This document shows positions 1 to 64,000 of a stretch of DNA of 64,000 nucleotides, piece by piece. The position numbers and the translations under genes are program-made. How positions within the stretch are numbered: position 1 is the stretch's first letter; every line of letters starts with the position of its first letter. The DNA lies in the NCBI GenBank assembly GCA_963666275.2, contig CAXXOA010000001.1, positions 288,001 to 352,000 on the forward strand, in the 5' to 3' direction. Source of the DNA: Oceanispirochaeta sp. (lineage in GTDB: Bacteria > Spirochaetota > Spirochaetia > DSM-2461). A model generated the notes under the pieces. It did no database searches. It saw nothing but the letters and a program-made list of their open reading frames with translations, and was not told the origin of the DNA.

Positions 1-96
1 GCCCCGGTCGAAGTCTACATTTTTTATGGTATCCCCATCCAGGGTTATGGAGATCCTGCGGCAGCAGGTCCCCTGTGTGTCGTGTTCAATTAACAT
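1..96 (-). CDS. 5' part of a TIGR03905/TSCPD-domain small protein, truncated by the window edge
   Basis: Manual translation MLIEHDTQGTCCRRISITLDGDTIKNVDFDRG resembles the family pattern (GTC..I...DGD.I..V.F.GG); AGGA lies upstream of the ATG at 96. Confidence 0.7.
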   Translation of the reverse strand, partial: MLIEHDTQGTCCRRISITLDGDTIKNVDFDRG

Positions 97-200
97 GGTT
101 GATTTCCTGTGAAAAGTCAGAATTCGCAGATGCTGGAAGTATCTTAAAGTGAGGGCTTTCCGTGGTCAATCCGTAGAAATGGGATTTTGGACAAAAAGGG

Positions 201-250
201 AAAAAGCCTCCGGCTTCCCTCTGTCTCCCGGAGGAAACTGAGGGAAGCGG
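201..250 (-). terminator. Probable intrinsic terminator of the 268..1152 gene
   Basis: Arms GCTTCCCTC (213-221) and GAGGGAAGC (240-248), followed by T-rich runs on the minus strand. Confidence 0.5.
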
Positions 251-267
251 ATCCCGGAACGCTGTGA

Positions 268-1152
268 TTATTCCGGGCTGTTCATGGCTTCAAAAACTTT
301 GTAGAGCCCCTGGGTTCCCAGGTTTTCAAGACCCTGGGCCATGGCGGCGACATAAAACTGGTTTGCCAGAGCCAGTCCGGGAAGACTGAGATTCATGGCC
401 CCCGCTTCCTTCAGGGCAATGCCCATGTCTTTGACAAAGTGTTTGATGAAAAAACCGGGATCGAAGTTGCCCGCCGCAATCCGGCGTCCCAGATTATTGA
501 TAGACCAGGAGGCGGCGGCGCCGCTGCCGATGACATCAATGATTTCATCCATATCCAGCCCCGCTCTGTAGCCGTAGAGCAGGGACTCCACTACACCTAT
601 CATTGTGCCGGCAATGAGGATCTGGTTGCTCATCTTCGTATGCTGTCCTGCTCCGGATTTTCCCATATATTTGATGTTCTGTCCGAAGGCCTCCAGCATA
701 GGGAGTACCCGGTCGAAGGTCTCTTTCTCTCCGCCGCACATAATGGCCAGTGTCCCGTTCTTGGCTCCGATATCTCCTCCGGAAACAGGAGCATCCAGGG
801 TTTGAATCCCTTTGCTCTCAGCGGCTTCTGCGATTTTTACAGCCAGGGAGGGTTCGCTGGTGGTCAGATCGACAATCACAGAACCTGAAGGCGCTGTTTC
901 AAGCACGCCCTTGTCTCCCAGGATGACTGACTCCACATCGCTGGGATACCCGACTATGGTAAAGATCACATCGCAGCCTCTGGCTGCTTCGGCAGGGGAA
1001 TCGCACCATACGGCTCCTTTGGCAATCAGAGCATCCGCTTTGGATTTCGTCCTGTTGAAAACTCTGAGGCTGTATCCCCTGTCCATCAGATGAGCGCACA
1101 TGGAGGCTCCCATAACTCCGGTTCCTATCCAGGCGGCATTTTTGTCTTTCAT
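268..1152 (-). CDS. NAD(P)-dependent beta-hydroxyacid dehydrogenase (3-hydroxyisobutyrate dehydrogenase/tartronate semialdehyde reductase family)
   Basis: WIGTGVMG Rossmann motif, DAPVSGG, catalytic K in GQHTKMSNQ, HFVKDM. Confidence 0.9.
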   Translation of the reverse strand: MKDKNAAWIGTGVMGASMCAHLMDRGYSLRVFNRTKSKADALIAKGAVWCDSPAEAARGCDVIFTIVGYPSDVESVILGDKGVLETAPSGSVIVDLTTSEPSLAVKIAEAAESKGIQTLDAPVSGGDIGAKNGTLAIMCGGEKETFDRVLPMLEAFGQNIKYMGKSGAGQHTKMSNQILIAGTMIGVVESLLYGYRAGLDMDEIIDVIGSGAAASWSINNLGRRIAAGNFDPGFFIKHFVKDMGIALKEAGAMNLSLPGLALANQFYVAAMAQGLENLGTQGLYKVFEAMNSPE

Positions 1153-1294
1153 ATTCGAACTCCTTGAATTATAGTGGGCTTGTTACTATATTTAGCGATA
1201 TTCATTCAACTGATTAAACCATACCCCCCTATTGTATACCATTTTCAAGGGTCTTTTAAGGTGTATGCATTCTAAAAAAAGAAGAGGATTAACG

Positions 1295-1504
1295 ATGAGT
1301 GAGGATTACATTCAGCTTGATACCCGGATGATGTACATGGAAGATACCTTCCAGCAGCTGAACCGTATTGTGATGGAACAGGACCGGAAAATAGAAGAGC
1401 TGACAAATACGGTTCGGGAGTTGAGAAAAAAGGTCCGGGAGCTGGAAGAGAAGAAAAGGGAGGAAGGGGCCGCCCCTCTGGAAGAGCGCCCTCCCCATTA
1501 TTGA
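1295..1504 (+). CDS. slyX: SlyX family coiled-coil protein
   Basis: About 70 aa; YMEDT..QLN..V.EQ pattern and C-terminal ERPPHY; AGAGGA RBS before the ATG at 1295. Confidence 0.85.
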   Translation: MSEDYIQLDTRMMYMEDTFQQLNRIVMEQDRKIEELTNTVRELRKKVRELEEKKREEGAAPLEERPPHY

Positions 1505-1507
1505 TAC

Positions 1508-2317
1508 TTACTGAATTTCTTCTGTATACCAGTGAAACAGAGCTTTTACACGGTTGTAGAAGGAGTTGTTGGCCTTTTTCCTGAAGGCATTGATATTCAG
1601 GGAGTCCGCTGCGGTTACACCGTAGAAGAGCAGACCTTTGTCTGTGGGGATGATCACAAGATGTATCTGCATTTTATCCGGCCCGATCACCCGTATCAGG
1701 CTGTTGTAGTACATGGCGGATTTGTTGGTAATAACAGCGGCGATCACGGGACTCTCATAGTAGAACTCCATGATGGATTCATTCTTTCCGAAACTCTTGT
1801 CTTTCTGGTGAATGAAAAAACTGTCCCTTGCGGGAATGGACGTGACCAGGGGGTCGGGGAGCTTGTCTTTGGGGGAGTCTGCATCGGGAATGACCCAGGA
1901 TTCCACAAAGAGGTCTCTCATCTCTTCTCTTGAGGCGGAATAGTACTGAGTTCCCTCGAGAGTGCTCACAGACCTGAGAGTATTGTAGAGCATAAGAGAG
2001 TACCCTTCAGGGTCCTTCCTGTAATCATCCATCGAGAAATCTTTGAAGAGAAACAGCCCCTCTATGCCCATATTCATCTGCTGGGAGGATATGTAATCCT
2101 CAATCCGGCTGCTCTGGGGAATCGGCGGCAGAAGTTCCGTATCGAACTCTCCGAAATGAAAAGCCGTAACCTCCCCTTTGCTCTGAAGCTCTGCCGCCTG
2201 ATCCGCTGTGAGCAGGGATGTCACCTCTTCATAGGAGAGCAGCTGTGACTGGGCAGACAGGGAATAAACGGAAGCAGCCACTGCCAGAGTTAGTAAAATC
2301 TTCTGAATTCTGTACAT
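1508..2317 (-). CDS. Secreted hypothetical protein (spirochaete DUF6675-like)
   Basis: Signal peptide from the ATG at 2317 (GAGG RBS); motifs STLEG.QYYSASR and SFYNR.KAL..W. Confidence 0.6.
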   Translation of the reverse strand: MYRIQKILLTLAVAASVYSLSAQSQLLSYEEVTSLLTADQAAELQSKGEVTAFHFGEFDTELLPPIPQSSRIEDYISSQQMNMGIEGLFLFKDFSMDDYRKDPEGYSLMLYNTLRSVSTLEGTQYYSASREEMRDLFVESWVIPDADSPKDKLPDPLVTSIPARDSFFIHQKDKSFGKNESIMEFYYESPVIAAVITNKSAMYYNSLIRVIGPDKMQIHLVIIPTDKGLLFYGVTAADSLNINAFRKKANNSFYNRVKALFHWYTEEIQ

Positions 2318-2427
2318 TAAAACCTCATCAAAAATAAAACTGAATCTATCGGAAAACTCTATCAGGAGATCCTGAAAAGCAACAAGGTATAATATACACA
2401 TAGATCCTGTATTTCCCAAGTTTTTTG

Positions 2428-2561
2428 GGAAAGGGAGGAAAGAAACAGCCCCTCCGCTCCTCTTTCTGTGTAGGAACCGGTATTACCCCCCCCCCGGATT
2501 TCAGCAGCTTTATGATGATGAGTGAAGAGCAGCTCAGTATTCTCTTTCCCTGACCCTTTCC
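2428..2561. repeat. Long imperfect inverted repeat enclosing a C10 homopolymer
   Basis: GGAAAGGGAGGAAAGAAACA.. at 2428 pairs with ..TATTCTCTTTCCCTGACCCTTTCC ending at 2561; C10 at 2486-2495. Confidence 0.55.
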
Positions 2562-2581
2562 GGATTATTCAGAGCAGGAAA

Positions 2582-2627
2582 TTGACAAATATCCATTCCT
2601 TGTTTATCCTAGTGTTTTAGAACACTT
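2582..2627 (+). promoter_or_regulatory. sigma70 promoter of the GntR gene with adjacent palindromic operator
   Basis: TTGACA(2582-2587)-N17-TATCCT(2605-2610), then AGTGTTTTAGAACACT(2611-2626). Confidence 0.8.
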
Positions 2628-2638
2628 TGAGGTGAGAA

Positions 2639-3709
2639 ATGGATTTAATCATTGACCGGACAATAAGTATTCCTCCGTATCAGCAGATCGTGGGGCAGAT
2701 CCGGGAACAGATCGGAGGCGAACTCCTTCCTGAACACGCCGCACTGCCTTCGGCAAGGGAGATTGTTCAGAAAACCGGCGTCTCCCTGGCAACGGCTCAG
2801 AGGGTTCTCAATGAGCTGAAAAACGAGGGGCTTATCTATAGCCTCCCCGGAAAAGGGAGTTTTGTTTCTCCCTCCACGGCCTCCCTGCCTTCGGTGATTC
2901 ACATCTTTCTTCCCTCTGCGGGGCTTTCTTTCTTCATGGAAATCCTCAAGGGGATCAATGACGCTCTGGGAACCAGGAATATTGAACTGAAACTGCACAG
3001 CCTCAATACGGATAAACTGGTCTGGGGCTGGAAAACAATCGAAGAGCTGGAAGAGGCTGTGAAAAACAGAGAAGCCGTCATCTTTATAGAGGAAGCCTTC
3101 GACTCTGTCAGGGCCGCCTGTCTGAAAGCAGCGCGGCAGATCCCCTTCGTTACCATCGAGTGGGTTCTGGACGGAGCCTGTTCCATCATCAATGACTACA
3201 GGGAATCCTCCTATCATCTTATGGAATACCTTCACAGAGAGAAGAACTGCCGGTCCTTCCTGATCCTTAAGGGAAGGGACTATCAGTTCAATGCATCGGG
3301 AAAGCTGGCGGGTTTTACTTCCTACGCTGAAGATGCCGCTTTGAAAATACCCGGTGATATCCATTTCCTGGACACCGACTTCGATGCCTATACGGGGTAT
3401 GAATCGGTTTCCTCCTTTTTGAATTCAAACAAACTTCCCGATGCGATCTGCTGCGGCAACGACTACGAAGCCATCGGCGTTGTCGGGGCTCTGACCGAAA
3501 AGGGGTATCTTCCCGGACGGGATGTGCAGCTTATCGGTTACGGCGATATGACTGATAAAACAACCATGTACTTTCCTCTGACAACGGTAAGGCAGAATCT
3601 GGAGGAGATGGGACGGCGGGCTGTTCTGCAGCTCCTTGAAAAAGCCGCAGGGGAGAGCACCCCCGCCCAGGATGTGGTTCCCACCGAGTTGATTATCCGA
3701 AAAACATGA
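2639..3709 (+). CDS. GntR-family regulator with LacI-type sugar-sensing domain (AraR-like architecture)
   Basis: N-terminal GntR wHTH (PYQQI, LPSARE, GVS..T, GKGSFV); C-terminal DAI.CGND..A.G and PLTTVRQ. Confidence 0.9.
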   Translation: MDLIIDRTISIPPYQQIVGQIREQIGGELLPEHAALPSAREIVQKTGVSLATAQRVLNELKNEGLIYSLPGKGSFVSPSTASLPSVIHIFLPSAGLSFFMEILKGINDALGTRNIELKLHSLNTDKLVWGWKTIEELEEAVKNREAVIFIEEAFDSVRAACLKAARQIPFVTIEWVLDGACSIINDYRESSYHLMEYLHREKNCRSFLILKGRDYQFNASGKLAGFTSYAEDAALKIPGDIHFLDTDFDAYTGYESVSSFLNSNKLPDAICCGNDYEAIGVVGALTEKGYLPGRDVQLIGYGDMTDKTTMYFPLTTVRQNLEEMGRRAVLQLLEKAAGESTPAQDVVPTELIIRKT

Positions 3710-3735
3710 TCAGCCGGAAGGGGAGGTATTCTCGA

Positions 3736-3781
3736 TTGACAAAGGAACTTTTTCCTTGTATTTTAGTGTTCTAAAACACAA
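3736..3781 (+). promoter_or_regulatory. sigma70 promoter of the kinase operon with a second operator copy
   Basis: TTGACA(3736-3741)-N17-TATTTT(3759-3764), then AGTGTTCTAAAACACA(3765-3780). Confidence 0.8.
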
Positions 3782-3812
3782 GGAAATGTGTGCAGGCAAA
3801 GGAGGAGAGAGC

Positions 3813-5312
3813 ATGCCGAAATACATTCTCAGCGTGGATTTGGGAACGACCAGTACAAAAACGGTTCTCTTTGATGATAAACTGAAGGTCGTTTCGTCTG
3901 CCAAAGCGGAATATCCGACCTTTTATCCCAGTCCGGGATGGGCGGAACAGGATGCCCATGACTGGTGGAAGGCCCTTGTCAGTACCTGCCGGGATGTTCT
4001 TGATAAAAGCGGTATAAACCCTTCTGATATAGCCGGGGTGGGTGTAGACTCCATGTCCAGTATGGCTCTTCCGGTGGATAAAGAGGGAATCCCCCTTCGC
4101 CGGGGGCTGCTCTGGCTGGACCGGCGGGCTCAGAAAGAATCGGACTGGATCAGGAAAACCTACGGAGATGTCCAGATCAGGATCAACAGCAACGATTCGG
4201 ATCCCTCCAACTTTGCCCCCAAAATCCTCTGGATGAAAAACAACGAAAAAGAAATCTATGACAGAACCCACATGTTTCTTCACTGCAACGGCTACCTCGT
4301 CAATCGATTAACAGGAAAAATGACTATGGATATCTCCGAGGCGGGGATGTCCCAGCTTTGCGAAATCCGCAGCGGGCAGTGGTCGGAGGAACTGATCCAT
4401 GCCAGCGGTATCGACCGGTCAAAACTGCCCGAGGTATTCGCCTGTACCGATGTGGTCGGGACTGTGACCCCTCAGGCGGCAAAGGAAACGGGACTTCCCG
4501 AGGGCACTCCCGTTATAGCAGGCGCCATGGACAATGTTTCCGCTACTCTGGGGCTGGGACTGCGTCATGACGGACAGGCCTATATTTCCGCGGGAACCGC
4601 AACCAACGCCGGAGCCTGTGTGGCTTCCGTTCCCTCTGACCCGAGCATGCTAAACTATCATCACGGGGTCCCCGGGCTCTACCTTGTAAACGGGGGAGTC
4701 GATTACGGCGGGGCCGGCCTCCGATGGTTCAAGGCTCTGATCGAAGAAGAGCGTTTTGAAGAGATAGACAAATTGGCCGAAGAAGCGGGGTATCAGGATG
4801 ACATCCTTCTCTATCTGCCCTATATGGTGGGACAAAGGGCTCCCCTGTGGGACCCTCACTCCCGGGCGGTGGCTTTCGGCATGAATCCCGATACCAGCCG
4901 GAAAGCCATGATCCGTATGATCATGGAGGGCATCGCCATGGGGGTCCGGAATGTGTACCGTCTTATGGAAGAGAAGGGCTATACCATTGAAGAGATCGTC
5001 ATGACCGGAGGCTGCGCCAACAGCCCCGTATGGACCCAGATTTTCTCGGACATCCTGGAGAAACACATCATCCTGCCCGGTGAAATGGATGTGGCTCCTC
5101 TTGGGACCGCCATTATGACCGCTGTGGGAGTGGGACTCTTTCCGGATTTCGATGCGGCTCTTGCTGTTCAGACAGTGAGAGCTTCCTATGATCCGGACCG
5201 GAAGAAGACTGCCTATTACCGGGATCTTTTCCAGGCATTTATCCATCTGTATGAAGCGGCCGGTCCGGTTTATGAAGAACTGGACCGGATCAGAACAAAA
5301 TATAAAGATTAA
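3813..5312 (+). CDS. FGGY-family carbohydrate kinase (xylulokinase-like)
   Basis: DLGTTSTK, GWAEQD, WLDRRA, PYMVG.RAP.WD, TGGCA; GGAGG RBS before the ATG at 3813. Confidence 0.9.
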   Translation: MPKYILSVDLGTTSTKTVLFDDKLKVVSSAKAEYPTFYPSPGWAEQDAHDWWKALVSTCRDVLDKSGINPSDIAGVGVDSMSSMALPVDKEGIPLRRGLLWLDRRAQKESDWIRKTYGDVQIRINSNDSDPSNFAPKILWMKNNEKEIYDRTHMFLHCNGYLVNRLTGKMTMDISEAGMSQLCEIRSGQWSEELIHASGIDRSKLPEVFACTDVVGTVTPQAAKETGLPEGTPVIAGAMDNVSATLGLGLRHDGQAYISAGTATNAGACVASVPSDPSMLNYHHGVPGLYLVNGGVDYGGAGLRWFKALIEEERFEEIDKLAEEAGYQDDILLYLPYMVGQRAPLWDPHSRAVAFGMNPDTSRKAMIRMIMEGIAMGVRNVYRLMEEKGYTIEEIVMTGGCANSPVWTQIFSDILEKHIILPGEMDVAPLGTAIMTAVGVGLFPDFDAALAVQTVRASYDPDRKKTAYYRDLFQAFIHLYEAAGPVYEELDRIRTKYKD

Positions 5313-5330
5313 CCTGTAAGGAGAATACAT

Positions 5331-6377
5331 ATGAAAGCAGCCGTACTGTACGGAGATAATGATATCCGTTATGAAGAGTGGGAAAAGCCCCAGGCCGGAC
5401 CCGGAGAGGTCCTTGTAAAAGTAAAAGAGTCGGGACTGTGCGGGTCCGATATCCCCCGGACCATCCACAGCGGAGCTCACTTTTATCCTATCGTCCTTGG
5501 CCATGAGTTTTCCGGAGAGATCGTTGCTTTGGGAGAGGGGGTCTCCACCCGTAAAGTGGGAGACCGCATTGCCTGTGCGCCGCTGATTCCCGACAGGAAT
5601 GATCCCCAGAGCCAGAAAGGCAACTATTCCCTCAGCAAGGGGTACAAGTTTATCGGCTCCCGTATTCAGGGGGGATGGGCCGAATACGTGGCCATGCCCT
5701 GGGAGAATACGATTATCCTCCCCGAATCTGTCAGTTATACCGAAGGGGCCTTCTTTGAGCCTATAACAGTCGCCCTTCATGCTCTGAATATCATGAATTT
5801 TCAGGGCGGGAAAGATGTGGCTATTACAGGCATGGGAACTATCGGCCTTTTGACCCTGCAGTGCGTCAGAGCCATGGGGGCCAGGAAAATCACTGTTTTT
5901 GATATTGATGAAGAAAGGCTGGAAGTCGCAAACGAGTACGGCGCCGACCTCTGCCTGAATACCCTGAAAGAGGGGTTTAAGGACGAAGCCCTAGCTTTTA
6001 CCGATGGCAATGGTTATGAGGTTTGCCTGGAAACCGGCGGGGTTCCCGTTACGGAAATCCTCTGTATGGAATTGGCCGCTCCCAAAGGGACGGTCATGTT
6101 TATCGGGACTCCCCATAAACCGGTTACCCTGCAGCCCCACGAGTTTGAATATATAAACAGGAAAGAGATCTTTGTGACCGGATCCTGGATGAATTACTCA
6201 GCCCCTTTTCCCGGATGGGAGTGGGAGATGGCTGTCTATCTGTTCAGTAAGGATCTGGTGAAAACAGAGAAGCTTATCGACAGGAAAATTCCCCTGAGTG
6301 AAGCCGCTTCGGCGGTGAACGATCTGACCATTCCGGGTGCGGTGAAGGGAAAGATCCTTTTTGACTGTGAAAAATGA
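5331..6377 (+). CDS. Zn-dependent hexitol(-phosphate) dehydrogenase, galactitol-1-phosphate 5-dehydrogenase-like
   Basis: GLCGSDIPR, HFYPIVLGHEFSG, G.GTIG, GSWMNYSAPFPG.EW (GatD-like). Confidence 0.8.
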   Translation: MKAAVLYGDNDIRYEEWEKPQAGPGEVLVKVKESGLCGSDIPRTIHSGAHFYPIVLGHEFSGEIVALGEGVSTRKVGDRIACAPLIPDRNDPQSQKGNYSLSKGYKFIGSRIQGGWAEYVAMPWENTIILPESVSYTEGAFFEPITVALHALNIMNFQGGKDVAITGMGTIGLLTLQCVRAMGARKITVFDIDEERLEVANEYGADLCLNTLKEGFKDEALAFTDGNGYEVCLETGGVPVTEILCMELAAPKGTVMFIGTPHKPVTLQPHEFEYINRKEIFVTGSWMNYSAPFPGWEWEMAVYLFSKDLVKTEKLIDRKIPLSEAASAVNDLTIPGAVKGKILFDCEK

Positions 6378-6395
6378 GAAAAGAGAGGAACAGTA

Positions 6396-7703
6396 ATGAG
6401 CGCAATCAATGATTTTCTGCAGCTAATGAAAGACAACAAAGAGGGAAAACCCCGGGGGATCTATTCGATCTGCTCGGCCCATCCCGATGTGATCAGAGCC
6501 AGTATGATCCAGGCTCTGGAAGACGGTTCCATCGTGCTGATCGAGTCCACAAGCAATCAGGTGGATCAGTTCGGCGGCTATACGGGCATGACTCCTCCCG
6601 AGTTTGTGAGCTATGTGAAAGACCTGGCCGGCGAAGTCTCTTTCCCCGAAGAGAAAATCCTTCTGGGAGGGGATCATCTGGGTCCCAATGCCTGGCAGAG
6701 CCTGCCGGCGGAAGAGGCCATGAAGAATGCCCGGGATCTGATCGAAGCCTATGTAAAAGCGGGGTATCAGAAAATCCATCTGGACGCCAGTATGTACTGC
6801 GCCGACGATGAAGGCGACAGGCATACTCCCCTGGCTGATGAGATTGTCTCCGCCCGGGCGGCAGAGCTCTGCGCCGTAGCCGAAGCGACCTGGGAGACCT
6901 GCTGCCAGGGGCAGCCTCAGCCTGTCTATATCATCGGAACGGAAGTGCCCATTCCCGGCGGCGCCCAGGAGGAGGAAGAGACCGTAACGCCTACCTCTTC
7001 TGCCGATGCGGCCCGGACCATCGAAGTCACAAAAGCGGCTTTTACTGCAAAGGGACTGAGCGACGCCTGGAGCCGGGTGATCGGCCTGGTGGTTCAGCCC
7101 GGTGTGGAGTTCGGAGACGATCAGGTTTTCCATTACGACAGCGCCGCCGCGGCGGATCTGAGCCGGATGATTGAGGGAACCGACCAGTTTGTCTACGAGG
7201 CCCATTCCACGGACTATCAGAGCGAAACCGGCCTGACCAGCCTTGTGAAGGACCATTACTGTATACTCAAAGTAGGCCCCTGGATGACCTTTGCCTTCCG
7301 GGAAGCCCTGTTTGCTCTGGCGGATATGGAAAAGGAGCTTCTGGGAGCATCGGGAGTTCAGCTCTCCCGGCTGAAGGAGACCCTGGAAGAGGTGATGCTG
7401 GACGAGCCGAAGTACTGGCAGAAGTACTACCCCGGCAGTGAAGGGGAGCAGCTTTTCAAACGGAAGTACAGCTTCAGCGACAGGAGCCGCTACTACTGGC
7501 CCGATAAAAGGCTCACCGCCTCTATTGAGCTTCTGAAGAAGAACCTGGATGGAAAGGGGATCCCCCTGAGTATGCTGAGCCAGTATCTGCCGAACCAGTA
7601 CGATGCGGTGCAGGAGGGAAAGATTGCCCTGAAGGCACAGGACCTTATTATCAGCCGGATCCGGGATGTGGTGGGAATCTACGCCCGGGCCTGCGGGTTT
7701 TAA
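6396..7703 (+). CDS. gatZ: GatZ/KbaZ-family protein (tagatose-6-phosphate 4-epimerase / aldolase accessory subunit)
   Basis: SICSAHP, NQVDQFGGYTGM, GGDHLGPN, IHLDASM, GTEVPIPGG, EAHSTDYQ, LKVGP, SDRSRYYW. Confidence 0.9.
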   Translation: MSAINDFLQLMKDNKEGKPRGIYSICSAHPDVIRASMIQALEDGSIVLIESTSNQVDQFGGYTGMTPPEFVSYVKDLAGEVSFPEEKILLGGDHLGPNAWQSLPAEEAMKNARDLIEAYVKAGYQKIHLDASMYCADDEGDRHTPLADEIVSARAAELCAVAEATWETCCQGQPQPVYIIGTEVPIPGGAQEEEETVTPTSSADAARTIEVTKAAFTAKGLSDAWSRVIGLVVQPGVEFGDDQVFHYDSAAAADLSRMIEGTDQFVYEAHSTDYQSETGLTSLVKDHYCILKVGPWMTFAFREALFALADMEKELLGASGVQLSRLKETLEEVMLDEPKYWQKYYPGSEGEQLFKRKYSFSDRSRYYWPDKRLTASIELLKKNLDGKGIPLSMLSQYLPNQYDAVQEGKIALKAQDLIISRIRDVVGIYARACGF

Positions 7704-7717
7704 ATAATTGGTATAGA

Positions 7718-7770
7718 CGAAACAGCCCTCCATATAACAGGTAAATACCTCTGTAACGGAGGGTGTTTCG
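7718..7770. terminator. Long hairpin between the convergent gatZ and GH1 genes
   Basis: CGAAACAGCCCTCC ... GGAGGGTGTTTCG arms. Confidence 0.6.
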
Positions 7771-7774
7771 TGAT

Positions 7775-9151
7775 TCAGCAGAATTTTGCGGGAAAATCTC
7801 GATTAAGCTGTATTGCATTGGTTCTGCACACTTCGGCATACCACCTGCCGCTGTCTTTTACATAGCGTTTTTCGCTCTCATAATCTGTGAAGACAATACC
7901 GAATCTTTTTGTAAATCCCAGAGACCATTCGAAATTATCAAGGAATGACCAGACAAAATATCCTTCCATTCTGACTCCCTCCTGGATCGCCTGCCAGACA
8001 GCGCCGGTATGACGGAATAAATAGTCAATTCGTTCCGGATCATGTACTTCTCCATTCTCCAGCAAATCCGGCAGGGGAGTTCCGTTTTCTGTTACCATCA
8101 GAACAGGATTATCATAATCTCTCTTTAATCGTTTCAGCAGATTATAGAGACCTTCCGCATTGTTTTCCCACTCTTCGTAATCCGAAGTGTGCATAAAAGG
8201 GTAGCGGACCTGACGGCATTTCAGAAAATTACCTCTGCTGTCATGACCGATGATACGCCTTGTATAGAAATTCACGCCCATGAAATCACTGTGAGCACTG
8301 ATATCTTTCATATCGCCGCTATGGATTTCAGGGGCATCCTGTCCGTACCACTCCATCATATCCTGCGGATAAGAGCCGTAATAGAGAGGGTCAAGGAACC
8401 AGCGGTTAAAGGCGCCGTCATGCCTGGCCGCAGCGGCCAGATCCCGGGGGGCTTCCGTGGCAGGTTCAATCCATTCCAGATTGTTTACGATCCCGGCTCT
8501 GGCGTCCCTGGAATTCTCCCTTATCACTGGAAGAGCCTTGCCATGGGCCAGGAGCATATGATGCGCTGTCTGAAGTGCTGTCTTCAAATCTTTGACTCCC
8601 GGAGCATGAGTACCATAGAGGTTACCTACAAAGGAGTATACCCAGGGTTCATTGTGGGTCATCCAGTTTTTGATGCGGTCTCCCAGGGCTTTCGTTACGG
8701 TTTCGGTGTATTGCAGATAGTAATTGACGGTTTCTCGATCAGCCCATCCTCCCCGGTCCTGTAGAAACTGGGGCAGATCCCAGTGAAAAAGTGTGGCATA
8801 GGGGGTGATCCCTTTTTCAAGCACGGTATCGATGAGCCTGGAGTAATAATCCAGACCTTCGGGGTTAAGACTTTTACAGTCCCGGCTCATTATCCGGGGC
8901 CAGGCAAGGGAAAAACGGTAGTGCCTGATATTCAAGTCCCTCATCAGAGTCAGATCGTCCCGGAAGTGATGAAAGTGATTACAGGTTACATCTCCGGTGG
9001 ATCTGTCATCGATATTACCGGGAGTATGAGAGAATGTATCCCAGATAGAAGGACTCCGTCCTCCTTCCTTTACTGCTCCCTCTATCTGGTAGGCGGCTGT
9101 GGCGGTTCCCCAAATAAAATGTTCAGGAAACTGAAATGTTCTATTGTGCAT
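7775..9151 (-). CDS. GH1 beta-glucosidase
   Basis: WGTATAAYQIEG, HWDLPQ, acid/base NEP, nucleophile TENG, DNFEW..G..KRFG. Confidence 0.93.
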   Translation of the reverse strand: MHNRTFQFPEHFIWGTATAAYQIEGAVKEGGRSPSIWDTFSHTPGNIDDRSTGDVTCNHFHHFRDDLTLMRDLNIRHYRFSLAWPRIMSRDCKSLNPEGLDYYSRLIDTVLEKGITPYATLFHWDLPQFLQDRGGWADRETVNYYLQYTETVTKALGDRIKNWMTHNEPWVYSFVGNLYGTHAPGVKDLKTALQTAHHMLLAHGKALPVIRENSRDARAGIVNNLEWIEPATEAPRDLAAAARHDGAFNRWFLDPLYYGSYPQDMMEWYGQDAPEIHSGDMKDISAHSDFMGVNFYTRRIIGHDSRGNFLKCRQVRYPFMHTSDYEEWENNAEGLYNLLKRLKRDYDNPVLMVTENGTPLPDLLENGEVHDPERIDYLFRHTGAVWQAIQEGVRMEGYFVWSFLDNFEWSLGFTKRFGIVFTDYESEKRYVKDSGRWYAEVCRTNAIQLNRDFPAKFC

Positions 9152-9180
9152 AGTCTGTCTTCCTTTTGGTTTGATATTGT

Positions 9181-10848
9181 TCAATTATCTTCAGAATCGG
9201 GCGAATAAAAAAATGAGTGGAATTCAGCCCATGCGGTTCTTCTGTCCAGATCGATCACGCACATCCCCGTAAAAGTTCCATCGAAGGCGCCCGGACCGTT
9301 ATTGGTAAACTCATCGGATAAAACCGTGGCATCATAAGTCCCGCCGATTCTTACGGGAGGACAGCCGGGTCGCGAATAGGAGAAATTCAGTGACTGCTTC
9401 CGCAAAGAGGCTGTTAAAGTCCAAGGTCCCGCTTCAGGCAAAGCTGTTCTGGCTTCTTCGTACTTTGAGCCGTTCAAACTGATCATCAGCCCCAGACAGG
9501 GAATGCCGAGAGTCTCGCTGTAATAGCGGCGCAGAAAATAGAAGGTCCTGCTGCCTGTCAGGAGGATGAGCCCTGCCATCTGTCTGCTGGCCACGGGCTG
9601 AAAATCGAGCACCGTTTCCATACGGCAGGAGAAATGCTGGATTCTACGGGCAATCAGGGAAAAATCATGGGACGAATAGGGGGAGTTCCTCCCTCTGAGA
9701 CTGAGGACTCCGGGGGTTCTGTCCAGAGAACACCATGTCTTTTCGGGCCTGTCTTTCAGACTGACAAATTCCACCGGCATTCGGCCTTCGGAAAAGCTGG
9801 TTCTGCCGCTGGCTGTGACATCAGTTGCATTGGTTTCCTTCATCATCAGATCTATTTTGTCCGAAGGGAAGGGCGGTGTCCGGGCCAGTTCGGGCCATCC
9901 CTCATGCCAGAGGATTTTCTGTACCGCCGTTTCACGGTTGAGTATACAGCGCTGCTGGGGCATGACTGGGCGGGCGCAGAGATGAAAGAGAAGGCTCTCT
10001 CCCTCTTCCGTATCTATGATCGATCCATGACCGGCTTTCTGAAGAGTCAGCAGGGGGTTGTAGAACCGGGGTTTTAAAAAATCAGGATCACTGTCTATTA
10101 CTCCTGGAGCGGGATCCGGGCGGGAGGTCAGGAGAGGACCCCGGGGCGAGTCCTCATAGGGGCCGGTAATACTCCTGGAGCGGGAGATTTTTACAGCATG
10201 TCCGTATCCTGTTCCCCCTTCTGCGGTGATCAGGTAGTAGTAACCCTCTCTTTTAATGATATGGGGGCCTTCGGTACAGCCGAACAGGGGATCTCCCCTG
10301 TAGAGTATGACGGATTCCCCTGTGAGCTTCCTTGATTCGGCATCAAATTCCTGAAGTATGATAGGACCCGGATGAGAGTATCCCTGCCTGAACTCCCAGG
10401 CCAGGTTCAGCAGCCAGGATCTGCCGTCCTCATCATGGAAAAGAGAGGGATCGAATCCGCTGGAATTCAGATACACCGGATCAGACCAGGGGCCTGTGAT
10501 CTCCGGGGAGGTTACCAGATAGTTGTTCAGATCAAAAAAAGAACTGCTCAGGGATTTTACATCCGTATATACAAGATAGAACAATCCGGTTCTATTGTTG
10601 AAACTAATCTGGGGAGCCCATATCCCGCAGGAATCGGGGTTGCCCCTAAGGTCGAGCTGCTCTTTTCTGTCGAGTAGATGCCCTTTGAGTGTCCAGTTTT
10701 TCAAGTCCCTCGAGTGATAGAGGGGGACTCCGGGAAACCAGTTGAATGAACTGGTTATGATATAATAGTCCCGGCCGACACGGATAGCCGATGGATCGGC
10801 ATTAAAACCGGGAAGTATGGGATTTTTGATTGTGAGAATCTTTTTCAT
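9181..10848 (-). CDS. GH43 beta-xylosidase/arabinofuranosidase with C-terminal beta-sandwich
   Basis: NPILPGFNADPS, WAP, GFDPSLF, EGPH, AEGGTG..H. Confidence 0.9.
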   Translation of the reverse strand: MKKILTIKNPILPGFNADPSAIRVGRDYYIITSSFNWFPGVPLYHSRDLKNWTLKGHLLDRKEQLDLRGNPDSCGIWAPQISFNNRTGLFYLVYTDVKSLSSSFFDLNNYLVTSPEITGPWSDPVYLNSSGFDPSLFHDEDGRSWLLNLAWEFRQGYSHPGPIILQEFDAESRKLTGESVILYRGDPLFGCTEGPHIIKREGYYYLITAEGGTGYGHAVKISRSRSITGPYEDSPRGPLLTSRPDPAPGVIDSDPDFLKPRFYNPLLTLQKAGHGSIIDTEEGESLLFHLCARPVMPQQRCILNRETAVQKILWHEGWPELARTPPFPSDKIDLMMKETNATDVTASGRTSFSEGRMPVEFVSLKDRPEKTWCSLDRTPGVLSLRGRNSPYSSHDFSLIARRIQHFSCRMETVLDFQPVASRQMAGLILLTGSRTFYFLRRYYSETLGIPCLGLMISLNGSKYEEARTALPEAGPWTLTASLRKQSLNFSYSRPGCPPVRIGGTYDATVLSDEFTNNGPGAFDGTFTGMCVIDLDRRTAWAEFHSFFYSPDSEDN

Positions 10849-10852
10849 GGGA

Positions 10853-11683
10853 CTAACCCTTTACTGATCCGGCAGTGACCCCGGCAATAATCCGCTTTGA
10901 AAAAATAAAATATAGAATAATGGGGATAACCGCTACGATAACCATACAGGCAAACTGTACCGCATAGTCCGAGGCATATTCCCCTTCAAAGCGGATGATG
11001 GAAAAGGGAAGCGTCCTTTTGGTTTCAGTCGCCAGATAGGTATTAGCCATAATAAACTCATTCCAGCTATTGATGAACGCCATGATTCCCACAGTCACAA
11101 ATCCGGGTTTGGCCATTGGAGCAATGATCCTCAGAAGGATCGTTCCGAGACCCGCACCGTCCAGATAAGCCGATTCCTCCATGGCATAGGGTAGGGAATG
11201 GAGAAAACCTGTGAACATTAGTACACTGAAAGCAAGAAAGAATGCTGTATAGGGAATAATCAGTCCTAACCGCGTATCAATAAGGCCGAATCGCTGAAAC
11301 CAGACAAAGTTGGGAAGCAGAGTCGTATGTATCGGTATAACCATTCCCAGCAGGACAAAATTGTAAATAACTTTTCTCAGTTTCCATCTCATACGGCTGC
11401 AGGCGTATGCTATGGTAAAAGAGAGAAACAGAATCAGCAGGATCGAAAAGCTTACCACAATGACGCTGTTTAAGAGGTACTGGGGAATCCGTCCGTCCGT
11501 CCAGGCTCTCAGATAGTTCCCCCATTGGGGAGTTTCGGGAATATCAAAAAGCTTCTGACCGAAAAGATTGGAACTCTTCTGAAGTGAGTAGTTGAACAGC
11601 CAGAAAAGGGGGAACAACTGGGCAAGAGCTATGAGTATAAGAAAGATAAAGATTATAATCTGTCCGATGGATAGTTTTTTCAT
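10853..11683 (-). CDS. Carbohydrate ABC transporter permease
   Basis: EESAYLDGA loop, WNEF, C-terminal G.T.GSVKG. Confidence 0.93.
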   Translation of the reverse strand: MKKLSIGQIIIFIFLILIALAQLFPLFWLFNYSLQKSSNLFGQKLFDIPETPQWGNYLRAWTDGRIPQYLLNSVIVVSFSILLILFLSFTIAYACSRMRWKLRKVIYNFVLLGMVIPIHTTLLPNFVWFQRFGLIDTRLGLIIPYTAFFLAFSVLMFTGFLHSLPYAMEESAYLDGAGLGTILLRIIAPMAKPGFVTVGIMAFINSWNEFIMANTYLATETKRTLPFSIIRFEGEYASDYAVQFACMVIVAVIPIILYFIFSKRIIAGVTAGSVKG

Positions 11684-11686
11684 GCC

Positions 11687-12580
11687 TTACTCCTCAAGAT
11701 TCTCATTGGCCCTGGAGAGGTATTTCTGGGCCAGCAGGGTGATAGTCAGAGCAACGATCACAAATACAATAGAAATTGCATTCCCATAGCCGTAGCGGGA
11801 GTAGCGGAAGGCCTGTTCATAGAGGTGGTAGGCCACGAACTGAGTCAGGTTTCCCGGGCCGCCTTCGGTTGAAAGCAGAACAATTTCCATCTGCTTCAGG
11901 CAGGATGTTATGTCTATAATTATGACAGCCTGAATGACAGGCAGCATGTAGGGTATTATCACTGACGTATAACGTCTAACCGGTCCTGCCCCGTCCATAA
12001 CTGCGGCCTCGTGAAGTTCTTTCGGGACTGTTGTCAGACCTGAGTAATAGAACAGAAGCGCCCAGCCGAAGCCGTGCCAGACTGTTATGAAAATTATAGA
12101 TCCCAGAGCTGTTTTCGGATCGCTTATCCAGCTGTGCTGCCAGCTTTCCAGCCCTACAGATGCAAGAAGCTTGTTTATAAGTCCGTAATTGGGATTCATA
12201 ATATTGGTCCACAGCTTTGTTATCACCACCACAGTTAAAATGGCGGGTATAAAATATATGGTTCTCAGAAAAAGTGAGTATTTTTCTTTCAATTGATTCA
12301 GAACAGACGCAAGGATAAATGCCAGGGGATTCTGTATGAATACGGTTACGATCAGCAACAGGAATGCGTTCAGAAGGGAACGCCAGAATGTGGCGTCCTG
12401 CAGGATTACTTCCCTGTAGTTTGCCAGGCCTGTGAAGTCTCTGGCCCCGAAACCCGACCAGTCGGTAAAACTGTAATACACACTCAGAAGTATGGGCGCC
12501 ACTATGGCAAAGAGCATAATCAGCACTCCCGGGCCGACAAGCCAGAAAATGGTTCTCTTACTTGTAAATAATTGGTTCAT
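11687..12580 (-). CDS. Carbohydrate ABC transporter permease
   Basis: SFTDW, GLANY, EAAVMDGA loop, GGP, YGYG.A. Confidence 0.93.
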   Translation of the reverse strand: MNQLFTSKRTIFWLVGPGVLIMLFAIVAPILLSVYYSFTDWSGFGARDFTGLANYREVILQDATFWRSLLNAFLLLIVTVFIQNPLAFILASVLNQLKEKYSLFLRTIYFIPAILTVVVITKLWTNIMNPNYGLINKLLASVGLESWQHSWISDPKTALGSIIFITVWHGFGWALLFYYSGLTTVPKELHEAAVMDGAGPVRRYTSVIIPYMLPVIQAVIIIDITSCLKQMEIVLLSTEGGPGNLTQFVAYHLYEQAFRYSRYGYGNAISIVFVIVALTITLLAQKYLSRANENLEE

Positions 12581-12611
12581 TCTTTTAGCCTTTGAAAATC
12601 TTTAAAATAGA

Positions 12612-12635
12612 CTTCCCTGCATTTCTGCAGGGAAG
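12612..12635. other. Intercistronic hairpin after the solute-binding protein gene (likely mRNA stabiliser)
   Basis: CTTCCCTGCA-TTTC-TGCAGGGAAG, a perfect 10-bp stem. Confidence 0.6.
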
Positions 12636-12645
12636 CAGAGGCCGG

Positions 12646-13941
12646 TTATTTAAGAGCTTTCTGGAGAGCTTCGTCCAGAGAGGTGCAGAACTGCTGAGGA
12701 GTAATAATACCGGCAGCAAGGTCTTTGCAGAGTTTTTGATGGGATTCCTTGAAAGCCGCATCCAGCATGTCCAGAGAAGTTGTCCCGCTGGTTGCGCGTG
12801 CGGAACCGCTGATACTCAGAAGATCTTTTGCCAGTTGATTGTCATCGTCGTTGGGTTCGATAGCCTGGGCGGGAAAACCGGCCTGAAGATCCCACATGAT
12901 TTTAGGATATTCCCGGGCATATAATTCCAGATAGTCCATGGCAAGGTCCTCATAATCGCTGTCGGCTTTGACTATATAGTTTCCGCCGTACCAGGCAATC
13001 AGATTGTTTCTCTGATCCTCTCTGCCGGCTATCACTGGGAATTTGGCGGCTCTGACATTTGTACGAAACCTTTCCGAGAAGTTTTCATCGCTGGCCATAC
13101 CCATTTCCCAGGGGCCCATCAGATACATGGCTGCCTGTTCCTGACCGAAAAGGTTCCGGGAGGCGCCATAATCCGTGGTGACAAGATCATTCCTGAAAAT
13201 ACCGCTTTCATAGAAAATTTCCTGGTAGAGCTCGGCAGCTTTCAGGAATTCAGGATCCGTGAAATGCCTCTTTCCCTGGAGGGCTTCAGACATGACACTG
13301 TAGTCTCCCGTGACTCTCCAGAGAATATTGTCGTAACTGATACTCAGGGGCCAGCCGTCTTTTCCGTCAGTAACCGCCGGGATGTATCCGGCTGCGGAGA
13401 GTGCAGCCGCTGCGGACTTCATTTCGGTAAATGTGGTAGGGACGTCTATTCCCACTTCGTCAAAAATCGCTTTATTATAAAACACAACCCAGAAGTCTGC
13501 CGTCAGGGGAATTCCGTACAGTTCTCCGCCGTAAACATTTCCCTCCAGAGCGCCGGGCATCCAGGGCAGGGACGCAAAACGCCTTCTGTCCAGGGGTTCC
13601 ACCATCCTACTGTCAACTAGTGGTTTCAGCAGTGTGGAAAAACTCCAGTATTTCATAATATCCGGAAGCTGTCCGGCAGTGGCGTATATCTTGATTTTCT
13701 GCTGATAGGGCTGATCCTGATAGCTTTCCACATCAAATGATACTTCCGGATGCTGTTTAATGAATTCTCTGTTGATGGCTTCCGCTACCGCACCGAGCCC
13801 TACAGTTCTATCGGGCAGATTATCCCCCATTTTAATAACCACCGAATCACCGGCGGCATCACTCTGACCCGAAGCAAAAAGAAACCCTGTCGAAAGCAGC
13901 AGAACCAGTGAAAAGACTAGTGTTTTCATCCGATACTTCAT
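12646..13941 (-). CDS. Sugar ABC transporter solute-binding protein
   Basis: Signal ending LFASGQS; G.LPDI, YGIP, FYNK.IF, AAMY.MG.W; AGGAG RBS. Confidence 0.9.
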   Translation of the reverse strand: MKYRMKTLVFSLVLLLSTGFLFASGQSDAAGDSVVIKMGDNLPDRTVGLGAVAEAINREFIKQHPEVSFDVESYQDQPYQQKIKIYATAGQLPDIMKYWSFSTLLKPLVDSRMVEPLDRRRFASLPWMPGALEGNVYGGELYGIPLTADFWVVFYNKAIFDEVGIDVPTTFTEMKSAAAALSAAGYIPAVTDGKDGWPLSISYDNILWRVTGDYSVMSEALQGKRHFTDPEFLKAAELYQEIFYESGIFRNDLVTTDYGASRNLFGQEQAAMYLMGPWEMGMASDENFSERFRTNVRAAKFPVIAGREDQRNNLIAWYGGNYIVKADSDYEDLAMDYLELYAREYPKIMWDLQAGFPAQAIEPNDDDNQLAKDLLSISGSARATSGTTSLDMLDAAFKESHQKLCKDLAAGIITPQQFCTSLDEALQKALK

Positions 13942-14073
13942 TGAAATTCTCCTTTGTGTCACTGTTTATCCCAAGGCGGAAAACAGTAGAAATGATTTGA
14001 TCTGTTTTCAGATTAACACTGGATTTCCTATCCAGAAATGAATCTGGTTATGGTTTCTTGATCTTTTGAATGA

Positions 14074-15243
14074 TTAGTTCTTCCCTTGGGAGGCATACCT
14101 GTTGGGGGTCATTCCTGTGGCTTTTTTGAAAATCCTTGAAAAGTGCTCTACATTGGGATATCCGACATTTTCACTGATTTCATAAACTTTAAGATTGGTT
14201 GCCAGAAGAAGTTCCTTTGCCTGATCCACCCTTACTTTCGTCACATAATCTCTGAAAGTGATTCCCGTTTCTTTATGGAACTGAGAACTCAGATGGGGTT
14301 TGCTGACTTCGACAAAGGAGCTGACTTCCTCCAGGGACAAGGTGGAGGAGGCAAAGTTTTTTTTGATGAATTTTTTCGCTTTTCTTATAATCCTACTCTC
14401 GATGGCCGGGAGGGAGCGTACATAACTGTATTGTCCGGGAATATCCTGGAGGGTTTCGCACTGACAGCTTATAGCATAATCCAGAGAGATATCCATACCA
14501 TTCTGTATGATTTCCAAAAAGTCCCGGCAAAAGGATTCGCAGGTGTTTATTGCGGATTCCAGGCCCTTTTCGACAGAGATTAGAAAAAAAAACTCGCCCT
14601 TTTCTGTCAGAAAAAATGTAACGGTCATCTCTCTTTTTTTCAGAAACTGGGATGCCTGCAGTTTGAGCATTTCCCTCTGAGTTTCCTGAATCGTCTCATT
14701 GCCCCACATATAGCAGAGACGGATCGGCGGCTGGATCCGGATCCCCAGATCTGCCAGGACAGGGAGGGTTATTTCAGGATTCCGGTTTTCAAAAAGGTCC
14801 ATAAGGAGCCTTTGTTTCAGATAGTTCAGGTCTTTTGTATTTAGGGCTGATGTACTGATACCGGAGGGGGAAATCTCATCCTTTTTTCTATTCAGAAGGT
14901 CAAGAAGAGTCGTTTCATCCAGATCTGATTTTAGAATGTAATCAAGAGCTCTCAGTTGAAATGCTTCTCTCACATAGGAATAGTTGTCATTGGCACTGAG
15001 GACTATGACATGGGGAGGGTTCTCCCATTTTTCAAGTTCTCTTAGAAATTCCAGTCCGTCCATGACGGGCATTTGAATGTCCAGCAGGATCAGATCCACA
15101 GTATTATTCCGAAGTTGAAACAGGGCGTCTCTCCCGTCAGAGGCTTCACAGGAAAAGGTAAATCCGTGTTCTTCCCAGTTCAGAAAAGACTGGATCGAAG
15201 CTCTGACAAGGGGTTCATCATCTACGATCATCAGGGATAACAT
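14074..15243 (-). CDS. YesN-like response regulator (receiver + AraC HTH)
   Basis: IVDDE, LDIQMP.MDG, DYILK; C-terminal AraC (VGY.N..HFSR.FKK.TG.TP). Confidence 0.92.
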   Translation of the reverse strand: MLSLMIVDDEPLVRASIQSFLNWEEHGFTFSCEASDGRDALFQLRNNTVDLILLDIQMPVMDGLEFLRELEKWENPPHVIVLSANDNYSYVREAFQLRALDYILKSDLDETTLLDLLNRKKDEISPSGISTSALNTKDLNYLKQRLLMDLFENRNPEITLPVLADLGIRIQPPIRLCYMWGNETIQETQREMLKLQASQFLKKREMTVTFFLTEKGEFFFLISVEKGLESAINTCESFCRDFLEIIQNGMDISLDYAISCQCETLQDIPGQYSYVRSLPAIESRIIRKAKKFIKKNFASSTLSLEEVSSFVEVSKPHLSSQFHKETGITFRDYVTKVRVDQAKELLLATNLKVYEISENVGYPNVEHFSRIFKKATGMTPNRYASQGKN

Positions 15244-16996
15244 CAGAAATCTCCTTATTCAGCGGCAGGTAAATATCCGTGCGGGTATAAAAATCCGGAC
15301 GGCTTCTCATTAAAAGACCGTATTCCTCTCCGTAATTCAGCTTGATTCGTCTATTCACATTATATATACCAATTCTCGTGAGGGTTCCCGCAGGGGAGGA
15401 GTCGGGTTTAACAGGGAAAGGATTTTCTTTCAGATCCACCCCGCACCCGTTATCACATATTCTCAAAAGCAGTTTCTTTTCCTTTCCTATGGCGTGGATT
15501 TGTATCAGTATATAGCCTTTCCCCTTTTTCCGGGAAAATCCATGGATAATAGAATTTTCAATGATAGGCTGAAGCAGCATTTTCAGAATGGAATAGGATG
15601 CCAGTTCCGGGGCTATGGAAAAGCGGAGCTCAATAGGAGTACTGAAGCGTACCTTCATAATGTGGACATAGCTCTCCAGGGATTTCATCTCTTCCTGCAG
15701 AGTCGTCTTATTTCCCTCTCCCCGAAAACTGTCATTTATGATCTGCATTAACGAAGATGTCATATTTTTAATGTTTTCATTTTTTTTCACCACAGCCATA
15801 AGTCGGATGGCATTCAGAGTATTGGCAACAAAATGAGGATTGATCTGATACTGTAGAGCCTGAAGTTCAAGAAGGCTCTTTTCCCTGTCTATACTGGTCT
15901 GTTTTTCTGTCAGTTCCCTTACCTGATTTATCATTCTGTTGAAACTGTGAAACAGATGATTCAATTCCGGCTGATCCGGAACCTGAACCCTGACAGCATA
16001 ATCTCCTTTTTCTACAAGCTGCATTTTTTCAATAAGCATGTTGAGAGGAGATATCATGTTATGAAAAAAGAAAAACGTATACAGAATAAAAAAGATGAAC
16101 AGAACAGCAAAAATAAGATAGAAGAAGCGCCGAATCCTGTAAAAGGGTTGGAGAAAGGCATGAATATCTATGACATGATGGAGAGTCCAATCGGTACTCT
16201 CTATTGTAGAGGTCAGAACCAGCCATCTTGATCTATCTGTTTTTCCATTACTTTCAGGATTTTCCAGAGAGTCCACCATGCTATTTCCTTGCGGTGCCAG
16301 AATAACATTTCCCTCAGCATCGGTCAGATAGGAAAACTGCTGAAGTGAGGAGCTGCTGTAAATCTTATTGAGTATTTTTATCTTATAGGCAAACAGGACT
16401 TTTTCAATGGAAAGCCCGTTTTCTGTCGGCCCCGGATGAACCGCCAGATAGAGGAGGGGATCTTCGGATTCCCCGGGACTATTCCTGTAGATATTGAAAA
16501 AATCGTCCGAGATATGGACTACACCTCTGGTTTCTTCAACTGATTTCAGCAGACGTTCATCCGGAAGCGGATTCTCCGGCAGATTCGCAATCATTGGGAA
16601 GTTCCGGAACAGAAAGACTGGTTTGTTCCTTGTATAGACGAAAACAATTCCCACTTTACTTGTGTAAAGGAACAGGCGGCTCAGTTCCAGATCCAGAGCT
16701 TCGCTCTGTCTGTATATATCCTGCGGATCCACGGCGCTGTCGTAAAGGTCGCAGACCACTTTAAAGTTATCATTATGGATCAGAGCACTGGAGAGTATAG
16801 AGACTGATGCGATTTCATTGTTGAGATTGGATGCTATCTGATTTACTGTTTCCTGCATTTGGATCTTTGTCAGATCACTCTGATACCGGCTGTATGTGAC
16901 ACTAGTGATGAAGGTGAAGATAAAAACGGGGGCAATGACAAGCAGGAGGAAACTGAGTAGGTATTTGATGGATAGAGTGTGAATCTTCAGGTTCAT
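15218..16996 (-). CDS. YesM-like sensor histidine kinase
   Basis: Two TM segments, HAMP, LQ.QINPHF..NTL, LQP.IEN.I.HG, DNG.G. Confidence 0.92.
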   Translation of the reverse strand: MNLKIHTLSIKYLLSFLLLVIAPVFIFTFITSVTYSRYQSDLTKIQMQETVNQIASNLNNEIASVSILSSALIHNDNFKVVCDLYDSAVDPQDIYRQSEALDLELSRLFLYTSKVGIVFVYTRNKPVFLFRNFPMIANLPENPLPDERLLKSVEETRGVVHISDDFFNIYRNSPGESEDPLLYLAVHPGPTENGLSIEKVLFAYKIKILNKIYSSSSLQQFSYLTDAEGNVILAPQGNSMVDSLENPESNGKTDRSRWLVLTSTIESTDWTLHHVIDIHAFLQPFYRIRRFFYLIFAVLFIFFILYTFFFFHNMISPLNMLIEKMQLVEKGDYAVRVQVPDQPELNHLFHSFNRMINQVRELTEKQTSIDREKSLLELQALQYQINPHFVANTLNAIRLMAVVKKNENIKNMTSSLMQIINDSFRGEGNKTTLQEEMKSLESYVHIMKVRFSTPIELRFSIAPELASYSILKMLLQPIIENSIIHGFSRKKGKGYILIQIHAIGKEKKLLLRICDNGCGVDLKENPFPVKPDSSPAGTLTRIGIYNVNRRIKLNYGEEYGLLMRSRPDFYTRTDIYLPLNKEISDVIPDDRR

Positions 16997-17101
16997 TTAT
17001 GATTTGTCTCTCATAATATCATCCGATTTATGATTTAACAAATACAGTCTTTACTTTCTTTCCGGGCCTCCCTCTCAGAGGAGATGTATAGGCTTGATCT
17101 T

Positions 17102-17147
17102 AAAAAAAAAAGCTGCAACTAACCCTTTCGGATCTGTAGCAGCTTTT
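17102..17147 (-). terminator. Intrinsic terminator of the AOR-tat operon
   Basis: AAAAGCTGC...GCAGCTTTT stem with an A10 tract (U-tract on the minus strand). Confidence 0.75.
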
Positions 17148-17181
17148 CTTAAATCAGACGAATTCCGATTAAAGTGAGAAA

Positions 17182-17364
17182 TTAATCTTTCTTTTCTTTT
17201 GTTTCTTCAGACTTACCGTCCAGCTCGGATGAACCTTCTTCCATTCCGTCTTTGAACTCTTTCTTGGCTTTACCGAGATTTCTTGCAAACTTGGGAATAG
17301 CCGAAGCTCCGAAAAGGAGTACAACAACTCCTCCGATTACCATGACTTCTGTTGTTCCTAACAT
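17182..17364 (-). CDS. tatA: Twin-arginine translocase TatA
   Basis: 60 aa; TM ending LLFG, amphipathic helix IP..AR.LGKA.KEFK. Confidence 0.92.
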   Translation of the reverse strand: MLGTTEVMVIGGVVVLLFGASAIPKFARNLGKAKKEFKDGMEEGSSELDGKSEETKEKKD

Positions 17365-17366
17365 AA

Positions 17367-17735
17367 TTATGACTCCTTCTGTTCATCCGGCTTCTCCCCG
17401 GATGAATCGCTTTTATTTATTATTGGGGACGTATCCTCTTTCTTTTCAGTTAAATCATTCGGGTTAAAGGATAAATCCTTTTTAAGGGCTGTATCAAAAT
17501 TCGCGACTTCGCTCCGCATTCTTGCGTTCATCGCCCGGATCTCTTTCATCTCTTCATCGATCCCGATCTCTTTTTCAATATTCATGGCTTCTTTCTTCAC
17601 CATGGTATAATAGTAGTAGACCCTTGCCCATACTTTTCCGATTTTCCGGAAGATCATCGGCAGTTCCTGGGGTTTTACAAATATGAGCAGCAAAGCTGCA
17701 ATTATCAGTATTTCCTGAAAACCTATTCCGTTCAT
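17367..17735 (-). CDS. tatB: Twin-arginine translocase TatB
   Basis: IGFQEILII..LL....P.ELP...R.IGK; lies between tatC and tatA. Confidence 0.85.
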   Translation of the reverse strand: MNGIGFQEILIIAALLLIFVKPQELPMIFRKIGKVWARVYYYYTMVKKEAMNIEKEIGIDEEMKEIRAMNARMRSEVANFDTALKKDLSFNPNDLTEKKEDTSPIINKSDSSGEKPDEQKES

Positions 17736-18514
17736 TGACTAACCTCTTCTCCTTCTCCGAACCGGAATATCTTGGCCACCAGAATAGCACAGAAATAAAG
17801 AATGATCAGCGGGGTGGAGATGATACACTGGGAAATAAAATCCGGAGGCGTTATGATGGCCGCTGCGATAAATACAAGGACAATCACAAAGCGGCTGGCC
17901 TTAAAAAGAGCTTTCCGGGAGAACACATTTAAAATCAGCAGAACCTCCAGAAGGATGGGGAACTGAAAACTCAGCATGATCATCAGGATAAACCGGAAAA
18001 TATAGAGAACGTTTTTCTGATAGTTCAGCATAAATCCCACATTCTCGGGGAGAAAGCCGCTGCTTGTGAAAAACTTAACAGTCAGTGGCAGAATGTAGTA
18101 ATAACCGTAGTAAAACCCTACAAGAACCAGCAGGGCCCCACAGACAAGAGCTCCGAAAAGGACATTTTTCTCTTTCCGCCTGAGGGCGGGCAGAGAGAAC
18201 CTGACAATCATGAAAATTATAATGGGAGCGGCCAGGGTCAGTCCGGCCATAACCGATATTTTCAGTTTTGTCAGAAATCCTTCGAAAAGGAAGTTCACAA
18301 AAAGGGTATCTGATGTTTCCAGTCCTTCCATGGTGGAGAAGGGTTCATACAGGAAGTTGATAACCGGGTCGAAAAAATAAAAGGCTACCGCACTGCAGAC
18401 AACAAGAGCGATGATGGAGACAAGGAACACATTCCTCAATTCCCTGATATGGGTCATGATGGGCTGTTCGATTAAAGTTTCCTCTTGAGGATTATTCTTT
18501 TTTTTCTTTTTCAT
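17732..18514 (-). CDS. tatC: Twin-arginine translocase TatC
   Basis: H..ELR, P.L...EK, FQ.P, AA.ITPPD..SQ. Confidence 0.93.
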   Translation of the reverse strand: MKKKKKNNPQEETLIEQPIMTHIRELRNVFLVSIIALVVCSAVAFYFFDPVINFLYEPFSTMEGLETSDTLFVNFLFEGFLTKLKISVMAGLTLAAPIIIFMIVRFSLPALRRKEKNVLFGALVCGALLVLVGFYYGYYYILPLTVKFFTSSGFLPENVGFMLNYQKNVLYIFRFILMIMLSFQFPILLEVLLILNVFSRKALFKASRFVIVLVFIAAAIITPPDFISQCIISTPLIILYFCAILVAKIFRFGEGEEVSQ

Positions 18515-19194
18515 GCCGATGTCGCATCCAGCAGGTAGAAGAAGGGTGAGGCACTCTCAATTCTTCCTATGATCTCTGCATTTCCTTTACTGAGAATGTC
18601 GCAGGCCCGGGTGGTGGCAATGCTGCGGCTTACAAGAAGAGGCAGCCTGCATACAGCGGCTTTTTCCGCAATTTCCGAGTTGATCCTGCCTGAAGAAAAA
18701 TAGATAAGCCCCGCAGGGGAGACATTTTTCCTGACCGCAGCTCCGATGGCTTTATCAAAGGCATTGTGCCTTCCTACATCCTCATAGAGCGCCAGGATTT
18801 CCTTCCCGTCCGAGAGAGCCGCACAATGAATCCCTCCATGGTCCAGGTACTTGGACGCAGAGTTTTTTATCGTATCCGCAAGGCCCTTCACATCCTCCAG
18901 GGACAGATCCCCGGGAAGTGCATCCGGTACCGGCAAAGTATGCTGCTCCCGTTTCAGTTCTACCCGGATATTATCGTATACATGACCGTTTTCTTCGATT
19001 TTTTCAATTATTAACTGGTCTATCTGTTTTTCTGACTGGATCACATCCCGGCAGAAAAGGTGTCCCACAGCCAGCTCTTCCAGAGCCTCGGGGGTACAGA
19101 GGAAGGAATGGTATAAATCATCCCCCAGATAAAGATAGACTTCGCATTCCTCTACCTGAGGACGCATACATTTTGAAATGGAATTTTTTAACAT
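18511..19194 (-). CDS. fdhD: FdhD/NarQ-family pterin-cofactor accessory protein (short, lacking the Cys loop)
   Basis: TP..LEELA.G, GG.H.AAL, EDVGRHNA.DK..G, SGR. Confidence 0.8.
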   Translation of the reverse strand: MLKNSISKCMRPQVEECEVYLYLGDDLYHSFLCTPEALEELAVGHLFCRDVIQSEKQIDQLIIEKIEENGHVYDNIRVELKREQHTLPVPDALPGDLSLEDVKGLADTIKNSASKYLDHGGIHCAALSDGKEILALYEDVGRHNAFDKAIGAAVRKNVSPAGLIYFSSGRINSEIAEKAAVCRLPLLVSRSIATTRACDILSKGNAEIIGRIESASPFFYLLDATSA

Positions 19195-19749
19195 CTATTG
19201 CGACTCCATACTGCCGACGGACTCCCATTCGGCAAGATATTCAGCCCTGGCTCTGGAAAGATACTTTTCTGAATACAGATAAACATCTCCATTTGAGGCT
19301 TTTGTCCTGAAAATGTCCTTGAACTGGTCATTGTCGGCGACAAGAGCTTCCATCGCTGCCTCAAGCTGTCCGGATTCCAGCCTGTAGGGAGGATCCAGAA
19401 ACATATCAATTCTGCTGGGACGGGGATAGAGTCCGGACTCTTTCCGTACGGTCTCAGCAATGGTTCTGAGATTATCTCCTTCTGCGGCAAAATTCAATGC
19501 TTCCGCATAGGAGTCACTCATTATTTTTTCATCATAGCAGCGCAGTCTTTCTTTTCCCGAAAGGACTCTGACAGGAGACTGTCCGTCGGAGTTCAAATCC
19601 GCCAGAGACTGCCGTATCAGGGAGTTGGAATATTCCTCAGATTCCTGCTCGGCAAAGAGGTCTGTCAGTTCCAGGTCGTCTATAAGTCGCGACTCTGCAG
19701 AAGCGGCCGAAACCGCTTCTGCAAGAATCTCATTCACTGAGATACTCAT
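19195..19749 (-). CDS. YdhW-family accessory protein
   Basis: Directly after the AOR gene; VRKES.LYPRP and YLYS.KYLS...A..LAEW motifs recalled from YdhW. Confidence 0.7.
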   Translation of the reverse strand: MSISVNEILAEAVSAASAESRLIDDLELTDLFAEQESEEYSNSLIRQSLADLNSDGQSPVRVLSGKERLRCYDEKIMSDSYAEALNFAAEGDNLRTIAETVRKESGLYPRPSRIDMFLDPPYRLESGQLEAAMEALVADNDQFKDIFRTKASNGDVYLYSEKYLSRARAEYLAEWESVGSMESQ

Positions 19750-19754
19750 AAACC

Positions 19755-21854
19755 TCAGGCAAGCAGACCGAGGCTTTCCAGCTCATCGGCTACATCTTTC
19801 ATTTCATTTTTTTCCAGAGTGGCTCTGGTGGGGATTCCAGTCTCTTCATCCCATCCCATCTCTTTATAGAAAAAGGTAAGAGCTTTATTGTAGTCATCCC
19901 TGTCAAGTTTAATGGTTCCTTCACTGAAGGGTTCTTTATCCGGATCCATGGTGTACTGCCAGCCTGTCAGCTGATCATGGTCTTCTCTCAGATTTTTGGA
20001 GTTCATCTGTTTGGCTGTCAGGGCCCTATGAAGCTGGAATGTCCTTTCCGCATAGCCGTCAAGAGTTTCCTCATTCACATTAAATCCAGTAGCCATGGAG
20101 AAGAACTGGGCTTCCAGAGAGGTATCTCCCCTGTAATTCTGCTCTTTCAGAGGTGATGTAGTCATGGGCCACATCCAGTTACAGAGAGTCAGTGAGTCAT
20201 GCAAAACATTTCTGACGATACTCCATTTGGTAAACTTCGCTTTTGCTTCATTGGCCGGAGTATAGGACGCAGGCTGATCAATGGCGCCTTCACCGAAGAG
20301 TTCTGCCGCAATCTCCTGCTGAATTTCCGTGGGAAGACCGCTTCCCAGCAGGTTCTGATGGGTATGGCACTGGGCGTCTCTGTTGAACATAGAGGAGATC
20401 ACCGCTCCCACAACACCATTGGATTCATTGCTGTGGTGAACCGGGTAACCGACCTTTGTCCAGAGTTTGTTGCCCTTGTATGTCCAGTAGTCTTCAGGAA
20501 GGTCCCATTTTTCCGCCAGGTAGTGAGCACCCTCTCCCAGAGTTGCCAGTTCGCCCTCTTTAAAGGCTATACGGCGATAGAATTCCTGGAAGAAGCTGAT
20601 GTCTCCGGCTTCCAGCTTTTCAAGCTGAAGTGAGTTATACTCTTCCCTGGGAAGAACCTTTTCCAGAATCCCGTGATGCAGGGTGTACTGAAAATCCCGT
20701 CCTATCTGGCCATAGTTACACCAGACACCGTAATCGTCGGCGATCTGAGCTCCCATTGTTCTTCCAATGACGGTCATTTCGTCTTTGGTCTTCCCTTCCA
20801 TTTTATAGTTTCCGTTCATAACGTAGTTGGGGGAGAAGAATCCCATGCAGGAGTTGGACGCGTTGGGGCTGACTCCAAACTGTTCCAGTTCGGGAACATA
20901 GGTATGGGAGTGACAGCGGATAGGACAGGAGGCGCATCCTCCCATTCTCACTGTATACTGAGGAGCAGCAGGTCCCAGGTCCTTGATAGCCTTCATGGTT
21001 CTGTAACCGATTTTGTTATGCTCCTGGGGAGTAATTTCTCCGGTTTCGATAGGATACTCGGCGGCTTCCCATGCCAGTCCCTTCTGGGCTGTCCAGCGGC
21101 TGCCGGGATGATGATATTCCGCCCAGGCCTGGGGTGTGGAGGGTACAACATGCTGGTTGTTGGCTCCAACAACTTTCAGAGCTGCTTCATTCAGGGCATG
21201 CCATTTCAGTTTATCCCCCGCAATCTTGACTGATCCGGTTCCCCGGATACCGATGGCTTTGAGCATCTTGGATCCCATAACACCGCCGTGACCGCCTGCT
21301 GAGTGGCTGGCTCCGGTTCTGATAACAGAGAGGTTTACCTGATTTTCACCGGCCTGTCCGATACAGGCTACCTGGGAATCTTTACCCATAAGGCCTGTTA
21401 CTTCTTTCATGGTATCAAAGGTTCCGTGTCCCCAGAGCATGGTGGCATCTTCCAGGGTGACATCCTGGTCCGCAATACGCAGCCATACGGGTTTGTCAGA
21501 TTTTCCTTCGATAATGATGGCATCATACCCGGCATATTTCAGTTCCACTGCAAAGTGACCGCCCATGTGGCTGTCGGAAACACCGTGGAAGGGGTTGGAT
21601 GCCAGCAGGCTGGTAATGTTGGTCCGGCCGCTGCACATGGCGCCGGTTCCCGTCAGGGGGCCGACTCCGAAAATGATTTTATTTTCTTCGGCAAAAGGGT
21701 GTGTTCCTGTGGGAACTTCGTCCCACATCACTTTATATCCGATTCCCATTCCGCCGATGAAGTATGTATATTTTTCCGTGGATTCACGGGTTATTGATCC
21801 TGTACTAAGGTTTACGCGCAGGATAGTACCTGCCCATCCGCCATTAATTGCCAT
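19755..21854 (-). CDS. ydhV: Aldehyde:ferredoxin oxidoreductase (YdhV-like W/Mo-bis-MPT enzyme)
   Basis: GW.G.ILRVNL, GPLTG, DSHMGG, GVMGSK.LKAI, C..C...C (GCASCPIRC), DSLTLC, GIPT; 699 aa. Confidence 0.9.
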   Translation of the reverse strand: MAINGGWAGTILRVNLSTGSITRESTEKYTYFIGGMGIGYKVMWDEVPTGTHPFAEENKIIFGVGPLTGTGAMCSGRTNITSLLASNPFHGVSDSHMGGHFAVELKYAGYDAIIIEGKSDKPVWLRIADQDVTLEDATMLWGHGTFDTMKEVTGLMGKDSQVACIGQAGENQVNLSVIRTGASHSAGGHGGVMGSKMLKAIGIRGTGSVKIAGDKLKWHALNEAALKVVGANNQHVVPSTPQAWAEYHHPGSRWTAQKGLAWEAAEYPIETGEITPQEHNKIGYRTMKAIKDLGPAAPQYTVRMGGCASCPIRCHSHTYVPELEQFGVSPNASNSCMGFFSPNYVMNGNYKMEGKTKDEMTVIGRTMGAQIADDYGVWCNYGQIGRDFQYTLHHGILEKVLPREEYNSLQLEKLEAGDISFFQEFYRRIAFKEGELATLGEGAHYLAEKWDLPEDYWTYKGNKLWTKVGYPVHHSNESNGVVGAVISSMFNRDAQCHTHQNLLGSGLPTEIQQEIAAELFGEGAIDQPASYTPANEAKAKFTKWSIVRNVLHDSLTLCNWMWPMTTSPLKEQNYRGDTSLEAQFFSMATGFNVNEETLDGYAERTFQLHRALTAKQMNSKNLREDHDQLTGWQYTMDPDKEPFSEGTIKLDRDDYNKALTFFYKEMGWDEETGIPTRATLEKNEMKDVADELESLGLLA

Positions 21855-21866
21855 GGTTTACTCCTC

Positions 21867-22517
21867 CTATACCTGAAAGTGTTCTTTGTATTTCTGAAGT
21901 GCCTCAGCCCAGGTCACATAGGACAGGGCGCCGGTGGGGCAGGCTTTGACACAGGCTGTATAGCCGTGGCAGAGAATACATTTGGTTGATACATTGGTTT
22001 CGGGATCCAGAGTGGGGATCCCCCAGGGACAGGCTCTTGTACAGGTTCCGCAGCCGACGCATTTTTCCGCATCCACTTCACGGGCTCCTGTGGCTTCCTG
22101 CTGGAAAATAGCTCCCTGCGGACAGGCCAGACCACAGGCCGGCTGTTCGCACTGGCGGCAGGTGTCAGCTGTCATGGTGTAATTTCCCATTTCTCCGGCA
22201 CCGTGAACCCAGTCGCCTCTGACCCCTTTGGATCCATAGGCCAGATTCTGGCTGACTTTGATTCTGGCTGTTACCTGGCTGGCTTTTCCGTCGTTTCCGA
22301 CAGAACATGTGGATTCGCACATAAGGCAGCCCGTACAGCGGGGCGGTTCATGAATGATCATACCGTCTGCAGCTTCGAATACCTGAATATCTTTTGATTT
22401 ACAACCCGGCAGCAGCCATGAAGCGGCTCCGGCTCCGATTGTTCCCAGTCCTGTAAACTTGAGAAAATCCCGGCGGGTAATTGCCGTGTTTAGAAGTTTG
22501 TTTTCTTTTACGGACAC
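21867..22517 (-). CDS. ydhY: YdhY-like multi-[4Fe-4S] ferredoxin subunit with Tat-lipoprotein signal
   Basis: GTG start at 22517 after GGAGGAG; TRRDFLK, hydrophobic stretch, LLPG-C; four Cys cluster motifs including ADTCRQC..P.C..ACP. Confidence 0.85.
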   Translation of the reverse strand: MSVKENKLLNTAITRRDFLKFTGLGTIGAGAASWLLPGCKSKDIQVFEAADGMIIHEPPRCTGCLMCESTCSVGNDGKASQVTARIKVSQNLAYGSKGVRGDWVHGAGEMGNYTMTADTCRQCEQPACGLACPQGAIFQQEATGAREVDAEKCVGCGTCTRACPWGIPTLDPETNVSTKCILCHGYTACVKACPTGALSYVTWAEALQKYKEHFQV

Positions 22518-22541
22518 AATATCTCCTCCATTGTTTGTAGT

Positions 22542-22639
22542 CTCCTTTTCAAACACGGGAGGCAGCCATCGTTTCCAAGGTACCCAATGTCCGGAATCCA
22601 TAGACGAAGAGATCGTCCTTAGGGGGGTCCGGATCGGAG
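22542..22639 (-). ncRNA. Moco RNA motif (molybdenum/tungsten cofactor riboswitch candidate), P3-less form
   Basis: CTCC..GGAG P1; TCCGGA..CCTAAG..TATGG..TCCGGA P2; GAAA-loop P4; 3' GCCTCCCGTGTTTGAAAAGGAG matches the moaA-type GCCUCCCGUAUUUGGAAAGG signature. Confidence 0.88.
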
Positions 22640-22652
22640 CTTTATGTTTTTT

Positions 22653-22681
22653 ATTATAGGCCCGGAAGTCTTATTCGTAAA
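22653..22681 (-). promoter_or_regulatory. sigma70 promoter of the riboswitch-AOR operon
   Basis: TTTACG-N17-TATAAT on the minus strand, just upstream of the RNA motif. Confidence 0.75.
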
Positions 22682-22871
22682 GTATCTATCGATAAAAAAG
22701 TAGTTATTAAAAGCCTTTATAATTGGGTTGTTGATATAATTTCTTGCTGTCCCTGAAAATAGAGGCATAATTTTTTTTTAGAGGGAAATTCCCGCTTTTC
22801 ACAGGCTCTTTCGGGTGAATAGAACATGAGAATCATGGCATTCCTTATGTAAGCTTGCTATACTCTATAGT

Positions 22872-23393
22872 ATGAAAGAAATAAGCCTTAACGAAGCATT
22901 GAATAAACAGATTAAAAAAATCATGCCTTTCAAATTCCTTGAACCTGTTCCTTCTGACTTTCTGCTTGAACGGTCGGAAGTTTATGAATATGAGGAAGGA
23001 GAGATCATTATCCATCAGGGAGATGTGAACCAGTCTTTCTATTCGATTGTGTCCGGAACTATTAATGTCACTGTTCATAATGAGAACGGAACCGACAGCT
23101 ATATCTGCTCCATCGGGCAGGGAGAAGTCTTCGGTGAGGCAGGAATGTTTCTGAAAGTTCCCCGGACAGCCAATGTCACAGCGGGAGAAACCACCAGGGT
23201 CGTTATGATCCCCAGGAACAGTATTCTGAAGCTGATCAGGGAATTCCCCGAAAACGGAAATAAGTTCCTTCTTATGATTATTTTCAGTCTTCTGAGGAAA
23301 CTGAAGGGATCCAATCAGGAACTGGCCTTTGAGCGGCGCAGCGATTCTGATCAGGATGATATTGATGATCTTGTAAACAGTCTCCTGAGCTGA
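22872..23393 (+). CDS. Stand-alone cyclic-nucleotide-binding domain protein (no HTH)
   Basis: GE.II.QGD, FGEAG....PRTANV.A phosphate-binding cassette. Confidence 0.85.
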   Translation: MKEISLNEALNKQIKKIMPFKFLEPVPSDFLLERSEVYEYEEGEIIIHQGDVNQSFYSIVSGTINVTVHNENGTDSYICSIGQGEVFGEAGMFLKVPRTANVTAGETTRVVMIPRNSILKLIREFPENGNKFLLMIIFSLLRKLKGSNQELAFERRSDSDQDDIDDLVNSLLS

Positions 23394-23394
23394 G

Positions 23395-23442
23395 AAAAAA
23401 AAATCTCCGCCGGGCAGGAAAAATCAACTGGACCGACGGAGA
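23395..23442 (-). terminator. Intrinsic terminator
   Basis: TCTCCG(23404)..CGGAGA(23442) stem with an A9 tract at 23395-23403. Confidence 0.7.
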
Positions 23443-23531
23443 CGTTACCGGGAATCGTAAACCGGAGATCTACATTTTATCTCCTGCGATTCGGTATTGG
23501 CAAGGGAAAGTTCAAAGAAAAAGTAAAGTTT

Positions 23532-24698
23532 TTACGGAATCATAATTCCCTTGAGGTAATCTTCGTCTCCCATCTTTTTCAGAGTATCCAGAAGACCGTC
23601 CAGATCGGTTTTATGGGTAAACATTTTATGGAGAGGGATTGTTTTGTGGCGCTTCAGAATCTGAAACGCCTTGTCAAAGGCTCCGGGATGGTTGGCGCTC
23701 ATTCCGAGGATCCTGGCATGTTTGCTGCAGATCAGTCTGGCCGGATCAAATGAGATCTCTTTGCCCTGGTTCACCATGTTTCCCACTTCCACATAGGTTC
23801 CCAGGCGGCGCATCATTTCTAGTCCGTCAATAAAGGTTTCCACGTTATTGGAGCACTGCATAACCACGTCGGCCCCTCCGCCAGTCAGGTCTTTTACCAT
23901 TTCGATCCGCTGGGAACGGCTGTATTTATGATAGTCGATGACATGATCCACCCCGGCGATCTCTTCTGAAAGATCCAGCCTTTTCTGACGGCTTCCTATC
24001 ATAATCACCTGCTGGGCTCCCATAAGGCGGCAGTAGAGGGCTGTCAGTACTCCCACCTGGCCGGAACCGATGACAACCACCCGGGAGCTTGTTGTGAGGC
24101 CCTGTTCCATGATCCCCGGGCCAGTCAAAGCCAGTTCCACTGCCCTGACCGCTACAGCCATGGGGTCAAGGAGAACCGCAATTTCCGATGGCATATCCTC
24201 CGGAACTTTCCAGAGATAGGTTTCGGGGAATACATAGGTATATTCGGCGAAGCCGCCCATGAAATGGGGCCATCGGCTTATATCTGAACTGATGGTTTCC
24301 TTTCCTTCCAGCCCCAGTTTTGAATAGGGGACTCCGTATACAAAAGAGCTGTCGCAGGTGGTGCAGGTTCCCGGTCTGTTGCTCAGACATCCGGGGCATT
24401 TTCCGCAGGTTATCCAGGGGTACAGAACGACCCTGTCTCCCTCTTTGACGGGGCCCTCATAAATGTTCAGAGAACCCGCTGCTTTCGAGCCCATGCCGAT
24501 TATGGTCCCTGTGACCTCATGGCTCATTATGGCGGGGTAGGGCGGCGTATCCTGAATCAGATGACCATCGGTACCGCAGATACCGGCGGCATCCACTTTT
24601 AAGAGGAGGCCGTCCTCCTTTACCTGGGGAACATCCAGTTCACGAATCTCTATGTCGTATTTTCCCAGCCAGACAGCGGCTTTTCCTTTTTTCTGCAT
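23532..24698 (-). CDS. Zn-dependent medium-chain alcohol dehydrogenase/reductase
   Basis: GICGTD.H, SHE.TG, structural Zn CGKCPGC..C, G.G.VG. Confidence 0.88.
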   Translation of the reverse strand: MQKKGKAAVWLGKYDIEIRELDVPQVKEDGLLLKVDAAGICGTDGHLIQDTPPYPAIMSHEVTGTIIGMGSKAAGSLNIYEGPVKEGDRVVLYPWITCGKCPGCLSNRPGTCTTCDSSFVYGVPYSKLGLEGKETISSDISRWPHFMGGFAEYTYVFPETYLWKVPEDMPSEIAVLLDPMAVAVRAVELALTGPGIMEQGLTTSSRVVVIGSGQVGVLTALYCRLMGAQQVIMIGSRQKRLDLSEEIAGVDHVIDYHKYSRSQRIEMVKDLTGGGADVVMQCSNNVETFIDGLEMMRRLGTYVEVGNMVNQGKEISFDPARLICSKHARILGMSANHPGAFDKAFQILKRHKTIPLHKMFTHKTDLDGLLDTLKKMGDEDYLKGIMIP

Positions 24699-24736
24699 AG
24701 TTATTCCTCCTTTGCATCCCTGTCATTATATTCTGC

Positions 24737-24770
24737 TTGACAAATTTGTTCTAGTGTTTTAAAACACTAG
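24737..24770. promoter_or_regulatory. Perfect 20-bp palindromic operator overlapping the fucU promoter
   Basis: TTGACA(24737-24742); CTAGTGTTTTAAAACACTAG(24751-24770) covers the expected -10. Confidence 0.85.
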
Positions 24771-24798
24771 GATAATCCAATTCTGCAGGAGAAATATT

Positions 24799-25233
24799 AT
24801 GCTGAAGGGTATACCTAAAATACTCTCTCCCGAGCTTGTAAAAGTTCTGATGGAGATGGGACATGGAGACGAAATTGTCATATCCGACGGAAACTTCCCC
24901 GCTGTTACATGCGGACAGCAGGTGGTCAGGGCCGACGGGCATGGTGTTCCCGAAATTCTGGATGCGATCCTGACCCTTTTTCCCCTGGATCCCTATGGTG
25001 AGGAAGTTCCCGTCTCACTGATGGAGGTGGTTCCCGGAGATACAGTGGAAACCCCCATCTGGGATGAGTACAAGGCCATTGTCAAAAAACACAACTCTGA
25101 TTTCAAGGACTTCAACTTTATCGAGCGCTTTGAATTCTACGAAAGAACCAAAAAAACTTTTGCTGTTGTAGCTACCGGTGAAGCCGCCCTTTATGCTAAT
25201 ATTCTTATCCGTAAAGGGGTTGTGGTCGACTGA
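24799..25233 (+). CDS. fucU: RbsD/FucU-family mutarotase (L-fucose mutarotase-like)
   Basis: MLKGI..ILSPEL...L.EMGHGDEIVI.D.NFP, ERF.FYE, TGE.ALYAN.L..KGV. Confidence 0.9.
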   Translation: MLKGIPKILSPELVKVLMEMGHGDEIVISDGNFPAVTCGQQVVRADGHGVPEILDAILTLFPLDPYGEEVPVSLMEVVPGDTVETPIWDEYKAIVKKHNSDFKDFNFIERFEFYERTKKTFAVVATGEAALYANILIRKGVVVD

Positions 25234-25259
25234 TTCCCTTCCCCGGAGGAAGGTCGTAA

Positions 25260-26303
25260 GTGGATCAGACAAAAGACACATCTCAGCTCCCCCGCATTCT
25301 TATTCTGGATACGGGGGGGACTATCAGCCAGAAACCGGGCAGTCAGGGGGCACTGGAACCCTGTGCCACCGATTATATTGATCTGGTACCCCGGCTTCAT
25401 GAGATAGCCCGGATCAATCATGTCCGTCTGGAAAGGATGGACAGCACCGATATGACCACAGATCTGCGCGGTCAGATTGCCGAAAAGATTGCAGAAGCCT
25501 ACGAAGACCACGATGGCTTTGTGGTCCTTCATGGCACCGACACTATGGCGGATACGGCCGCCTCCCTGAACTATATGCTCCGGGGACTGGGAAAGCCTGT
25601 GGTCCTGACAGGAGCTCAGCTCCCTATCTTCGCTCCCGGTCCCGACGGGATGAACAATCTCTACTATTCCGTTAAAACCGCCGGTATGGATCTGGGGGAA
25701 GTGGTCATCTGTTTTGGAGACCGCATCCTCAGGGGGAGCCGTTCCATGAAAGAGAATGTCCACGGTTTCAATGCCTTCAGTTCCCTCCGTGTTCCCCCTC
25801 TGGGAGAACTGGGAGTTTCGGTTCAGCTGCTGGATCACAGGATCCCCCGCCGGGAGAGCACAGTGGATCTTTTTACAGCCTTTGATTCCGGGGTGATCTA
25901 CCTTCCCATGACTTCCGGGACATCCCTTCCTCTTCTGGATAATCTGGCGCAGTGGAAGGATCTGCATGGTCTTGTTCTGGGGGGATTCGGAACTGGTAAT
26001 ATTCCCACCTCCCAGATGGAGGGTCTGAAAAAGATTCTTGACCGTCAGATTCCCGTGGTTGTTGTAACAACCTGCATGAAGGGCGAAACCAATCTGAACC
26101 AGTATCATGTCGGCCAGGCCGCGAAGGATCTCGGTGTCATAGAAGGGGGAGATCTTTCTCCTTCCTCAGCGGTTCAGAAACTGATGTATGCCCTGGGGCT
26201 TGTGAATGCCTCCCGGCCCGGACTCTCAAATAAGGACAAACTGCAGAAGGTCAGATCCCTTTTCCGGATTCCCATCGGGCTGGATATGGTTTCTTCCAGA
26301 TAG
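25260..26303 (+). CDS. ansA: Type I (cytoplasmic) L-asparaginase
   Basis: TGGTI, DSTDM, HGTDTM, LTGAQ.P, G.GN. Confidence 0.88.
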   Translation: MDQTKDTSQLPRILILDTGGTISQKPGSQGALEPCATDYIDLVPRLHEIARINHVRLERMDSTDMTTDLRGQIAEKIAEAYEDHDGFVVLHGTDTMADTAASLNYMLRGLGKPVVLTGAQLPIFAPGPDGMNNLYYSVKTAGMDLGEVVICFGDRILRGSRSMKENVHGFNAFSSLRVPPLGELGVSVQLLDHRIPRRESTVDLFTAFDSGVIYLPMTSGTSLPLLDNLAQWKDLHGLVLGGFGTGNIPTSQMEGLKKILDRQIPVVVVTTCMKGETNLNQYHVGQAAKDLGVIEGGDLSPSSAVQKLMYALGLVNASRPGLSNKDKLQKVRSLFRIPIGLDMVSSR

Positions 26304-26454
26304 CAGATTTCAAAGTATCCTCTTTTCATCCCATTTGTATCATTTATGAAATTCAAAAACTATATGAATATAATGCATAGTAAACTATCCTGCCTTGACA
26401 TGTTACATAAAATTACGTAAAGATTGTTATTATATGTAATATAGGGGAATATTT

Positions 26455-26880
26455 GTGAGTCGTTCTGTCTATACAGTCAATGAAGCTGCCGAGCTCTGCA
26501 GACTTCATCCGAGAACTATTGTTAGAAAGATCAGAGAAGGCGAGATCAAAGCTCATAAGATCGGCCGTCAGTACAGGATGAGTCATGAAGACCTTGAGAC
26601 CTTTATGGGAGTCCTGCCGGATAAGGGCTTTGCATCAGAGACTTCCGGGGCTGGGCCGGTTCTGGTTTCGTCTGTGGTCGACATGGATGGTATAAGCCGG
26701 GAGGAAAGTCAAAGGATCACCAATACTCTTATGGCAGCCATGAACTCGGAGCACTCTTCCTCCTCCCGGGTGGACTTTCTCTATTATGAGGAACTGAGAC
26801 GGCTCAAAATCGTTATTAACAGCGATCTGGAAAGGACTTCCCGGATCCTGAAAGTTCTTGAAGTTTTTGCACAGCATTAG
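26455..26880 (+). CDS. Excisionase-like (HTH_17) DNA-binding protein with C-terminal domain
   Basis: YTV.EAAE...LH..T....IREG.I.A.KIG.QYR. Confidence 0.8.
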   Translation: MSRSVYTVNEAAELCRLHPRTIVRKIREGEIKAHKIGRQYRMSHEDLETFMGVLPDKGFASETSGAGPVLVSSVVDMDGISREESQRITNTLMAAMNSEHSSSSRVDFLYYEELRRLKIVINSDLERTSRILKVLEVFAQH

Positions 26881-26887
26881 AGAGTTA

Positions 26888-26921
26888 TATCCTTCCGTTA
26901 TTTCGGTATAACGGTAGGATA
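26888..26921. other. Intercistronic hairpin
   Basis: TATCCTTCCGTTAT..ATAACGGTAGGATA. Confidence 0.55.
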
Positions 26922-26948
26922 AATAGCAGGGAATACAAAATAAATTGG

Positions 26949-27311
26949 ATGGGGAGTTGGAAAATGGAATATACGCTTCATGAAAGGGGAGAAAAAACGG
27001 TTACCGAAATTCACAGACTGACCGAGGTTCTTGAGAGTTCCGGGGATTTTCTGGATCTTATGGCCAATTCCCCTTCACGGTACATCCTCCTGCATAAAAG
27101 GAATGTCTGCGAGGAATTTTTTGATCTGAAAAGCCGTCTGGCCGGAGAGATTTTACAGAAAGCTGTCAATTATCAGATACATTTCGGAATCATCGGGGAC
27201 TTCTCTGTATATGAAAGCCCTAGTCTTAAGGATTTTATTTATGAAAGCAACAGGGGACGGCAGATCGTCTTTGTAGAAACTCTTGAGAAGGGCCTGTTGC
27301 TGTTCTCCTGA
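26949..27311 (+). CDS. DUF4180 domain protein
   Basis: FFDL.S.LAGEILQK..NY, I.GDFS.Y.S.SL.DFIYESNRG. Confidence 0.88.
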   Translation: MGSWKMEYTLHERGEKTVTEIHRLTEVLESSGDFLDLMANSPSRYILLHKRNVCEEFFDLKSRLAGEILQKAVNYQIHFGIIGDFSVYESPSLKDFIYESNRGRQIVFVETLEKGLLLFS

Positions 27312-27333
27312 TATCCAGGGAAGCCGGGGACAG

Positions 27334-28209
27334 TCAGGATTCAGCGAGTGCCAGAAGGTCTTCCACCAGATTGCCCGGATTCTCCTCCAGATAGACAATG
27401 GCGATCTCCCGGATGAGAGGGCCCCATTCAAAGGGAATCTCTGTCAGGGTTTTCTCAGCCAGCTCTCTTTCCACGGCTTTCCGGGAGATCACAGTCACTC
27501 CCGCTCCTCTGACGCAGAGTGTTCTGATGGCATTCAGGCTGCCGATCTCCAGGGATACCGCATCGGGAGACAGCCTCTCTCCATGCTGTTCAAGATAGGT
27601 TTCAAAGTATTCCCGCGTTCCTGATCCTGATTCCCGGATTATAAAGGGACATTCCCGTATTTCCATGGCGCCTATGTTTTTGTATTTTCCCCAGGGGGTT
27701 GCCGGGGCTGTTACAAAGATCATCTCATCCCTGCAGAGGATCCTGTGGGAGAACTCTCCTTTTCTGAAAAAACCTTCTATAACAGCAAGATCCAGATTTT
27801 CTTTTTTCAGTTCCTCCAGGATCCGTTCGGTATTCCCGATTTGAACCGTCAGCTTTCTCAGGGGATCCCGGTTCTGCAGGCTCTGCAGATAGGAGGGGAG
27901 GATATACTCTCCTACGGTGAGGGTGGCTCCTATGGTATAGGAGCGGCGTCCGCCCCGGAAGGAAGCCAGTTCCCGTCTTATCCGGCTCATCCGGTTTTCC
28001 TGCTTCTGGACTTCCTGCAAAAGGAATCTGCCCGCCTCGGTCAGTCTGAGATACTTTCCCTTTTTAGAAAAAAGCGGGACGCCGTACTCTCTCTCCAGAG
28101 CTTTGATCTGCTGGGATACGGCGGGCTGGGTCAGTCCGAGGATCTCTCCGGTTTTTGTGATATTCTCCGTTTCTCCCGCCAGGAGGAATGTTTTTAAACG
28201 AAAATCCAT
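27334..28209 (-). CDS. LysR-family regulator (CysL/YeiE-like)
   Basis: LTQPAVSQQIK.LE, GATLTVGEY.LP, RE.GSGTR. Confidence 0.92.
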   Translation of the reverse strand: MDFRLKTFLLAGETENITKTGEILGLTQPAVSQQIKALEREYGVPLFSKKGKYLRLTEAGRFLLQEVQKQENRMSRIRRELASFRGGRRSYTIGATLTVGEYILPSYLQSLQNRDPLRKLTVQIGNTERILEELKKENLDLAVIEGFFRKGEFSHRILCRDEMIFVTAPATPWGKYKNIGAMEIRECPFIIRESGSGTREYFETYLEQHGERLSPDAVSLEIGSLNAIRTLCVRGAGVTVISRKAVERELAEKTLTEIPFEWGPLIREIAIVYLEENPGNLVEDLLALAES

Positions 28210-28222
28210 TCGACCATTATAT

Positions 28223-28237
28223 ATAAAATATTATTAT
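28223..28237. promoter_or_regulatory. LysR-type box between lysR and yeiH
   Basis: ATAA-N7-TTAT in the AT-rich divergent spacer. Confidence 0.5.
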
Positions 28238-28320
28238 AGATAAATAAAAATATATAATTTTTCATTATCATAAGATCCTGATAGTATCCGGGTATCATCA
28301 AAACTTCCCGGAGGTTTCCT

Positions 28321-29319
28321 TTGTTACGTTATATACCCGGCCTGAGTGCCTGCTTTTTTCTGGCTCTGATTTCCCTGGGGCTCAATCACCTCTGGGCTCC
28401 GGCGGGAGCTGCCGTGATCGCCATGTTTCTCGGTATGGTTTTCCGTTACTTCCGGAAGGTTCCGGAAAGCTGGGGTCCCGGTATGGCATTCACATCCAGG
28501 AAACTCCTGAAAACGGCGATTATCTTTCTGGGAGGAAGCATCAACCTGGCAGGGCTCCTTGCGGCGGGGCGGCCCTCCCTCTTTATCATGATTTTTACGC
28601 TGACCGCGGGATTCCTCTCGGCCTGGGTCTTCGGAAAGTATCTGCTGGGAATCCACTTCACCCAGAGGAACCTGATTGCCGTGGGAACGGGGATCTGCGG
28701 TGGAAGCGCCATAGCCGCCCTCTCTCCGGTACTGGAGGCGGATGAACAGGATATTGCCTTTGCCATATCGGCCACCTTCCTTTTTGATGTGCTGGCTGTC
28801 CTTGTCTTTCCCCTGGCCGGGCGGTTTCTGGGGCTCAGCGACTCAGGCTACGGCCTGTGGGCGGGTACATCTGTGAATGATACCAGCTCGGTGGTGGCCG
28901 CCGGGTATGCGTTCAGTGAAAAAGCCGGAGATTTTGCGGCGGTGGTGAAGATGGCCAGGACCACCATGCTCCTGCCTCTGGGGCTTGTACTCAACGGCGT
29001 GATGTTTATCCGAAAGCGGAAGCAGGGGAGAGAAAGTACCGGACAAATCCGGATCTCCCGGCTGATCCCCTGGTTTGTTCTGATTTTTGCCGCTGTTGCT
29101 CTCCTGAACACGTTTATGGGATTTCCCCCGGAAATGAGTCATCTTCTCAAAAGAATCAGTGCCTTTATCATCGCCATGGCTCTGGGAGCCATCGGGTTGA
29201 ATACAGACCTGAGAACTCTGCTGAAAAGCGGTTCCCGCCCCCTTCTCCTGGGAGGAATTGTTTCTCTTGTGGTTGTCTTTGTCAGCCTGGCTGTACAGTT
29301 CCGGGAGGGCCTGGTTTAA
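28321..29319 (+). CDS. yeiH: YeiH-family putative sulfate/sulfite exporter
   Basis: GTGICGGSAIAA, G.WAGTSVNDTSSVVAA, K..R; about 10 TM; divergent from LysR. Confidence 0.88.
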   Translation: MLRYIPGLSACFFLALISLGLNHLWAPAGAAVIAMFLGMVFRYFRKVPESWGPGMAFTSRKLLKTAIIFLGGSINLAGLLAAGRPSLFIMIFTLTAGFLSAWVFGKYLLGIHFTQRNLIAVGTGICGGSAIAALSPVLEADEQDIAFAISATFLFDVLAVLVFPLAGRFLGLSDSGYGLWAGTSVNDTSSVVAAGYAFSEKAGDFAAVVKMARTTMLLPLGLVLNGVMFIRKRKQGRESTGQIRISRLIPWFVLIFAAVALLNTFMGFPPEMSHLLKRISAFIIAMALGAIGLNTDLRTLLKSGSRPLLLGGIVSLVVVFVSLAVQFREGLV

Positions 29320-29411
29320 CCCCGGCAGATGTCTGACCATCTTCGGGAATCTCTGTTTTATCCCCTCCGGTCATGTTATAATACAGGTAAGATAATGCAT
29401 GGAGGGGATGA

Positions 29412-30794
29412 ATGAGCTCAATTCTGATCAGAAACTGCGAAGCCCTGTTTCAGTCGGCGGACAAACCGGTCTTAAGGCAGTGTGACATTTTTATAGAGGA
29501 CAACAGGATCAGCCGGATCGGCAGGAACCTGCAGGTCACGGCGGAACGGGTGATCCCCGGAGAAAAAAAGGTTGTTCTGCCCGGGCTCATCAACACTCAT
29601 CATCACTTCTATCAGACCTTTACCCGGAATCTTCCGGCTGTTCAGAACGCAGAGCTTTTTGAGTGGCTTGTCTATCTGTACGATGTGTGGAAGCATTTTG
29701 ACATAGACAGCGTGTATCACTCCTCCCTCCTTGCCATGGGGGAGCTCCTTAAAACAGGATGCACCACCTCCACAGACCATCACTACCTTTATCCAAGGGA
29801 TATCGACGGAGATATCATGGCGTCCCAGTTTGCCGCCGCGGAAACCCTGGGTATGCGGTTTTCGCCTACCAGAGGTTCCATGTCTCTCAGCAAAAAAGAC
29901 GGTGGTCTTCCTCCGGATTCGGTGGTTCAGACCGAAGAGGAGATCATGAAAGACTCTCTGAGAGTTATAAAAACCTATCATGACAACTCTGAGTTCTCCA
30001 TGAAGAAAGTGGTTCTGGCGCCCTGCAGCCCCTTCTCCGTCACCGAGCAGCTCATGAAGGATTCCGCGGCTCTGGCCCGGGAGTACGGTGTCCGCCTGCA
30101 TACCCATCTGGCCGAGACCAGGGATGAAACAGCCTTCTGCCAGGAGATGTACGGCAGACGTCCGCTGAAACTGATGGAGGACTGCGATTTTCTGGGTGAA
30201 GACGTTTTCTTTGCCCATGGTATCCACTTCAACGATGAGGAACTGGATCAGCTGGCTGCCACGGGAACCCATATAGCCCACTGTCCCACATCCAATATGC
30301 GTCTGGGATCGGGAATCTGCCGGGTGACGGAAATGCTCCCTAAAGGGATCAATGTGGCTCTGGGAGTGGACGGATCGGCTTCCAACGATGCCTCGGATAT
30401 GCTGGGCGAAGTCAGAAATGCCCTGATGCTGCAGAGGGTTCATTACGGTGCCGCCGCCGTTACCGCATCAGATGTTCTGAAAGTGGCTACTGAAAACGGA
30501 GCCAGGCTGCTGGGATTTCCCAAAGTGGGAAAACTGGAGATCGGTATGGCTGCGGATCTGGCAATATTCAATGTGGATAAGCTGGAATATGCCGGAGCTC
30601 TGAGCGATCCGGTAGCGGCACTTATCTTTTCAGGTTACAATCATGAAACGGAATATACCATTGTGAACGGCCGGGTCGTTGTGGAAAAGGGAAAACTGAC
30701 CGGCATGGACGAAGAGAAACTGAAAGATTCCTGTATGAATCTTTCAGCCTCTCTCTGGAAAAAAGGGGGAGTGACAACTGGAGAGCCGTCCTAG
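29412..30794 (+). CDS. Amidohydrolase, 8-oxoguanine/purine deaminase-like
   Basis: PGLINTHHH.YQ, GCTT..DHHY, GGLPPD, APCSPFSV, HTHLAE, HCP.SNMRL.SG, GVDGSASND. Confidence 0.88.
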   Translation: MSSILIRNCEALFQSADKPVLRQCDIFIEDNRISRIGRNLQVTAERVIPGEKKVVLPGLINTHHHFYQTFTRNLPAVQNAELFEWLVYLYDVWKHFDIDSVYHSSLLAMGELLKTGCTTSTDHHYLYPRDIDGDIMASQFAAAETLGMRFSPTRGSMSLSKKDGGLPPDSVVQTEEEIMKDSLRVIKTYHDNSEFSMKKVVLAPCSPFSVTEQLMKDSAALAREYGVRLHTHLAETRDETAFCQEMYGRRPLKLMEDCDFLGEDVFFAHGIHFNDEELDQLAATGTHIAHCPTSNMRLGSGICRVTEMLPKGINVALGVDGSASNDASDMLGEVRNALMLQRVHYGAAAVTASDVLKVATENGARLLGFPKVGKLEIGMAADLAIFNVDKLEYAGALSDPVAALIFSGYNHETEYTIVNGRVVVEKGKLTGMDEEKLKDSCMNLSASLWKKGGVTTGEPS

Positions 30795-30873
30795 GGAGAC
30801 TCTCTATGCCGTCACTGCTTTCATCCGCTTTTTGAATATAAAAACGGAGCTAAAAATCGAGGAGGATTGCGCT

Positions 30874-31668
30874 GTGAGCAGCCACTTTCTAAAACCCAAA
30901 ACTATTGAAGAAGCCCTGGAGCTGAAAAAACAGTATCCCGGCAGTCTGTTTCTGGGAGGAGGCACCGAGATAAACAATCCGGGTTCCTCTTCGCATGCAG
31001 ATACTCTTATATCCCTGGAGGCTCTCAATCTGAAAGCCTGTGTCAGAGGGCAGCATCACTTTATCATCGGCGCTTCCGCCACATTTCAGGAACTCATTGA
31101 GTGGGATGAGTGCCTGCCCGCCCTCAGGGATGCGGCAGGATTCCTTTTCTCCAGGAATGTCAGGAATATGGCGACTGTGGGGGGCAATATCGGTGTGCAT
31201 CTGAAAGAGTCCTATCTGGTTCCCATCCTGATGGCTCTGGATGCGGATCTCGAGCTGGGGGATGATCAGGTCATCTCTCTGGAGCAGTATGTGGAGGAAA
31301 ACAGGTCCGATCTGATACTGAATATCCGTTTTGCTCACTCTCCTGCCAGATGTGCCGTGAAAAATATGACGCGATCCTCCGGCGGGGAGATGATTGTCTC
31401 TGCTGCGGTCTGTGTTGAATCAGAAGGGGACCGTATTACAAAAGCCGCCATCTCCGTGGGAGGTCTGTTCGATAAAGTGAAGAGGCTTCATGACGTGGAG
31501 GATGCCCTCGTCCGGGGTGATCTTAAAACCGGCGAAGAGATACAGGATGCGGTTAACAGCACTGTTGAGGCAGAAGATAACTATCTGGGCAGCGCTGCCT
31601 ATAAAAAATATGTCTGCGGGATTATTGCAGCTGACTGTGTCGCCCGCTGTATGAGGGGGGATGTATGA
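30874..31668 (+). CDS. ygfM: FAD-binding subunit of a xanthine-dehydrogenase-family enzyme (YgfM-like)
   Basis: P.T.EEA, GGGT, RNMAT.GGN; GTG start after GGAGG. Confidence 0.8.
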   Translation: MSSHFLKPKTIEEALELKKQYPGSLFLGGGTEINNPGSSSHADTLISLEALNLKACVRGQHHFIIGASATFQELIEWDECLPALRDAAGFLFSRNVRNMATVGGNIGVHLKESYLVPILMALDADLELGDDQVISLEQYVEENRSDLILNIRFAHSPARCAVKNMTRSSGGEMIVSAAVCVESEGDRITKAAISVGGLFDKVKRLHDVEDALVRGDLKTGEEIQDAVNSTVEAEDNYLGSAAYKKYVCGIIAADCVARCMRGDV

Positions 31669-34547
31669 GTCAGACCATAAGTATGGAGTGGAGCCTCAAC
31701 GGAAAGCATCTTTTTTCAGAAGTGGATCCTTTTATCAATGCTCAGGTTTTTCTGAAAAGCATGGGAATGCTTTCTGTCCGGGACAGCGATGATCATGCGG
31801 GTTTTACCGGCAGTGATACCATCCTGCTGGATGGAAAGCCCGTGAATGCGGGGCTTCTGATCACAGGCCAGCTGGACGGTCATGAAGTGACTACGGGAGA
31901 AGCCCTTTCATTGGGGAATTCCATGGACCCCGTTCAGGCGGCCCTTGTGGACGCAGGAGTGGTTCAGTCGGGGTATAACTCCCCCGCGGCGGCTCTTATC
32001 ATGACAGACCTTCTCTACCGCTGCAGCGAACCGACGGAAGAGGAGATCCGGGATGCCTTTTCGGGACTCTTTATCCGGGACGCCGGGTATATTCCTCTGT
32101 TTAAAGCTGTGGAACTGGCGATCAGCTACAGGGACAGAGTGTCCGAGCATCTGGCTATTGCACCGGAGTTCCGCTCCGACCTGAGAGACGTGGGAAAGGC
32201 CCGGAGAAAGGTGGACGGTCTGCAGCTTGTTATGGGCCGGAAAGCCTATGTGGATGACCGGATTGATGCGGCTCCCATGCATATGAAAATCCTGCGCAGC
32301 CGCTTTGCCCATGCCTACATAAAAACAATTGATACCTCCATGGCAGAGAGTCTGCCGGGAGTTTTAATGGTTATTACCCATGAAAACTGCCCGGATGTGT
32401 ATTACGGATCTGCCGGGCAGGGATTTCCCGAGCCGTCTCCCTATGACAAAAAGATGTTTAACAGGAAGATCCGGCATGCCGGAGACAGGGTGGCGGCAGT
32501 AGTCGCCGAGTCGGAGCAGACCGCACTGGATGCTCTGGGGCTGATCCATGTGGAATACGAACCTCTTCCTGTGGTGCTGACTGTGGATGAAGCGAAAGCC
32601 GAAGGGGCGCCGATTATTCAGAACGGGATTCTCGAATACGAAGGCGGGGCTCCGGATGATCTGGAGGAACAGAACAGAACCGCAGATCCCAGGGACGGTA
32701 AAATTATCTATCAGTTCCCCATCGGTGCCAATCCAAGGAAGAATATCGCCGCCAGTGTTTCCGGCGGGATCGGAGATGTGGAAAAAGGATTTGCCGAAGC
32801 CGATGTCGTTCTGGAACGGGAATATGAAACCTCCCAGATTCAGTGTACTCCTCTGGAAACCCACAGAGTCTATACAAAAATGGAGGGGGACCGTCTTGTC
32901 ATTCATGCCTCCACTCAGGTTCCCTGGCATCTGAGGCGTATTGTGGCCCGGGTTCTGGGTATCAAAGAGAATAAAATCCATGTCATAAAGGAACGGGTCG
33001 GAGGGGGCTATGGTTCCAAGCAGGATATCCTTCTGGAGGAACTTGCGGCCTATGTAACATGGACAACAGGGAAGCCCTGCTACTACCAGTATACCCGAGA
33101 GGAGGAGTTTACCTCCTGCTCCACACGGTTTCCCATGAAGGTGGGAGTGAAGGTAGGGGCAAAGAAAGACGGCTCCCTCACAGCCGTGCAGATGACTGTC
33201 AACGCCAACTCGGGGCCCTTCGGCAATCACTGCCTGACCGTGCCCATGAATGCCTGTTCCAAATCGCTTCCTCTTTTTCTCTGCGATAACTTCCATTTTG
33301 ATGTGACAACCTACTATACCAATATTGCTCCCACCGGAGCCTATCAGGGCTACGGGGCTCCCAAAGGCTCCTATGCCATGCAGATGGCCATGGCCGAGCT
33401 GGCAGAGGAACTGAATATGGATCCCCTTGCCCTGCTGGAGAAGAACCGTGTACGGGAAGGGTCCATGCTTGAGATCCTCAAGTGTCTGGGAGAAGGCCGG
33501 GAAGGTGCTGCCGCCCGGGTTATGAGCTGCGGACTGGATGAAGCGCTCACTCAGGGTGCTGAAATGATCGAATGGGGCCGGAAAGAGCAGTCGGGCAATC
33601 CTGATATTAAAATAGGCAAGGGCGTTGTCATTATTCAGCAGGGGTCGGGTCTTCCCGGCCTGGATCACTCCAATGCGGATGTGAAACTCATGACAGACGG
33701 AACTCTTATCGTCCACACAGGTGGAACCGACCTGGGGACCGGACTGGATACGCTCTGTGTCAAAGTCGCTGCGGAAGTTCTCTGTACACCCATGGAGGAT
33801 ATCGCCATTGTCGCTGCCGACACGGACAATACATCCTTTGATACGGGAGCCTATGCCTCCAGCGGTACCTACTTTTCGGGGAATGCGGTCTATAAAGCCG
33901 CTGTCGCCCTGAAGGAGAAAATCCTGCAGGCCGCATCGGAAATGCTTCAGGAGCCTGTTGAGGACCTCATTGTGGACTTTCCCTCTTTTGTCAAAGGCAA
34001 AGCCGGTCAGGTCACCTTCGAAGAAATTTCAAGGGACTCTCTCACGGGAGAAGGGAGGGGGCAGCTCATCGGATTCGCCTCCTATACCACCGAAGATTCG
34101 GCTTTTCCCTATGGTGCCCATTACGCTCAGGTGGCTGTTAATACAAGAACGGGAGAAATCCGGGTGCAGAAGTACTATGCTCTGCAGGACTGCGGAACAC
34201 CCATCAACCCCGAACTGGCTCTGGGGCAGATTTACGGGGGCGTGATGAAGTCTATCGGACATACTCTCTATGAGGAAATGGTCTACGATGAAAGGGGACG
34301 CTGTGTGAATCCGAATCTGAGATCCTACGGTGTTCCCATGATGAATGATCTGCCCGATGATCTGGAGGCCAGACTTATCTTCACAGAAGATCCTTTCGGA
34401 CCCTTCGGAGGAAAGTCCATATCGGAAATCAGTGTCAACGGAGCCGCACCGGTTATAGCCAATGCGGTACATGATGCGGTTGGTGTCTGGATACGGGACT
34501 GGCCCATCACTCCCGAGAAGATTCTGAAGAGACTGGGTAAGATCTGA
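31665..34547 (+). CDS. xdhD: Molybdopterin-binding subunit XdhD/YgfN (N-terminal degenerate 2Fe-2S domain fused)
   Basis: SVR.SDD..GF.GSD, GVVQSGYN, GQGFPEPSP, GGGYGSKQ, GAYQGYG, GAYASSGT; 960 aa. Confidence 0.88.
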   Translation: MSQTISMEWSLNGKHLFSEVDPFINAQVFLKSMGMLSVRDSDDHAGFTGSDTILLDGKPVNAGLLITGQLDGHEVTTGEALSLGNSMDPVQAALVDAGVVQSGYNSPAAALIMTDLLYRCSEPTEEEIRDAFSGLFIRDAGYIPLFKAVELAISYRDRVSEHLAIAPEFRSDLRDVGKARRKVDGLQLVMGRKAYVDDRIDAAPMHMKILRSRFAHAYIKTIDTSMAESLPGVLMVITHENCPDVYYGSAGQGFPEPSPYDKKMFNRKIRHAGDRVAAVVAESEQTALDALGLIHVEYEPLPVVLTVDEAKAEGAPIIQNGILEYEGGAPDDLEEQNRTADPRDGKIIYQFPIGANPRKNIAASVSGGIGDVEKGFAEADVVLEREYETSQIQCTPLETHRVYTKMEGDRLVIHASTQVPWHLRRIVARVLGIKENKIHVIKERVGGGYGSKQDILLEELAAYVTWTTGKPCYYQYTREEEFTSCSTRFPMKVGVKVGAKKDGSLTAVQMTVNANSGPFGNHCLTVPMNACSKSLPLFLCDNFHFDVTTYYTNIAPTGAYQGYGAPKGSYAMQMAMAELAEELNMDPLALLEKNRVREGSMLEILKCLGEGREGAAARVMSCGLDEALTQGAEMIEWGRKEQSGNPDIKIGKGVVIIQQGSGLPGLDHSNADVKLMTDGTLIVHTGGTDLGTGLDTLCVKVAAEVLCTPMEDIAIVAADTDNTSFDTGAYASSGTYFSGNAVYKAAVALKEKILQAASEMLQEPVEDLIVDFPSFVKGKAGQVTFEEISRDSLTGEGRGQLIGFASYTTEDSAFPYGAHYAQVAVNTRTGEIRVQKYYALQDCGTPINPELALGQIYGGVMKSIGHTLYEEMVYDERGRCVNPNLRSYGVPMMNDLPDDLEARLIFTEDPFGPFGGKSISEISVNGAAPVIANAVHDAVGVWIRDWPITPEKILKRLGKI

Positions 34548-34554
34548 TAAGTCT

Positions 34555-34615
34555 GTAGGGCTGAAAGGGCAGTAAAGGGCAATTCATGAATTGCCCATGT
34601 AGCCCTTACAGCCCT
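34555..34615. repeat. REP-like palindromic element / bidirectional terminator
   Basis: GTAG at 34555; perfect palindrome GGGCAATTCATGAATTGCCC (34577-34596) nested in AGGGCTG..CAGCCCT arms. Confidence 0.7.
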
Positions 34616-34663
34616 GACCTCACTCTAACATTTCTTTAGCCAACCAAATGTCAGATTACAGAA

Positions 34664-35407
34664 TCAGCGGGTTCTTGTTCCTGACCAGGTTCCAGATTCT
34701 CCGTAAACATTCCATGCTCCGGTGATAGAATAACCGGAGATCGTACCTGTTCCTGAGTATGAACTTTCAATGACAAGGTTTACTGAGGAAGAGGAGATTG
34801 ACCCGTAAAAACTACCGGTTCCAGGTGTTCCGGAATACACTCCTTCAATGTCGGTCTCCTCGATAATGAAATTCCATACTCCCGATTCGTCTCCTGCAAA
34901 GGTTCCTTCCCAGGCTTCCAGAAGTGCATCCGATTCTTCTTTGTCCGCTACAGCGACAATGGGAGTCCCATCCGCCAGCACTGTTACATCATTGACAGTA
35001 CCCGTAGAACTAATATCCAAGTCGAACTCAAAAACAATCCCAATGATGGTAATGGTTATATCCACCAGAAAGCTGCCGTCCGCTTGTTCTGTTGCCGTAC
35101 CGGTTGATGTCAGGGTTGTTCCCTCAACCTCCAGATACAGAGTCGCATTATACACATCTCCGTCCGCTCTGCCCTGGGCGACATTATCAATGTCGATCAT
35201 GAAGGTCCCTGAGGTATCCTCATCAGCAATAACACCTTTGTAAATACCTGTTGCTTTTCCGTCATCAGCCGCCTCTGCATCCGGAGTTGTTGTTAAAGTG
35301 GTTTCGGTATCACTGCTATCTTCGTCATCACTGCCGGAATCAGAATTCAAGTCGCAGGCAAAAAATAAGAGCAGAGGTAGAAGAAGGATAAATAGTACTT
35401 TTTTCAT
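34664..35407 (-). CDS. Acidic lipoprotein of unknown function
   Basis: MKK-hydrophobic-FFA-C lipobox; D/S/T-rich linker; repeated G-x-W/Y-x-G beta motifs. Confidence 0.75.
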   Translation of the reverse strand: MKKVLFILLLPLLLFFACDLNSDSGSDDEDSSDTETTLTTTPDAEAADDGKATGIYKGVIADEDTSGTFMIDIDNVAQGRADGDVYNATLYLEVEGTTLTSTGTATEQADGSFLVDITITIIGIVFEFDLDISSTGTVNDVTVLADGTPIVAVADKEESDALLEAWEGTFAGDESGVWNFIIEETDIEGVYSGTPGTGSFYGSISSSSVNLVIESSYSGTGTISGYSITGAWNVYGESGTWSGTRTR

Positions 35408-35472
35408 AATAATAAAACTCTCCTGTTCAATAGTAACTTTTTAATATTATACGTCTGTTTTATTTTTTAAAC

Positions 35473-35500
35473 AAAAAAAAGGGAGGAAAAAATCCTCCCT
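35473..35500 (-). terminator. Intrinsic terminator of the CoADR fusion gene
   Basis: AGGGAGGA-N5-TCCTCCCT with an A8 tract. Confidence 0.75.
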
Positions 35501-35522
35501 CATTTCCAGAGCTATATATTTC

Positions 35523-37997
35523 TCAGATAAACAGAGTCGACTGGGCTTCGTCGGCGGCGCTGAGCATAGAGGCGACTCCTCCGATTTCCACTCCGTCAAG
35601 CAGTTCTTCTTTTTTGACGCCCATCACATCCATGGACATCTGACAGGCTACCATTTTCACGCCGCTTTTCACGGCCTGCTGGATCATCTCTTCCAGACTG
35701 TCCACACCCAGAGCCTTCATACGGCTCCGCATCATGGAAGCGCCCATGCCGCCCATATTGATTTTGGAAAGGCCCAGTTTCCGGGAGCGGGAGGGGAGCA
35801 TCATGCCGAACATTTTGCCCATAAAGTCTTTTTTAACCCTTCCCGGATTCTCTTTTTTGATCACTGAGAGCCCCCAGAAGGTAAAGAACAGAGTGACATC
35901 CTTACCGGCCGAAGCCGCACCGTTGGCAATGACGAAGGTGGCAAGAGCTTTATCCAGATCATCGGAAAAGACAATCATGGTCTGTCCGTTCTGACTGCCC
36001 CCTCCTGCTCTGGATGTGACAGGCTGACCGCCTTTTTTGATCAGAGCTGTGACTTTGGGGCCATTCTGTTCGACTGAAACAACAGAATTTCCTGTCATTT
36101 TTGCCCAGGCATAGACATCTTTGGCAAAACCGGGGTCTGTGGCCGTTTCCTGGATCAGTTCTCCCGGCTTGATTTTGCCCATTTCCTCTTTCAGTTTCAT
36201 CACAGGACCGGGACACTGGAGTCCGCAGGCATCCACTTCCAGGGTTTTGATCTCTCCCGGGGCAATCATAGTGTTATGCTCCACATCGGTCTGATAGATC
36301 ATGTCGTTTTTACCGATGTAGTCTTTTTCAAAAATATCTTCGTTGCTCTGTTTCTGGGTGGAGAGGCTGTAGGTTTTCATACCACCTGAAAGGTTGTAGA
36401 CCTCATCGTAGCCGTTCTGACGGAGGATCCTCTCTCCCATATAGGCCCTTTTTCCTACACCGCAGAAGATAATGACTTTTTTGTCTTTCGGAACTTCTCC
36501 GATGCGGCTTCTCAGTTCATTGAGGGGAATATTGACCGAACCGTCGATTGTGTCGATGCCGAACTCTTCGGGTGTCCGGATATCCAGCAGGAAGCGGTCG
36601 TTTTCAGGAATATCAGCCAGCTGGTTCCAGCGGATATGCTTTGAACTGCCGTTGAGGATATTCTCTGCAATAAAACCGGCAATATTGACGGGATCTTTGG
36701 CAGAAGAGAAGGGAGGGGCGTAGGCGTGCTCAATTTCCTGCAGATCATCGATGGTTCCGGCATTTCCCAGGATAACGGCAAAAAGGTCTATCCGTTTATC
36801 CACTCCGTCGTAACCTACAATCTGGGCTCCCAGGAGCTTCCTCTCTTTATTGAATATCGTCTTGATTGTCATGGGAAGGGCATCCGGATAGTAGCCGGCA
36901 TGGCTGGTTCCGTGCATAACCAGGGTTTCAAACTCTTTTCCCGCCCGGACAAGCTGTTTTTCCGACAGACCGGTAGAGGCCACTGTCAGGTCGAAGACCT
37001 TGGCAATTCCTGTGGCGATGGTACCGCGGTAGGTTCTTCTGTCTCCCTGAATGATATTGTCCGCTGCGATCCTGGCCTGCTTATTGGCCGGCCCCGCCAG
37101 GGGAACCCTCAGAGAATCTCCTGTGATGGGATTGGGGAACTCGGTGGCATCTCCCAGAGAGTAGATATCCCTGTCGCTGGTTCTCAGGTATTTGTCTATG
37201 ACGATCCCGCCGGTCTGACCGATCTCCAGATCCGCCTCTTTAGCCAGTTTTATATCCGGTTTGACCCCGATGGAAAGGATGATCAGATCCGTTTCGATTT
37301 CTCTTCCGCTCTGGAGAGATATACTGACGGTTTCTCCCTTGTCATGGAAGGAGGATACGCCGTCTTTCAGGTAGAACTCCACCCCTTTGACTTTGAGATG
37401 CTGATGCACTTCTGCGGCCATTTCATAGTCAAGGATATTCATTACCTGATCAGCCGCCTCTACTATGGTCACAAAGATTCCCTTGTGATGGAGGTTCTCC
37501 GCCATTTCAAGACCGATGAATCCCGCACCGATGATAACAGCCCGTTTGGGCTTTTTCTCTTCCACAAAGGATTTGATCGTATCTGTATCAGGAACATTTC
37601 TGAGAGTGAAAATCTTATCGTTACTGATGCCTGGAATTCCCGGTCTCAGGGGTTCCGCACCGGGAGACAGAACCAGTTTATCATAGCTGTCCTGAAACTC
37701 CTCGCCTGTTTCGAGGTTCTTCACAGTCAGAGTTTTACTATCCCTGTTGATGGCAGTGACTTCATGATTTACCTTGACATCCACATTCAGAAGCTGGGAA
37801 AAACTTTCGGGTGTCTGGACAAAAAGTCTCTCTCTTTCGGGGATGGTATCTCCGATGTAGTAGGGCAGACCGCAGTTGGCATAGCTTATATAGGCCCCTT
37901 TTTCGTAGATCCGTATCTCCGCATTTTCATCCAGCCGTCTGAGACGGGCTGCTGTGGTGGCTCCGCCGGCAACCCCTCCGATGATAAGAACTTTCAT
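35523..37997 (-). CDS. CoA-disulfide/persulfide reductase fused to rhodanese, TusA and DsrE-like domains
   Basis: GGVAGG, SYANCGLP, GAGFIG.E, YAPPFS; rhodanese FCGVGKR; TusA CGLQCPGP; DsrE FFTFWG and ACQMSM. Confidence 0.9.
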   Translation of the reverse strand: MKVLIIGGVAGGATTAARLRRLDENAEIRIYEKGAYISYANCGLPYYIGDTIPERERLFVQTPESFSQLLNVDVKVNHEVTAINRDSKTLTVKNLETGEEFQDSYDKLVLSPGAEPLRPGIPGISNDKIFTLRNVPDTDTIKSFVEEKKPKRAVIIGAGFIGLEMAENLHHKGIFVTIVEAADQVMNILDYEMAAEVHQHLKVKGVEFYLKDGVSSFHDKGETVSISLQSGREIETDLIILSIGVKPDIKLAKEADLEIGQTGGIVIDKYLRTSDRDIYSLGDATEFPNPITGDSLRVPLAGPANKQARIAADNIIQGDRRTYRGTIATGIAKVFDLTVASTGLSEKQLVRAGKEFETLVMHGTSHAGYYPDALPMTIKTIFNKERKLLGAQIVGYDGVDKRIDLFAVILGNAGTIDDLQEIEHAYAPPFSSAKDPVNIAGFIAENILNGSSKHIRWNQLADIPENDRFLLDIRTPEEFGIDTIDGSVNIPLNELRSRIGEVPKDKKVIIFCGVGKRAYMGERILRQNGYDEVYNLSGGMKTYSLSTQKQSNEDIFEKDYIGKNDMIYQTDVEHNTMIAPGEIKTLEVDACGLQCPGPVMKLKEEMGKIKPGELIQETATDPGFAKDVYAWAKMTGNSVVSVEQNGPKVTALIKKGGQPVTSRAGGGSQNGQTMIVFSDDLDKALATFVIANGAASAGKDVTLFFTFWGLSVIKKENPGRVKKDFMGKMFGMMLPSRSRKLGLSKINMGGMGASMMRSRMKALGVDSLEEMIQQAVKSGVKMVACQMSMDVMGVKKEELLDGVEIGGVASMLSAADEAQSTLFI

Positions 37998-38227
37998 TTT
38001 AGTCTCCTGTCTTTTATTTGAATAGAGAAATAAATATAGATATTAAAATAACAATATATAAAATATTGTATATGTGAGAAAATGACAACCCTTTCAGTAA
38101 AAAAATCTCTAAAAAAAGCATTTGTTCTGTTTTTCGGAATATATGTTTGATATTTACTCCTATAAATTCCGTCTATAATTGTAAGTGACAGTTACTGAAC
38201 TATCATGTGTTATAAGAATAGATATCA

Positions 38228-40753
38228 ATGACAAAGGGTTTAAATTTGAAAAAATACAAAGTCTTTCTGATAGGTCTTTTAGGACTCTCTCTGACGCTCA
38301 GCGCCAGAGACCTGAATCTTACCGTTATAGACAGGGATCTTGAAATTCCCCTGGAGGGAACCCTTATCACCGTAGTCGGGATAGAGGGGGAATTTTATAC
38401 CGGCGTGGACGGAGCCGTTTTACTGAATGTTCCCGATGCCATGGAACGGGTCGTGCTCTTGATTAGCTATCCCGGGTATGAGGGGGTGCGTCTTCCTGTC
38501 AGCTCCGATCAGAATGACCTCTCTGTCTCTCTTGTGATTGCCGGTTTTATCGAAGGGGAGGAACTTGTTGTAGAAAGGACGGCTCCCGGAGAGAGTGATG
38601 AAGAGGTAGGCGTCTCCATTGTCATGGACAGGGAGGAGATGAACACCACCGCCAATATAGGGATCATCGAGGATGTGATGTCCTCTATCAAAACCCTTCC
38701 GGGAGTGGGGTATACCTCCAGCTGGGATGCCCAGCCCTCCATCCGGGGAGGCTATCCCGAAGAGCTCTCTGCCTCGCTGGACGGCTTTTATGTGACCTAT
38801 CCTTTTCACTGGGGCGGCGGGTTCTCCATATTCAATCCCAATATGGTGGAGACGGCTAAACTCTCCCACGGGATCTACTCGGCCCGGTACGGCAGAGCTC
38901 TGTCAGGGCTCCTGGAGATTACAACCAAAACCCCGGATGAACCGGAGGTCCGGGTGGACGGCTCTTTTTCCACCTCTTCCACCGATCTTTTTATCCGTTC
39001 TCCCCTGGGGAAAAAGTCAGGTCTCTTTCTGGGGGGCAAAATCACCTATCTGGATACACTGAAACTGGTTCAGCCCGAAGAGCTGGAAGACATGACCACC
39101 ATGCCCTTTATCAGGGACCTCTACGGAAAATGGTACTACCGTCCTTCCAATGAACTGGAGATCTATCTCAACGGATTTCTCGGGACTGACGGCGTCGGCG
39201 TCGATACCACAGCAGAAGGAGATGACGGGGTTACCACTGATATCTACTTTGACTATGACTATATAAACAGTTTCCTGGCGGGAGGTGCGAAATGGGCTCC
39301 TTCCAATACATTCTTTGTGGATTTTCTGACTGGATACAACTGGAACATTATGACCATGGAGTTTGATGTTTCCAATTCGGGAACAAGAGAATACAGTCAG
39401 GAGTTTATCGACCGGTTCGGCACTCTGCTAGGCCTTTCAGCGGGAGATTCCTATACCATCGACGGTTTACGAAGCTACGGTACCGAAGATCTGGATATCC
39501 GGCAGTTTCAGATGAAGATCACAGGAGAAAAACTCCTGAATCCCACCAATATTGTGGCCGCAGGGGTGGAGGAGGTTTTCAAGCAGACCAATGAAGCCTC
39601 CGAGTTTACCGGTTGGATGAGCTTTTCTGACAACAGCGGCAGTTTCAACCTGGAGGAGAGGAGTTTTTCCACCGATGTGGAGGGGAACAACTCTCTGAAC
39701 AGTGCGGTGTTTCTCCTCTGGGAGAACGGCAGTGACCAGTCCCGTCTGAATACGGAGCTGGGCCTGCGGGGAGAGCTGTACCGGATCTGGCACGACGACT
39801 TTTCCATGAATGCCCTTCCTGTTGTGAATCCCCGGGCCAGTGTCACCTGGACAGCCCTGGAAGACCGCTACGGTCTGGATAAACTGAATCTCTCTCTGGG
39901 AAGCGGCATTTTTTCCTCCTTCCCCCTGACTGTGGAACTTTTTGAAGAGCAGTACGGTGTGGATGACTGGACTATCAATCCCGATCAGGCTCTGTTTAAT
40001 GTGGCCGGAGCGGAACTGCACTGGCATGACCAGTGGAAACTGTCGGCGGAAACCTATTACAAACACTATCTGAACCGTCTGGTTCTGACCACCGAACAGG
40101 ATGAAAACGGCGAGTCCCAGCTCTACTACAACACCGATGGCCGGGGCCGGGTAGCCGGGTTTGACCTGATGCTTCAGAAAAAGTCGGGAAGGAAGTGGGA
40201 CGGCTATCTGACCTACTCCTTCATTTACGCCCGGTTTTATAATCCCTCCAATACGGGCACGGCAGAAGAAGCGGAAGATTCCTATACCAACTCGGGAGAA
40301 CCCCTGGATGAGTGGTTCTTTCCCTACTATCACAGATTCCACAATCTGAATCTGGTATTGAACTGGCATTTTCATCCGGGCTGGACCTTTTCCGTTCTGG
40401 GTTCCCTGGCAAGCGGGGCCCCCCGGGAAAAGGTGGGAGATATTTCCATGTATCCTGCTGTCTATGAAGGGACCTATATTGAACAGTATGCCCGGTCCAG
40501 TTCCTATTCGGACAGCCTGAGAAACGGCATTTCCGCCCCCATTGATCTGCGGATAGCCTATGGTCATTACAGGGAAGGTTCCAAAGTGTACTGGGAGTGG
40601 TACGTGGCTGTGGAAGATATACTGGCCAATTTTTATGCCCCCTCGGCCAATTCCAGCTTCAATTCCTATACAGGAGAGGAGAATACGGATACATCCGCTG
40701 ACTTCAACCTGGGAATTCCCGTGCCATCATTCGGGATTAAAGTGAGTTATTAG
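38228..40753 (+). CDS. TonB-dependent receptor (N-terminal carboxypeptidase-regulatory-like domain, plug, barrel)
   Basis: Signal peptide; TLPGV, IRGG, H.GG.FS.FNP, A.YG.ALSG; aromatic C-terminus; upstream of exbBD-tonB. Confidence 0.85.
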   Translation: MTKGLNLKKYKVFLIGLLGLSLTLSARDLNLTVIDRDLEIPLEGTLITVVGIEGEFYTGVDGAVLLNVPDAMERVVLLISYPGYEGVRLPVSSDQNDLSVSLVIAGFIEGEELVVERTAPGESDEEVGVSIVMDREEMNTTANIGIIEDVMSSIKTLPGVGYTSSWDAQPSIRGGYPEELSASLDGFYVTYPFHWGGGFSIFNPNMVETAKLSHGIYSARYGRALSGLLEITTKTPDEPEVRVDGSFSTSSTDLFIRSPLGKKSGLFLGGKITYLDTLKLVQPEELEDMTTMPFIRDLYGKWYYRPSNELEIYLNGFLGTDGVGVDTTAEGDDGVTTDIYFDYDYINSFLAGGAKWAPSNTFFVDFLTGYNWNIMTMEFDVSNSGTREYSQEFIDRFGTLLGLSAGDSYTIDGLRSYGTEDLDIRQFQMKITGEKLLNPTNIVAAGVEEVFKQTNEASEFTGWMSFSDNSGSFNLEERSFSTDVEGNNSLNSAVFLLWENGSDQSRLNTELGLRGELYRIWHDDFSMNALPVVNPRASVTWTALEDRYGLDKLNLSLGSGIFSSFPLTVELFEEQYGVDDWTINPDQALFNVAGAELHWHDQWKLSAETYYKHYLNRLVLTTEQDENGESQLYYNTDGRGRVAGFDLMLQKKSGRKWDGYLTYSFIYARFYNPSNTGTAEEAEDSYTNSGEPLDEWFFPYYHRFHNLNLVLNWHFHPGWTFSVLGSLASGAPREKVGDISMYPAVYEGTYIEQYARSSSYSDSLRNGISAPIDLRIAYGHYREGSKVYWEWYVAVEDILANFYAPSANSSFNSYTGEENTDTSADFNLGIPVPSFGIKVSY

Positions 40754-40763
40754 GGGGCTCAAT

Positions 40764-41642
40764 ATGAAATCGAGGAAAAATACAATGCCAATTAATAGAA
40801 CTGTATTTCTATTCTGTCTGGGAGTCTCTCTCCTGTTCCTTGCCTCCTGTGCTACAGAAAAGGGCCTTTACTCCTGGGAAGGGGAGATCCCTTCGTCAGG
40901 ATGGACACTGCGGGTGAATGACAGGAATCAGGCGTCTCTTTCCCTCCCCTATGGCGAGGGGATCTCCATCAGCGGCGAAGCCTTTCAACAGGACAGCGGG
41001 AGCTGGATCTTTCACATGGATTATCTGGAATGGTTTTCCAACTGGAGCGACGGGTGGACCGATGCCCGGTTCAGTATGGTCGGCAGTCTGGAGCTGAACT
41101 CCCGGGGAGACCGCTGGACTATTACAGTCCGGGAGACTCCGGAGATCCAATCGGTTCTTGCCGCGGAAATCCGATATAAGGAAACCCGTTTTTACGGTGA
41201 CCGGTCCCGGGATATGATCAGCAGAAGATGGACCAGAGTGAAAGCCCTGGCTCCCTTTATCGAGGAGTCTCTGGAGCTGGAGGACTATGAATTCGCCCAT
41301 AAGCGGAAAGGCTTCTATTCCCGGGATTTTATGGATGATACCGCATCCCTCCTGTTTCCCGAGCAGTACGGATATCTGGAGGGATTCTCTGAACAGGCGT
41401 CGGGTGACGGGGAGAGGTATACCCGCGAGGAAGGGATCCTCTGGGACCGGTATTACAGCCAGGCCTATCTGCCGGAAGAGCTGATCCCTGTAAGGGATTC
41501 AGGAACCCTGTTCCGGGACTTCGAAGAAGGGGCGGATCTCATAACCCTTTCTGTCACCTGGAATACTCTCTGGGAGACTTTTATTCCCGGATCGGAAATA
41601 CACTTCACAGATAATACAAAAGAAGGAGCTCTCAATGACTGA
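40764..41642 (+). CDS. Lipoprotein of unknown function in the TonB operon
   Basis: LLFLAS-C lipobox; overlaps the exbB start. Confidence 0.7.
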   Translation: MKSRKNTMPINRTVFLFCLGVSLLFLASCATEKGLYSWEGEIPSSGWTLRVNDRNQASLSLPYGEGISISGEAFQQDSGSWIFHMDYLEWFSNWSDGWTDARFSMVGSLELNSRGDRWTITVRETPEIQSVLAAEIRYKETRFYGDRSRDMISRRWTRVKALAPFIEESLELEDYEFAHKRKGFYSRDFMDDTASLLFPEQYGYLEGFSEQASGDGERYTREEGILWDRYYSQAYLPEELIPVRDSGTLFRDFEEGADLITLSVTWNTLWETFIPGSEIHFTDNTKEGALND

Positions 41643-42297
41643 ACAGTGGAGCCTGATAAGATTTTTTGAAATGGGAGGGGTCTTTATGTGGCCTCTGCTC
41701 ATCTTTTCCGTTTTAACAGTCGGCCTGATACTGGAGCGGGTTATTTATATCCTGCTTCATGATCTGAGAACCGGCAGGGTCCGCAGGGAACTGATGCCTC
41801 TTATTGAAGAGGGAAAACTGAATCCCGCAGAGGAGTATCTGAAAAGCCTGAAATCCCGGAATGTTCCGGGCAGGATCCTCAGGGAGGTGATGAAAAATGC
41901 CCCCTATGGCGAGCATCGCATGGAAAAAGCGGTGGAAGCGGAAGGGCAGGAGCAGATAAGGCGTCTTGAAAACGGATTCAGTTTCCTCTCCGCTCTGGCA
42001 TCCATTGCCCCGCTCACAGGATTCCTGGGAACCGTATCAGGAATGATCGGCGCTTTCCGTTCCATTGCCGAAGCGGCGGATGTGAATGCCCAGCTTGTTG
42101 CCAACGGTATCTACGAAGCCCTGCTGACAACCGTTTTCGGATTGATCATCGCCATCATCGCCCTGGTGGGATATAACATACTGGCTCATAGGGTGGACAC
42201 CTTTGCAGCAGATATTACTAAAGCCGCCAGCGATCTTGTGTCAGCCCTCAGTATTCATTCAGAAAATGAAAGTCATGGAAGGGGTTCCTCCCTGTGA
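41635..42297 (+). CDS. exbB: ExbB/TolQ/MotA proton-channel protein
   Basis: GG.FMWPL, APL.GFLGTV.GMI.AF, GI.EAL.TT..GL. Confidence 0.92.
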   Translation: MTEQWSLIRFFEMGGVFMWPLLIFSVLTVGLILERVIYILLHDLRTGRVRRELMPLIEEGKLNPAEEYLKSLKSRNVPGRILREVMKNAPYGEHRMEKAVEAEGQEQIRRLENGFSFLSALASIAPLTGFLGTVSGMIGAFRSIAEAADVNAQLVANGIYEALLTTVFGLIIAIIALVGYNILAHRVDTFAADITKAASDLVSALSIHSENESHGRGSSL

Positions 42298-42707
42298 AAC
42301 TGAAAAAGTTTTTCACCCATAAAGCAGATGATCCCATGGGGGCGCTGAATGACCTCAGCTTCCTTCTGATTATCTATTTTCTCGTGATTGCCGGTTTCAA
42401 TACCAATCTGGGATTTCTTGTCAATCTGCCCTCCAGGGAGAAACCCCGGATTGTCCAGAAAGAGGATCTGCTCAAACTGTCTCTCTCCTCTTCGGGGGCA
42501 CTCTTTCTGGGGGATCTCATTCTGGATGAACAGGCCCTGGATGAGGCCATCCGGGAAAATCTGAAGGTGCATCCTAATCTTACGGTTGCCCTGATGATCG
42601 ATCCGGAGGTGCCCTATCAGAGATTTGTCGACACCCTGCATATCATCAGAATCAGAAAGGTGGAGAACTTCTCTTTTGTCATGGCAGATCAGGAAGGATC
42701 GGAATGA
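42294..42707 (+). CDS. exbD: ExbD/TolR
   Basis: L.D.SFLL.I.F TM motif with Asp; D.E.PY. Confidence 0.85.
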   Translation: MKLKKFFTHKADDPMGALNDLSFLLIIYFLVIAGFNTNLGFLVNLPSREKPRIVQKEDLLKLSLSSSGALFLGDLILDEQALDEAIRENLKVHPNLTVALMIDPEVPYQRFVDTLHIIRIRKVENFSFVMADQEGSE

Positions 42708-43108
42708 TTGAGCTTAAAAGCAGAAGAAAACCGCCTCAGGCCCCTCTCTCCGCCATGTCGGATATAGGATTCCTCCTGCTCATATTCATAATGCTCCTGT
42801 CCCTGATCAACTACCGGAAAGAGGAGAAAATAGAATATCCCGAAGCCCGGCAGGTGGAGAGAACAGAAGCGGAACATCAGCTTGAAATCTGGATTACCCG
42901 GGACGGGACGGTTTCTGTGGATGGACATCCCGTGGATGCGGAAGGACTGGAGTTTCTCATTGCAGAAGGAGTGCAGGAACATCCGGATCTGAGGGTCCAT
43001 ATCCTGGCCGATCAGGGAACCCCCTACAGGCATATCAACAGCGTGGTACAGATCCTTCAGCTCCTGCAGCACCGGGTTGTCAGCTTTGTGGTAAAGGAGG
43101 ATCTGTAA
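42704..43108 (+). CDS. exbD: ExbD/TolR (second copy)
   Basis: MSDIGFLLLIF; AD..TPY. Confidence 0.85.
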   Translation: MIELKSRRKPPQAPLSAMSDIGFLLLIFIMLLSLINYRKEEKIEYPEARQVERTEAEHQLEIWITRDGTVSVDGHPVDAEGLEFLIAEGVQEHPDLRVHILADQGTPYRHINSVVQILQLLQHRVVSFVVKEDL

Positions 43109-43725
43109 TGACTCTGCAAATGTCCGAAGCCTCATTCAACCGGATGCTCCGCTACGGAATTCTTACCGCCGCGGCCCTGGCCCATATTTTCCTTCTTCTC
43201 TATTTCAAGTTCAATCTGACTAGGGAATCCTCCGTCCCCGAACCGGAAGCGGAGGTAATCAAACTGGTGGATTTTCAGGAATATATTCCCCCGCCGCCTC
43301 CCAAACCCCAGCCGGAGCAGGAGGTTATTCAGGTCAGTGATCAGCCAGCCGTATCTGAAAGGATCATTGAAGTGGAAAAGGAGGTTGTAGAAGTGGAGGA
43401 GGCCCCGCCAGTCCCGGTAGAACCGGAGTATCTTCCACAGCATAAAATCTCCAAAACCCCTGAAATCCCTGTGGAGGAGATACTGGACAGGATCATCTAT
43501 CCTCCCATGGCACTCCGTCAGAACCTGGAGGCTGTTGTTTTTGTAGAACTCTATATCGATCAGACCGGTCTGGTCAGGCAGGTTGTTGTCCTCAAAGATC
43601 CGGGGAATGGATTTGCCGAAGCGGCAGTCCAGGCTCTGGAGGGACTGCAATGCGTACCCGCAGAAGCCAACGGAACTCCCGTGGCTGTCCGGTTCCGCTA
43701 TCCCATACGGTTTGTTCTGGAATGA
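43108..43725 (+). CDS. tonB: Energy transducer TonB
   Basis: TM with His, Pro/Glu-rich spacer, YP..A, PA..NG.PV, P.RF.L. Confidence 0.9.
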   Translation: MTLQMSEASFNRMLRYGILTAAALAHIFLLLYFKFNLTRESSVPEPEAEVIKLVDFQEYIPPPPPKPQPEQEVIQVSDQPAVSERIIEVEKEVVEVEEAPPVPVEPEYLPQHKISKTPEIPVEEILDRIIYPPMALRQNLEAVVFVELYIDQTGLVRQVVVLKDPGNGFAEAAVQALEGLQCVPAEANGTPVAVRFRYPIRFVLE

Positions 43726-43760
43726 TGGAGGGCGGGGAATCTTTTCTTCATCTTCTTGAT

Positions 43761-43774
43761 AGGGACGGAGGAAG
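43761..43774 (+). repeat. RAYT-flanking short repeat
   Basis: AGGGACGGAGGAAG, identical to 43834-43847. Confidence 0.65.
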
Positions 43775-43833
43775 AGTGGATGCTGGCGGAAGAAGTGAGT
43801 ATGCTGGTGACAGGGAATGAAAGCTTTTTATAG

Positions 43834-43847
43834 AGGGACGGAGGAAG
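43834..43847 (+). repeat. RAYT-flanking short repeat
   Basis: AGGGACGGAGGAAG, identical to 43761-43774. Confidence 0.65.
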
Positions 43848-43968
43848 GAAAAAAGGGAAATAAAGAGAAATAGGGGCGTGGAATTAGGGAAAATCCCCTT
43901 TTCATCTATAAAAAACCAGCATTTTCTATCATAGGTGCAAACTAAATAGGAGAGATGGGAACAAAAAA

Positions 43969-43992
43969 AGTCGCCGGATTAGTCGCCGGATT
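43969..43992. repeat. 12-bp tandem duplication
   Basis: AGTCGCCGGATT x2. Confidence 0.8.
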
Positions 43993-44139
43993 GGAATTAT
44001 TCATTCAAAAGAGGAAAATAGGCATTTTCAGAGGGAAAATCATAAGAAATGGCTGTTTTCTGAATAAACCTGTCTCCTGAGATCAGAAATATATGATCTT
44101 AAGGTGAGAATATGCGGTTTATTATGGAGAGAATCTGCC

Positions 44140-44631
44140 TTAAATAATCAGTTTTACCCATTCATCAGGCGGATCCAGAAGCCGAAACCGCCCTTTTTTC
44201 AGTTCATATAGCCCGCCCCAGATATAATCTGCCGCGTTCTTGCATATTCCGGCTTTAACAGGGTTCTCTGATATGTAATGGAATGTATTCACCAACTGCC
44301 GGAATGTACTGATAATTTTACTTTTAAACCGGTCATACCAGACATGACCGGTTAATCCGAAGAGCTTGTTGAACCTTATGGCAAACACGCTCAACATCCA
44401 CTGCATCATAATGGAAAGGCTTATGCCTTTCTTTGGTTTTATGATAATATGGATGTGATTACTCATTATAGTATATTGAATTACTTTCTGATCGAACTTC
44501 TTTTCCGCATCCTCCATAACGCAGATAAACAGTTCTTTCACTTCATCCGTATACAGAATGAATTCCCCTCTGTTGGTTTTGGCTGTCACGTGATAGGTGG
44601 CGCCTTCCTGGATTATTCTTCTTTTTCTCAT
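44140..44631 (-). mobile_element. REP-associated tyrosine transposase (RAYT, Y1_Tnp/IS200-like HUH enzyme)
   Basis: R..R....G..YHVT, HUH motif MSNHIH, W..RF.S, catalytic Y in YISENPVKAG. Confidence 0.88.
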
Positions 44632-44679
44632 ACCTGTCATACAGGAAAAATAGGGATGCTGCTTCAATTTTATTGGAAT

Positions 44680-44693
44680 AATCCTCCGTCCCC
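44680..44693 (-). repeat. RAYT-flanking short repeat, inverted copy upstream of the gene
   Basis: AATCCTCCGTCCCC is the reverse complement of GGGGACGGAGGATT. Confidence 0.6.
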
Positions 44694-44732
44694 CTTTTCG
44701 GGGAAAAATATTCCTGTGTGCCCATGCATCAA

Positions 44733-45854
44733 TTAGTCCAGGCGTTTCCCTTTCATCCTCTCCCAGGCCGCGGTGGTGGTTATCAGTATAAAAACCCCCA
44801 GGGCTATGACCTGCCGGGGGAGTTCTGTCAGAGTGGCACCGCGGAGTACGATTCCCCGCATGAGCTCTATGAAGTGGGTTGCCGGAAGGAGCTGGGAGAG
44901 GATACGGGCAATCCGGGGCATTCCTTCATAGGGAAAGACGAATCCAGACAGGAGGATTGACGGGAGCAGGATGAATATTGTGACCTGTACCGCCTGGAAC
45001 TGGGTTCTGGCAAAAGAGGAGATCAGGAGCCCCATAGACAGGGTGGCGGTTATGAACATGATCACAGCACCGGCAATATCTATAAATCTGCCGTTTATGG
45101 GCAGCCGGAATACAAGGATTCCCAGGATAAATACCAGGAAGGTCTGGAACAGGCCGATTCCCACATAGGGTATCAGTTTTCCCAGGATAATCTCTCCAGC
45201 CGAGATGGGGGTGGTGATAAGCATTTCCATGCTGCCGTGTTCCCTCTCCCGTACAAGAGCTATGGCTGTAAAGAGGGTCAGTGTCATGGTCAGGATGATG
45301 CCCACCAGCCCAGGGATCACATCCACGGCGGTGCGCTGCTCCGGGTTATACAGAGGAATTATCTGTATACTCTGCTTTTCATGGGCTTCTGCATTAATAG
45401 CATGTTCAGTTTCAATGCCCCCAGCGGGAGTATAGAGGGGGTAGGCTGCGAGACTTTTCACGGCTCCTGTTACGATGCTGCTGCTCCCGTCAGCCAAAAT
45501 CTGAAATGCCGGGCGGCTGTCCTGCAGCCGGGATGTCAGGTCAGGGGGCAGAAGGATTCCCACTCTGACTCTGCCGCTGCGGATCAAATCCCCCAGTTCC
45601 CGGGGGGAGGCGGCCTGCACTGTGAGATCCAGGACCTGGGACTGTCTGATATCTTCCAGAATCAGCCTTGAAATCTGGGTTTCCGACTGGTCGCACCAGG
45701 CGGCGGGGATATGGCGGACATTGTAGTTTATGGCATAACCGAAAAGGAGCAGCTGCATCACGGGAATGCCGAATACCATTGCTGCGGTCAGCCGGTCCCG
45801 GCGGAGCTGCTTCAGCTCTTTTCGGATCATGGCATCAATTTTAGACCATCTCAT
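44733..45854 (-). CDS. ABC-2 type exporter permease (YbhS/R-like)
   Basis: KE..QL.RD, LFGYA, RERE.G.ME.L..TP, LLSGF.FP. Confidence 0.92.
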   Translation of the reverse strand: MRWSKIDAMIRKELKQLRRDRLTAAMVFGIPVMQLLLFGYAINYNVRHIPAAWCDQSETQISRLILEDIRQSQVLDLTVQAASPRELGDLIRSGRVRVGILLPPDLTSRLQDSRPAFQILADGSSSIVTGAVKSLAAYPLYTPAGGIETEHAINAEAHEKQSIQIIPLYNPEQRTAVDVIPGLVGIILTMTLTLFTAIALVREREHGSMEMLITTPISAGEIILGKLIPYVGIGLFQTFLVFILGILVFRLPINGRFIDIAGAVIMFITATLSMGLLISSFARTQFQAVQVTIFILLPSILLSGFVFPYEGMPRIARILSQLLPATHFIELMRGIVLRGATLTELPRQVIALGVFILITTTAAWERMKGKRLD

Positions 45855-46786
45855 CTGACTGTAGCCCTCACAAAGACATCTTCCAGATTGGGATAGGTCC
45901 GTTCCAGGGGGATCTCTTTCATAAAGGGAAAACTTTTTCGAAGCCAGGCGGACAGGTCCTTTTCCTCTGATTGAAGATCCTTATCCACCATTATTCTGAG
46001 ACTGTTTCCGATTTGGGTACATCCGGGAATATGGGGATCCGCAACCAGGGCTTCCCGCCATCTTATCAATTCTCTGGAAGAGCCTTTCATCAGGTACACC
46101 TCAGCATGAAGACTCTCCATCAGCCCTTCCGGTTCTCCTGTGGCACTCAGTTTTCCCTCCTGAAGGATCGCTATCCTGTGACAGCGTTCGGCTTCATCCA
46201 TATAGTGGGTAGAGACCAGGATGGACATGCCTCTCCCTATCAGTTCGAAAAGATACTCCCAGAACTCCCTGCGGCTTTCGGGATCCACAGCGCTGGTGGG
46301 TTCATCCAGGATCAGAAGATCCGGGTTATGTATGATGGAACCTGCCAGAGCCAGCCGCTGTTTCTGGCCGCCGCTCATGGTGCCTGCCAGCTGATCCTGT
46401 CTGTCCTCAAGGCGGAACAGAGTCAGAAGTTCTTTTATTCGGGACTGCCTGTCCCTGCGGGGGACACTCTGGATTTCCGCCAGGAACTGAAGGTTCTCCC
46501 GGACACTGAGGTCCTCATAGAGGGAGAACTTCTGGGTCATGTATCCCAGATGATTCTTCAGTTCCTCCGCCTTCTCGGGAATCGCATATCCCAGGGCTTC
46601 CACGTGACCCGAAGTAGGGGTGAGGAGTCCGCAGATGAGGCGGATCGTGGTGGATTTTCCGCTGCCGTTGGGCCCCAGAAACCCATATATCTCTCCCGGG
46701 GGTATCTTCATGGAGAGTTTGTCTACAGCTATAAGCTCACCGAATTTTCTGGTGAGCTCTTCTGTCCGGACGACCCAGTTCTTCAT
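45851..46786 (-). CDS. ABC exporter ATP-binding protein
   Basis: GPNGSGKST, SGGQKQR, LDEPT, THYMDEA. Confidence 0.95.
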   Translation of the reverse strand: MKNWVVRTEELTRKFGELIAVDKLSMKIPPGEIYGFLGPNGSGKSTTIRLICGLLTPTSGHVEALGYAIPEKAEELKNHLGYMTQKFSLYEDLSVRENLQFLAEIQSVPRRDRQSRIKELLTLFRLEDRQDQLAGTMSGGQKQRLALAGSIIHNPDLLILDEPTSAVDPESRREFWEYLFELIGRGMSILVSTHYMDEAERCHRIAILQEGKLSATGEPEGLMESLHAEVYLMKGSSRELIRWREALVADPHIPGCTQIGNSLRIMVDKDLQSEEKDLSAWLRKSFPFMKEIPLERTYPNLEDVFVRATVR

Positions 46787-47766
46787 GGCTTTCCTTCCAG
46801 GGGGACTCTGACAGGAGTCCCCGGGGCAAGGTGTGCCGCGTCGGGGTCTCTGATATCAATGATCGCAAGATAGCTCAAATGGCCCCGGTCACTCTGGTTC
46901 AGGGCAAAATACGGTGTGTAGACGGGGGCAGAGGATAGGCGTCTGAGAGTTCCCTGAAAAGTTTTGTCATTGCCGTCTATCTGAAGGGGAAGTTCCATTC
47001 CTATTGTAACGCTGCTGATCTGCTCCTCGGGAATGTACACCCTGGCATAGGGGATCTCTCCTGTGAGAAGAACAGCCAGAGTTTGCCCGCTTAAGGGAGT
47101 GGCTCCCTTTTTCAGAGGGAGACTGTCGACGACTCCCTCTTCCGGTGCTTTCAAAGTCAGATCATCCAGAGCCAGAGCGGCAAGAGTTTCCCGGGCCTCC
47201 GCTGCTTCCAGGGCAGCTTCGGCCATTTTCAGATCTTCCGGGCGGCTCCCTTCTACAAGAAGGTTCAGGCGGGCTTTCAGTTCATTCCTGCTGCCCAGTG
47301 CCTGGATCCAGAGGGATTCGGCGGCATCTTTATCAGCGGTACTGCTAAAGTTCTGCTGGTTCAGTTTTTTAAGCCGCTCCAGATTCCGTTCCCTCTCTAT
47401 CAGGATTCCTTCGGCGGCCTCCAGGAGGGCTTTTACCTGGTTTATCTCCTCCGGGCGGGTGCCGTTGCGGACTTTTTCCAGAGCGGCTTCCGCATTCATC
47501 CTGTCGGCCCGGGCGGACTGAAGGTTTGCCTCACTGCGGGCTGTATCCAGCTGAAGGAGGATCTGCCCCTGACGGACCTGTTCACCTTCTGATACAAAAA
47601 TCTCACCAATCTGTTCCATCGCCTTTGCAGGGAGCTCTATCCGGTCTCTTTCCAGTATCCCCGATGCCAGAGGCATGGACTCTCTCTGACTCCGGATGAC
47701 AGTGAATGTGACAAGGCCTCCCAGCAATAATGGGATCAGTACGCGGGGTATCATTCTTCGATTCAT
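46783..47766 (-). CDS. HlyD-family membrane fusion protein (YbhG-like)
   Basis: N-terminal TM, V.EG..V..GQ.L, G.RPE repeats, AP..G.V; start overlaps the marR stop. Confidence 0.88.
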   Translation of the reverse strand: MNRRMIPRVLIPLLLGGLVTFTVIRSQRESMPLASGILERDRIELPAKAMEQIGEIFVSEGEQVRQGQILLQLDTARSEANLQSARADRMNAEAALEKVRNGTRPEEINQVKALLEAAEGILIERERNLERLKKLNQQNFSSTADKDAAESLWIQALGSRNELKARLNLLVEGSRPEDLKMAEAALEAAEARETLAALALDDLTLKAPEEGVVDSLPLKKGATPLSGQTLAVLLTGEIPYARVYIPEEQISSVTIGMELPLQIDGNDKTFQGTLRRLSSAPVYTPYFALNQSDRGHLSYLAIIDIRDPDAAHLAPGTPVRVPLEGKP

Positions 47767-48233
47767 GCATCCTCCGGAAGCTGTACAGGAGTCGGGGGAA
47801 TGGTGGAGTCTCCCAGAATTTCCGATTCCAGGCGGATCACAATTTGTTTCAGCATGTTCATGGTTTTTTCCAGTTCCGGGAGGGGGACATCTCTGGCTAC
47901 CATACGGAACCACTCTCTGTTCAGCTTCAGGATCTCCACAGACAGTTCCTGACCTTTCTGTGAAAGGGAAATATAGTTGGCTCTTCTGTCCCGGGGATCA
48001 TTCTCTTTCTGAACGTATTCCAGTTCCAGGAGTTTCCGGATGCTCCGGGTGGTCAGGGCAGGGTCCACCCGGAGCAGATGGCTGAGCTGTTTCTGTGTGA
48101 GTTTTTTATGCTGGATGATTTCAAGCATAAAGGGGAAGAGACTGCTTGTGAGGCCCAGGGGCTTCAGGTGCCTGTTCAGAAACTCCTGACGGGCTGTGAT
48201 CATTCGGTTGATCAGGTAGTTGATGTTCTCCAT
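47763..48233 (-). CDS. MarR-family regulator
   Basis: L...GLT, TQ..L, TR.I..L, D.RDRR. Confidence 0.9.
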   Translation of the reverse strand: MENINYLINRMITARQEFLNRHLKPLGLTSSLFPFMLEIIQHKKLTQKQLSHLLRVDPALTTRSIRKLLELEYVQKENDPRDRRANYISLSQKGQELSVEILKLNREWFRMVARDVPLPELEKTMNMLKQIVIRLESEILGDSTIPPTPVQLPEDA

Positions 48234-48240
48234 AATTGTA

Positions 48241-48295
48241 ATCTTAGGATTAATCGATTGACGTGTCAAATGATAGATCAATTGATTTGTCAAAT
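48241..48295 (-). promoter_or_regulatory. marR promoter with two MarR-type operators
   Basis: TTGACA(48269-48264)-N17-TAAGAT(48246-48241); boxes ATTGACGTGTCAAAT(48257-48271) and ATTGATTTGTCAAAT(48281-48295). Confidence 0.75.
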
Positions 48296-48352
48296 ATATT
48301 GCAAAAGTATATTTTTTCTGATGAGGAATCCTGAAAAGATGGGTAAGAGCGT

Positions 48353-49621
48353 TTATTTCCCGTGACAGTTCTTGTACTTTTTCCCGCTCAGACAGGGACA
48401 AAGATCATTACGGGAAAGCGTTCCTGCCACTTCGGGGGGAATTGTAAAAAATCTTTTGTACAGTGAGGCATGCTGCCGCTGCTGCAGGGCCCGGGCCATA
48501 GCGGCATAGACAGGCATGGTTGTCTTGTAATAGTATTTATACCCCTCGCAGAGCCAGTTGAGCTTTCCGGTGGGTTTCTGCACAAGGCGGTTTTTGGGGC
48601 AGCCTCCGTAACAGAGTCCCAGGTAGGGACAGTTTCTGCATTCCCCGGGCAGGGTTTCGAACTTGTCCTTTCCGAACCGAATCTGCTTTTCGCTTCCCGC
48701 CATATCTGCCAGAGGGGTTGAAATATTTCCCAGAAAGTTTTCGGGAGTGACAAAATGGTCGCAGCTGTAAACGTTCCCGTTGTGTTCAATGGCCAGGGCC
48801 TTTCCGCAGTATCTGCTATGGACACACAGAGAGGCTGGCTGCCCCATGTACTGCCCCAGGGTCAGGTCGAAGTGCTGGACAAAGACCCTTCCGATATCTT
48901 CTCTCAGCCATCTCTGGAACACGGCAACAAGGAACTTTCCCCACTGCAGGGGAGACACGGATCGTTCCCCGGCAATTCTGCTGCCTTCCCCGTAGTGGGG
49001 CTCCACAATGGGGATGAACTGGATATAGCCGGAGCCGCTCTCTTTAAGAAACTCATAGACTTCCACGGGATGGAAGGAGTTGTCATTCTGCACCACCGTA
49101 AGGGTGTTGAAATCCACATTGTGCTTTTTGAGATTCTCCATCCCCGCCATAACCCGGGAGAAGCTTCCTTTTCCGCTCCGGTCCAGACGGTATTTGTTGT
49201 GGAGCTTTTCCGGTCCGTCCACACTGATTCCCACAAGAAAGTTATTCTCTTTGAAAAATTTTGCCATCTCATCGGTGATCAGGGTTCCGTTGGTCTGAAT
49301 GCTGTTCCGGATTGTTATATTGCGGGAGTTATGCTTTTTCTGCAATCGCAGAACATCCCTGAAAAAATCTATGCCCAGCAGGGTCGGTTCTCCTCCCTGC
49401 CAGCCGAATACCACCTCGGGAGTTCCCTCCGGCTGGGTCTGGATATACTCCCGGATATAGTCTTCTCTCACCCGGGGAGACATGATGAACTCTTTTTTTC
49501 TGTCGTGGGGGAAGAGCTGTTCCTTTGTCAGATAGAAACAGTAGGCGCAGTGGAGATTGCAGAGAGGACCTATGGGTTTTGTGATCATATTAAAGGGATA
49601 ATCAGTCTGTTTTGTCTGCAT
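48353..49621 (-). CDS. Anaerobic sulfatase-maturating radical SAM enzyme (SPASM + C-terminal SEC-C)
   Basis: KP.GP.CNLHCAYCFY, WQGGEP, SPASM Cys motifs, RND.CPC.SGKKYK.CHG. Confidence 0.93.
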   Translation of the reverse strand: MQTKQTDYPFNMITKPIGPLCNLHCAYCFYLTKEQLFPHDRKKEFIMSPRVREDYIREYIQTQPEGTPEVVFGWQGGEPTLLGIDFFRDVLRLQKKHNSRNITIRNSIQTNGTLITDEMAKFFKENNFLVGISVDGPEKLHNKYRLDRSGKGSFSRVMAGMENLKKHNVDFNTLTVVQNDNSFHPVEVYEFLKESGSGYIQFIPIVEPHYGEGSRIAGERSVSPLQWGKFLVAVFQRWLREDIGRVFVQHFDLTLGQYMGQPASLCVHSRYCGKALAIEHNGNVYSCDHFVTPENFLGNISTPLADMAGSEKQIRFGKDKFETLPGECRNCPYLGLCYGGCPKNRLVQKPTGKLNWLCEGYKYYYKTTMPVYAAMARALQQRQHASLYKRFFTIPPEVAGTLSRNDLCPCLSGKKYKNCHGK

Positions 49622-49727
49622 GGGGCCCTCCCTTGGCAGCAGTATTGTAGGGGAAGTTTACCGGAATAGTCAAACAGCTGCAGGCAGGATAGGAAAATCC
49701 TGTTGAAAAAAGCAGATCAGGAGAGTG

Positions 49728-49769
49728 AAAAACCTTATCCCCTTAACCAGAGAGCCACAGGGGATAAGG
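49728..49769 (-). terminator. Terminator-like hairpin after the sulfatase gene
   Basis: CCTTATCCCCT..AGGGGATAAGG plus A5. Confidence 0.6.
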
Positions 49770-49839
49770 CGGTCATAATTTTATACAGATTTCATCCGGA
49801 GATGACCGGTAAAATTCATTTTTTAAATAAAAAGTCTGA

Positions 49840-51357
49840 TTAAAGTGCAAACCGTTCAAACATCTCTACAGGAGCATCATGATCTTTCATGATTTCCGAC
49901 AGGCGATTAAGCAGCCGCTCTTCCACCTGGGGATTGCTGATCGGGTTGGATTCGGTCGGATCATTAAGCAGATCAAACAGTCTTGTCTCCATATCCTGAA
50001 ATCCCTGAGCATCGTGGTTGGGAACCCTCTTCGAGTCATCCCGGCCCTTGATCTTCATCACAGGCATGCCCTTGGTGAAATTGAATCCCTGGTGCAGTTC
50101 GGTATTCCTCATCTCTTTTACGCTGAACTGTCCCCGCATATGGCAGGGATGGATTCTATATTCATAGAGCCCGGTGCTGTCCAGGTGTTTCGGAGTGTAG
50201 TGATAGGCGTAACGGCCGTCGGTTATCAGAACCTGACCGCCCAAAACTCCGGTACACACAACTCGTTCATTGTCGCTGTCTTCCTTCATAAGCGGCATTA
50301 GAGACCGGCCCTGAACCTCTTCGGGGATTTCGCAACCGTACCATTCCAGTATTGTAGGCATCAGATCAATCACTGAAGTGGTGGCAGTTCTTCTCTGTCC
50401 TGCCAGATTATTATAGTCCGGATGGTAAACCATAAGAGGAATATGGGATATCTCCTGATAATTGGGCATAATAACCTTGGCCCACCAGTCATGCTCACTC
50501 AGCAGAAAGCCATGGTCCGTAGACACGATGAGGGCTGTATCCTTCCACAGGTCCTCTTCATCCATCCTGTCCAGCAGGCGTCCCAGCTGATCGTCACAGT
50601 AGGCCACCAGAGCTGAATAGTTCCGCCTTATGTAGTCAATCTCTTCAGGACTTTCTACTGGATGGGAGTAGTTGGGCCAGTTCATGACAGTTTCTTTGTG
50701 CAGATGGAAGGCTTCCTTGTATTCCGGGGGAACATCAAAGGGCTCATGGGGATCAAAGCACTCCAGCTGGAAAAACCAGTTATCCGCACTGCGGTTGATA
50801 TCGAGGAATTCCAGAGCCGAATCGAAACAGCGGGTCATGGGAAAATCCTCATTACTTTTCATCCGGAAGCATTTATTTTTGGCATACTGCAGTTTGTGAC
50901 CGCTCCGGGCACCGTCTTCAAAGTTGAACTGCCGGGGATCGTACTGCCTTTTCAGAGCTTCCATATCGGGCTGTACATAGGGAATCCAGGGATCGTACTC
51001 CTGGCCTCTGTGAAATTCCCAGGTATTGAAGTTGCTGCAGTAGTTGGCACCGCCGTCTTCAAAGTAGTGGACATGGTCGGTCACTATATGGCTGGAGGTA
51101 TTTTTTTCATCCCTCAGGATCCGGGGCAGAGAGTTGTCATAGGGCTCCATAGGACCCCAGGAGCTGTGGAAAAAGTTGTACCTTCCGGTCTGCTGGTCCC
51201 GTCTGGCAGGCATACAGGGCATACTGCCGGCGTAGTGGTTCTCAAAGGTCACCGACTTTTTCTGGAGTCTGTCGAAGTTGGGAGTCCGCAGAGAACCGCC
51301 GTAGGCGCTCAGAGCTTTTCTGTTTAATGAATCAAATAGGAGAAATATAGTTTTCAT
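49840..51357 (-). CDS. Cys-type formylglycine sulfatase, cytoplasmic
   Basis: DSL, CMPAR (CxPxR), DPHEP, TDHG, LFDL..DP.E; no signal peptide. Confidence 0.92.
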   Translation of the reverse strand: MKTIFLLFDSLNRKALSAYGGSLRTPNFDRLQKKSVTFENHYAGSMPCMPARRDQQTGRYNFFHSSWGPMEPYDNSLPRILRDEKNTSSHIVTDHVHYFEDGGANYCSNFNTWEFHRGQEYDPWIPYVQPDMEALKRQYDPRQFNFEDGARSGHKLQYAKNKCFRMKSNEDFPMTRCFDSALEFLDINRSADNWFFQLECFDPHEPFDVPPEYKEAFHLHKETVMNWPNYSHPVESPEEIDYIRRNYSALVAYCDDQLGRLLDRMDEEDLWKDTALIVSTDHGFLLSEHDWWAKVIMPNYQEISHIPLMVYHPDYNNLAGQRRTATTSVIDLMPTILEWYGCEIPEEVQGRSLMPLMKEDSDNERVVCTGVLGGQVLITDGRYAYHYTPKHLDSTGLYEYRIHPCHMRGQFSVKEMRNTELHQGFNFTKGMPVMKIKGRDDSKRVPNHDAQGFQDMETRLFDLLNDPTESNPISNPQVEERLLNRLSEIMKDHDAPVEMFERFAL

Positions 51358-51369
51358 CTGATGTTTTCC

Positions 51370-52878
51370 TCAACTCTTTTCGGGTATTCTCTTCAGGGTT
51401 CTGAAAATCCTTTTAAAGGGAACCAGAGTGACAATCAATAGAATCATATTGATAGTAATGATCGAAACAGTGATGGGTCTGGTAAAGAAGATGGATGCCT
51501 TCTCACCTGACATGATTAATGATCTTCTGAAGTTCTCTTCCATGATAGGCCCCAGTACATTGGCAATCACAAAAGGAGACAGGGGATAGTCAAACTTCTG
51601 AAGGATGAAGGCTGCCACGCCGAAGACCAGAGTAATCCACAGGTCGTTGATGGAGGTTTCCATTCCATAGGATCCTACGGCACACAGAACTAGAATCACC
51701 GGAATCAGATACTTTTTCTTTACATTCAGAACCTTCACAAACAGAGGCAGACAGAGGAGCCCGATGATCAGAAGGAAGATATTGGAGCTGATATAGGCAA
51801 GAAAGATTCCTCCTACCAGATCCTGATTTTCCACGAACAGACGGGGACCGGGGATGTATCCCAGAAGCATCAGAGCCGCCAGAAGCATGGCCGAGCTGGG
51901 GTCTCCGGGCAGGGCCAGAGTCAGAGAGGGAATCAGGGTTCCGTCGCAGCAGGCATTATTGGCTGATTCAGTGGCAATCACGCCGTCGGGAATTCCCGTA
52001 CCGAATTTTTCCGAGTGACGGGAACTGTTCTTGGCTACCGCATAGGATACAAAGCTGGCAATGACCGTTCCCGCGCCCGGAAGGGCTCCAATAAAGGTTC
52101 CCAGAGAGCTCGATCGGAGAAGGTTCCACCACTGTCTGAAATTTTCCGTTATGGAACGCAGGGGCGGGAGGAATGCCTTCAGATGGGGGCTGGTATCAAA
52201 ATCCCCCTGTTCCACCTGGGAGAACATTTCGCTTATGGCAAAAAGCCCTATGACCATCGCCACTATCCCGATGCCGCCGGCCAGAGCCAGGGATCCGAAG
52301 GTAAAGCGGAAGTTGCTCATAAAGGGATCCATTCCTATGGTGGAAAGGAGCAGTCCCAGTACTCCGGTCATAAGCCCTTTCACAGTCGATTCCTTCGAAA
52401 CCACCGCAATACAGACCACACCTGTCAATGCCAGGGCAAAGTATTCGGGGGGAGCGAATCTGAGTGCTACTTTTGCCAGCAGGGGAGAGAAGAAAATCAG
52501 GTAGAATCCGCCGATGATACCGCCTATGGCCGATGTTGTAATGGCAAGGCTGACAGCAAAGGGCGCCTGTCCCTTCTGAGCCAGGGGATACCCGTCAAGC
52601 AGGGTTGCCGCTGCAATAGGAGTTCCGGGAATTCTCAGGAGAATCGCCGATATGGCTCCGCCGGCTGTCCCTCCTACAAAAATTCCTATTAATAATCCCA
52701 TTCCTGTGTAGGGATTCATATTCATAGCTAATGGTGTCAGCAGGGTTAGACCGAGAAGGGGGCCGAGTCCCGGAAGAATTCCGATAATGATACCCATAAA
52801 AACGCCGAAACCTGTTAAAAGCAGTTGAGAGAATCCGAAATAGAGAGGAGCTCCTGCTAATAATATTTCTGATAACAT
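51370..52878 (-). CDS. tctA: Tripartite tricarboxylate transporter large subunit TctA
   Basis: G.LPGLG, GG.I.AIL..IPG.P, DGYP, ESANNA, P.L.L.LPG. Confidence 0.93.
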   Translation of the reverse strand: MLSEILLAGAPLYFGFSQLLLTGFGVFMGIIIGILPGLGPLLGLTLLTPLAMNMNPYTGMGLLIGIFVGGTAGGAISAILLRIPGTPIAAATLLDGYPLAQKGQAPFAVSLAITTSAIGGIIGGFYLIFFSPLLAKVALRFAPPEYFALALTGVVCIAVVSKESTVKGLMTGVLGLLLSTIGMDPFMSNFRFTFGSLALAGGIGIVAMVIGLFAISEMFSQVEQGDFDTSPHLKAFLPPLRSITENFRQWWNLLRSSSLGTFIGALPGAGTVIASFVSYAVAKNSSRHSEKFGTGIPDGVIATESANNACCDGTLIPSLTLALPGDPSSAMLLAALMLLGYIPGPRLFVENQDLVGGIFLAYISSNIFLLIIGLLCLPLFVKVLNVKKKYLIPVILVLCAVGSYGMETSINDLWITLVFGVAAFILQKFDYPLSPFVIANVLGPIMEENFRRSLIMSGEKASIFFTRPITVSIITINMILLIVTLVPFKRIFRTLKRIPEKS

Positions 52879-52888
52879 ACTTTGTTCC

Positions 52889-53398
52889 TTAAAAATACAG
52901 TCCGAATTTTCCGACAGGCAGTACCACTTTCAGGAGAACACCGAAAAGGTACCAGATAGCCAGTGTGGTTCCCAGTGAAAGAGGGATAAGCATCAGGACT
53001 TTTCTGAGCCCCAGAATGAGAAAGAATGCTGCCAGAGCCAGAGGAGTCGCCGCATAGAAGCCAAGATTGGCCAGTCCCAGAATATAAAGGACAAAAATAA
53101 TGAACATAGCGGCAGTCCGTTTTCTGCCGTCTGGCTCAAAGAGGTAGAATGAGTCTTCAGATTCTTTTCTGCCGTTTTTGTATGTATCGATAATGACGCC
53201 GGCGATTTTTGTTACTGCCAGAAGCAGCAGCAGAATGGAAAGGATTCTGGGAAAGAGTGCCGCATTCTGCTCTCCTCCGCCTGTATGCATCTCTTTCTCT
53301 ACAAATTTTGTACCTATTTCGTGCAGGGCCACTATGGCTGGTATCATGAAGCAGAAGGCCACAGCCAGTTCGGATTTAGATTTTCGGGATAATTTCAT
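52889..53398 (-). CDS. tctB: Tripartite tricarboxylate transporter small subunit TctB
   Basis: 4 TM, FP, LGF..A, F...L.V.LP.G. Confidence 0.88.
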   Translation of the reverse strand: MKLSRKSKSELAVAFCFMIPAIVALHEIGTKFVEKEMHTGGGEQNAALFPRILSILLLLLAVTKIAGVIIDTYKNGRKESEDSFYLFEPDGRKRTAAMFIIFVLYILGLANLGFYAATPLALAAFFLILGLRKVLMLIPLSLGTTLAIWYLFGVLLKVVLPVGKFGLYF

Positions 53399-53415
53399 AA
53401 TTCACCGTATCCTGT

Positions 53416-53459
53416 AAAAAAAAGACACACTGCCGATCATGCCTGATCAGCAGCGTGTC
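53416..53459 (-). terminator. Terminator/attenuating hairpin between tctC and tctB
   Basis: GACAC..GATCA-TGCC-TGATC..GTGTC plus A8. Confidence 0.65.
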
Positions 53460-53471
53460 ATTTTAACGTTA

Positions 53472-54476
53472 TTAGTTGTATTTTTTAATTTCTGATTTTT
53501 CCCACTCGATCGCATCGATGGCAGATTCGAGCTGCTGGGTCATCAGTGAGCACTGCTCAGCATAGTTGTCGGGATTGTATACATCTGTAGGCATAACAAG
53601 GTATCCCATCTCGGCCAGTTTCGCCTGAACCGCCTGGTTGTCCAGAGTTTTCTTCAGAGCTTCCCGGAGAACAGTTACAACCGTATCAGGAGTATCTTTG
53701 TGGACTACCCACCAGGTCCATCCAGTAGCTGCCAGTCCGTCCAGACCAATGGAGTAACCGAAATCTTTTACAAGAGGCTGGCCTTTGAAGGCAGGCTGGG
53801 GAAGGTCGCTGAGTACTGCCAGGATTCTGACTTCGTCTTTGTAGCTGTTGTAACCGCCGGAGTTCATGATATTGAAGTCCAGTTCTCCCGCCAGGAGGTC
53901 TTTGATTCCCACATTGGAGTCATTGTAGGGAATGTGACGTGTAACAGCACCGGTGTTTTTCAGCAGAGAGGCGGAAGACATGTGGGGCAGGGATACTTCC
54001 GGTCCGGCACTTTAGCTGAGTTCTCCCGGATTGGCTTTGGCATATTCAATCAGATCTTCCAGGTCCTGGAAGCGGTCGTCGTCTTTTCTGACAACAATGG
54101 TGAAGGCATTGGAGACAACACCGTAGAGGGGTTTGAAATCCTCATAGGTATAATCGGCTTTTCCAAAAAGGGGTGAGAGAATAAGAGGGGCTACATAACC
54201 GTCGAAAATGGTGTATCCGTCAGCAGGTTTGGACAGTACTGTCATGGCAGCTTTTACTCCGCCCGCACCGGTTGTTGAGGTTACGGTCATTGTTGTTCCC
54301 AGGTGTTCTGCCATTTCATTGGCTACGAACTGGGAGGCCGCATAGGTCGCGCCCGGATCCCAGGGGAAAATATTCTGAACTGGTCTGTTGGGGAAAGATT
54401 CGCCCTGACCGTTGGCAAATAGTGAGATGCTCATTACTGACATTGCCAGCAGGGCAAGTGCTTTTTTGAAGTGCAT
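53472..54476 (-). pseudogene. tctC: TctC solute-binding protein interrupted by an in-frame TAA (54012-54014)
   Basis: The two ORFs share a frame and join as NPGELS*SAGPEVSLPHM; FP.RPV, GAGG, PADGYT, HIPY, V...TP motifs. Confidence 0.85.
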
Positions 54477-54633
54477 AAAGACTCCTTTGAATTAATGTTT
54501 CCTTAAGATAAATAATCATGATTATTTTCTGGTGTGATTCCATTAAACAATCAGTTTGTTATATTGTCCAATACAATAAATCTTGCTTGTTATAGAAAAA
54601 ACTGATACCATGAAATCCGGAAAAAAACAAATC

Positions 54634-55524
54634 ATGCTTCATAAATACCTGGAACATTTCAAAGCTGTCGCGGAAACCTCCTCCATGTTGAGGGCTTCGG
54701 AGATCCTTTTTATCTCTCAGCCCTCACTTTCCAGAAGTATAAAAATTCTGGAAGAGCTTATTGATACCAAACTGTTCGAACGGAAAAACAAAGGTGTAGA
54801 GCTCACTGAGTACGGAGAAGTGCTCTATGCGCAGGTCTGCTCCATGGGGAATGAGTTCCGTTACGCACTGGAAGAGATCGAGTATCTGAAAAACAGGGTT
54901 GTCAAAAAACTCCGTATCGGTTCGGGCCTGGCCTGGCAGTACGGCATTTTTCCCAAAATAGTCCAGCAGTATACGGACTCCTATCCGGACATACAGCTTA
55001 CAGTGATTACGGGATACTCGAAAAAAGTCTATGACGGTCTTCTGGAGGGAAAATTTGACATCATTTTCTGTGATATCTCTAATCTCAAGCCTATGGCGGG
55101 GATTATCCAGGAACATCTGATGAATGTCTGCTTTTCCTTTTATGCCCATTGGAATCATCCCATTTTCAAAAAGAAAAATATCAGGGAACACGATCTGGAT
55201 CAATTCGATTTTGCCGTGTTCTCCCACAGCAATCAGGTGGCCGATCAGGATATTGAAGATGATAATATGCTCAGTCAGAGCAGCCGGCGGAGAATCAAGT
55301 ATATCAGCGGATCCATGATCAATCTTATGGAGGCCGTCAGTTCCACCCAGTATCTGACCGTCCTGCCCCAGCCTATCAGTTTTATAGCCGAGCAGTTCGG
55401 CCTGAAGGAGATCCATCCCGATCTGAGACGGGCTTCCTTTCCCAGCGGCATGGTCTACCATAAATCCTGTCTGGAAAAAGATCATATCAGGTCGTTTATT
55501 GAGGCTGTGAGGGATGTGGTTTAA
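54634..55524 (+). CDS. LysR-family regulator divergent from the TTT-sulfatase operon
   Basis: F..VAE..S..RA...L.ISQP.LSR.IK.LE, LFER, LT..G; start uncertain (54610 or 54634). Confidence 0.9.
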   Translation: MLHKYLEHFKAVAETSSMLRASEILFISQPSLSRSIKILEELIDTKLFERKNKGVELTEYGEVLYAQVCSMGNEFRYALEEIEYLKNRVVKKLRIGSGLAWQYGIFPKIVQQYTDSYPDIQLTVITGYSKKVYDGLLEGKFDIIFCDISNLKPMAGIIQEHLMNVCFSFYAHWNHPIFKKKNIREHDLDQFDFAVFSHSNQVADQDIEDDNMLSQSSRRRIKYISGSMINLMEAVSSTQYLTVLPQPISFIAEQFGLKEIHPDLRRASFPSGMVYHKSCLEKDHIRSFIEAVRDVV

Positions 55525-55535
55525 CCGCTGTCCTC

Positions 55536-55569
55536 AAAAAAAACCTGCCCGGTTAACAACCGGGCAGGT
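55536..55569 (-). terminator. Intrinsic terminator of the carboxylase gene
   Basis: Perfect 12-bp stem ACCTGCCCGGTT-AAC-AACCGGGCAGGT plus A8. Confidence 0.8.
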
Positions 55570-55607
55570 AAAAACCCTTTTCAACTGGAGAAAGTCCAGT
55601 TAATAAA

Positions 55608-58600
55608 CTATTGCAATTTGTGCATTCCCGCTTCGATCGAGTTGATCAGATAGGGCCGGATGGTTTCGGGAGTGACCACATCGTCTATGGATCCTACTTC
55701 CTTGGCTCTGGCCACACAGTGGATCTGATCGAACTTCTGACCCAGTGAGGTCTGTTTTTCGTTATAAACCTTCTGGAACAGTTCATCATAGTCTTTCTGG
55801 GTACACATGCCGCTGTCCAGAAAGTTCCGGCATTCGGCGATCCGCGGATCCAGATAGGTCTCCCGTGAGACTTCCCTGGGGAATACAACCGCCGCTGCAG
55901 GAGCTCCACCCAGTACGGAGGCAAAAGATCCCTGTACCGCTCCGGCCCTCATATTGGGGTTCAGAGACTTGGAAAAGACAACATAGGCTCCGCCATGATA
56001 CCGGGCAACCACCAGGAAGGCAATAGGCCCTTTGAAGTTCACAATAGCCCGACCGATTTCCGCACCGTATTCGAGCTGAAGGTTCCGCAGCGATTCGGGT
56101 GATCCGTCAAATCCCGACAGGTTCGCCAGGATCACAAGAGGCATCCGTCCTGAAAAGGAGTTGATCCCCCGGGCCACCTTTTTAGATGACTGGGGGAAGA
56201 GTGTTCCTCCGGTCCAGGTTTCGGGGCCGTCATGGGGAATGGAGCCGAACCGGGGGAGGGGACGGCTTTCGATTCCTATCATACCGGCGGCATAACCGCC
56301 TATTCTGGTTTCCCAGACAATGGAGGTGTCCGCATCTTTCATTCTCTGCCATCTTTCGAAGTATCCCGCATCCTTGTCGATGACAGCGCTCATGACCTGA
56401 CGGATATCAAAGGGTTTCTTCCTTTCGGGGTTTTTGTACATGCTGAAGATGTCCCCTATGGTTTCAAACCCCTGATCCAGAAAGTCATTGTAGCTCTCTT
56501 TTGTTATGTCTCTGTCCGCAGGGTCATCTGTTTTCATTCTGGGAGGATAGGCCTGTCCCGGGGCTTTGTAGCTGTATTTATAGTGATCCAGGAGCATCCT
56601 GTAGCCATCTGCCAGAGTTTTAGCCCTGAGCTGACACTGCCCGTTGGGGGCCATGATCCTTTCGGCTCCTCCGATATCCAGGTTGGTTTCACCCGATACG
56701 GAACCGGAAAAGTCCAGAGCTCTCTTTCCAGTGAGCAGCATGGAGGCGTCGTCAGTCATGATCAGAATACCTTTGGTATGCATAAGCATTGTAGATTCGG
56801 CATTCCAGTAGGACTGGGCACCCACGTTCACTCCGGGAACAATTACGTTGATCTCTCCGCCGGCCTGGGTAAAATCGATGATCCTTTTCAGCGCCGCCGC
56901 CGTCCAGTCCAGGTTTTCCGTTCCGGTTTCCATATCGATTTTGGCACCCGAAGAGATGGGCAGCCATTCCACGGGAATTCCCTGCTGATCCGCCAGGTCC
57001 AGTGCGGCAATGACCCTGCGGCTTTCGGGCTCTGCCAGACTTCCCAGGTCTCTGGTGGGATCGGACAGAAGGATTACCCTTTCCATCTCGCTCTCACCGT
57101 CCGGATGGGGGTGCTTGATAATACCGAAAACCACATTGGCTGTATTTTCACCGTAGATCCTGTCTCTGACAGAGATAATTTCCTGACGGCCCTTTGCATC
57201 GATATCAATATCGAACTCTTCAAAATCTCCCCGGGGAAATCCCTTGTACAGGGGGAGTCCCGCATAGGTGATCATTTTCAGGAACTCATAGGGATAGACC
57301 ATATTCCTCTGGCGGGCCCGTACGACTTTTCCCGTGTAATTGTCTGCCGGTTCGAGAGCATCAATCCGGGGCTTGCGGCTCCTCATGGAGTACTGATCCT
57401 GATAGAGGTTGCTCATGATCAGTTCCAGTTCCCTGATTTTATCTTCAGACCAGCGTTTCCGTCTTGTATAGACAACGACCTTCTCCAGGCCCAGGTCATG
57501 AGTCTGGGGAAGAATCTTATGGCCGTAGTTCTGCATCTGTTTCAGTTTCAGATTCTGAAGAGACCGGTTGTGCATGATGATCCGGTTCCACTGAAGGCGG
57601 AATTTGTATTTTGCCTGCACCGATCTCATGGCAAAGACCGCATCGCTGAAGGCGTTTTCAAAAAGGATCATCCGGCTGATATTGTTCTGATCCGCCCATT
57701 CGGCTTTGGGTTCCGAAAAGGAAGCCAGAGCGAAAAGCCGTTTTTCCTTGGGGTTTTCAATGGCTGACGATTCCAGCAGAGTCACCGTATTGGATTTATA
57801 CAGAATTGTATGATCGAATTTCTGGAGGCGGATGACCCGGAGCTCTCTGAATTCCAGGGGGCTGAAACCTCTGGCCAGTCTGTACTCCTCCCAGCTGTTC
57901 TCATGGTTCATATAGGTCCGGTAGAACTGATAGGTTCCCGGTGCAAACCATCCCACACAGAGTTTTGACACCCTCTCGGAAACACTCCAGGGGGCCTGGG
58001 CCAGGTACTCTTCATCGGTTCTGTTTTCAGAGCGGATAATCAGGGTCACTGTTATCCGGGAGTCACCGCCGACCTGATCGGCCAGATCGCATATGATCCT
58101 GTGGTGCAGATCTTTTTCATCGATCACACAGGTCAGATCCCTATGGAGAAAGTCCATATCCAGATTCCGGCTCTCACAGTAGTAGGCCCGGATCTTTCCG
58201 GTTTTCAGAAGTTTGCCCGACTGGAAATCCCTGTCTCTGTTCAGCCTGCGTCCCATAGCTTCCAGGCTGAGGGAGCTCTTTTTCTCGTCCTCCAGAAGGG
58301 CCCGTTCGGCCAGTCTGTCCATGATATCTCCGGAAGAGTCGATGATCTCGTTCATCAGATCTTCCGATTTGTTCTGTTCCAGCATGCGGTCGACTGCTTT
58401 AATCTGGGCTGTCCGGATCTTTTCCACCGTAATGGAGTCGATGATTCTGTACCGGGCGTAAAGGGCCGCATCCGCTGTGGAGGGATCGATCATCTGAGTG
58501 AGACTCACAATCCTGCTGATCACATCGGAGAGTTTGGGATGGATATCCTGGAAGACAGGAAGATCTTCCAGAGCAAAAAGGATCTGCTTGAGAATATCAT

Positions 58601-61097
58601 GTTTGTTCTTCAGCCTTCCATGGGAGTGGTAGATATAGTAGAGAGCCTGGTTCCGTGCGGTTTTATCCGCATCTTCCCCGTGATAGTAGTCGGTACAGCG
58701 TTTCAGATCTGCCAGGAAGTCTTCGGGCAGGCCTTTTTCCCTGTCTTTTTCCCGCAGAAAGTAGTGGGCCAGCAATTCCTGATAGCTCATGGGGCGGACG
58801 AAACTGTTAGTCAGAACCTCTTTGTCCGTAAAGAGCTGTTCCACCGCCGTGTAGGCGTCTAGGATCCGGATCAGCTGGGGAACCAGTCTGGTCAGATACT
58901 CCTGATGTTCCCTGGTAAAGTCCACAAGCTGCTGAAAGGCCTTCAGGCTGGATCTACCGTAATCGTATCCCAGGAACACGGCATTGAGTTTTCTGAGCAG
59001 ATAGTTCCACTTCTCCTCACCGTCCACCTGGATCTCATCGAAGGAAACCGGCTCATTCGCCTGAATTTCCTCTTCCTCCTCCTGATCTTTCAGATCAAGG
59101 AGAACCAGAGGCTGTCCGGCGGTAATCTGAGCGCCCGGAGCAACGCAGATTTCAGTGACAAGGCCGTCTCCCGGAGATTCCACAAGCATCTCCATCTTCA
59201 TGGCTTCCAGAACAAGAAGAACATCGCCTTTGTTTACTTTTTTTCCGACTTCCACAACCACGTTCAGGACAATGGCGGGGGAGGGGGATTTTACATAACC
59301 GCCCGAGTCGCTCTCCAGCATCACCGGATAGCCGTCTACTTCGCACTGGAGCATATCTGCCCGTTTCACCATGAGGATATTGTATCTCTCGCCGTCAAGG
59401 ATCAGACGGGATTCCTGGTCTCCCTGTTTGTACCGGCAGATCAGGTCTTTCTCTTCATAACGGATATGATAGGTTTCTCCGCCCATGGAGCGCACCTGGA
59501 ATTTATAGCTGTTGCCTCCGGTGCTGAGGTTTATCTCATAGCCCTCGGCAGATGTCAGGGTTCGGGGATGACCGATCCGGCTGATTTCATCTTCGAAATT
59601 CAGATAGTCTGTGGAAAAGTTCTGATTGTAGATTTCCACTGCTCCCGCCATCAGGGCGGCTCTGACTTTTCCCTCCTGGGGGACAAGGGTTCTGTTTTTC
59701 AGAAGCTCTTCTACAAAACCCGTATGAACTCCGCCGTCCTTTATAGCTTTATTGTTCAGAAGTTCCAGCAGGAAGGCCCTGTTGGTGGTTCCGTTCACTA
59801 TGTTGATACGGAGAGTATTCAGAGCCTGTTCAAGCCGGGCCAGCGCCTCGGGTCTCGTCGGGGCGTGAGCAATAATCTTTGCCACCATGGAGTCAAACTC
59901 CGAAGGAATCGTACTTCCCTGTTCTATACCCGAATCCACCCGGATTCCCGGGCCTGCCGGAGCCTTGAAGAGGACCACTTCTCCCGGAGCGGGGCTGAAA
60001 TCCCTGTCGGGGTCTTCCGCATTGAGTCTGACTTCCGCAACAGCGCCGAAGGGCTGTCTGTCTGACAGATCCACTTTGAATCCCCGGGCCACATCGATCT
60101 GGCCCTTCACAAGGTCTACTCCGTAGAGGGTTTCTGTAATGGGATGCTCTACCTGAAGTCTTGTGTTGACTTCCATAAAGTAGAACTCTTTCCTGTTCAG
60201 GTCATAAAGGTATTCCACCGTACCGGCACCCACATACTCTGCCGCCAGGATAAGCCTTTTTGCGGCTTCCTGCATCTCTGTGAGCATCTCTTCGGGGAGT
60301 CCCGCCGGCGGTGTCTCTTCGATGATTTTCTGATTTTTCCGCTGGACCGAACAGTCTCTCACTCCGAATGTGTTGACTGTTCCGTGGCTGTCCGCCAGGG
60401 CCTGCACTTCCAGATGCCGGCCTTTTTCCACAAGGGCTTCGATAAAGACAACATCGTTTCCTGTGATCCTGACAGTTTCATCCCTGGCGGATTTGAACTG
60501 GCTTTCCAGTTCCTCCGGGGTTCTGACAAAACGGATTCCCCGGCCTCCGCCGGCATTGGCTGCCTTGACTATGACGGGGTAGCCGATCTCTTCGGATATC
60601 TTCCTCGCATCGTCCAGGTCTTTAACGGCTCTTCTGCTCCAGGGCAGAATGGGAACATCCGCGGTTTCGGCCAGATCCTTGGCTTCTATCTTATCACCCA
60701 GCCGTGACATGGCTGTGCTGGAGGGACCCATAAACAGGATCCCTTTCTTTTCTATTTTTTCTGCAAAAACAGCATCTTCTGAAACAAATCCCCAACCCAC
60801 CCAGATGGCATCACAACGGGTTTTTTCAAGGCCTTCCAGCATGAGTTCATGATCCAGATAAGGGGATTTCTGTTTACCCGGAAACCCCGGCAGGTCTGAG
60901 AGCAGGAGAATCTCATCGGCCATTTTGACAAAGGGAGCTTCCTCTTCGGCCTGAATGTAGAATGCCACAGTTTTGAAACAGGTCCCGTGCAAAATGTTGT
61001 ATTCATTGACGGCCCGTATAAACCTGAGAGCCGCTTCTCCTCTGTTGATAATTCCTATTCTGGCATCATCTTTCAGAATGATAGTATCCTTCTGCAT
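55608..61097 (-). CDS. Single-chain multidomain acyl-CoA carboxylase (BC-BCCP-central-CT)
   Basis: BC: NRGE, GWGF.SE, GGGRG, QR.NQK..EE, EVNTRLQVEH, FDSM.AK; biotin site EAMKME; CT: SGA.I, AN.SGF.G, GGAYVV. Confidence 0.92.
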   Translation of the reverse strand: MQKDTIILKDDARIGIINRGEAALRFIRAVNEYNILHGTCFKTVAFYIQAEEEAPFVKMADEILLLSDLPGFPGKQKSPYLDHELMLEGLEKTRCDAIWVGWGFVSEDAVFAEKIEKKGILFMGPSSTAMSRLGDKIEAKDLAETADVPILPWSRRAVKDLDDARKISEEIGYPVIVKAANAGGGRGIRFVRTPEELESQFKSARDETVRITGNDVVFIEALVEKGRHLEVQALADSHGTVNTFGVRDCSVQRKNQKIIEETPPAGLPEEMLTEMQEAAKRLILAAEYVGAGTVEYLYDLNRKEFYFMEVNTRLQVEHPITETLYGVDLVKGQIDVARGFKVDLSDRQPFGAVAEVRLNAEDPDRDFSPAPGEVVLFKAPAGPGIRVDSGIEQGSTIPSEFDSMVAKIIAHAPTRPEALARLEQALNTLRINIVNGTTNRAFLLELLNNKAIKDGGVHTGFVEELLKNRTLVPQEGKVRAALMAGAVEIYNQNFSTDYLNFEDEISRIGHPRTLTSAEGYEINLSTGGNSYKFQVRSMGGETYHIRYEEKDLICRYKQGDQESRLILDGERYNILMVKRADMLQCEVDGYPVMLESDSGGYVKSPSPAIVLNVVVEVGKKVNKGDVLLVLEAMKMEMLVESPGDGLVTEICVAPGAQITAGQPLVLLDLKDQEEEEEIQANEPVSFDEIQVDGEEKWNYLLRKLNAVFLGYDYGRSSLKAFQQLVDFTREHQEYLTRLVPQLIRILDAYTAVEQLFTDKEVLTNSFVRPMSYQELLAHYFLREKDREKGLPEDFLADLKRCTDYYHGEDADKTARNQALYYIYHSHGRLKNKHDILKQILFALEDLPVFQDIHPKLSDVISRIVSLTQMIDPSTADAALYARYRIIDSITVEKIRTAQIKAVDRMLEQNKSEDLMNEIIDSSGDIMDRLAERALLEDEKKSSLSLEAMGRRLNRDRDFQSGKLLKTGKIRAYYCESRNLDMDFLHRDLTCVIDEKDLHHRIICDLADQVGGDSRITVTLIIRSENRTDEEYLAQAPWSVSERVSKLCVGWFAPGTYQFYRTYMNHENSWEEYRLARGFSPLEFRELRVIRLQKFDHTILYKSNTVTLLESSAIENPKEKRLFALASFSEPKAEWADQNNISRMILFENAFSDAVFAMRSVQAKYKFRLQWNRIIMHNRSLQNLKLKQMQNYGHKILPQTHDLGLEKVVVYTRRKRWSEDKIRELELIMSNLYQDQYSMRSRKPRIDALEPADNYTGKVVRARQRNMVYPYEFLKMITYAGLPLYKGFPRGDFEEFDIDIDAKGRQEIISVRDRIYGENTANVVFGIIKHPHPDGESEMERVILLSDPTRDLGSLAEPESRRVIAALDLADQQGIPVEWLPISSGAKIDMETGTENLDWTAAALKRIIDFTQAGGEINVIVPGVNVGAQSYWNAESTMLMHTKGILIMTDDASMLLTGKRALDFSGSVSGETNLDIGGAERIMAPNGQCQLRAKTLADGYRMLLDHYKYSYKAPGQAYPPRMKTDDPADRDITKESYNDFLDQGFETIGDIFSMYKNPERKKPFDIRQVMSAVIDKDAGYFERWQRMKDADTSIVWETRIGGYAAGMIGIESRPLPRFGSIPHDGPETWTGGTLFPQSSKKVARGINSFSGRMPLVILANLSGFDGSPESLRNLQLEYGAEIGRAIVNFKGPIAFLVVARYHGGAYVVFSKSLNPNMRAGAVQGSFASVLGGAPAAAVVFPREVSRETYLDPRIAECRNFLDSGMCTQKDYDELFQKVYNEKQTSLGQKFDQIHCVARAKEVGSIDDVVTPETIRPYLINSIEAGMHKLQ

Positions 61098-61365
61098 AAT
61101 CCTTCCTTATTAAGTTGCTTTTCACGAGTCCGTTCCGGCGCTGCAGACGCCATATGCTGACTCCAGCAGAGGCAGTATCTGAATCTCTCTCCAGACCTGT
61201 CTCAGTTGAAAAAATTCGGTTTTGCCTTTATTTTGACATTTTTTTGGATTTTGTCAATATTGACCAATGAGGAATCCCTGTTTAGGAGATATAATCTTTC
61301 CATATAAGGATTTTCGGATTATATGACAATAGGGGAGCCGGGCTAGCAGACGGAGAAAAAGAGAC

Positions 61366-61393
61366 AAAAAAACCCTGCCCGCAGGGACAGGGT
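61366..61393 (-). terminator. Intrinsic terminator of the lipoprotein gene
   Basis: ACCCTGCCC-GCA-GGGACAGGGT plus A7. Confidence 0.7.
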
Positions 61394-61415
61394 AAATCTC
61401 ATAGAGAGGGAAGGG

Positions 61416-62126
61416 CTACTGCTCTACAGCAGTTAATACTCCGTTAACAGCAAGGACATCATTTTCAAGAGTGACTTTCAGATCTCCGTCCCAGAGGTAC
61501 ATGGCATCTCTGCTGGCACCGGCCCACTGAACATCAGAGGAGAACACTTTTTCAAAGTCTACGCCTTTGGCTGTTCCGTCGCTTGTAAACTCGGCTTCCA
61601 GTTCCTGGGGTGTTCCGATTTTCCGGCTTTCAAATTTACCGTCAGGCAGGGCAAGAATTCCCTTTGTATCTGTGGTAAATCTGTAGGCGGTTCCTCTGTG
61701 AACATACTGGATTACAATGGAGCCGTCACTGTTTTTGATCGCATGGAGATTGTCATTGGCAGTCTGTGCTGCTGAGTTGACACCGAAAAGGAAGAGTCCT
61801 CTCAGACCGGATCCCATAGCTTCTTTAGCTTCCACATCATACAGATACATCATAAAAAGGTGGGTGGATCCCATGGCGGATGCTCCGGAAGCGGCATCGT
61901 AGGAATCTTCTGCAGCCATGTATCTTACATTCCCTTTCCAGTTGAAGTGGTTGATGCTGTCATCACCGGCCAGACTAACCTGGAAATCAATGGTAAGATC
62001 TTCGCTGCCGTCAGAAACTGCAGGAGCCTGTGCCTGAGCCTGGGGGGCTGCAACAGGAGCATCCTGTTTTCCGCAGCTCATGAGAAGAATTGCTGCTGCT
62101 GTGAGCAGTAAAAGTATCTTTTTCAT
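61416..62126 (-). CDS. Lipoprotein of unknown function
   Basis: GGAGG RBS; MKKILLLL..LLMS-C lipobox; A/P/Q linker. Confidence 0.8.
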   Translation of the reverse strand: MKKILLLLTAAAILLMSCGKQDAPVAAPQAQAQAPAVSDGSEDLTIDFQVSLAGDDSINHFNWKGNVRYMAAEDSYDAASGASAMGSTHLFMMYLYDVEAKEAMGSGLRGLFLFGVNSAAQTANDNLHAIKNSDGSIVIQYVHRGTAYRFTTDTKGILALPDGKFESRKIGTPQELEAEFTSDGTAKGVDFEKVFSSDVQWAGASRDAMYLWDGDLKVTLENDVLAVNGVLTAVEQ

Positions 62127-62209
62127 AAAAAAAACCTCCATTTTGTTTTTCAATGAATGAAAAGTACCATTTAATATGGATTCGGTAAAAATATACCGAT
62201 ATATGAGTT

Positions 62210-62240
62210 ATATACTAGTATATGCGGAACAATAAGTCAA
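62210..62240 (-). promoter_or_regulatory. Lipoprotein promoter with a palindrome over the -10
   Basis: TTGACT-N17-TAGTAT on the minus strand; ATATACTAGTATAT at 62210-62223. Confidence 0.6.
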
Positions 62241-62325
62241 TTATATTTTGACATATTTAGCCAAGTTCAGTTTTCTCCTGTCTCTTTTGTGGAAATTCAG
62301 TCGGTGATGGCATAAAATCTTCTCT

Positions 62326-63537
62326 ATGGAAAGCAAATATGATCATATAATTATCGGCGCTTGCCGGGCAGGGCTTTCGGCAGCTCTCACAATCCGGGAG
62401 CAGAAACCTTCAGATACAATTCTCATAGTCAACAGAGAGGACAGGCTCCCCTACAAACGGACAAACCTGACCAAAAAGCTTGCCTCCGGGTTCAGGAAAG
62501 ATGATTTTGCTCTCTATCCTCATCAGTGGTATGAGGAAAACTCCATAACACTTCTGAATCAAACCTCTGTAGAAAAGATCGATGTCTCATCCCGTACCGT
62601 TTTGCTCAGCCGGGGGGGCAGCATCGGCTGGGATCATCTTCTGATCGCCACGGGAGCGTCCCCTTCGGAGATCCGGATACCCGGAAAGGAATATATCATG
62701 CACCTCAGAGAGGCTGCCCAGGCGGAACAGATTCGCCAGAGTATCCTCTCCAGCAGAAAGATTCTGATTCTGGGTCAGGGGGTGGAGGGGATCGAACTGT
62801 CGGAGCAGTGCCGGCTTATGAACAGGGATGTGGTTGTCACAGGGCTGGATGACAGGCTCATGAAGAAATGGCTGGATCCGGCCCTCTCCCAGAGGCTTCT
62901 GGAGCTTTTGAAGAAAAATGGCATCGCCTGTATTTTCAATGCTCCTGTTCAGAGTGTGGAAGTCCATGAAAAAGCAGATTATCCCTATACGTTGATCAGT
63001 GATGGGAGCGTACAGAACGGCGACCTCATCCTGGCTTCTGTAGGTATCAAACCCAATACGGAGATCGCCGCGTCCCTGGGAATCTGCGGTCCCATCGGTA
63101 TTGCTGTCAATTTCAACATGGAAACGATTATTCCGGGCATATATGCGGCGGGTGACGTTCTGGAGCCGACAGGGCTGGGATCCTACGGCCTCTGGCATGC
63201 CGCCGAATATCAGGGGCAGGTGGCCGGCCTGAATATGGCGGGAACTCCCGCTGAAAGGGATAACCGGGCCGCCCGTCTGAAATGCGAAGTTTTCGGTGAC
63301 TTCTTCTTTTCCATGTGTCTGGACAGGGTGCATCCGGAAGATCGGGAAACTGGCTGGCAGGGTGACAGGTTTACCGATGAGACAGGACGGTACCTCAAGC
63401 TTTTTGTGAGAGAGGGGAAAACCATTGCTGCGCTGATGGCTGGAATGCAGAAGGCCGGTGCGAAGATCCTTGAAAAGGGCGTTCAGGAAAATAGGCCTCC
63501 GGCAGAGATCGTGGAGGCCCTCTCTCAGGCTCGGTAG
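62326..63537 (+). CDS. NAD(P)H:FAD oxidoreductase (rubredoxin/ferredoxin reductase-like)
   Basis: IIGA..AG.SAA, PY.R..L.K, LIATG, G.KPN, IYAAGD. Confidence 0.85.
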   Translation: MESKYDHIIIGACRAGLSAALTIREQKPSDTILIVNREDRLPYKRTNLTKKLASGFRKDDFALYPHQWYEENSITLLNQTSVEKIDVSSRTVLLSRGGSIGWDHLLIATGASPSEIRIPGKEYIMHLREAAQAEQIRQSILSSRKILILGQGVEGIELSEQCRLMNRDVVVTGLDDRLMKKWLDPALSQRLLELLKKNGIACIFNAPVQSVEVHEKADYPYTLISDGSVQNGDLILASVGIKPNTEIAASLGICGPIGIAVNFNMETIIPGIYAAGDVLEPTGLGSYGLWHAAEYQGQVAGLNMAGTPAERDNRAARLKCEVFGDFFFSMCLDRVHPEDRETGWQGDRFTDETGRYLKLFVREGKTIAALMAGMQKAGAKILEKGVQENRPPAEIVEALSQAR

Positions 63538-63627
63538 AAGCGCTGCAACAGCAGAAAAAGCATAAATAATATAAAATCAGTATTATTTATATTTACAAAC
63601 ACTAGTAAAATGATTAAGATACTAGAC

Positions 63628-64000
63628 ATGAAAGTTATCAGTATACCAAAAAAAGTCAATTCCTCTGTAGTACGGCTGGTGGCAGGACAGGTCTTTCTGC
63701 TTTCTCTGCTCTTTGTCTTTACCAGGCAGCCTCTTTTTGCGGGGATACTTGTGATAGATTTTGCCATAAGGGCGCTGGGATATCCCCTTTTCAGCCCTCT
63801 GGCTCTGGCAGGAAGGCTCCTGTCGGATTCCATTCATATGAAACCGAAGCCTGTTTTTTTTCATCCCAAGCGTTTTGCCGCTGCTATCGGTTTCTTTTTA
63901 TCCCTGACTGCTTTAATCCTGCTCAGTGCGGGAGCCGTCTTCTGGTCAGTGGCCGTGACGGCGCTGCTGCTTTTCTTCTCTTTCCTTGAAAGTTTCTTCG
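63628..64000 (+). CDS. DUF4395-family membrane protein, truncated by the window edge
   Basis: Manual translation: VN..VVR..A, DF..R, SP, PKRFA..IG, F.FLE; alternative in-frame ATG at 63610. Confidence 0.8.
   Translation, partial: MKVISIPKKVNSSVVRLVAGQVFLLSLLFVFTRQPLFAGILVIDFAIRALGYPLFSPLALAGRLLSDSIHMKPKPVFFHPKRFAAAIGFFLSLTALILLSAGAVFWSVAVTALLLFFSFLESFF

Follow-up and report, generated by a model that had tools for sequence, protein, structure and literature searches.

Five co-regulated enzymes of an anaerobic-type spirochaete most likely convert L-galactose into a glycolysis intermediate via a sugar alcohol

Introduction

Which sugar is served by a locus encoding a kinase, a GatD-like dehydrogenase and a GatZ-family protein side by side, with no PTS or aldolase gene around them? 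The question is raised by the window, a 64,000-nucleotide stretch of an Oceanispirochaeta sp. genome (G000), for which a preliminary description had proposed a PTS-independent path from an aldose, possibly L-galactose, through a hexitol, a hexitol phosphate and tagatose-6-phosphate to fructose-6-phosphate. Our reading, to which we give a probability of about 0.6, is that a repressor-controlled regulon converts L-galactose via galactitol, galactitol-1-phosphate and tagatose-6-phosphate into fructose-6-phosphate without a PTS. The sequences of this anaerobic-type spirochaete indicate that five co-regulated enzymes most likely carry out this conversion.

The kinase-gatD-gatZ operon

Profile searches and structure comparison confirmed an operon of three genes behind a palindromic operator.

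3813 to 5312, + strand: FGGY kinase of an unnamed subfamily, 499 amino acids, putative galactitol (hexitol) kinase
5331 to 6377, + strand: 348-amino-acid Zn dehydrogenase closest to GatD, putative hexitol-1-phosphate 5-dehydrogenase
6396 to 7703, + strand: GatZ/KbaZ-family protein, putative tagatose-6-phosphate 4-epimerase

The kinase, whose ATG start at 3813 was preferred over a TTG at 3756 on the basis of 499-amino-acid orthologues and the ribosome-binding site, stayed below all 12 NCBIfam family cut-offs tried (including XylB, GntK, GlpK, FucK, RhaB, AraB and LsrK) and came closest to XylB, at 327 of 380. The best NCBIfam family of the dehydrogenase was GatD, at 320.9 bits, under the equivalog cut-off of 550. 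Its best solved structure by sequence was PDB 4A2C (E 3e-79), which was also the top match of a fold search (TM 0.91, 42% identity). The catalytic Zn ligands are retained while the four structural-Zn cysteines are substituted, and C37, H58, E59, E143, R43, R111, W286 and Y289 are invariant across 11 aligned rows, in agreement with 4A2C. The two invariant arginines within the GatD motifs presumably bind phosphate; no paper on the phosphate-binding residues of GatD was found in the literature searched. The GatZ protein exceeded the TIGR02810 cut-off (596.6 versus 568.8), and residues C20, E44, D87, H88, E171, H257 and K279, the seven named in PMC11907403, were all identical (7/7, counted by hand) in the alignment to 2FIQ.

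None of the 52 ORFs scanned in the window is a PTS or aldolase protein, as previously described. Elsewhere in the genome, which is 97% complete, the galactitol PTS IIC domain (PF03611) gave no match, the same search returning matches in 5 of 14 genomes as a control, and no GatY was found, the sole PF01116 match exceeding the cut-off of the fructose-bisphosphate aldolase PRK07084. We thus rejected the idea that genes elsewhere in this genome complete a canonical gat route. The PTS-independent scheme is supported.

The same enzymes might work in another order, in which an aldo-keto reductase (AKR, see below) forms galactitol, the Zn dehydrogenase oxidizes this free polyol to yield D-tagatose, and the FGGY protein acts as a tagatose 6-kinase. 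Xylulokinase, the best family of the kinase, is indeed a ketose kinase, and no known genes were identified that would explain the growth of P. desulfatans on D-tagatose. This order nevertheless appears improbable, since the dehydrogenase resembles GatD, an enzyme for a phosphorylated polyol, far more closely than it does dehydrogenases of free polyols (E 3e-79 versus 4e-37) and keeps the GatD motifs with both arginines, and since a separate tagatose-kinase-like PfkB gene with its own gatZ and an ABC transporter lies at a second locus (C2:1240413).

Operators and the regulon

The regulatory features and the genes outside the operon are as follows.

2582 to 2610, + strand: sigma-70-like promoter of the regulator (-35 TTGACA, 17 nt, -10 TATCCT; 10/12 consensus matches)
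2610 to 2627: operator palindrome 1, upstream of the regulator and abutting the -10 box
2639 to 3709, + strand: regulator with a GntR HTH and a LacI-type sugar-binding domain (Pfam PF00392 and PF13377), putative repressor of the regulon
3736 to 3764, + strand: sigma-70-like promoter of the operon (-35 TTGACA, 17 nt, -10 TATTTT)
3764 to 3781: operator palindrome 2, preceding the kinase operon
23532 to 24698, - strand: Zn-dependent oxidoreductase, the reductase of the preliminary description, outside the core set
24752 to 24769: operator palindrome 3, belonging to fucU
24799 to 25233, + strand: FucU-type L-fucose/L-galactose mutarotase, a regulon member
Contig C1, 744265 to 745299, - strand: AKR, outside the window and with its own operator, putative core reductase

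In the window, the operator pattern gave six strand hits at three sites (2610, 3764 and 24752) against 0.07 expected, and none of 100 shuffled controls reached six. Scanning the whole genome yielded four sites, the fourth of which lies about 450 kb away in front of the AKR gene and scores 23.3 bits, the best of three shuffles reaching 20.7. An operator precedes the AKR gene in all 10 genus genomes that have it, the exact pattern precedes fucU in 7 of 11, and a counterpart of operator 1 precedes the regulator in relatives, while the reversed pattern gave no hits within the genus. The regulon would comprise the regulator, kinase-gatD-gatZ, fucU and the distant AKR gene. The window FucU passes the NCBIfam equivalog cut-off for L-fucose mutarotase (142.3 versus 141), with a margin of only 1.3 bits, so that the mutarotase described at an operator-linked locus stands, if narrowly.

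The promoter of the regulator is no more than a match to the consensus; over the entire region, 6 such sites were counted against 3.8 expected. TTGACA also occurs on the + strand at 24737 to 24742, near operator 3, and promoter scans at fucU and the AKR gene found no full site overlapping the operator. The genome-wide operator scan found no transporter with an operator. In L005, one imperfect operator site lies before a sugar ABC operon.

The conserved reductase

Co-occurrence was examined in 38 genomes of the order, 19 kinase-positive and 19 kinase-negative, which are kin and so not independent. The AKR was present in 19/19 kinase-positive versus 3/19 kinase-negative genomes, the GatD-like protein in 19/19 versus 2/19, and FucU (E ≤ 1e-35) in 13/19 versus 2/19. 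Among 151 Lachnospirales genomes, each of the three kinase matches had an AKR match no more than about 4 kb away. Against this, AKR family members are much more widespread than the kinase (7952/7999 candidates). The closest solved structures in a PDB search were aldehyde and aldose reductases (AKR4, AKR1A and aldose reductase). Residues D63, Y69, K97 and H128, which we take to be the Asp-Tyr-Lys-His tetrad, are invariant across 10 rows, and the protein carries an IPFS motif, presumably where IPKS is usual.

The conserved reductase of the regulon is thus this AKR, rather than the Zn enzyme encoded at 23532, which had been put forward as the operator-linked aldose reductase of the route. The latter gene does adjoin operator 3 by position, but the operator belongs to fucU: six genus genomes have the exact operator before fucU with no 23532 orthologue adjoining (four of these loci were read individually). 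The gene is divergent from fucU around the operator here and in G009, and all eight genomes carrying an orthologue are kinase-positive. Yet these eight of 38 genomes all fall within the genus, the enzyme was not found in 11 of the 19 genomes with the kinase, among them all 9 from outside the genus and two genus genomes that are 95% complete, and in the six other carriers 6 to 27 kb separate the gene from fucU and there is no exact operator near it. On the grounds of distribution and operator position, we rejected this enzyme, whose best PDB match (E 3e-30) is a Zn alcohol dehydrogenase that is itself uncharacterised, as the reductase; that it plays this part is highly improbable.

Distant clusters and the identity of the substrate

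Loci in distant genomes were annotated by hand; of 40 metagenome loci (L066 to L105; 38 to 73% identity), 10 picked by length were scanned. L094 and L096 were covered at the level of listed ORFs, with one protein of L094 in addition; the ORFs picked in the GC-rich L075 and L080 are incomplete, and one L090 ORF was left out. Kinase, GatD, GatZ, FucU and AKR occurred in a single cluster in 6 of the 17 distant loci scanned, and FucU clustered with the kinase in 8; L097 had no AKR among the ORFs scanned. All six distant-cluster FucU copies tested were above the cut-off (177 to 217), FucP passed its own cut-off in L068 and L073, and the domain combination of the regulator also adjoins the cluster in L056, L061, L062 and L078. 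A search of plasmids gave one match, of 34%, and the RNA listing named no holder. Histidine phosphatase adjoins the kinase in 6 of the 17 loci, but it was rejected as a core member, being found in 14/19 kinase-positive and 9/19 kinase-negative genomes; neither visual inspection nor the genome scan showed an operator at the copy in this genome (C1:826845).

The neighbours of these clusters point to the L-galacto series. The GH29 enzyme adjoining the L062 cluster is closest to the exo-alpha-L-galactosidase 7LJJ (E 2e-136, next group 1e-74), and its close orthologues occur in five genomes, all kinase-positive, which is only 5 of the 19. L-galactose-6-sulfatase was not the closest match of the sulfatase beside it, and the neighbours of such GH29 genes in L195 and L196, two further genomes, gave no useful information. 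The L090 cluster comes after an anhydro-L-galactonate cycloisomerase (E 1.5e-147). In three of four Lachnospirales loci, a PfkB/LacC-like kinase and a GatY-type aldolase replace GatZ, and GatY alone does so in the fourth; the replacement by PfkB and GatY points to D-tagatose-6-phosphate, with its free C1 hydroxyl, as an intermediate. Taken together, FucU and FucP above their cut-offs, the L-galactosidase-like GH29 and the anhydro-L-galactose neighbour argue for an L-galacto configuration and, with the Lachnospirales variant, make L-galactose the leading substrate, as initially suggested. Sugars that might compete for this role are provided for by other genes of this genome, namely FucI, the galactokinase-family genes and the second gatZ with its tagatose-kinase-like PfkB and ABC transporter. 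A pentose route from D-arabinose via D-arabitol phosphate to xylulose-5-phosphate was rejected because it needs neither GatZ nor PfkB/GatY.

The substrate is unlikely to be D-galactose, free galactitol or a different aldohexose, for example D-altrose or D-talose. Past galactitol, D- and L-galactose are indistinguishable, and with D-galactose the kinase could even act first, giving galactose-6-phosphate for an aldose-6-phosphate reductase. The AKR is about equally close to aldose/aldose-6-phosphate reductases (7S5F, E 5e-60; 7S5I, E 2e-52) and to other AKRs, a GalM-type epimerase is present in L213 and L214, and the L-galactose-releasing enzymes searched for were not found here: this genome had no match to GH29, a GH95-type domain or anhydro-L-galactonate cycloisomerase, which, with no operator-bearing transporter, leaves the source and uptake of L-galactose unexplained in this genome. 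Against this stand the neighbours listed above, all of which favour the L-galacto series, the galactokinase-family genes of this genome and the failure of P. desulfatans to use galactitol.

L-fucose, as the main or an added substrate, would undergo the same chemistry, via L-fucitol, L-fucitol-1-phosphate and 1-deoxy-D-tagatose-6-phosphate to 1-deoxy-D-fructose-6-phosphate, which a transaldolase/FSA would split into hydroxyacetone and GAP. The FucU and FucP families are named for fucose, a transaldolase-family gene lies close to the kinase in L064, L065 and L075, fucose-isomerase genes adjoin the cluster in L097 and L214, and L-fucose supports the growth of two Pontiella species in which no fucK was identified. 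P. desulfatans, which has kinase and AKR matches but no identified fucK, grows on L-fucose and D-tagatose and does not grow on agar. We nevertheless consider L-fucose unlikely: phosphorylation at C1 is impossible in a 1-deoxy sugar, yet PfkB and GatY take the place of GatZ in 3/4 Lachnospirales loci; FucI is present in 16/19 kinase-positive genomes, this one included; and P. agarivorans grows on agar but not on L-fucose or D-arabinose, although it has a kinase with 78% identity to the L073 protein (the kinase alone being seen, not the cluster).

The proposed route and known systems

The sequences show gene identities, the operator, a signature of co-regulation, co-occurrence and clustering; from these, with L-galactose as the preferred substrate, we infer substrates, step order, AKR direction and cofactors as follows. 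FucU would open or anomerise L-galactopyranose, and the AKR would reduce L-galactose to meso-galactitol. The FGGY kinase would phosphorylate the galactitol end that gives L-galactitol-1-phosphate (D-galactitol-6-phosphate), the GatD-like enzyme would oxidize C5 to yield D-tagatose-6-phosphate, and GatZ would epimerize C4 to yield fructose-6-phosphate. One ATP would be spent, and the route would be redox-neutral.

The E. coli gat system (GatABC PTS, GatD, PfkA, GatY/GatZ) shares with this scheme the GatD-like and GatZ-family proteins and probably tagatose-6-phosphate, and GatY, together with PfkB, occurs in the Lachnospirales variant. It differs in that this genome has no PTS IIC or GatY match, the hexitol phosphate presumably being made inside the cell by AKR and FGGY kinase, with FucU upstream. 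FGGY kinases also act first in glycerol (GlpK) and Brucella erythritol (EryA) degradation, where they likewise phosphorylate a prochiral or meso polyol ahead of a dehydrogenase, whereas here the polyol would have six carbons, the dehydrogenase is of the MDR type and an aldose reductase would act upstream. The galactitol-altritol route of Agrobacterium and Sinorhizobium uses a polyol dehydrogenase, a PfkB tagatose kinase and a GatZ-type tagatose-6-phosphate epimerase. It is also PTS-independent, with a stand-alone GatZ yielding fructose-6-phosphate (the epimerase role being given in PMC11907403), and it resembles the second gatZ locus of this genome. There, free polyol is oxidized and tagatose then phosphorylated, whereas in the window operon an FGGY gene and a GatD-like gene stand in place of the PfkB kinase and free-polyol dehydrogenase, so that phosphorylation would precede oxidation and entry would be from the aldose.

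L-galactose, a rare sugar, is part of several algal and plant glycans, among them porphyran, from which an alpha-L-galactosidase frees it. The latter is described in PMC12316285. The bacterial L-galactose routes found in print are oxidative: Phocaeicola vulgatus and Luteolibacter LG18 proceed via L-galactonate, D-tagaturonate, D-altronate and KDG (PMC12632266). That route would share with ours the substrate and a C5 oxidation giving a D-tagato-configured intermediate; it differs by C1 oxidation and an Entner-Doudoroff exit instead of C1 reduction and entry at fructose-6-phosphate. A reductive L-galactose route was not found in the literature searched, nor was either activity of a bacterial L-galactose reductase or an enantioselective galactitol kinase. 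The chances are about even that a distinct reductive route with these two activities is spread over Spirochaetota, Kiritimatiellae and Lachnospirales. If so, redox-neutral entry at fructose-6-phosphate would suit fermenters, functions would be gained for an FGGY subfamily now labelled xylulokinase and for a large unnamed bacterial AKR family, and rare-sugar biotechnology would gain a galactitol kinase as well as a way to tagatose-6-phosphate that needs no PTS. The module may in addition turn L-fucose into a 1-deoxy-ketose phosphate, and O-methylated galactoses of algae may be processed by a cobalamin-methyltransferase variant.

The kinase operon and its regulon

We found that the operon is genuine and is part of a conserved five-enzyme module, made up of an FGGY kinase, a GatD-like dehydrogenase, GatZ, FucU and an aldo-keto reductase (AKR). 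The source genome (G000; 5.27 Mb, 97% complete) holds the window at G000:C1:288001-352000, and the kinase, GatD-like and GatZ operon of the preliminary description was borne out by family and structure matches.

2639-3709, GntR/LacI-hybrid regulator
3813-5312, FGGY kinase, under every named-family cut-off
5331-6377, GatD-like dehydrogenase, by family/profile comparison
6396-7703, GatZ-family protein, by family/profile comparison
23532-24698 (-), Zn oxidoreductase (23532 enzyme)
G000:C1:744265-745299 (-), AKR, outside the window

Named relatives of the kinase, at 81 to 88% identity, belong to Oceanispirochaeta and other Spirochaetales. E. coli GatD is the nearest solved relative of the dehydrogenase by sequence (E 3e-79, next 7e-42) and also by fold (TM 0.91); the catalytic zinc ligands are retained and all four structural-zinc cysteines are substituted. 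These cysteines are likewise gone in the GatD-like proteins of L060 and L090, and retained in the other cluster copies. By alignment and hand count, GatZ retains 7/7 residues named for GatZ in PMC11907403, a paper that reports, on the strength of genetics and modelling, F6P/T6P C4-epimerase function for GatZ and KbaZ of E. coli.

The absence of a gatY or PTS partner extended from the window to the whole of G000: at 97% completeness, a genome-wide search gave no match to a galactitol PTS IIC, and the single class II aldolase match was a fructose-bisphosphate aldolase, not GatY. Since neither PTS nor GatY was found in G000, the operon is not a member of the E. coli gat pathway, whose lower half (the GatD and GatZ steps) it resembles.

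The window contains a palindrome at 2610, 3764 and 24752, well beyond chance expectation. At two of the three copies it directly adjoins a promoter match (TTGACA-17) at the -10 box, and this position suggests that the hybrid regulator represses through the palindrome. A genome matrix scan, with three shuffles of C1 as background, gave one extra site (23.3 bits against a shuffle maximum of 20.7), located 26 bases upstream of the AKR gene, whose product has aldehyde and aldose reductases as its nearest solved relatives. Of the 38 genomes of the order, 11 carry the exact pattern, and every one of these belongs to the genus; the reversed-pattern control matched nowhere in the genus and once across all 38. 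In 10/10 genus genomes with an AKR match the operator lay upstream of it by at most 150 bases, and in 7/11 it lay upstream of fucU. The matrix scan found no operator-linked transporter in G000. Elsewhere, an imperfect site (L005:11253) precedes a sugar ABC transporter operon, possibly that of a regulon transporter. One genome, G003, has naturally lost the kinase and the greater part of gatD and gatZ through a deletion (L198:5385-7182 on G003:C5). The regulator and two operators remain, with a short remnant of the gatD and gatZ tails; the presence search across the 38 genomes gave no AKR match there.

The probable reductase of the module

The preliminary description had cast the 23532 enzyme as the reductase. 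In the 38 genomes, whose relatedness and partial incompleteness make all counts descriptive only, the kinase was present in 19, the AKR in 22 and the GatD-like protein in 21, the last two covering 19/19 kinase-positive genomes. The 23532 enzyme was confined to 8/38, all in the genus; it adjoins fucU only in G000 and G009, and in six genomes fucU has the operator but lacks this neighbour. Its narrow distribution and its position relative to the operator make it an improbable reductase, whereas the AKR accompanies the kinase in all kinase-positive genomes of the order. The route originally proposed was largely right, with the reductase misnamed.

The module in distant loci

The kinase has a second group at 44 to 54% identity, including proteins of Pontiella, Pleomorphomonas and Anaeromyxobacter. 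We scanned 17 such loci for genes: genomes of the order supplied 7, and the other 10 were picked by length from 40 metagenome loci. The AKR was found in 9, FucU in 8, GatD-like protein together with GatZ in 10, and all five module genes in one cluster in 6 (L061, L062, L073, L078, L090 and L098). Ten aligned AKRs shared 63 to 67% identity with the first, and their tetrad was invariant.

Among 151 genomes of Lachnospirales, the order of a Lachnospiraceae genome, the AKR occurred in 11 and the kinase, at the cut-off used, in 3, each time no more than about 4 kb from the AKR. All four AKR loci read there hold an FGGY kinase (under the subfamily cut-off in two), a GatD-like protein, FucU and a GatY-type aldolase, and three also a PfkB/LacC-like kinase. 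The best argument for D-tagatose-6-P, with its C1 hydroxyl free, as the product of the dehydrogenase is this replacement of GatZ by PfkB together with GatY.

Several variants were seen. An IS110 transposase separates kinase and gatD at L056:13351-14565 (G009). At L097:5560-20606, fucK/fucA/fucI-like genes and an Fe-ADH alternate with those of the kinase, GatD-like protein, GatZ, FucU and an ABC transporter. None of the ORFs scanned there is an AKR, and the entry step may fall to the Fe-ADH or FucI. At L072:317-14321, L055, L057 and L080 the kinase variant accompanies one or two URO-D-family proteins (L072 also holds a B12-binding protein, a GatD-like protein, PfkB and a class II aldolase), possibly for anaerobic O-demethylation of methylated galactose or hexitol. 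Between the AKR and the anhydro-galactose genes, L090:4845-8288 and L094:4845-8288 encode a protein of about 1150 aa that matches no Pfam family at E 1e-12.

Proposed route and substrate

In the route we propose, FucU would open L-galactose, the AKR would reduce it to meso-galactitol, and the kinase would have to pick the galactitol end giving L-galactitol-1-P, the stereochemical form that is the GatD substrate. GatD would then yield D-tagatose-6-P and GatZ fructose-6-P, in a redox-neutral sequence costing one ATP. Since a D-ketose phosphate is to arise from L-galactose, reduction must precede phosphorylation. The Agrobacterium route differs in step order and kinase family. The oxidative L-galactonate route (PMC12632266) differs in direction. 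We found no galactitol, dulcitol or hexitol kinase, L-galactose reductase or such route in the open literature, a search with most subscription journals outside it. The main text of PMC8579813 mentions the FucR regulon, not tagatose or galactitol.

We infer every substrate; L-galactose is the best supported, with a probability of about 0.6. FucU exceeded the L-fucose mutarotase cut-off in the window and in 6/6 distant copies, and L068 and L073 hold FucP permeases. A GH29 adjoining the L062 cluster has as its nearest relative exo-alpha-L-galactosidase 7LJJ, which acts in porphyran breakdown (PMC12316285). Its close orthologues occur in 5/38 genomes, all kinase-positive, and one weaker match is kinase-negative. 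The L090 cluster follows an aldehyde dehydrogenase and anhydro-L-galactonate cycloisomerase. Other observations count against L-galactose. Genome searches of G000 matched no GH29, GH95-type domain or anhydro-L-galactonate cycloisomerase, and no operator-linked transporter. A cycloisomerase-like gene occurs in four kinase-positive genomes and one kinase-negative genome, and the nearest relative of the L062 sulfatase is not L-galactose-6-sulfatase. L213 and L214, two Lachnospirales loci, add a GalM-type epimerase. Some AKRs of the same clade, such as yeast Ara1, oxidise L-galactose instead.

Two rival readings stay alive, with L-fucose as the substrate or with the FGGY protein as a tagatose kinase, because P. 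desulfatans uses L-fucose and D-tagatose but not galactitol or agar, with no fucK identified (PMC7356697). Against L-fucose, P. agarivorans, whose kinase is 78% identical to that of L073 (a match seen for the kinase alone), grows on agar and on neither L-fucose nor D-arabinose. Moreover, G000 holds other candidate genes for L-fucose and D-tagatose, which counts against both rivals, and also for D-galactose.

Other loci of the source genome

A second gatZ, 95% identical and without an operator, is the last gene of an operon at G000:C2:1234897-1241720 (L002:6898-13721) that also holds a monosaccharide ABC transporter, LacI and a tagatose-kinase-like PfkB (305 of 420 bits). The operon looks like an Agrobacterium-type tagatose locus with a recently duplicated or converted gatZ. 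A histidine phosphatase of loose distribution is a frequent neighbour of the kinase; its 67% orthologue at G000:C1:826845-827453 (L193) could repair the wrong galactitol-phosphate enantiomer.

Immediately downstream of the operon and convergent with it, 7775-16996 (-) encodes GH1, GH43, a carbohydrate ABC transporter and a two-component system, with no operator link in the genome scan. At 17367-22601 (-), an aldehyde:ferredoxin oxidoreductase is encoded with a 4Fe-4S subunit, FdhD and its own TatC, which suggests an exported W/Mo enzyme. A TctC tricarboxylate-binding protein at 53472-54476 (-) appears to be broken by a frameshift, stop or sequencing error into ORFs of 154 and 169 aa, which span positions 4-108 and 125-251 of the profile. 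Finally, a single chain of 1829 aa, encoded by one ORF at 55608-61097 (-), contains biotin carboxylase, biotin carrier and carboxyltransferase domains.
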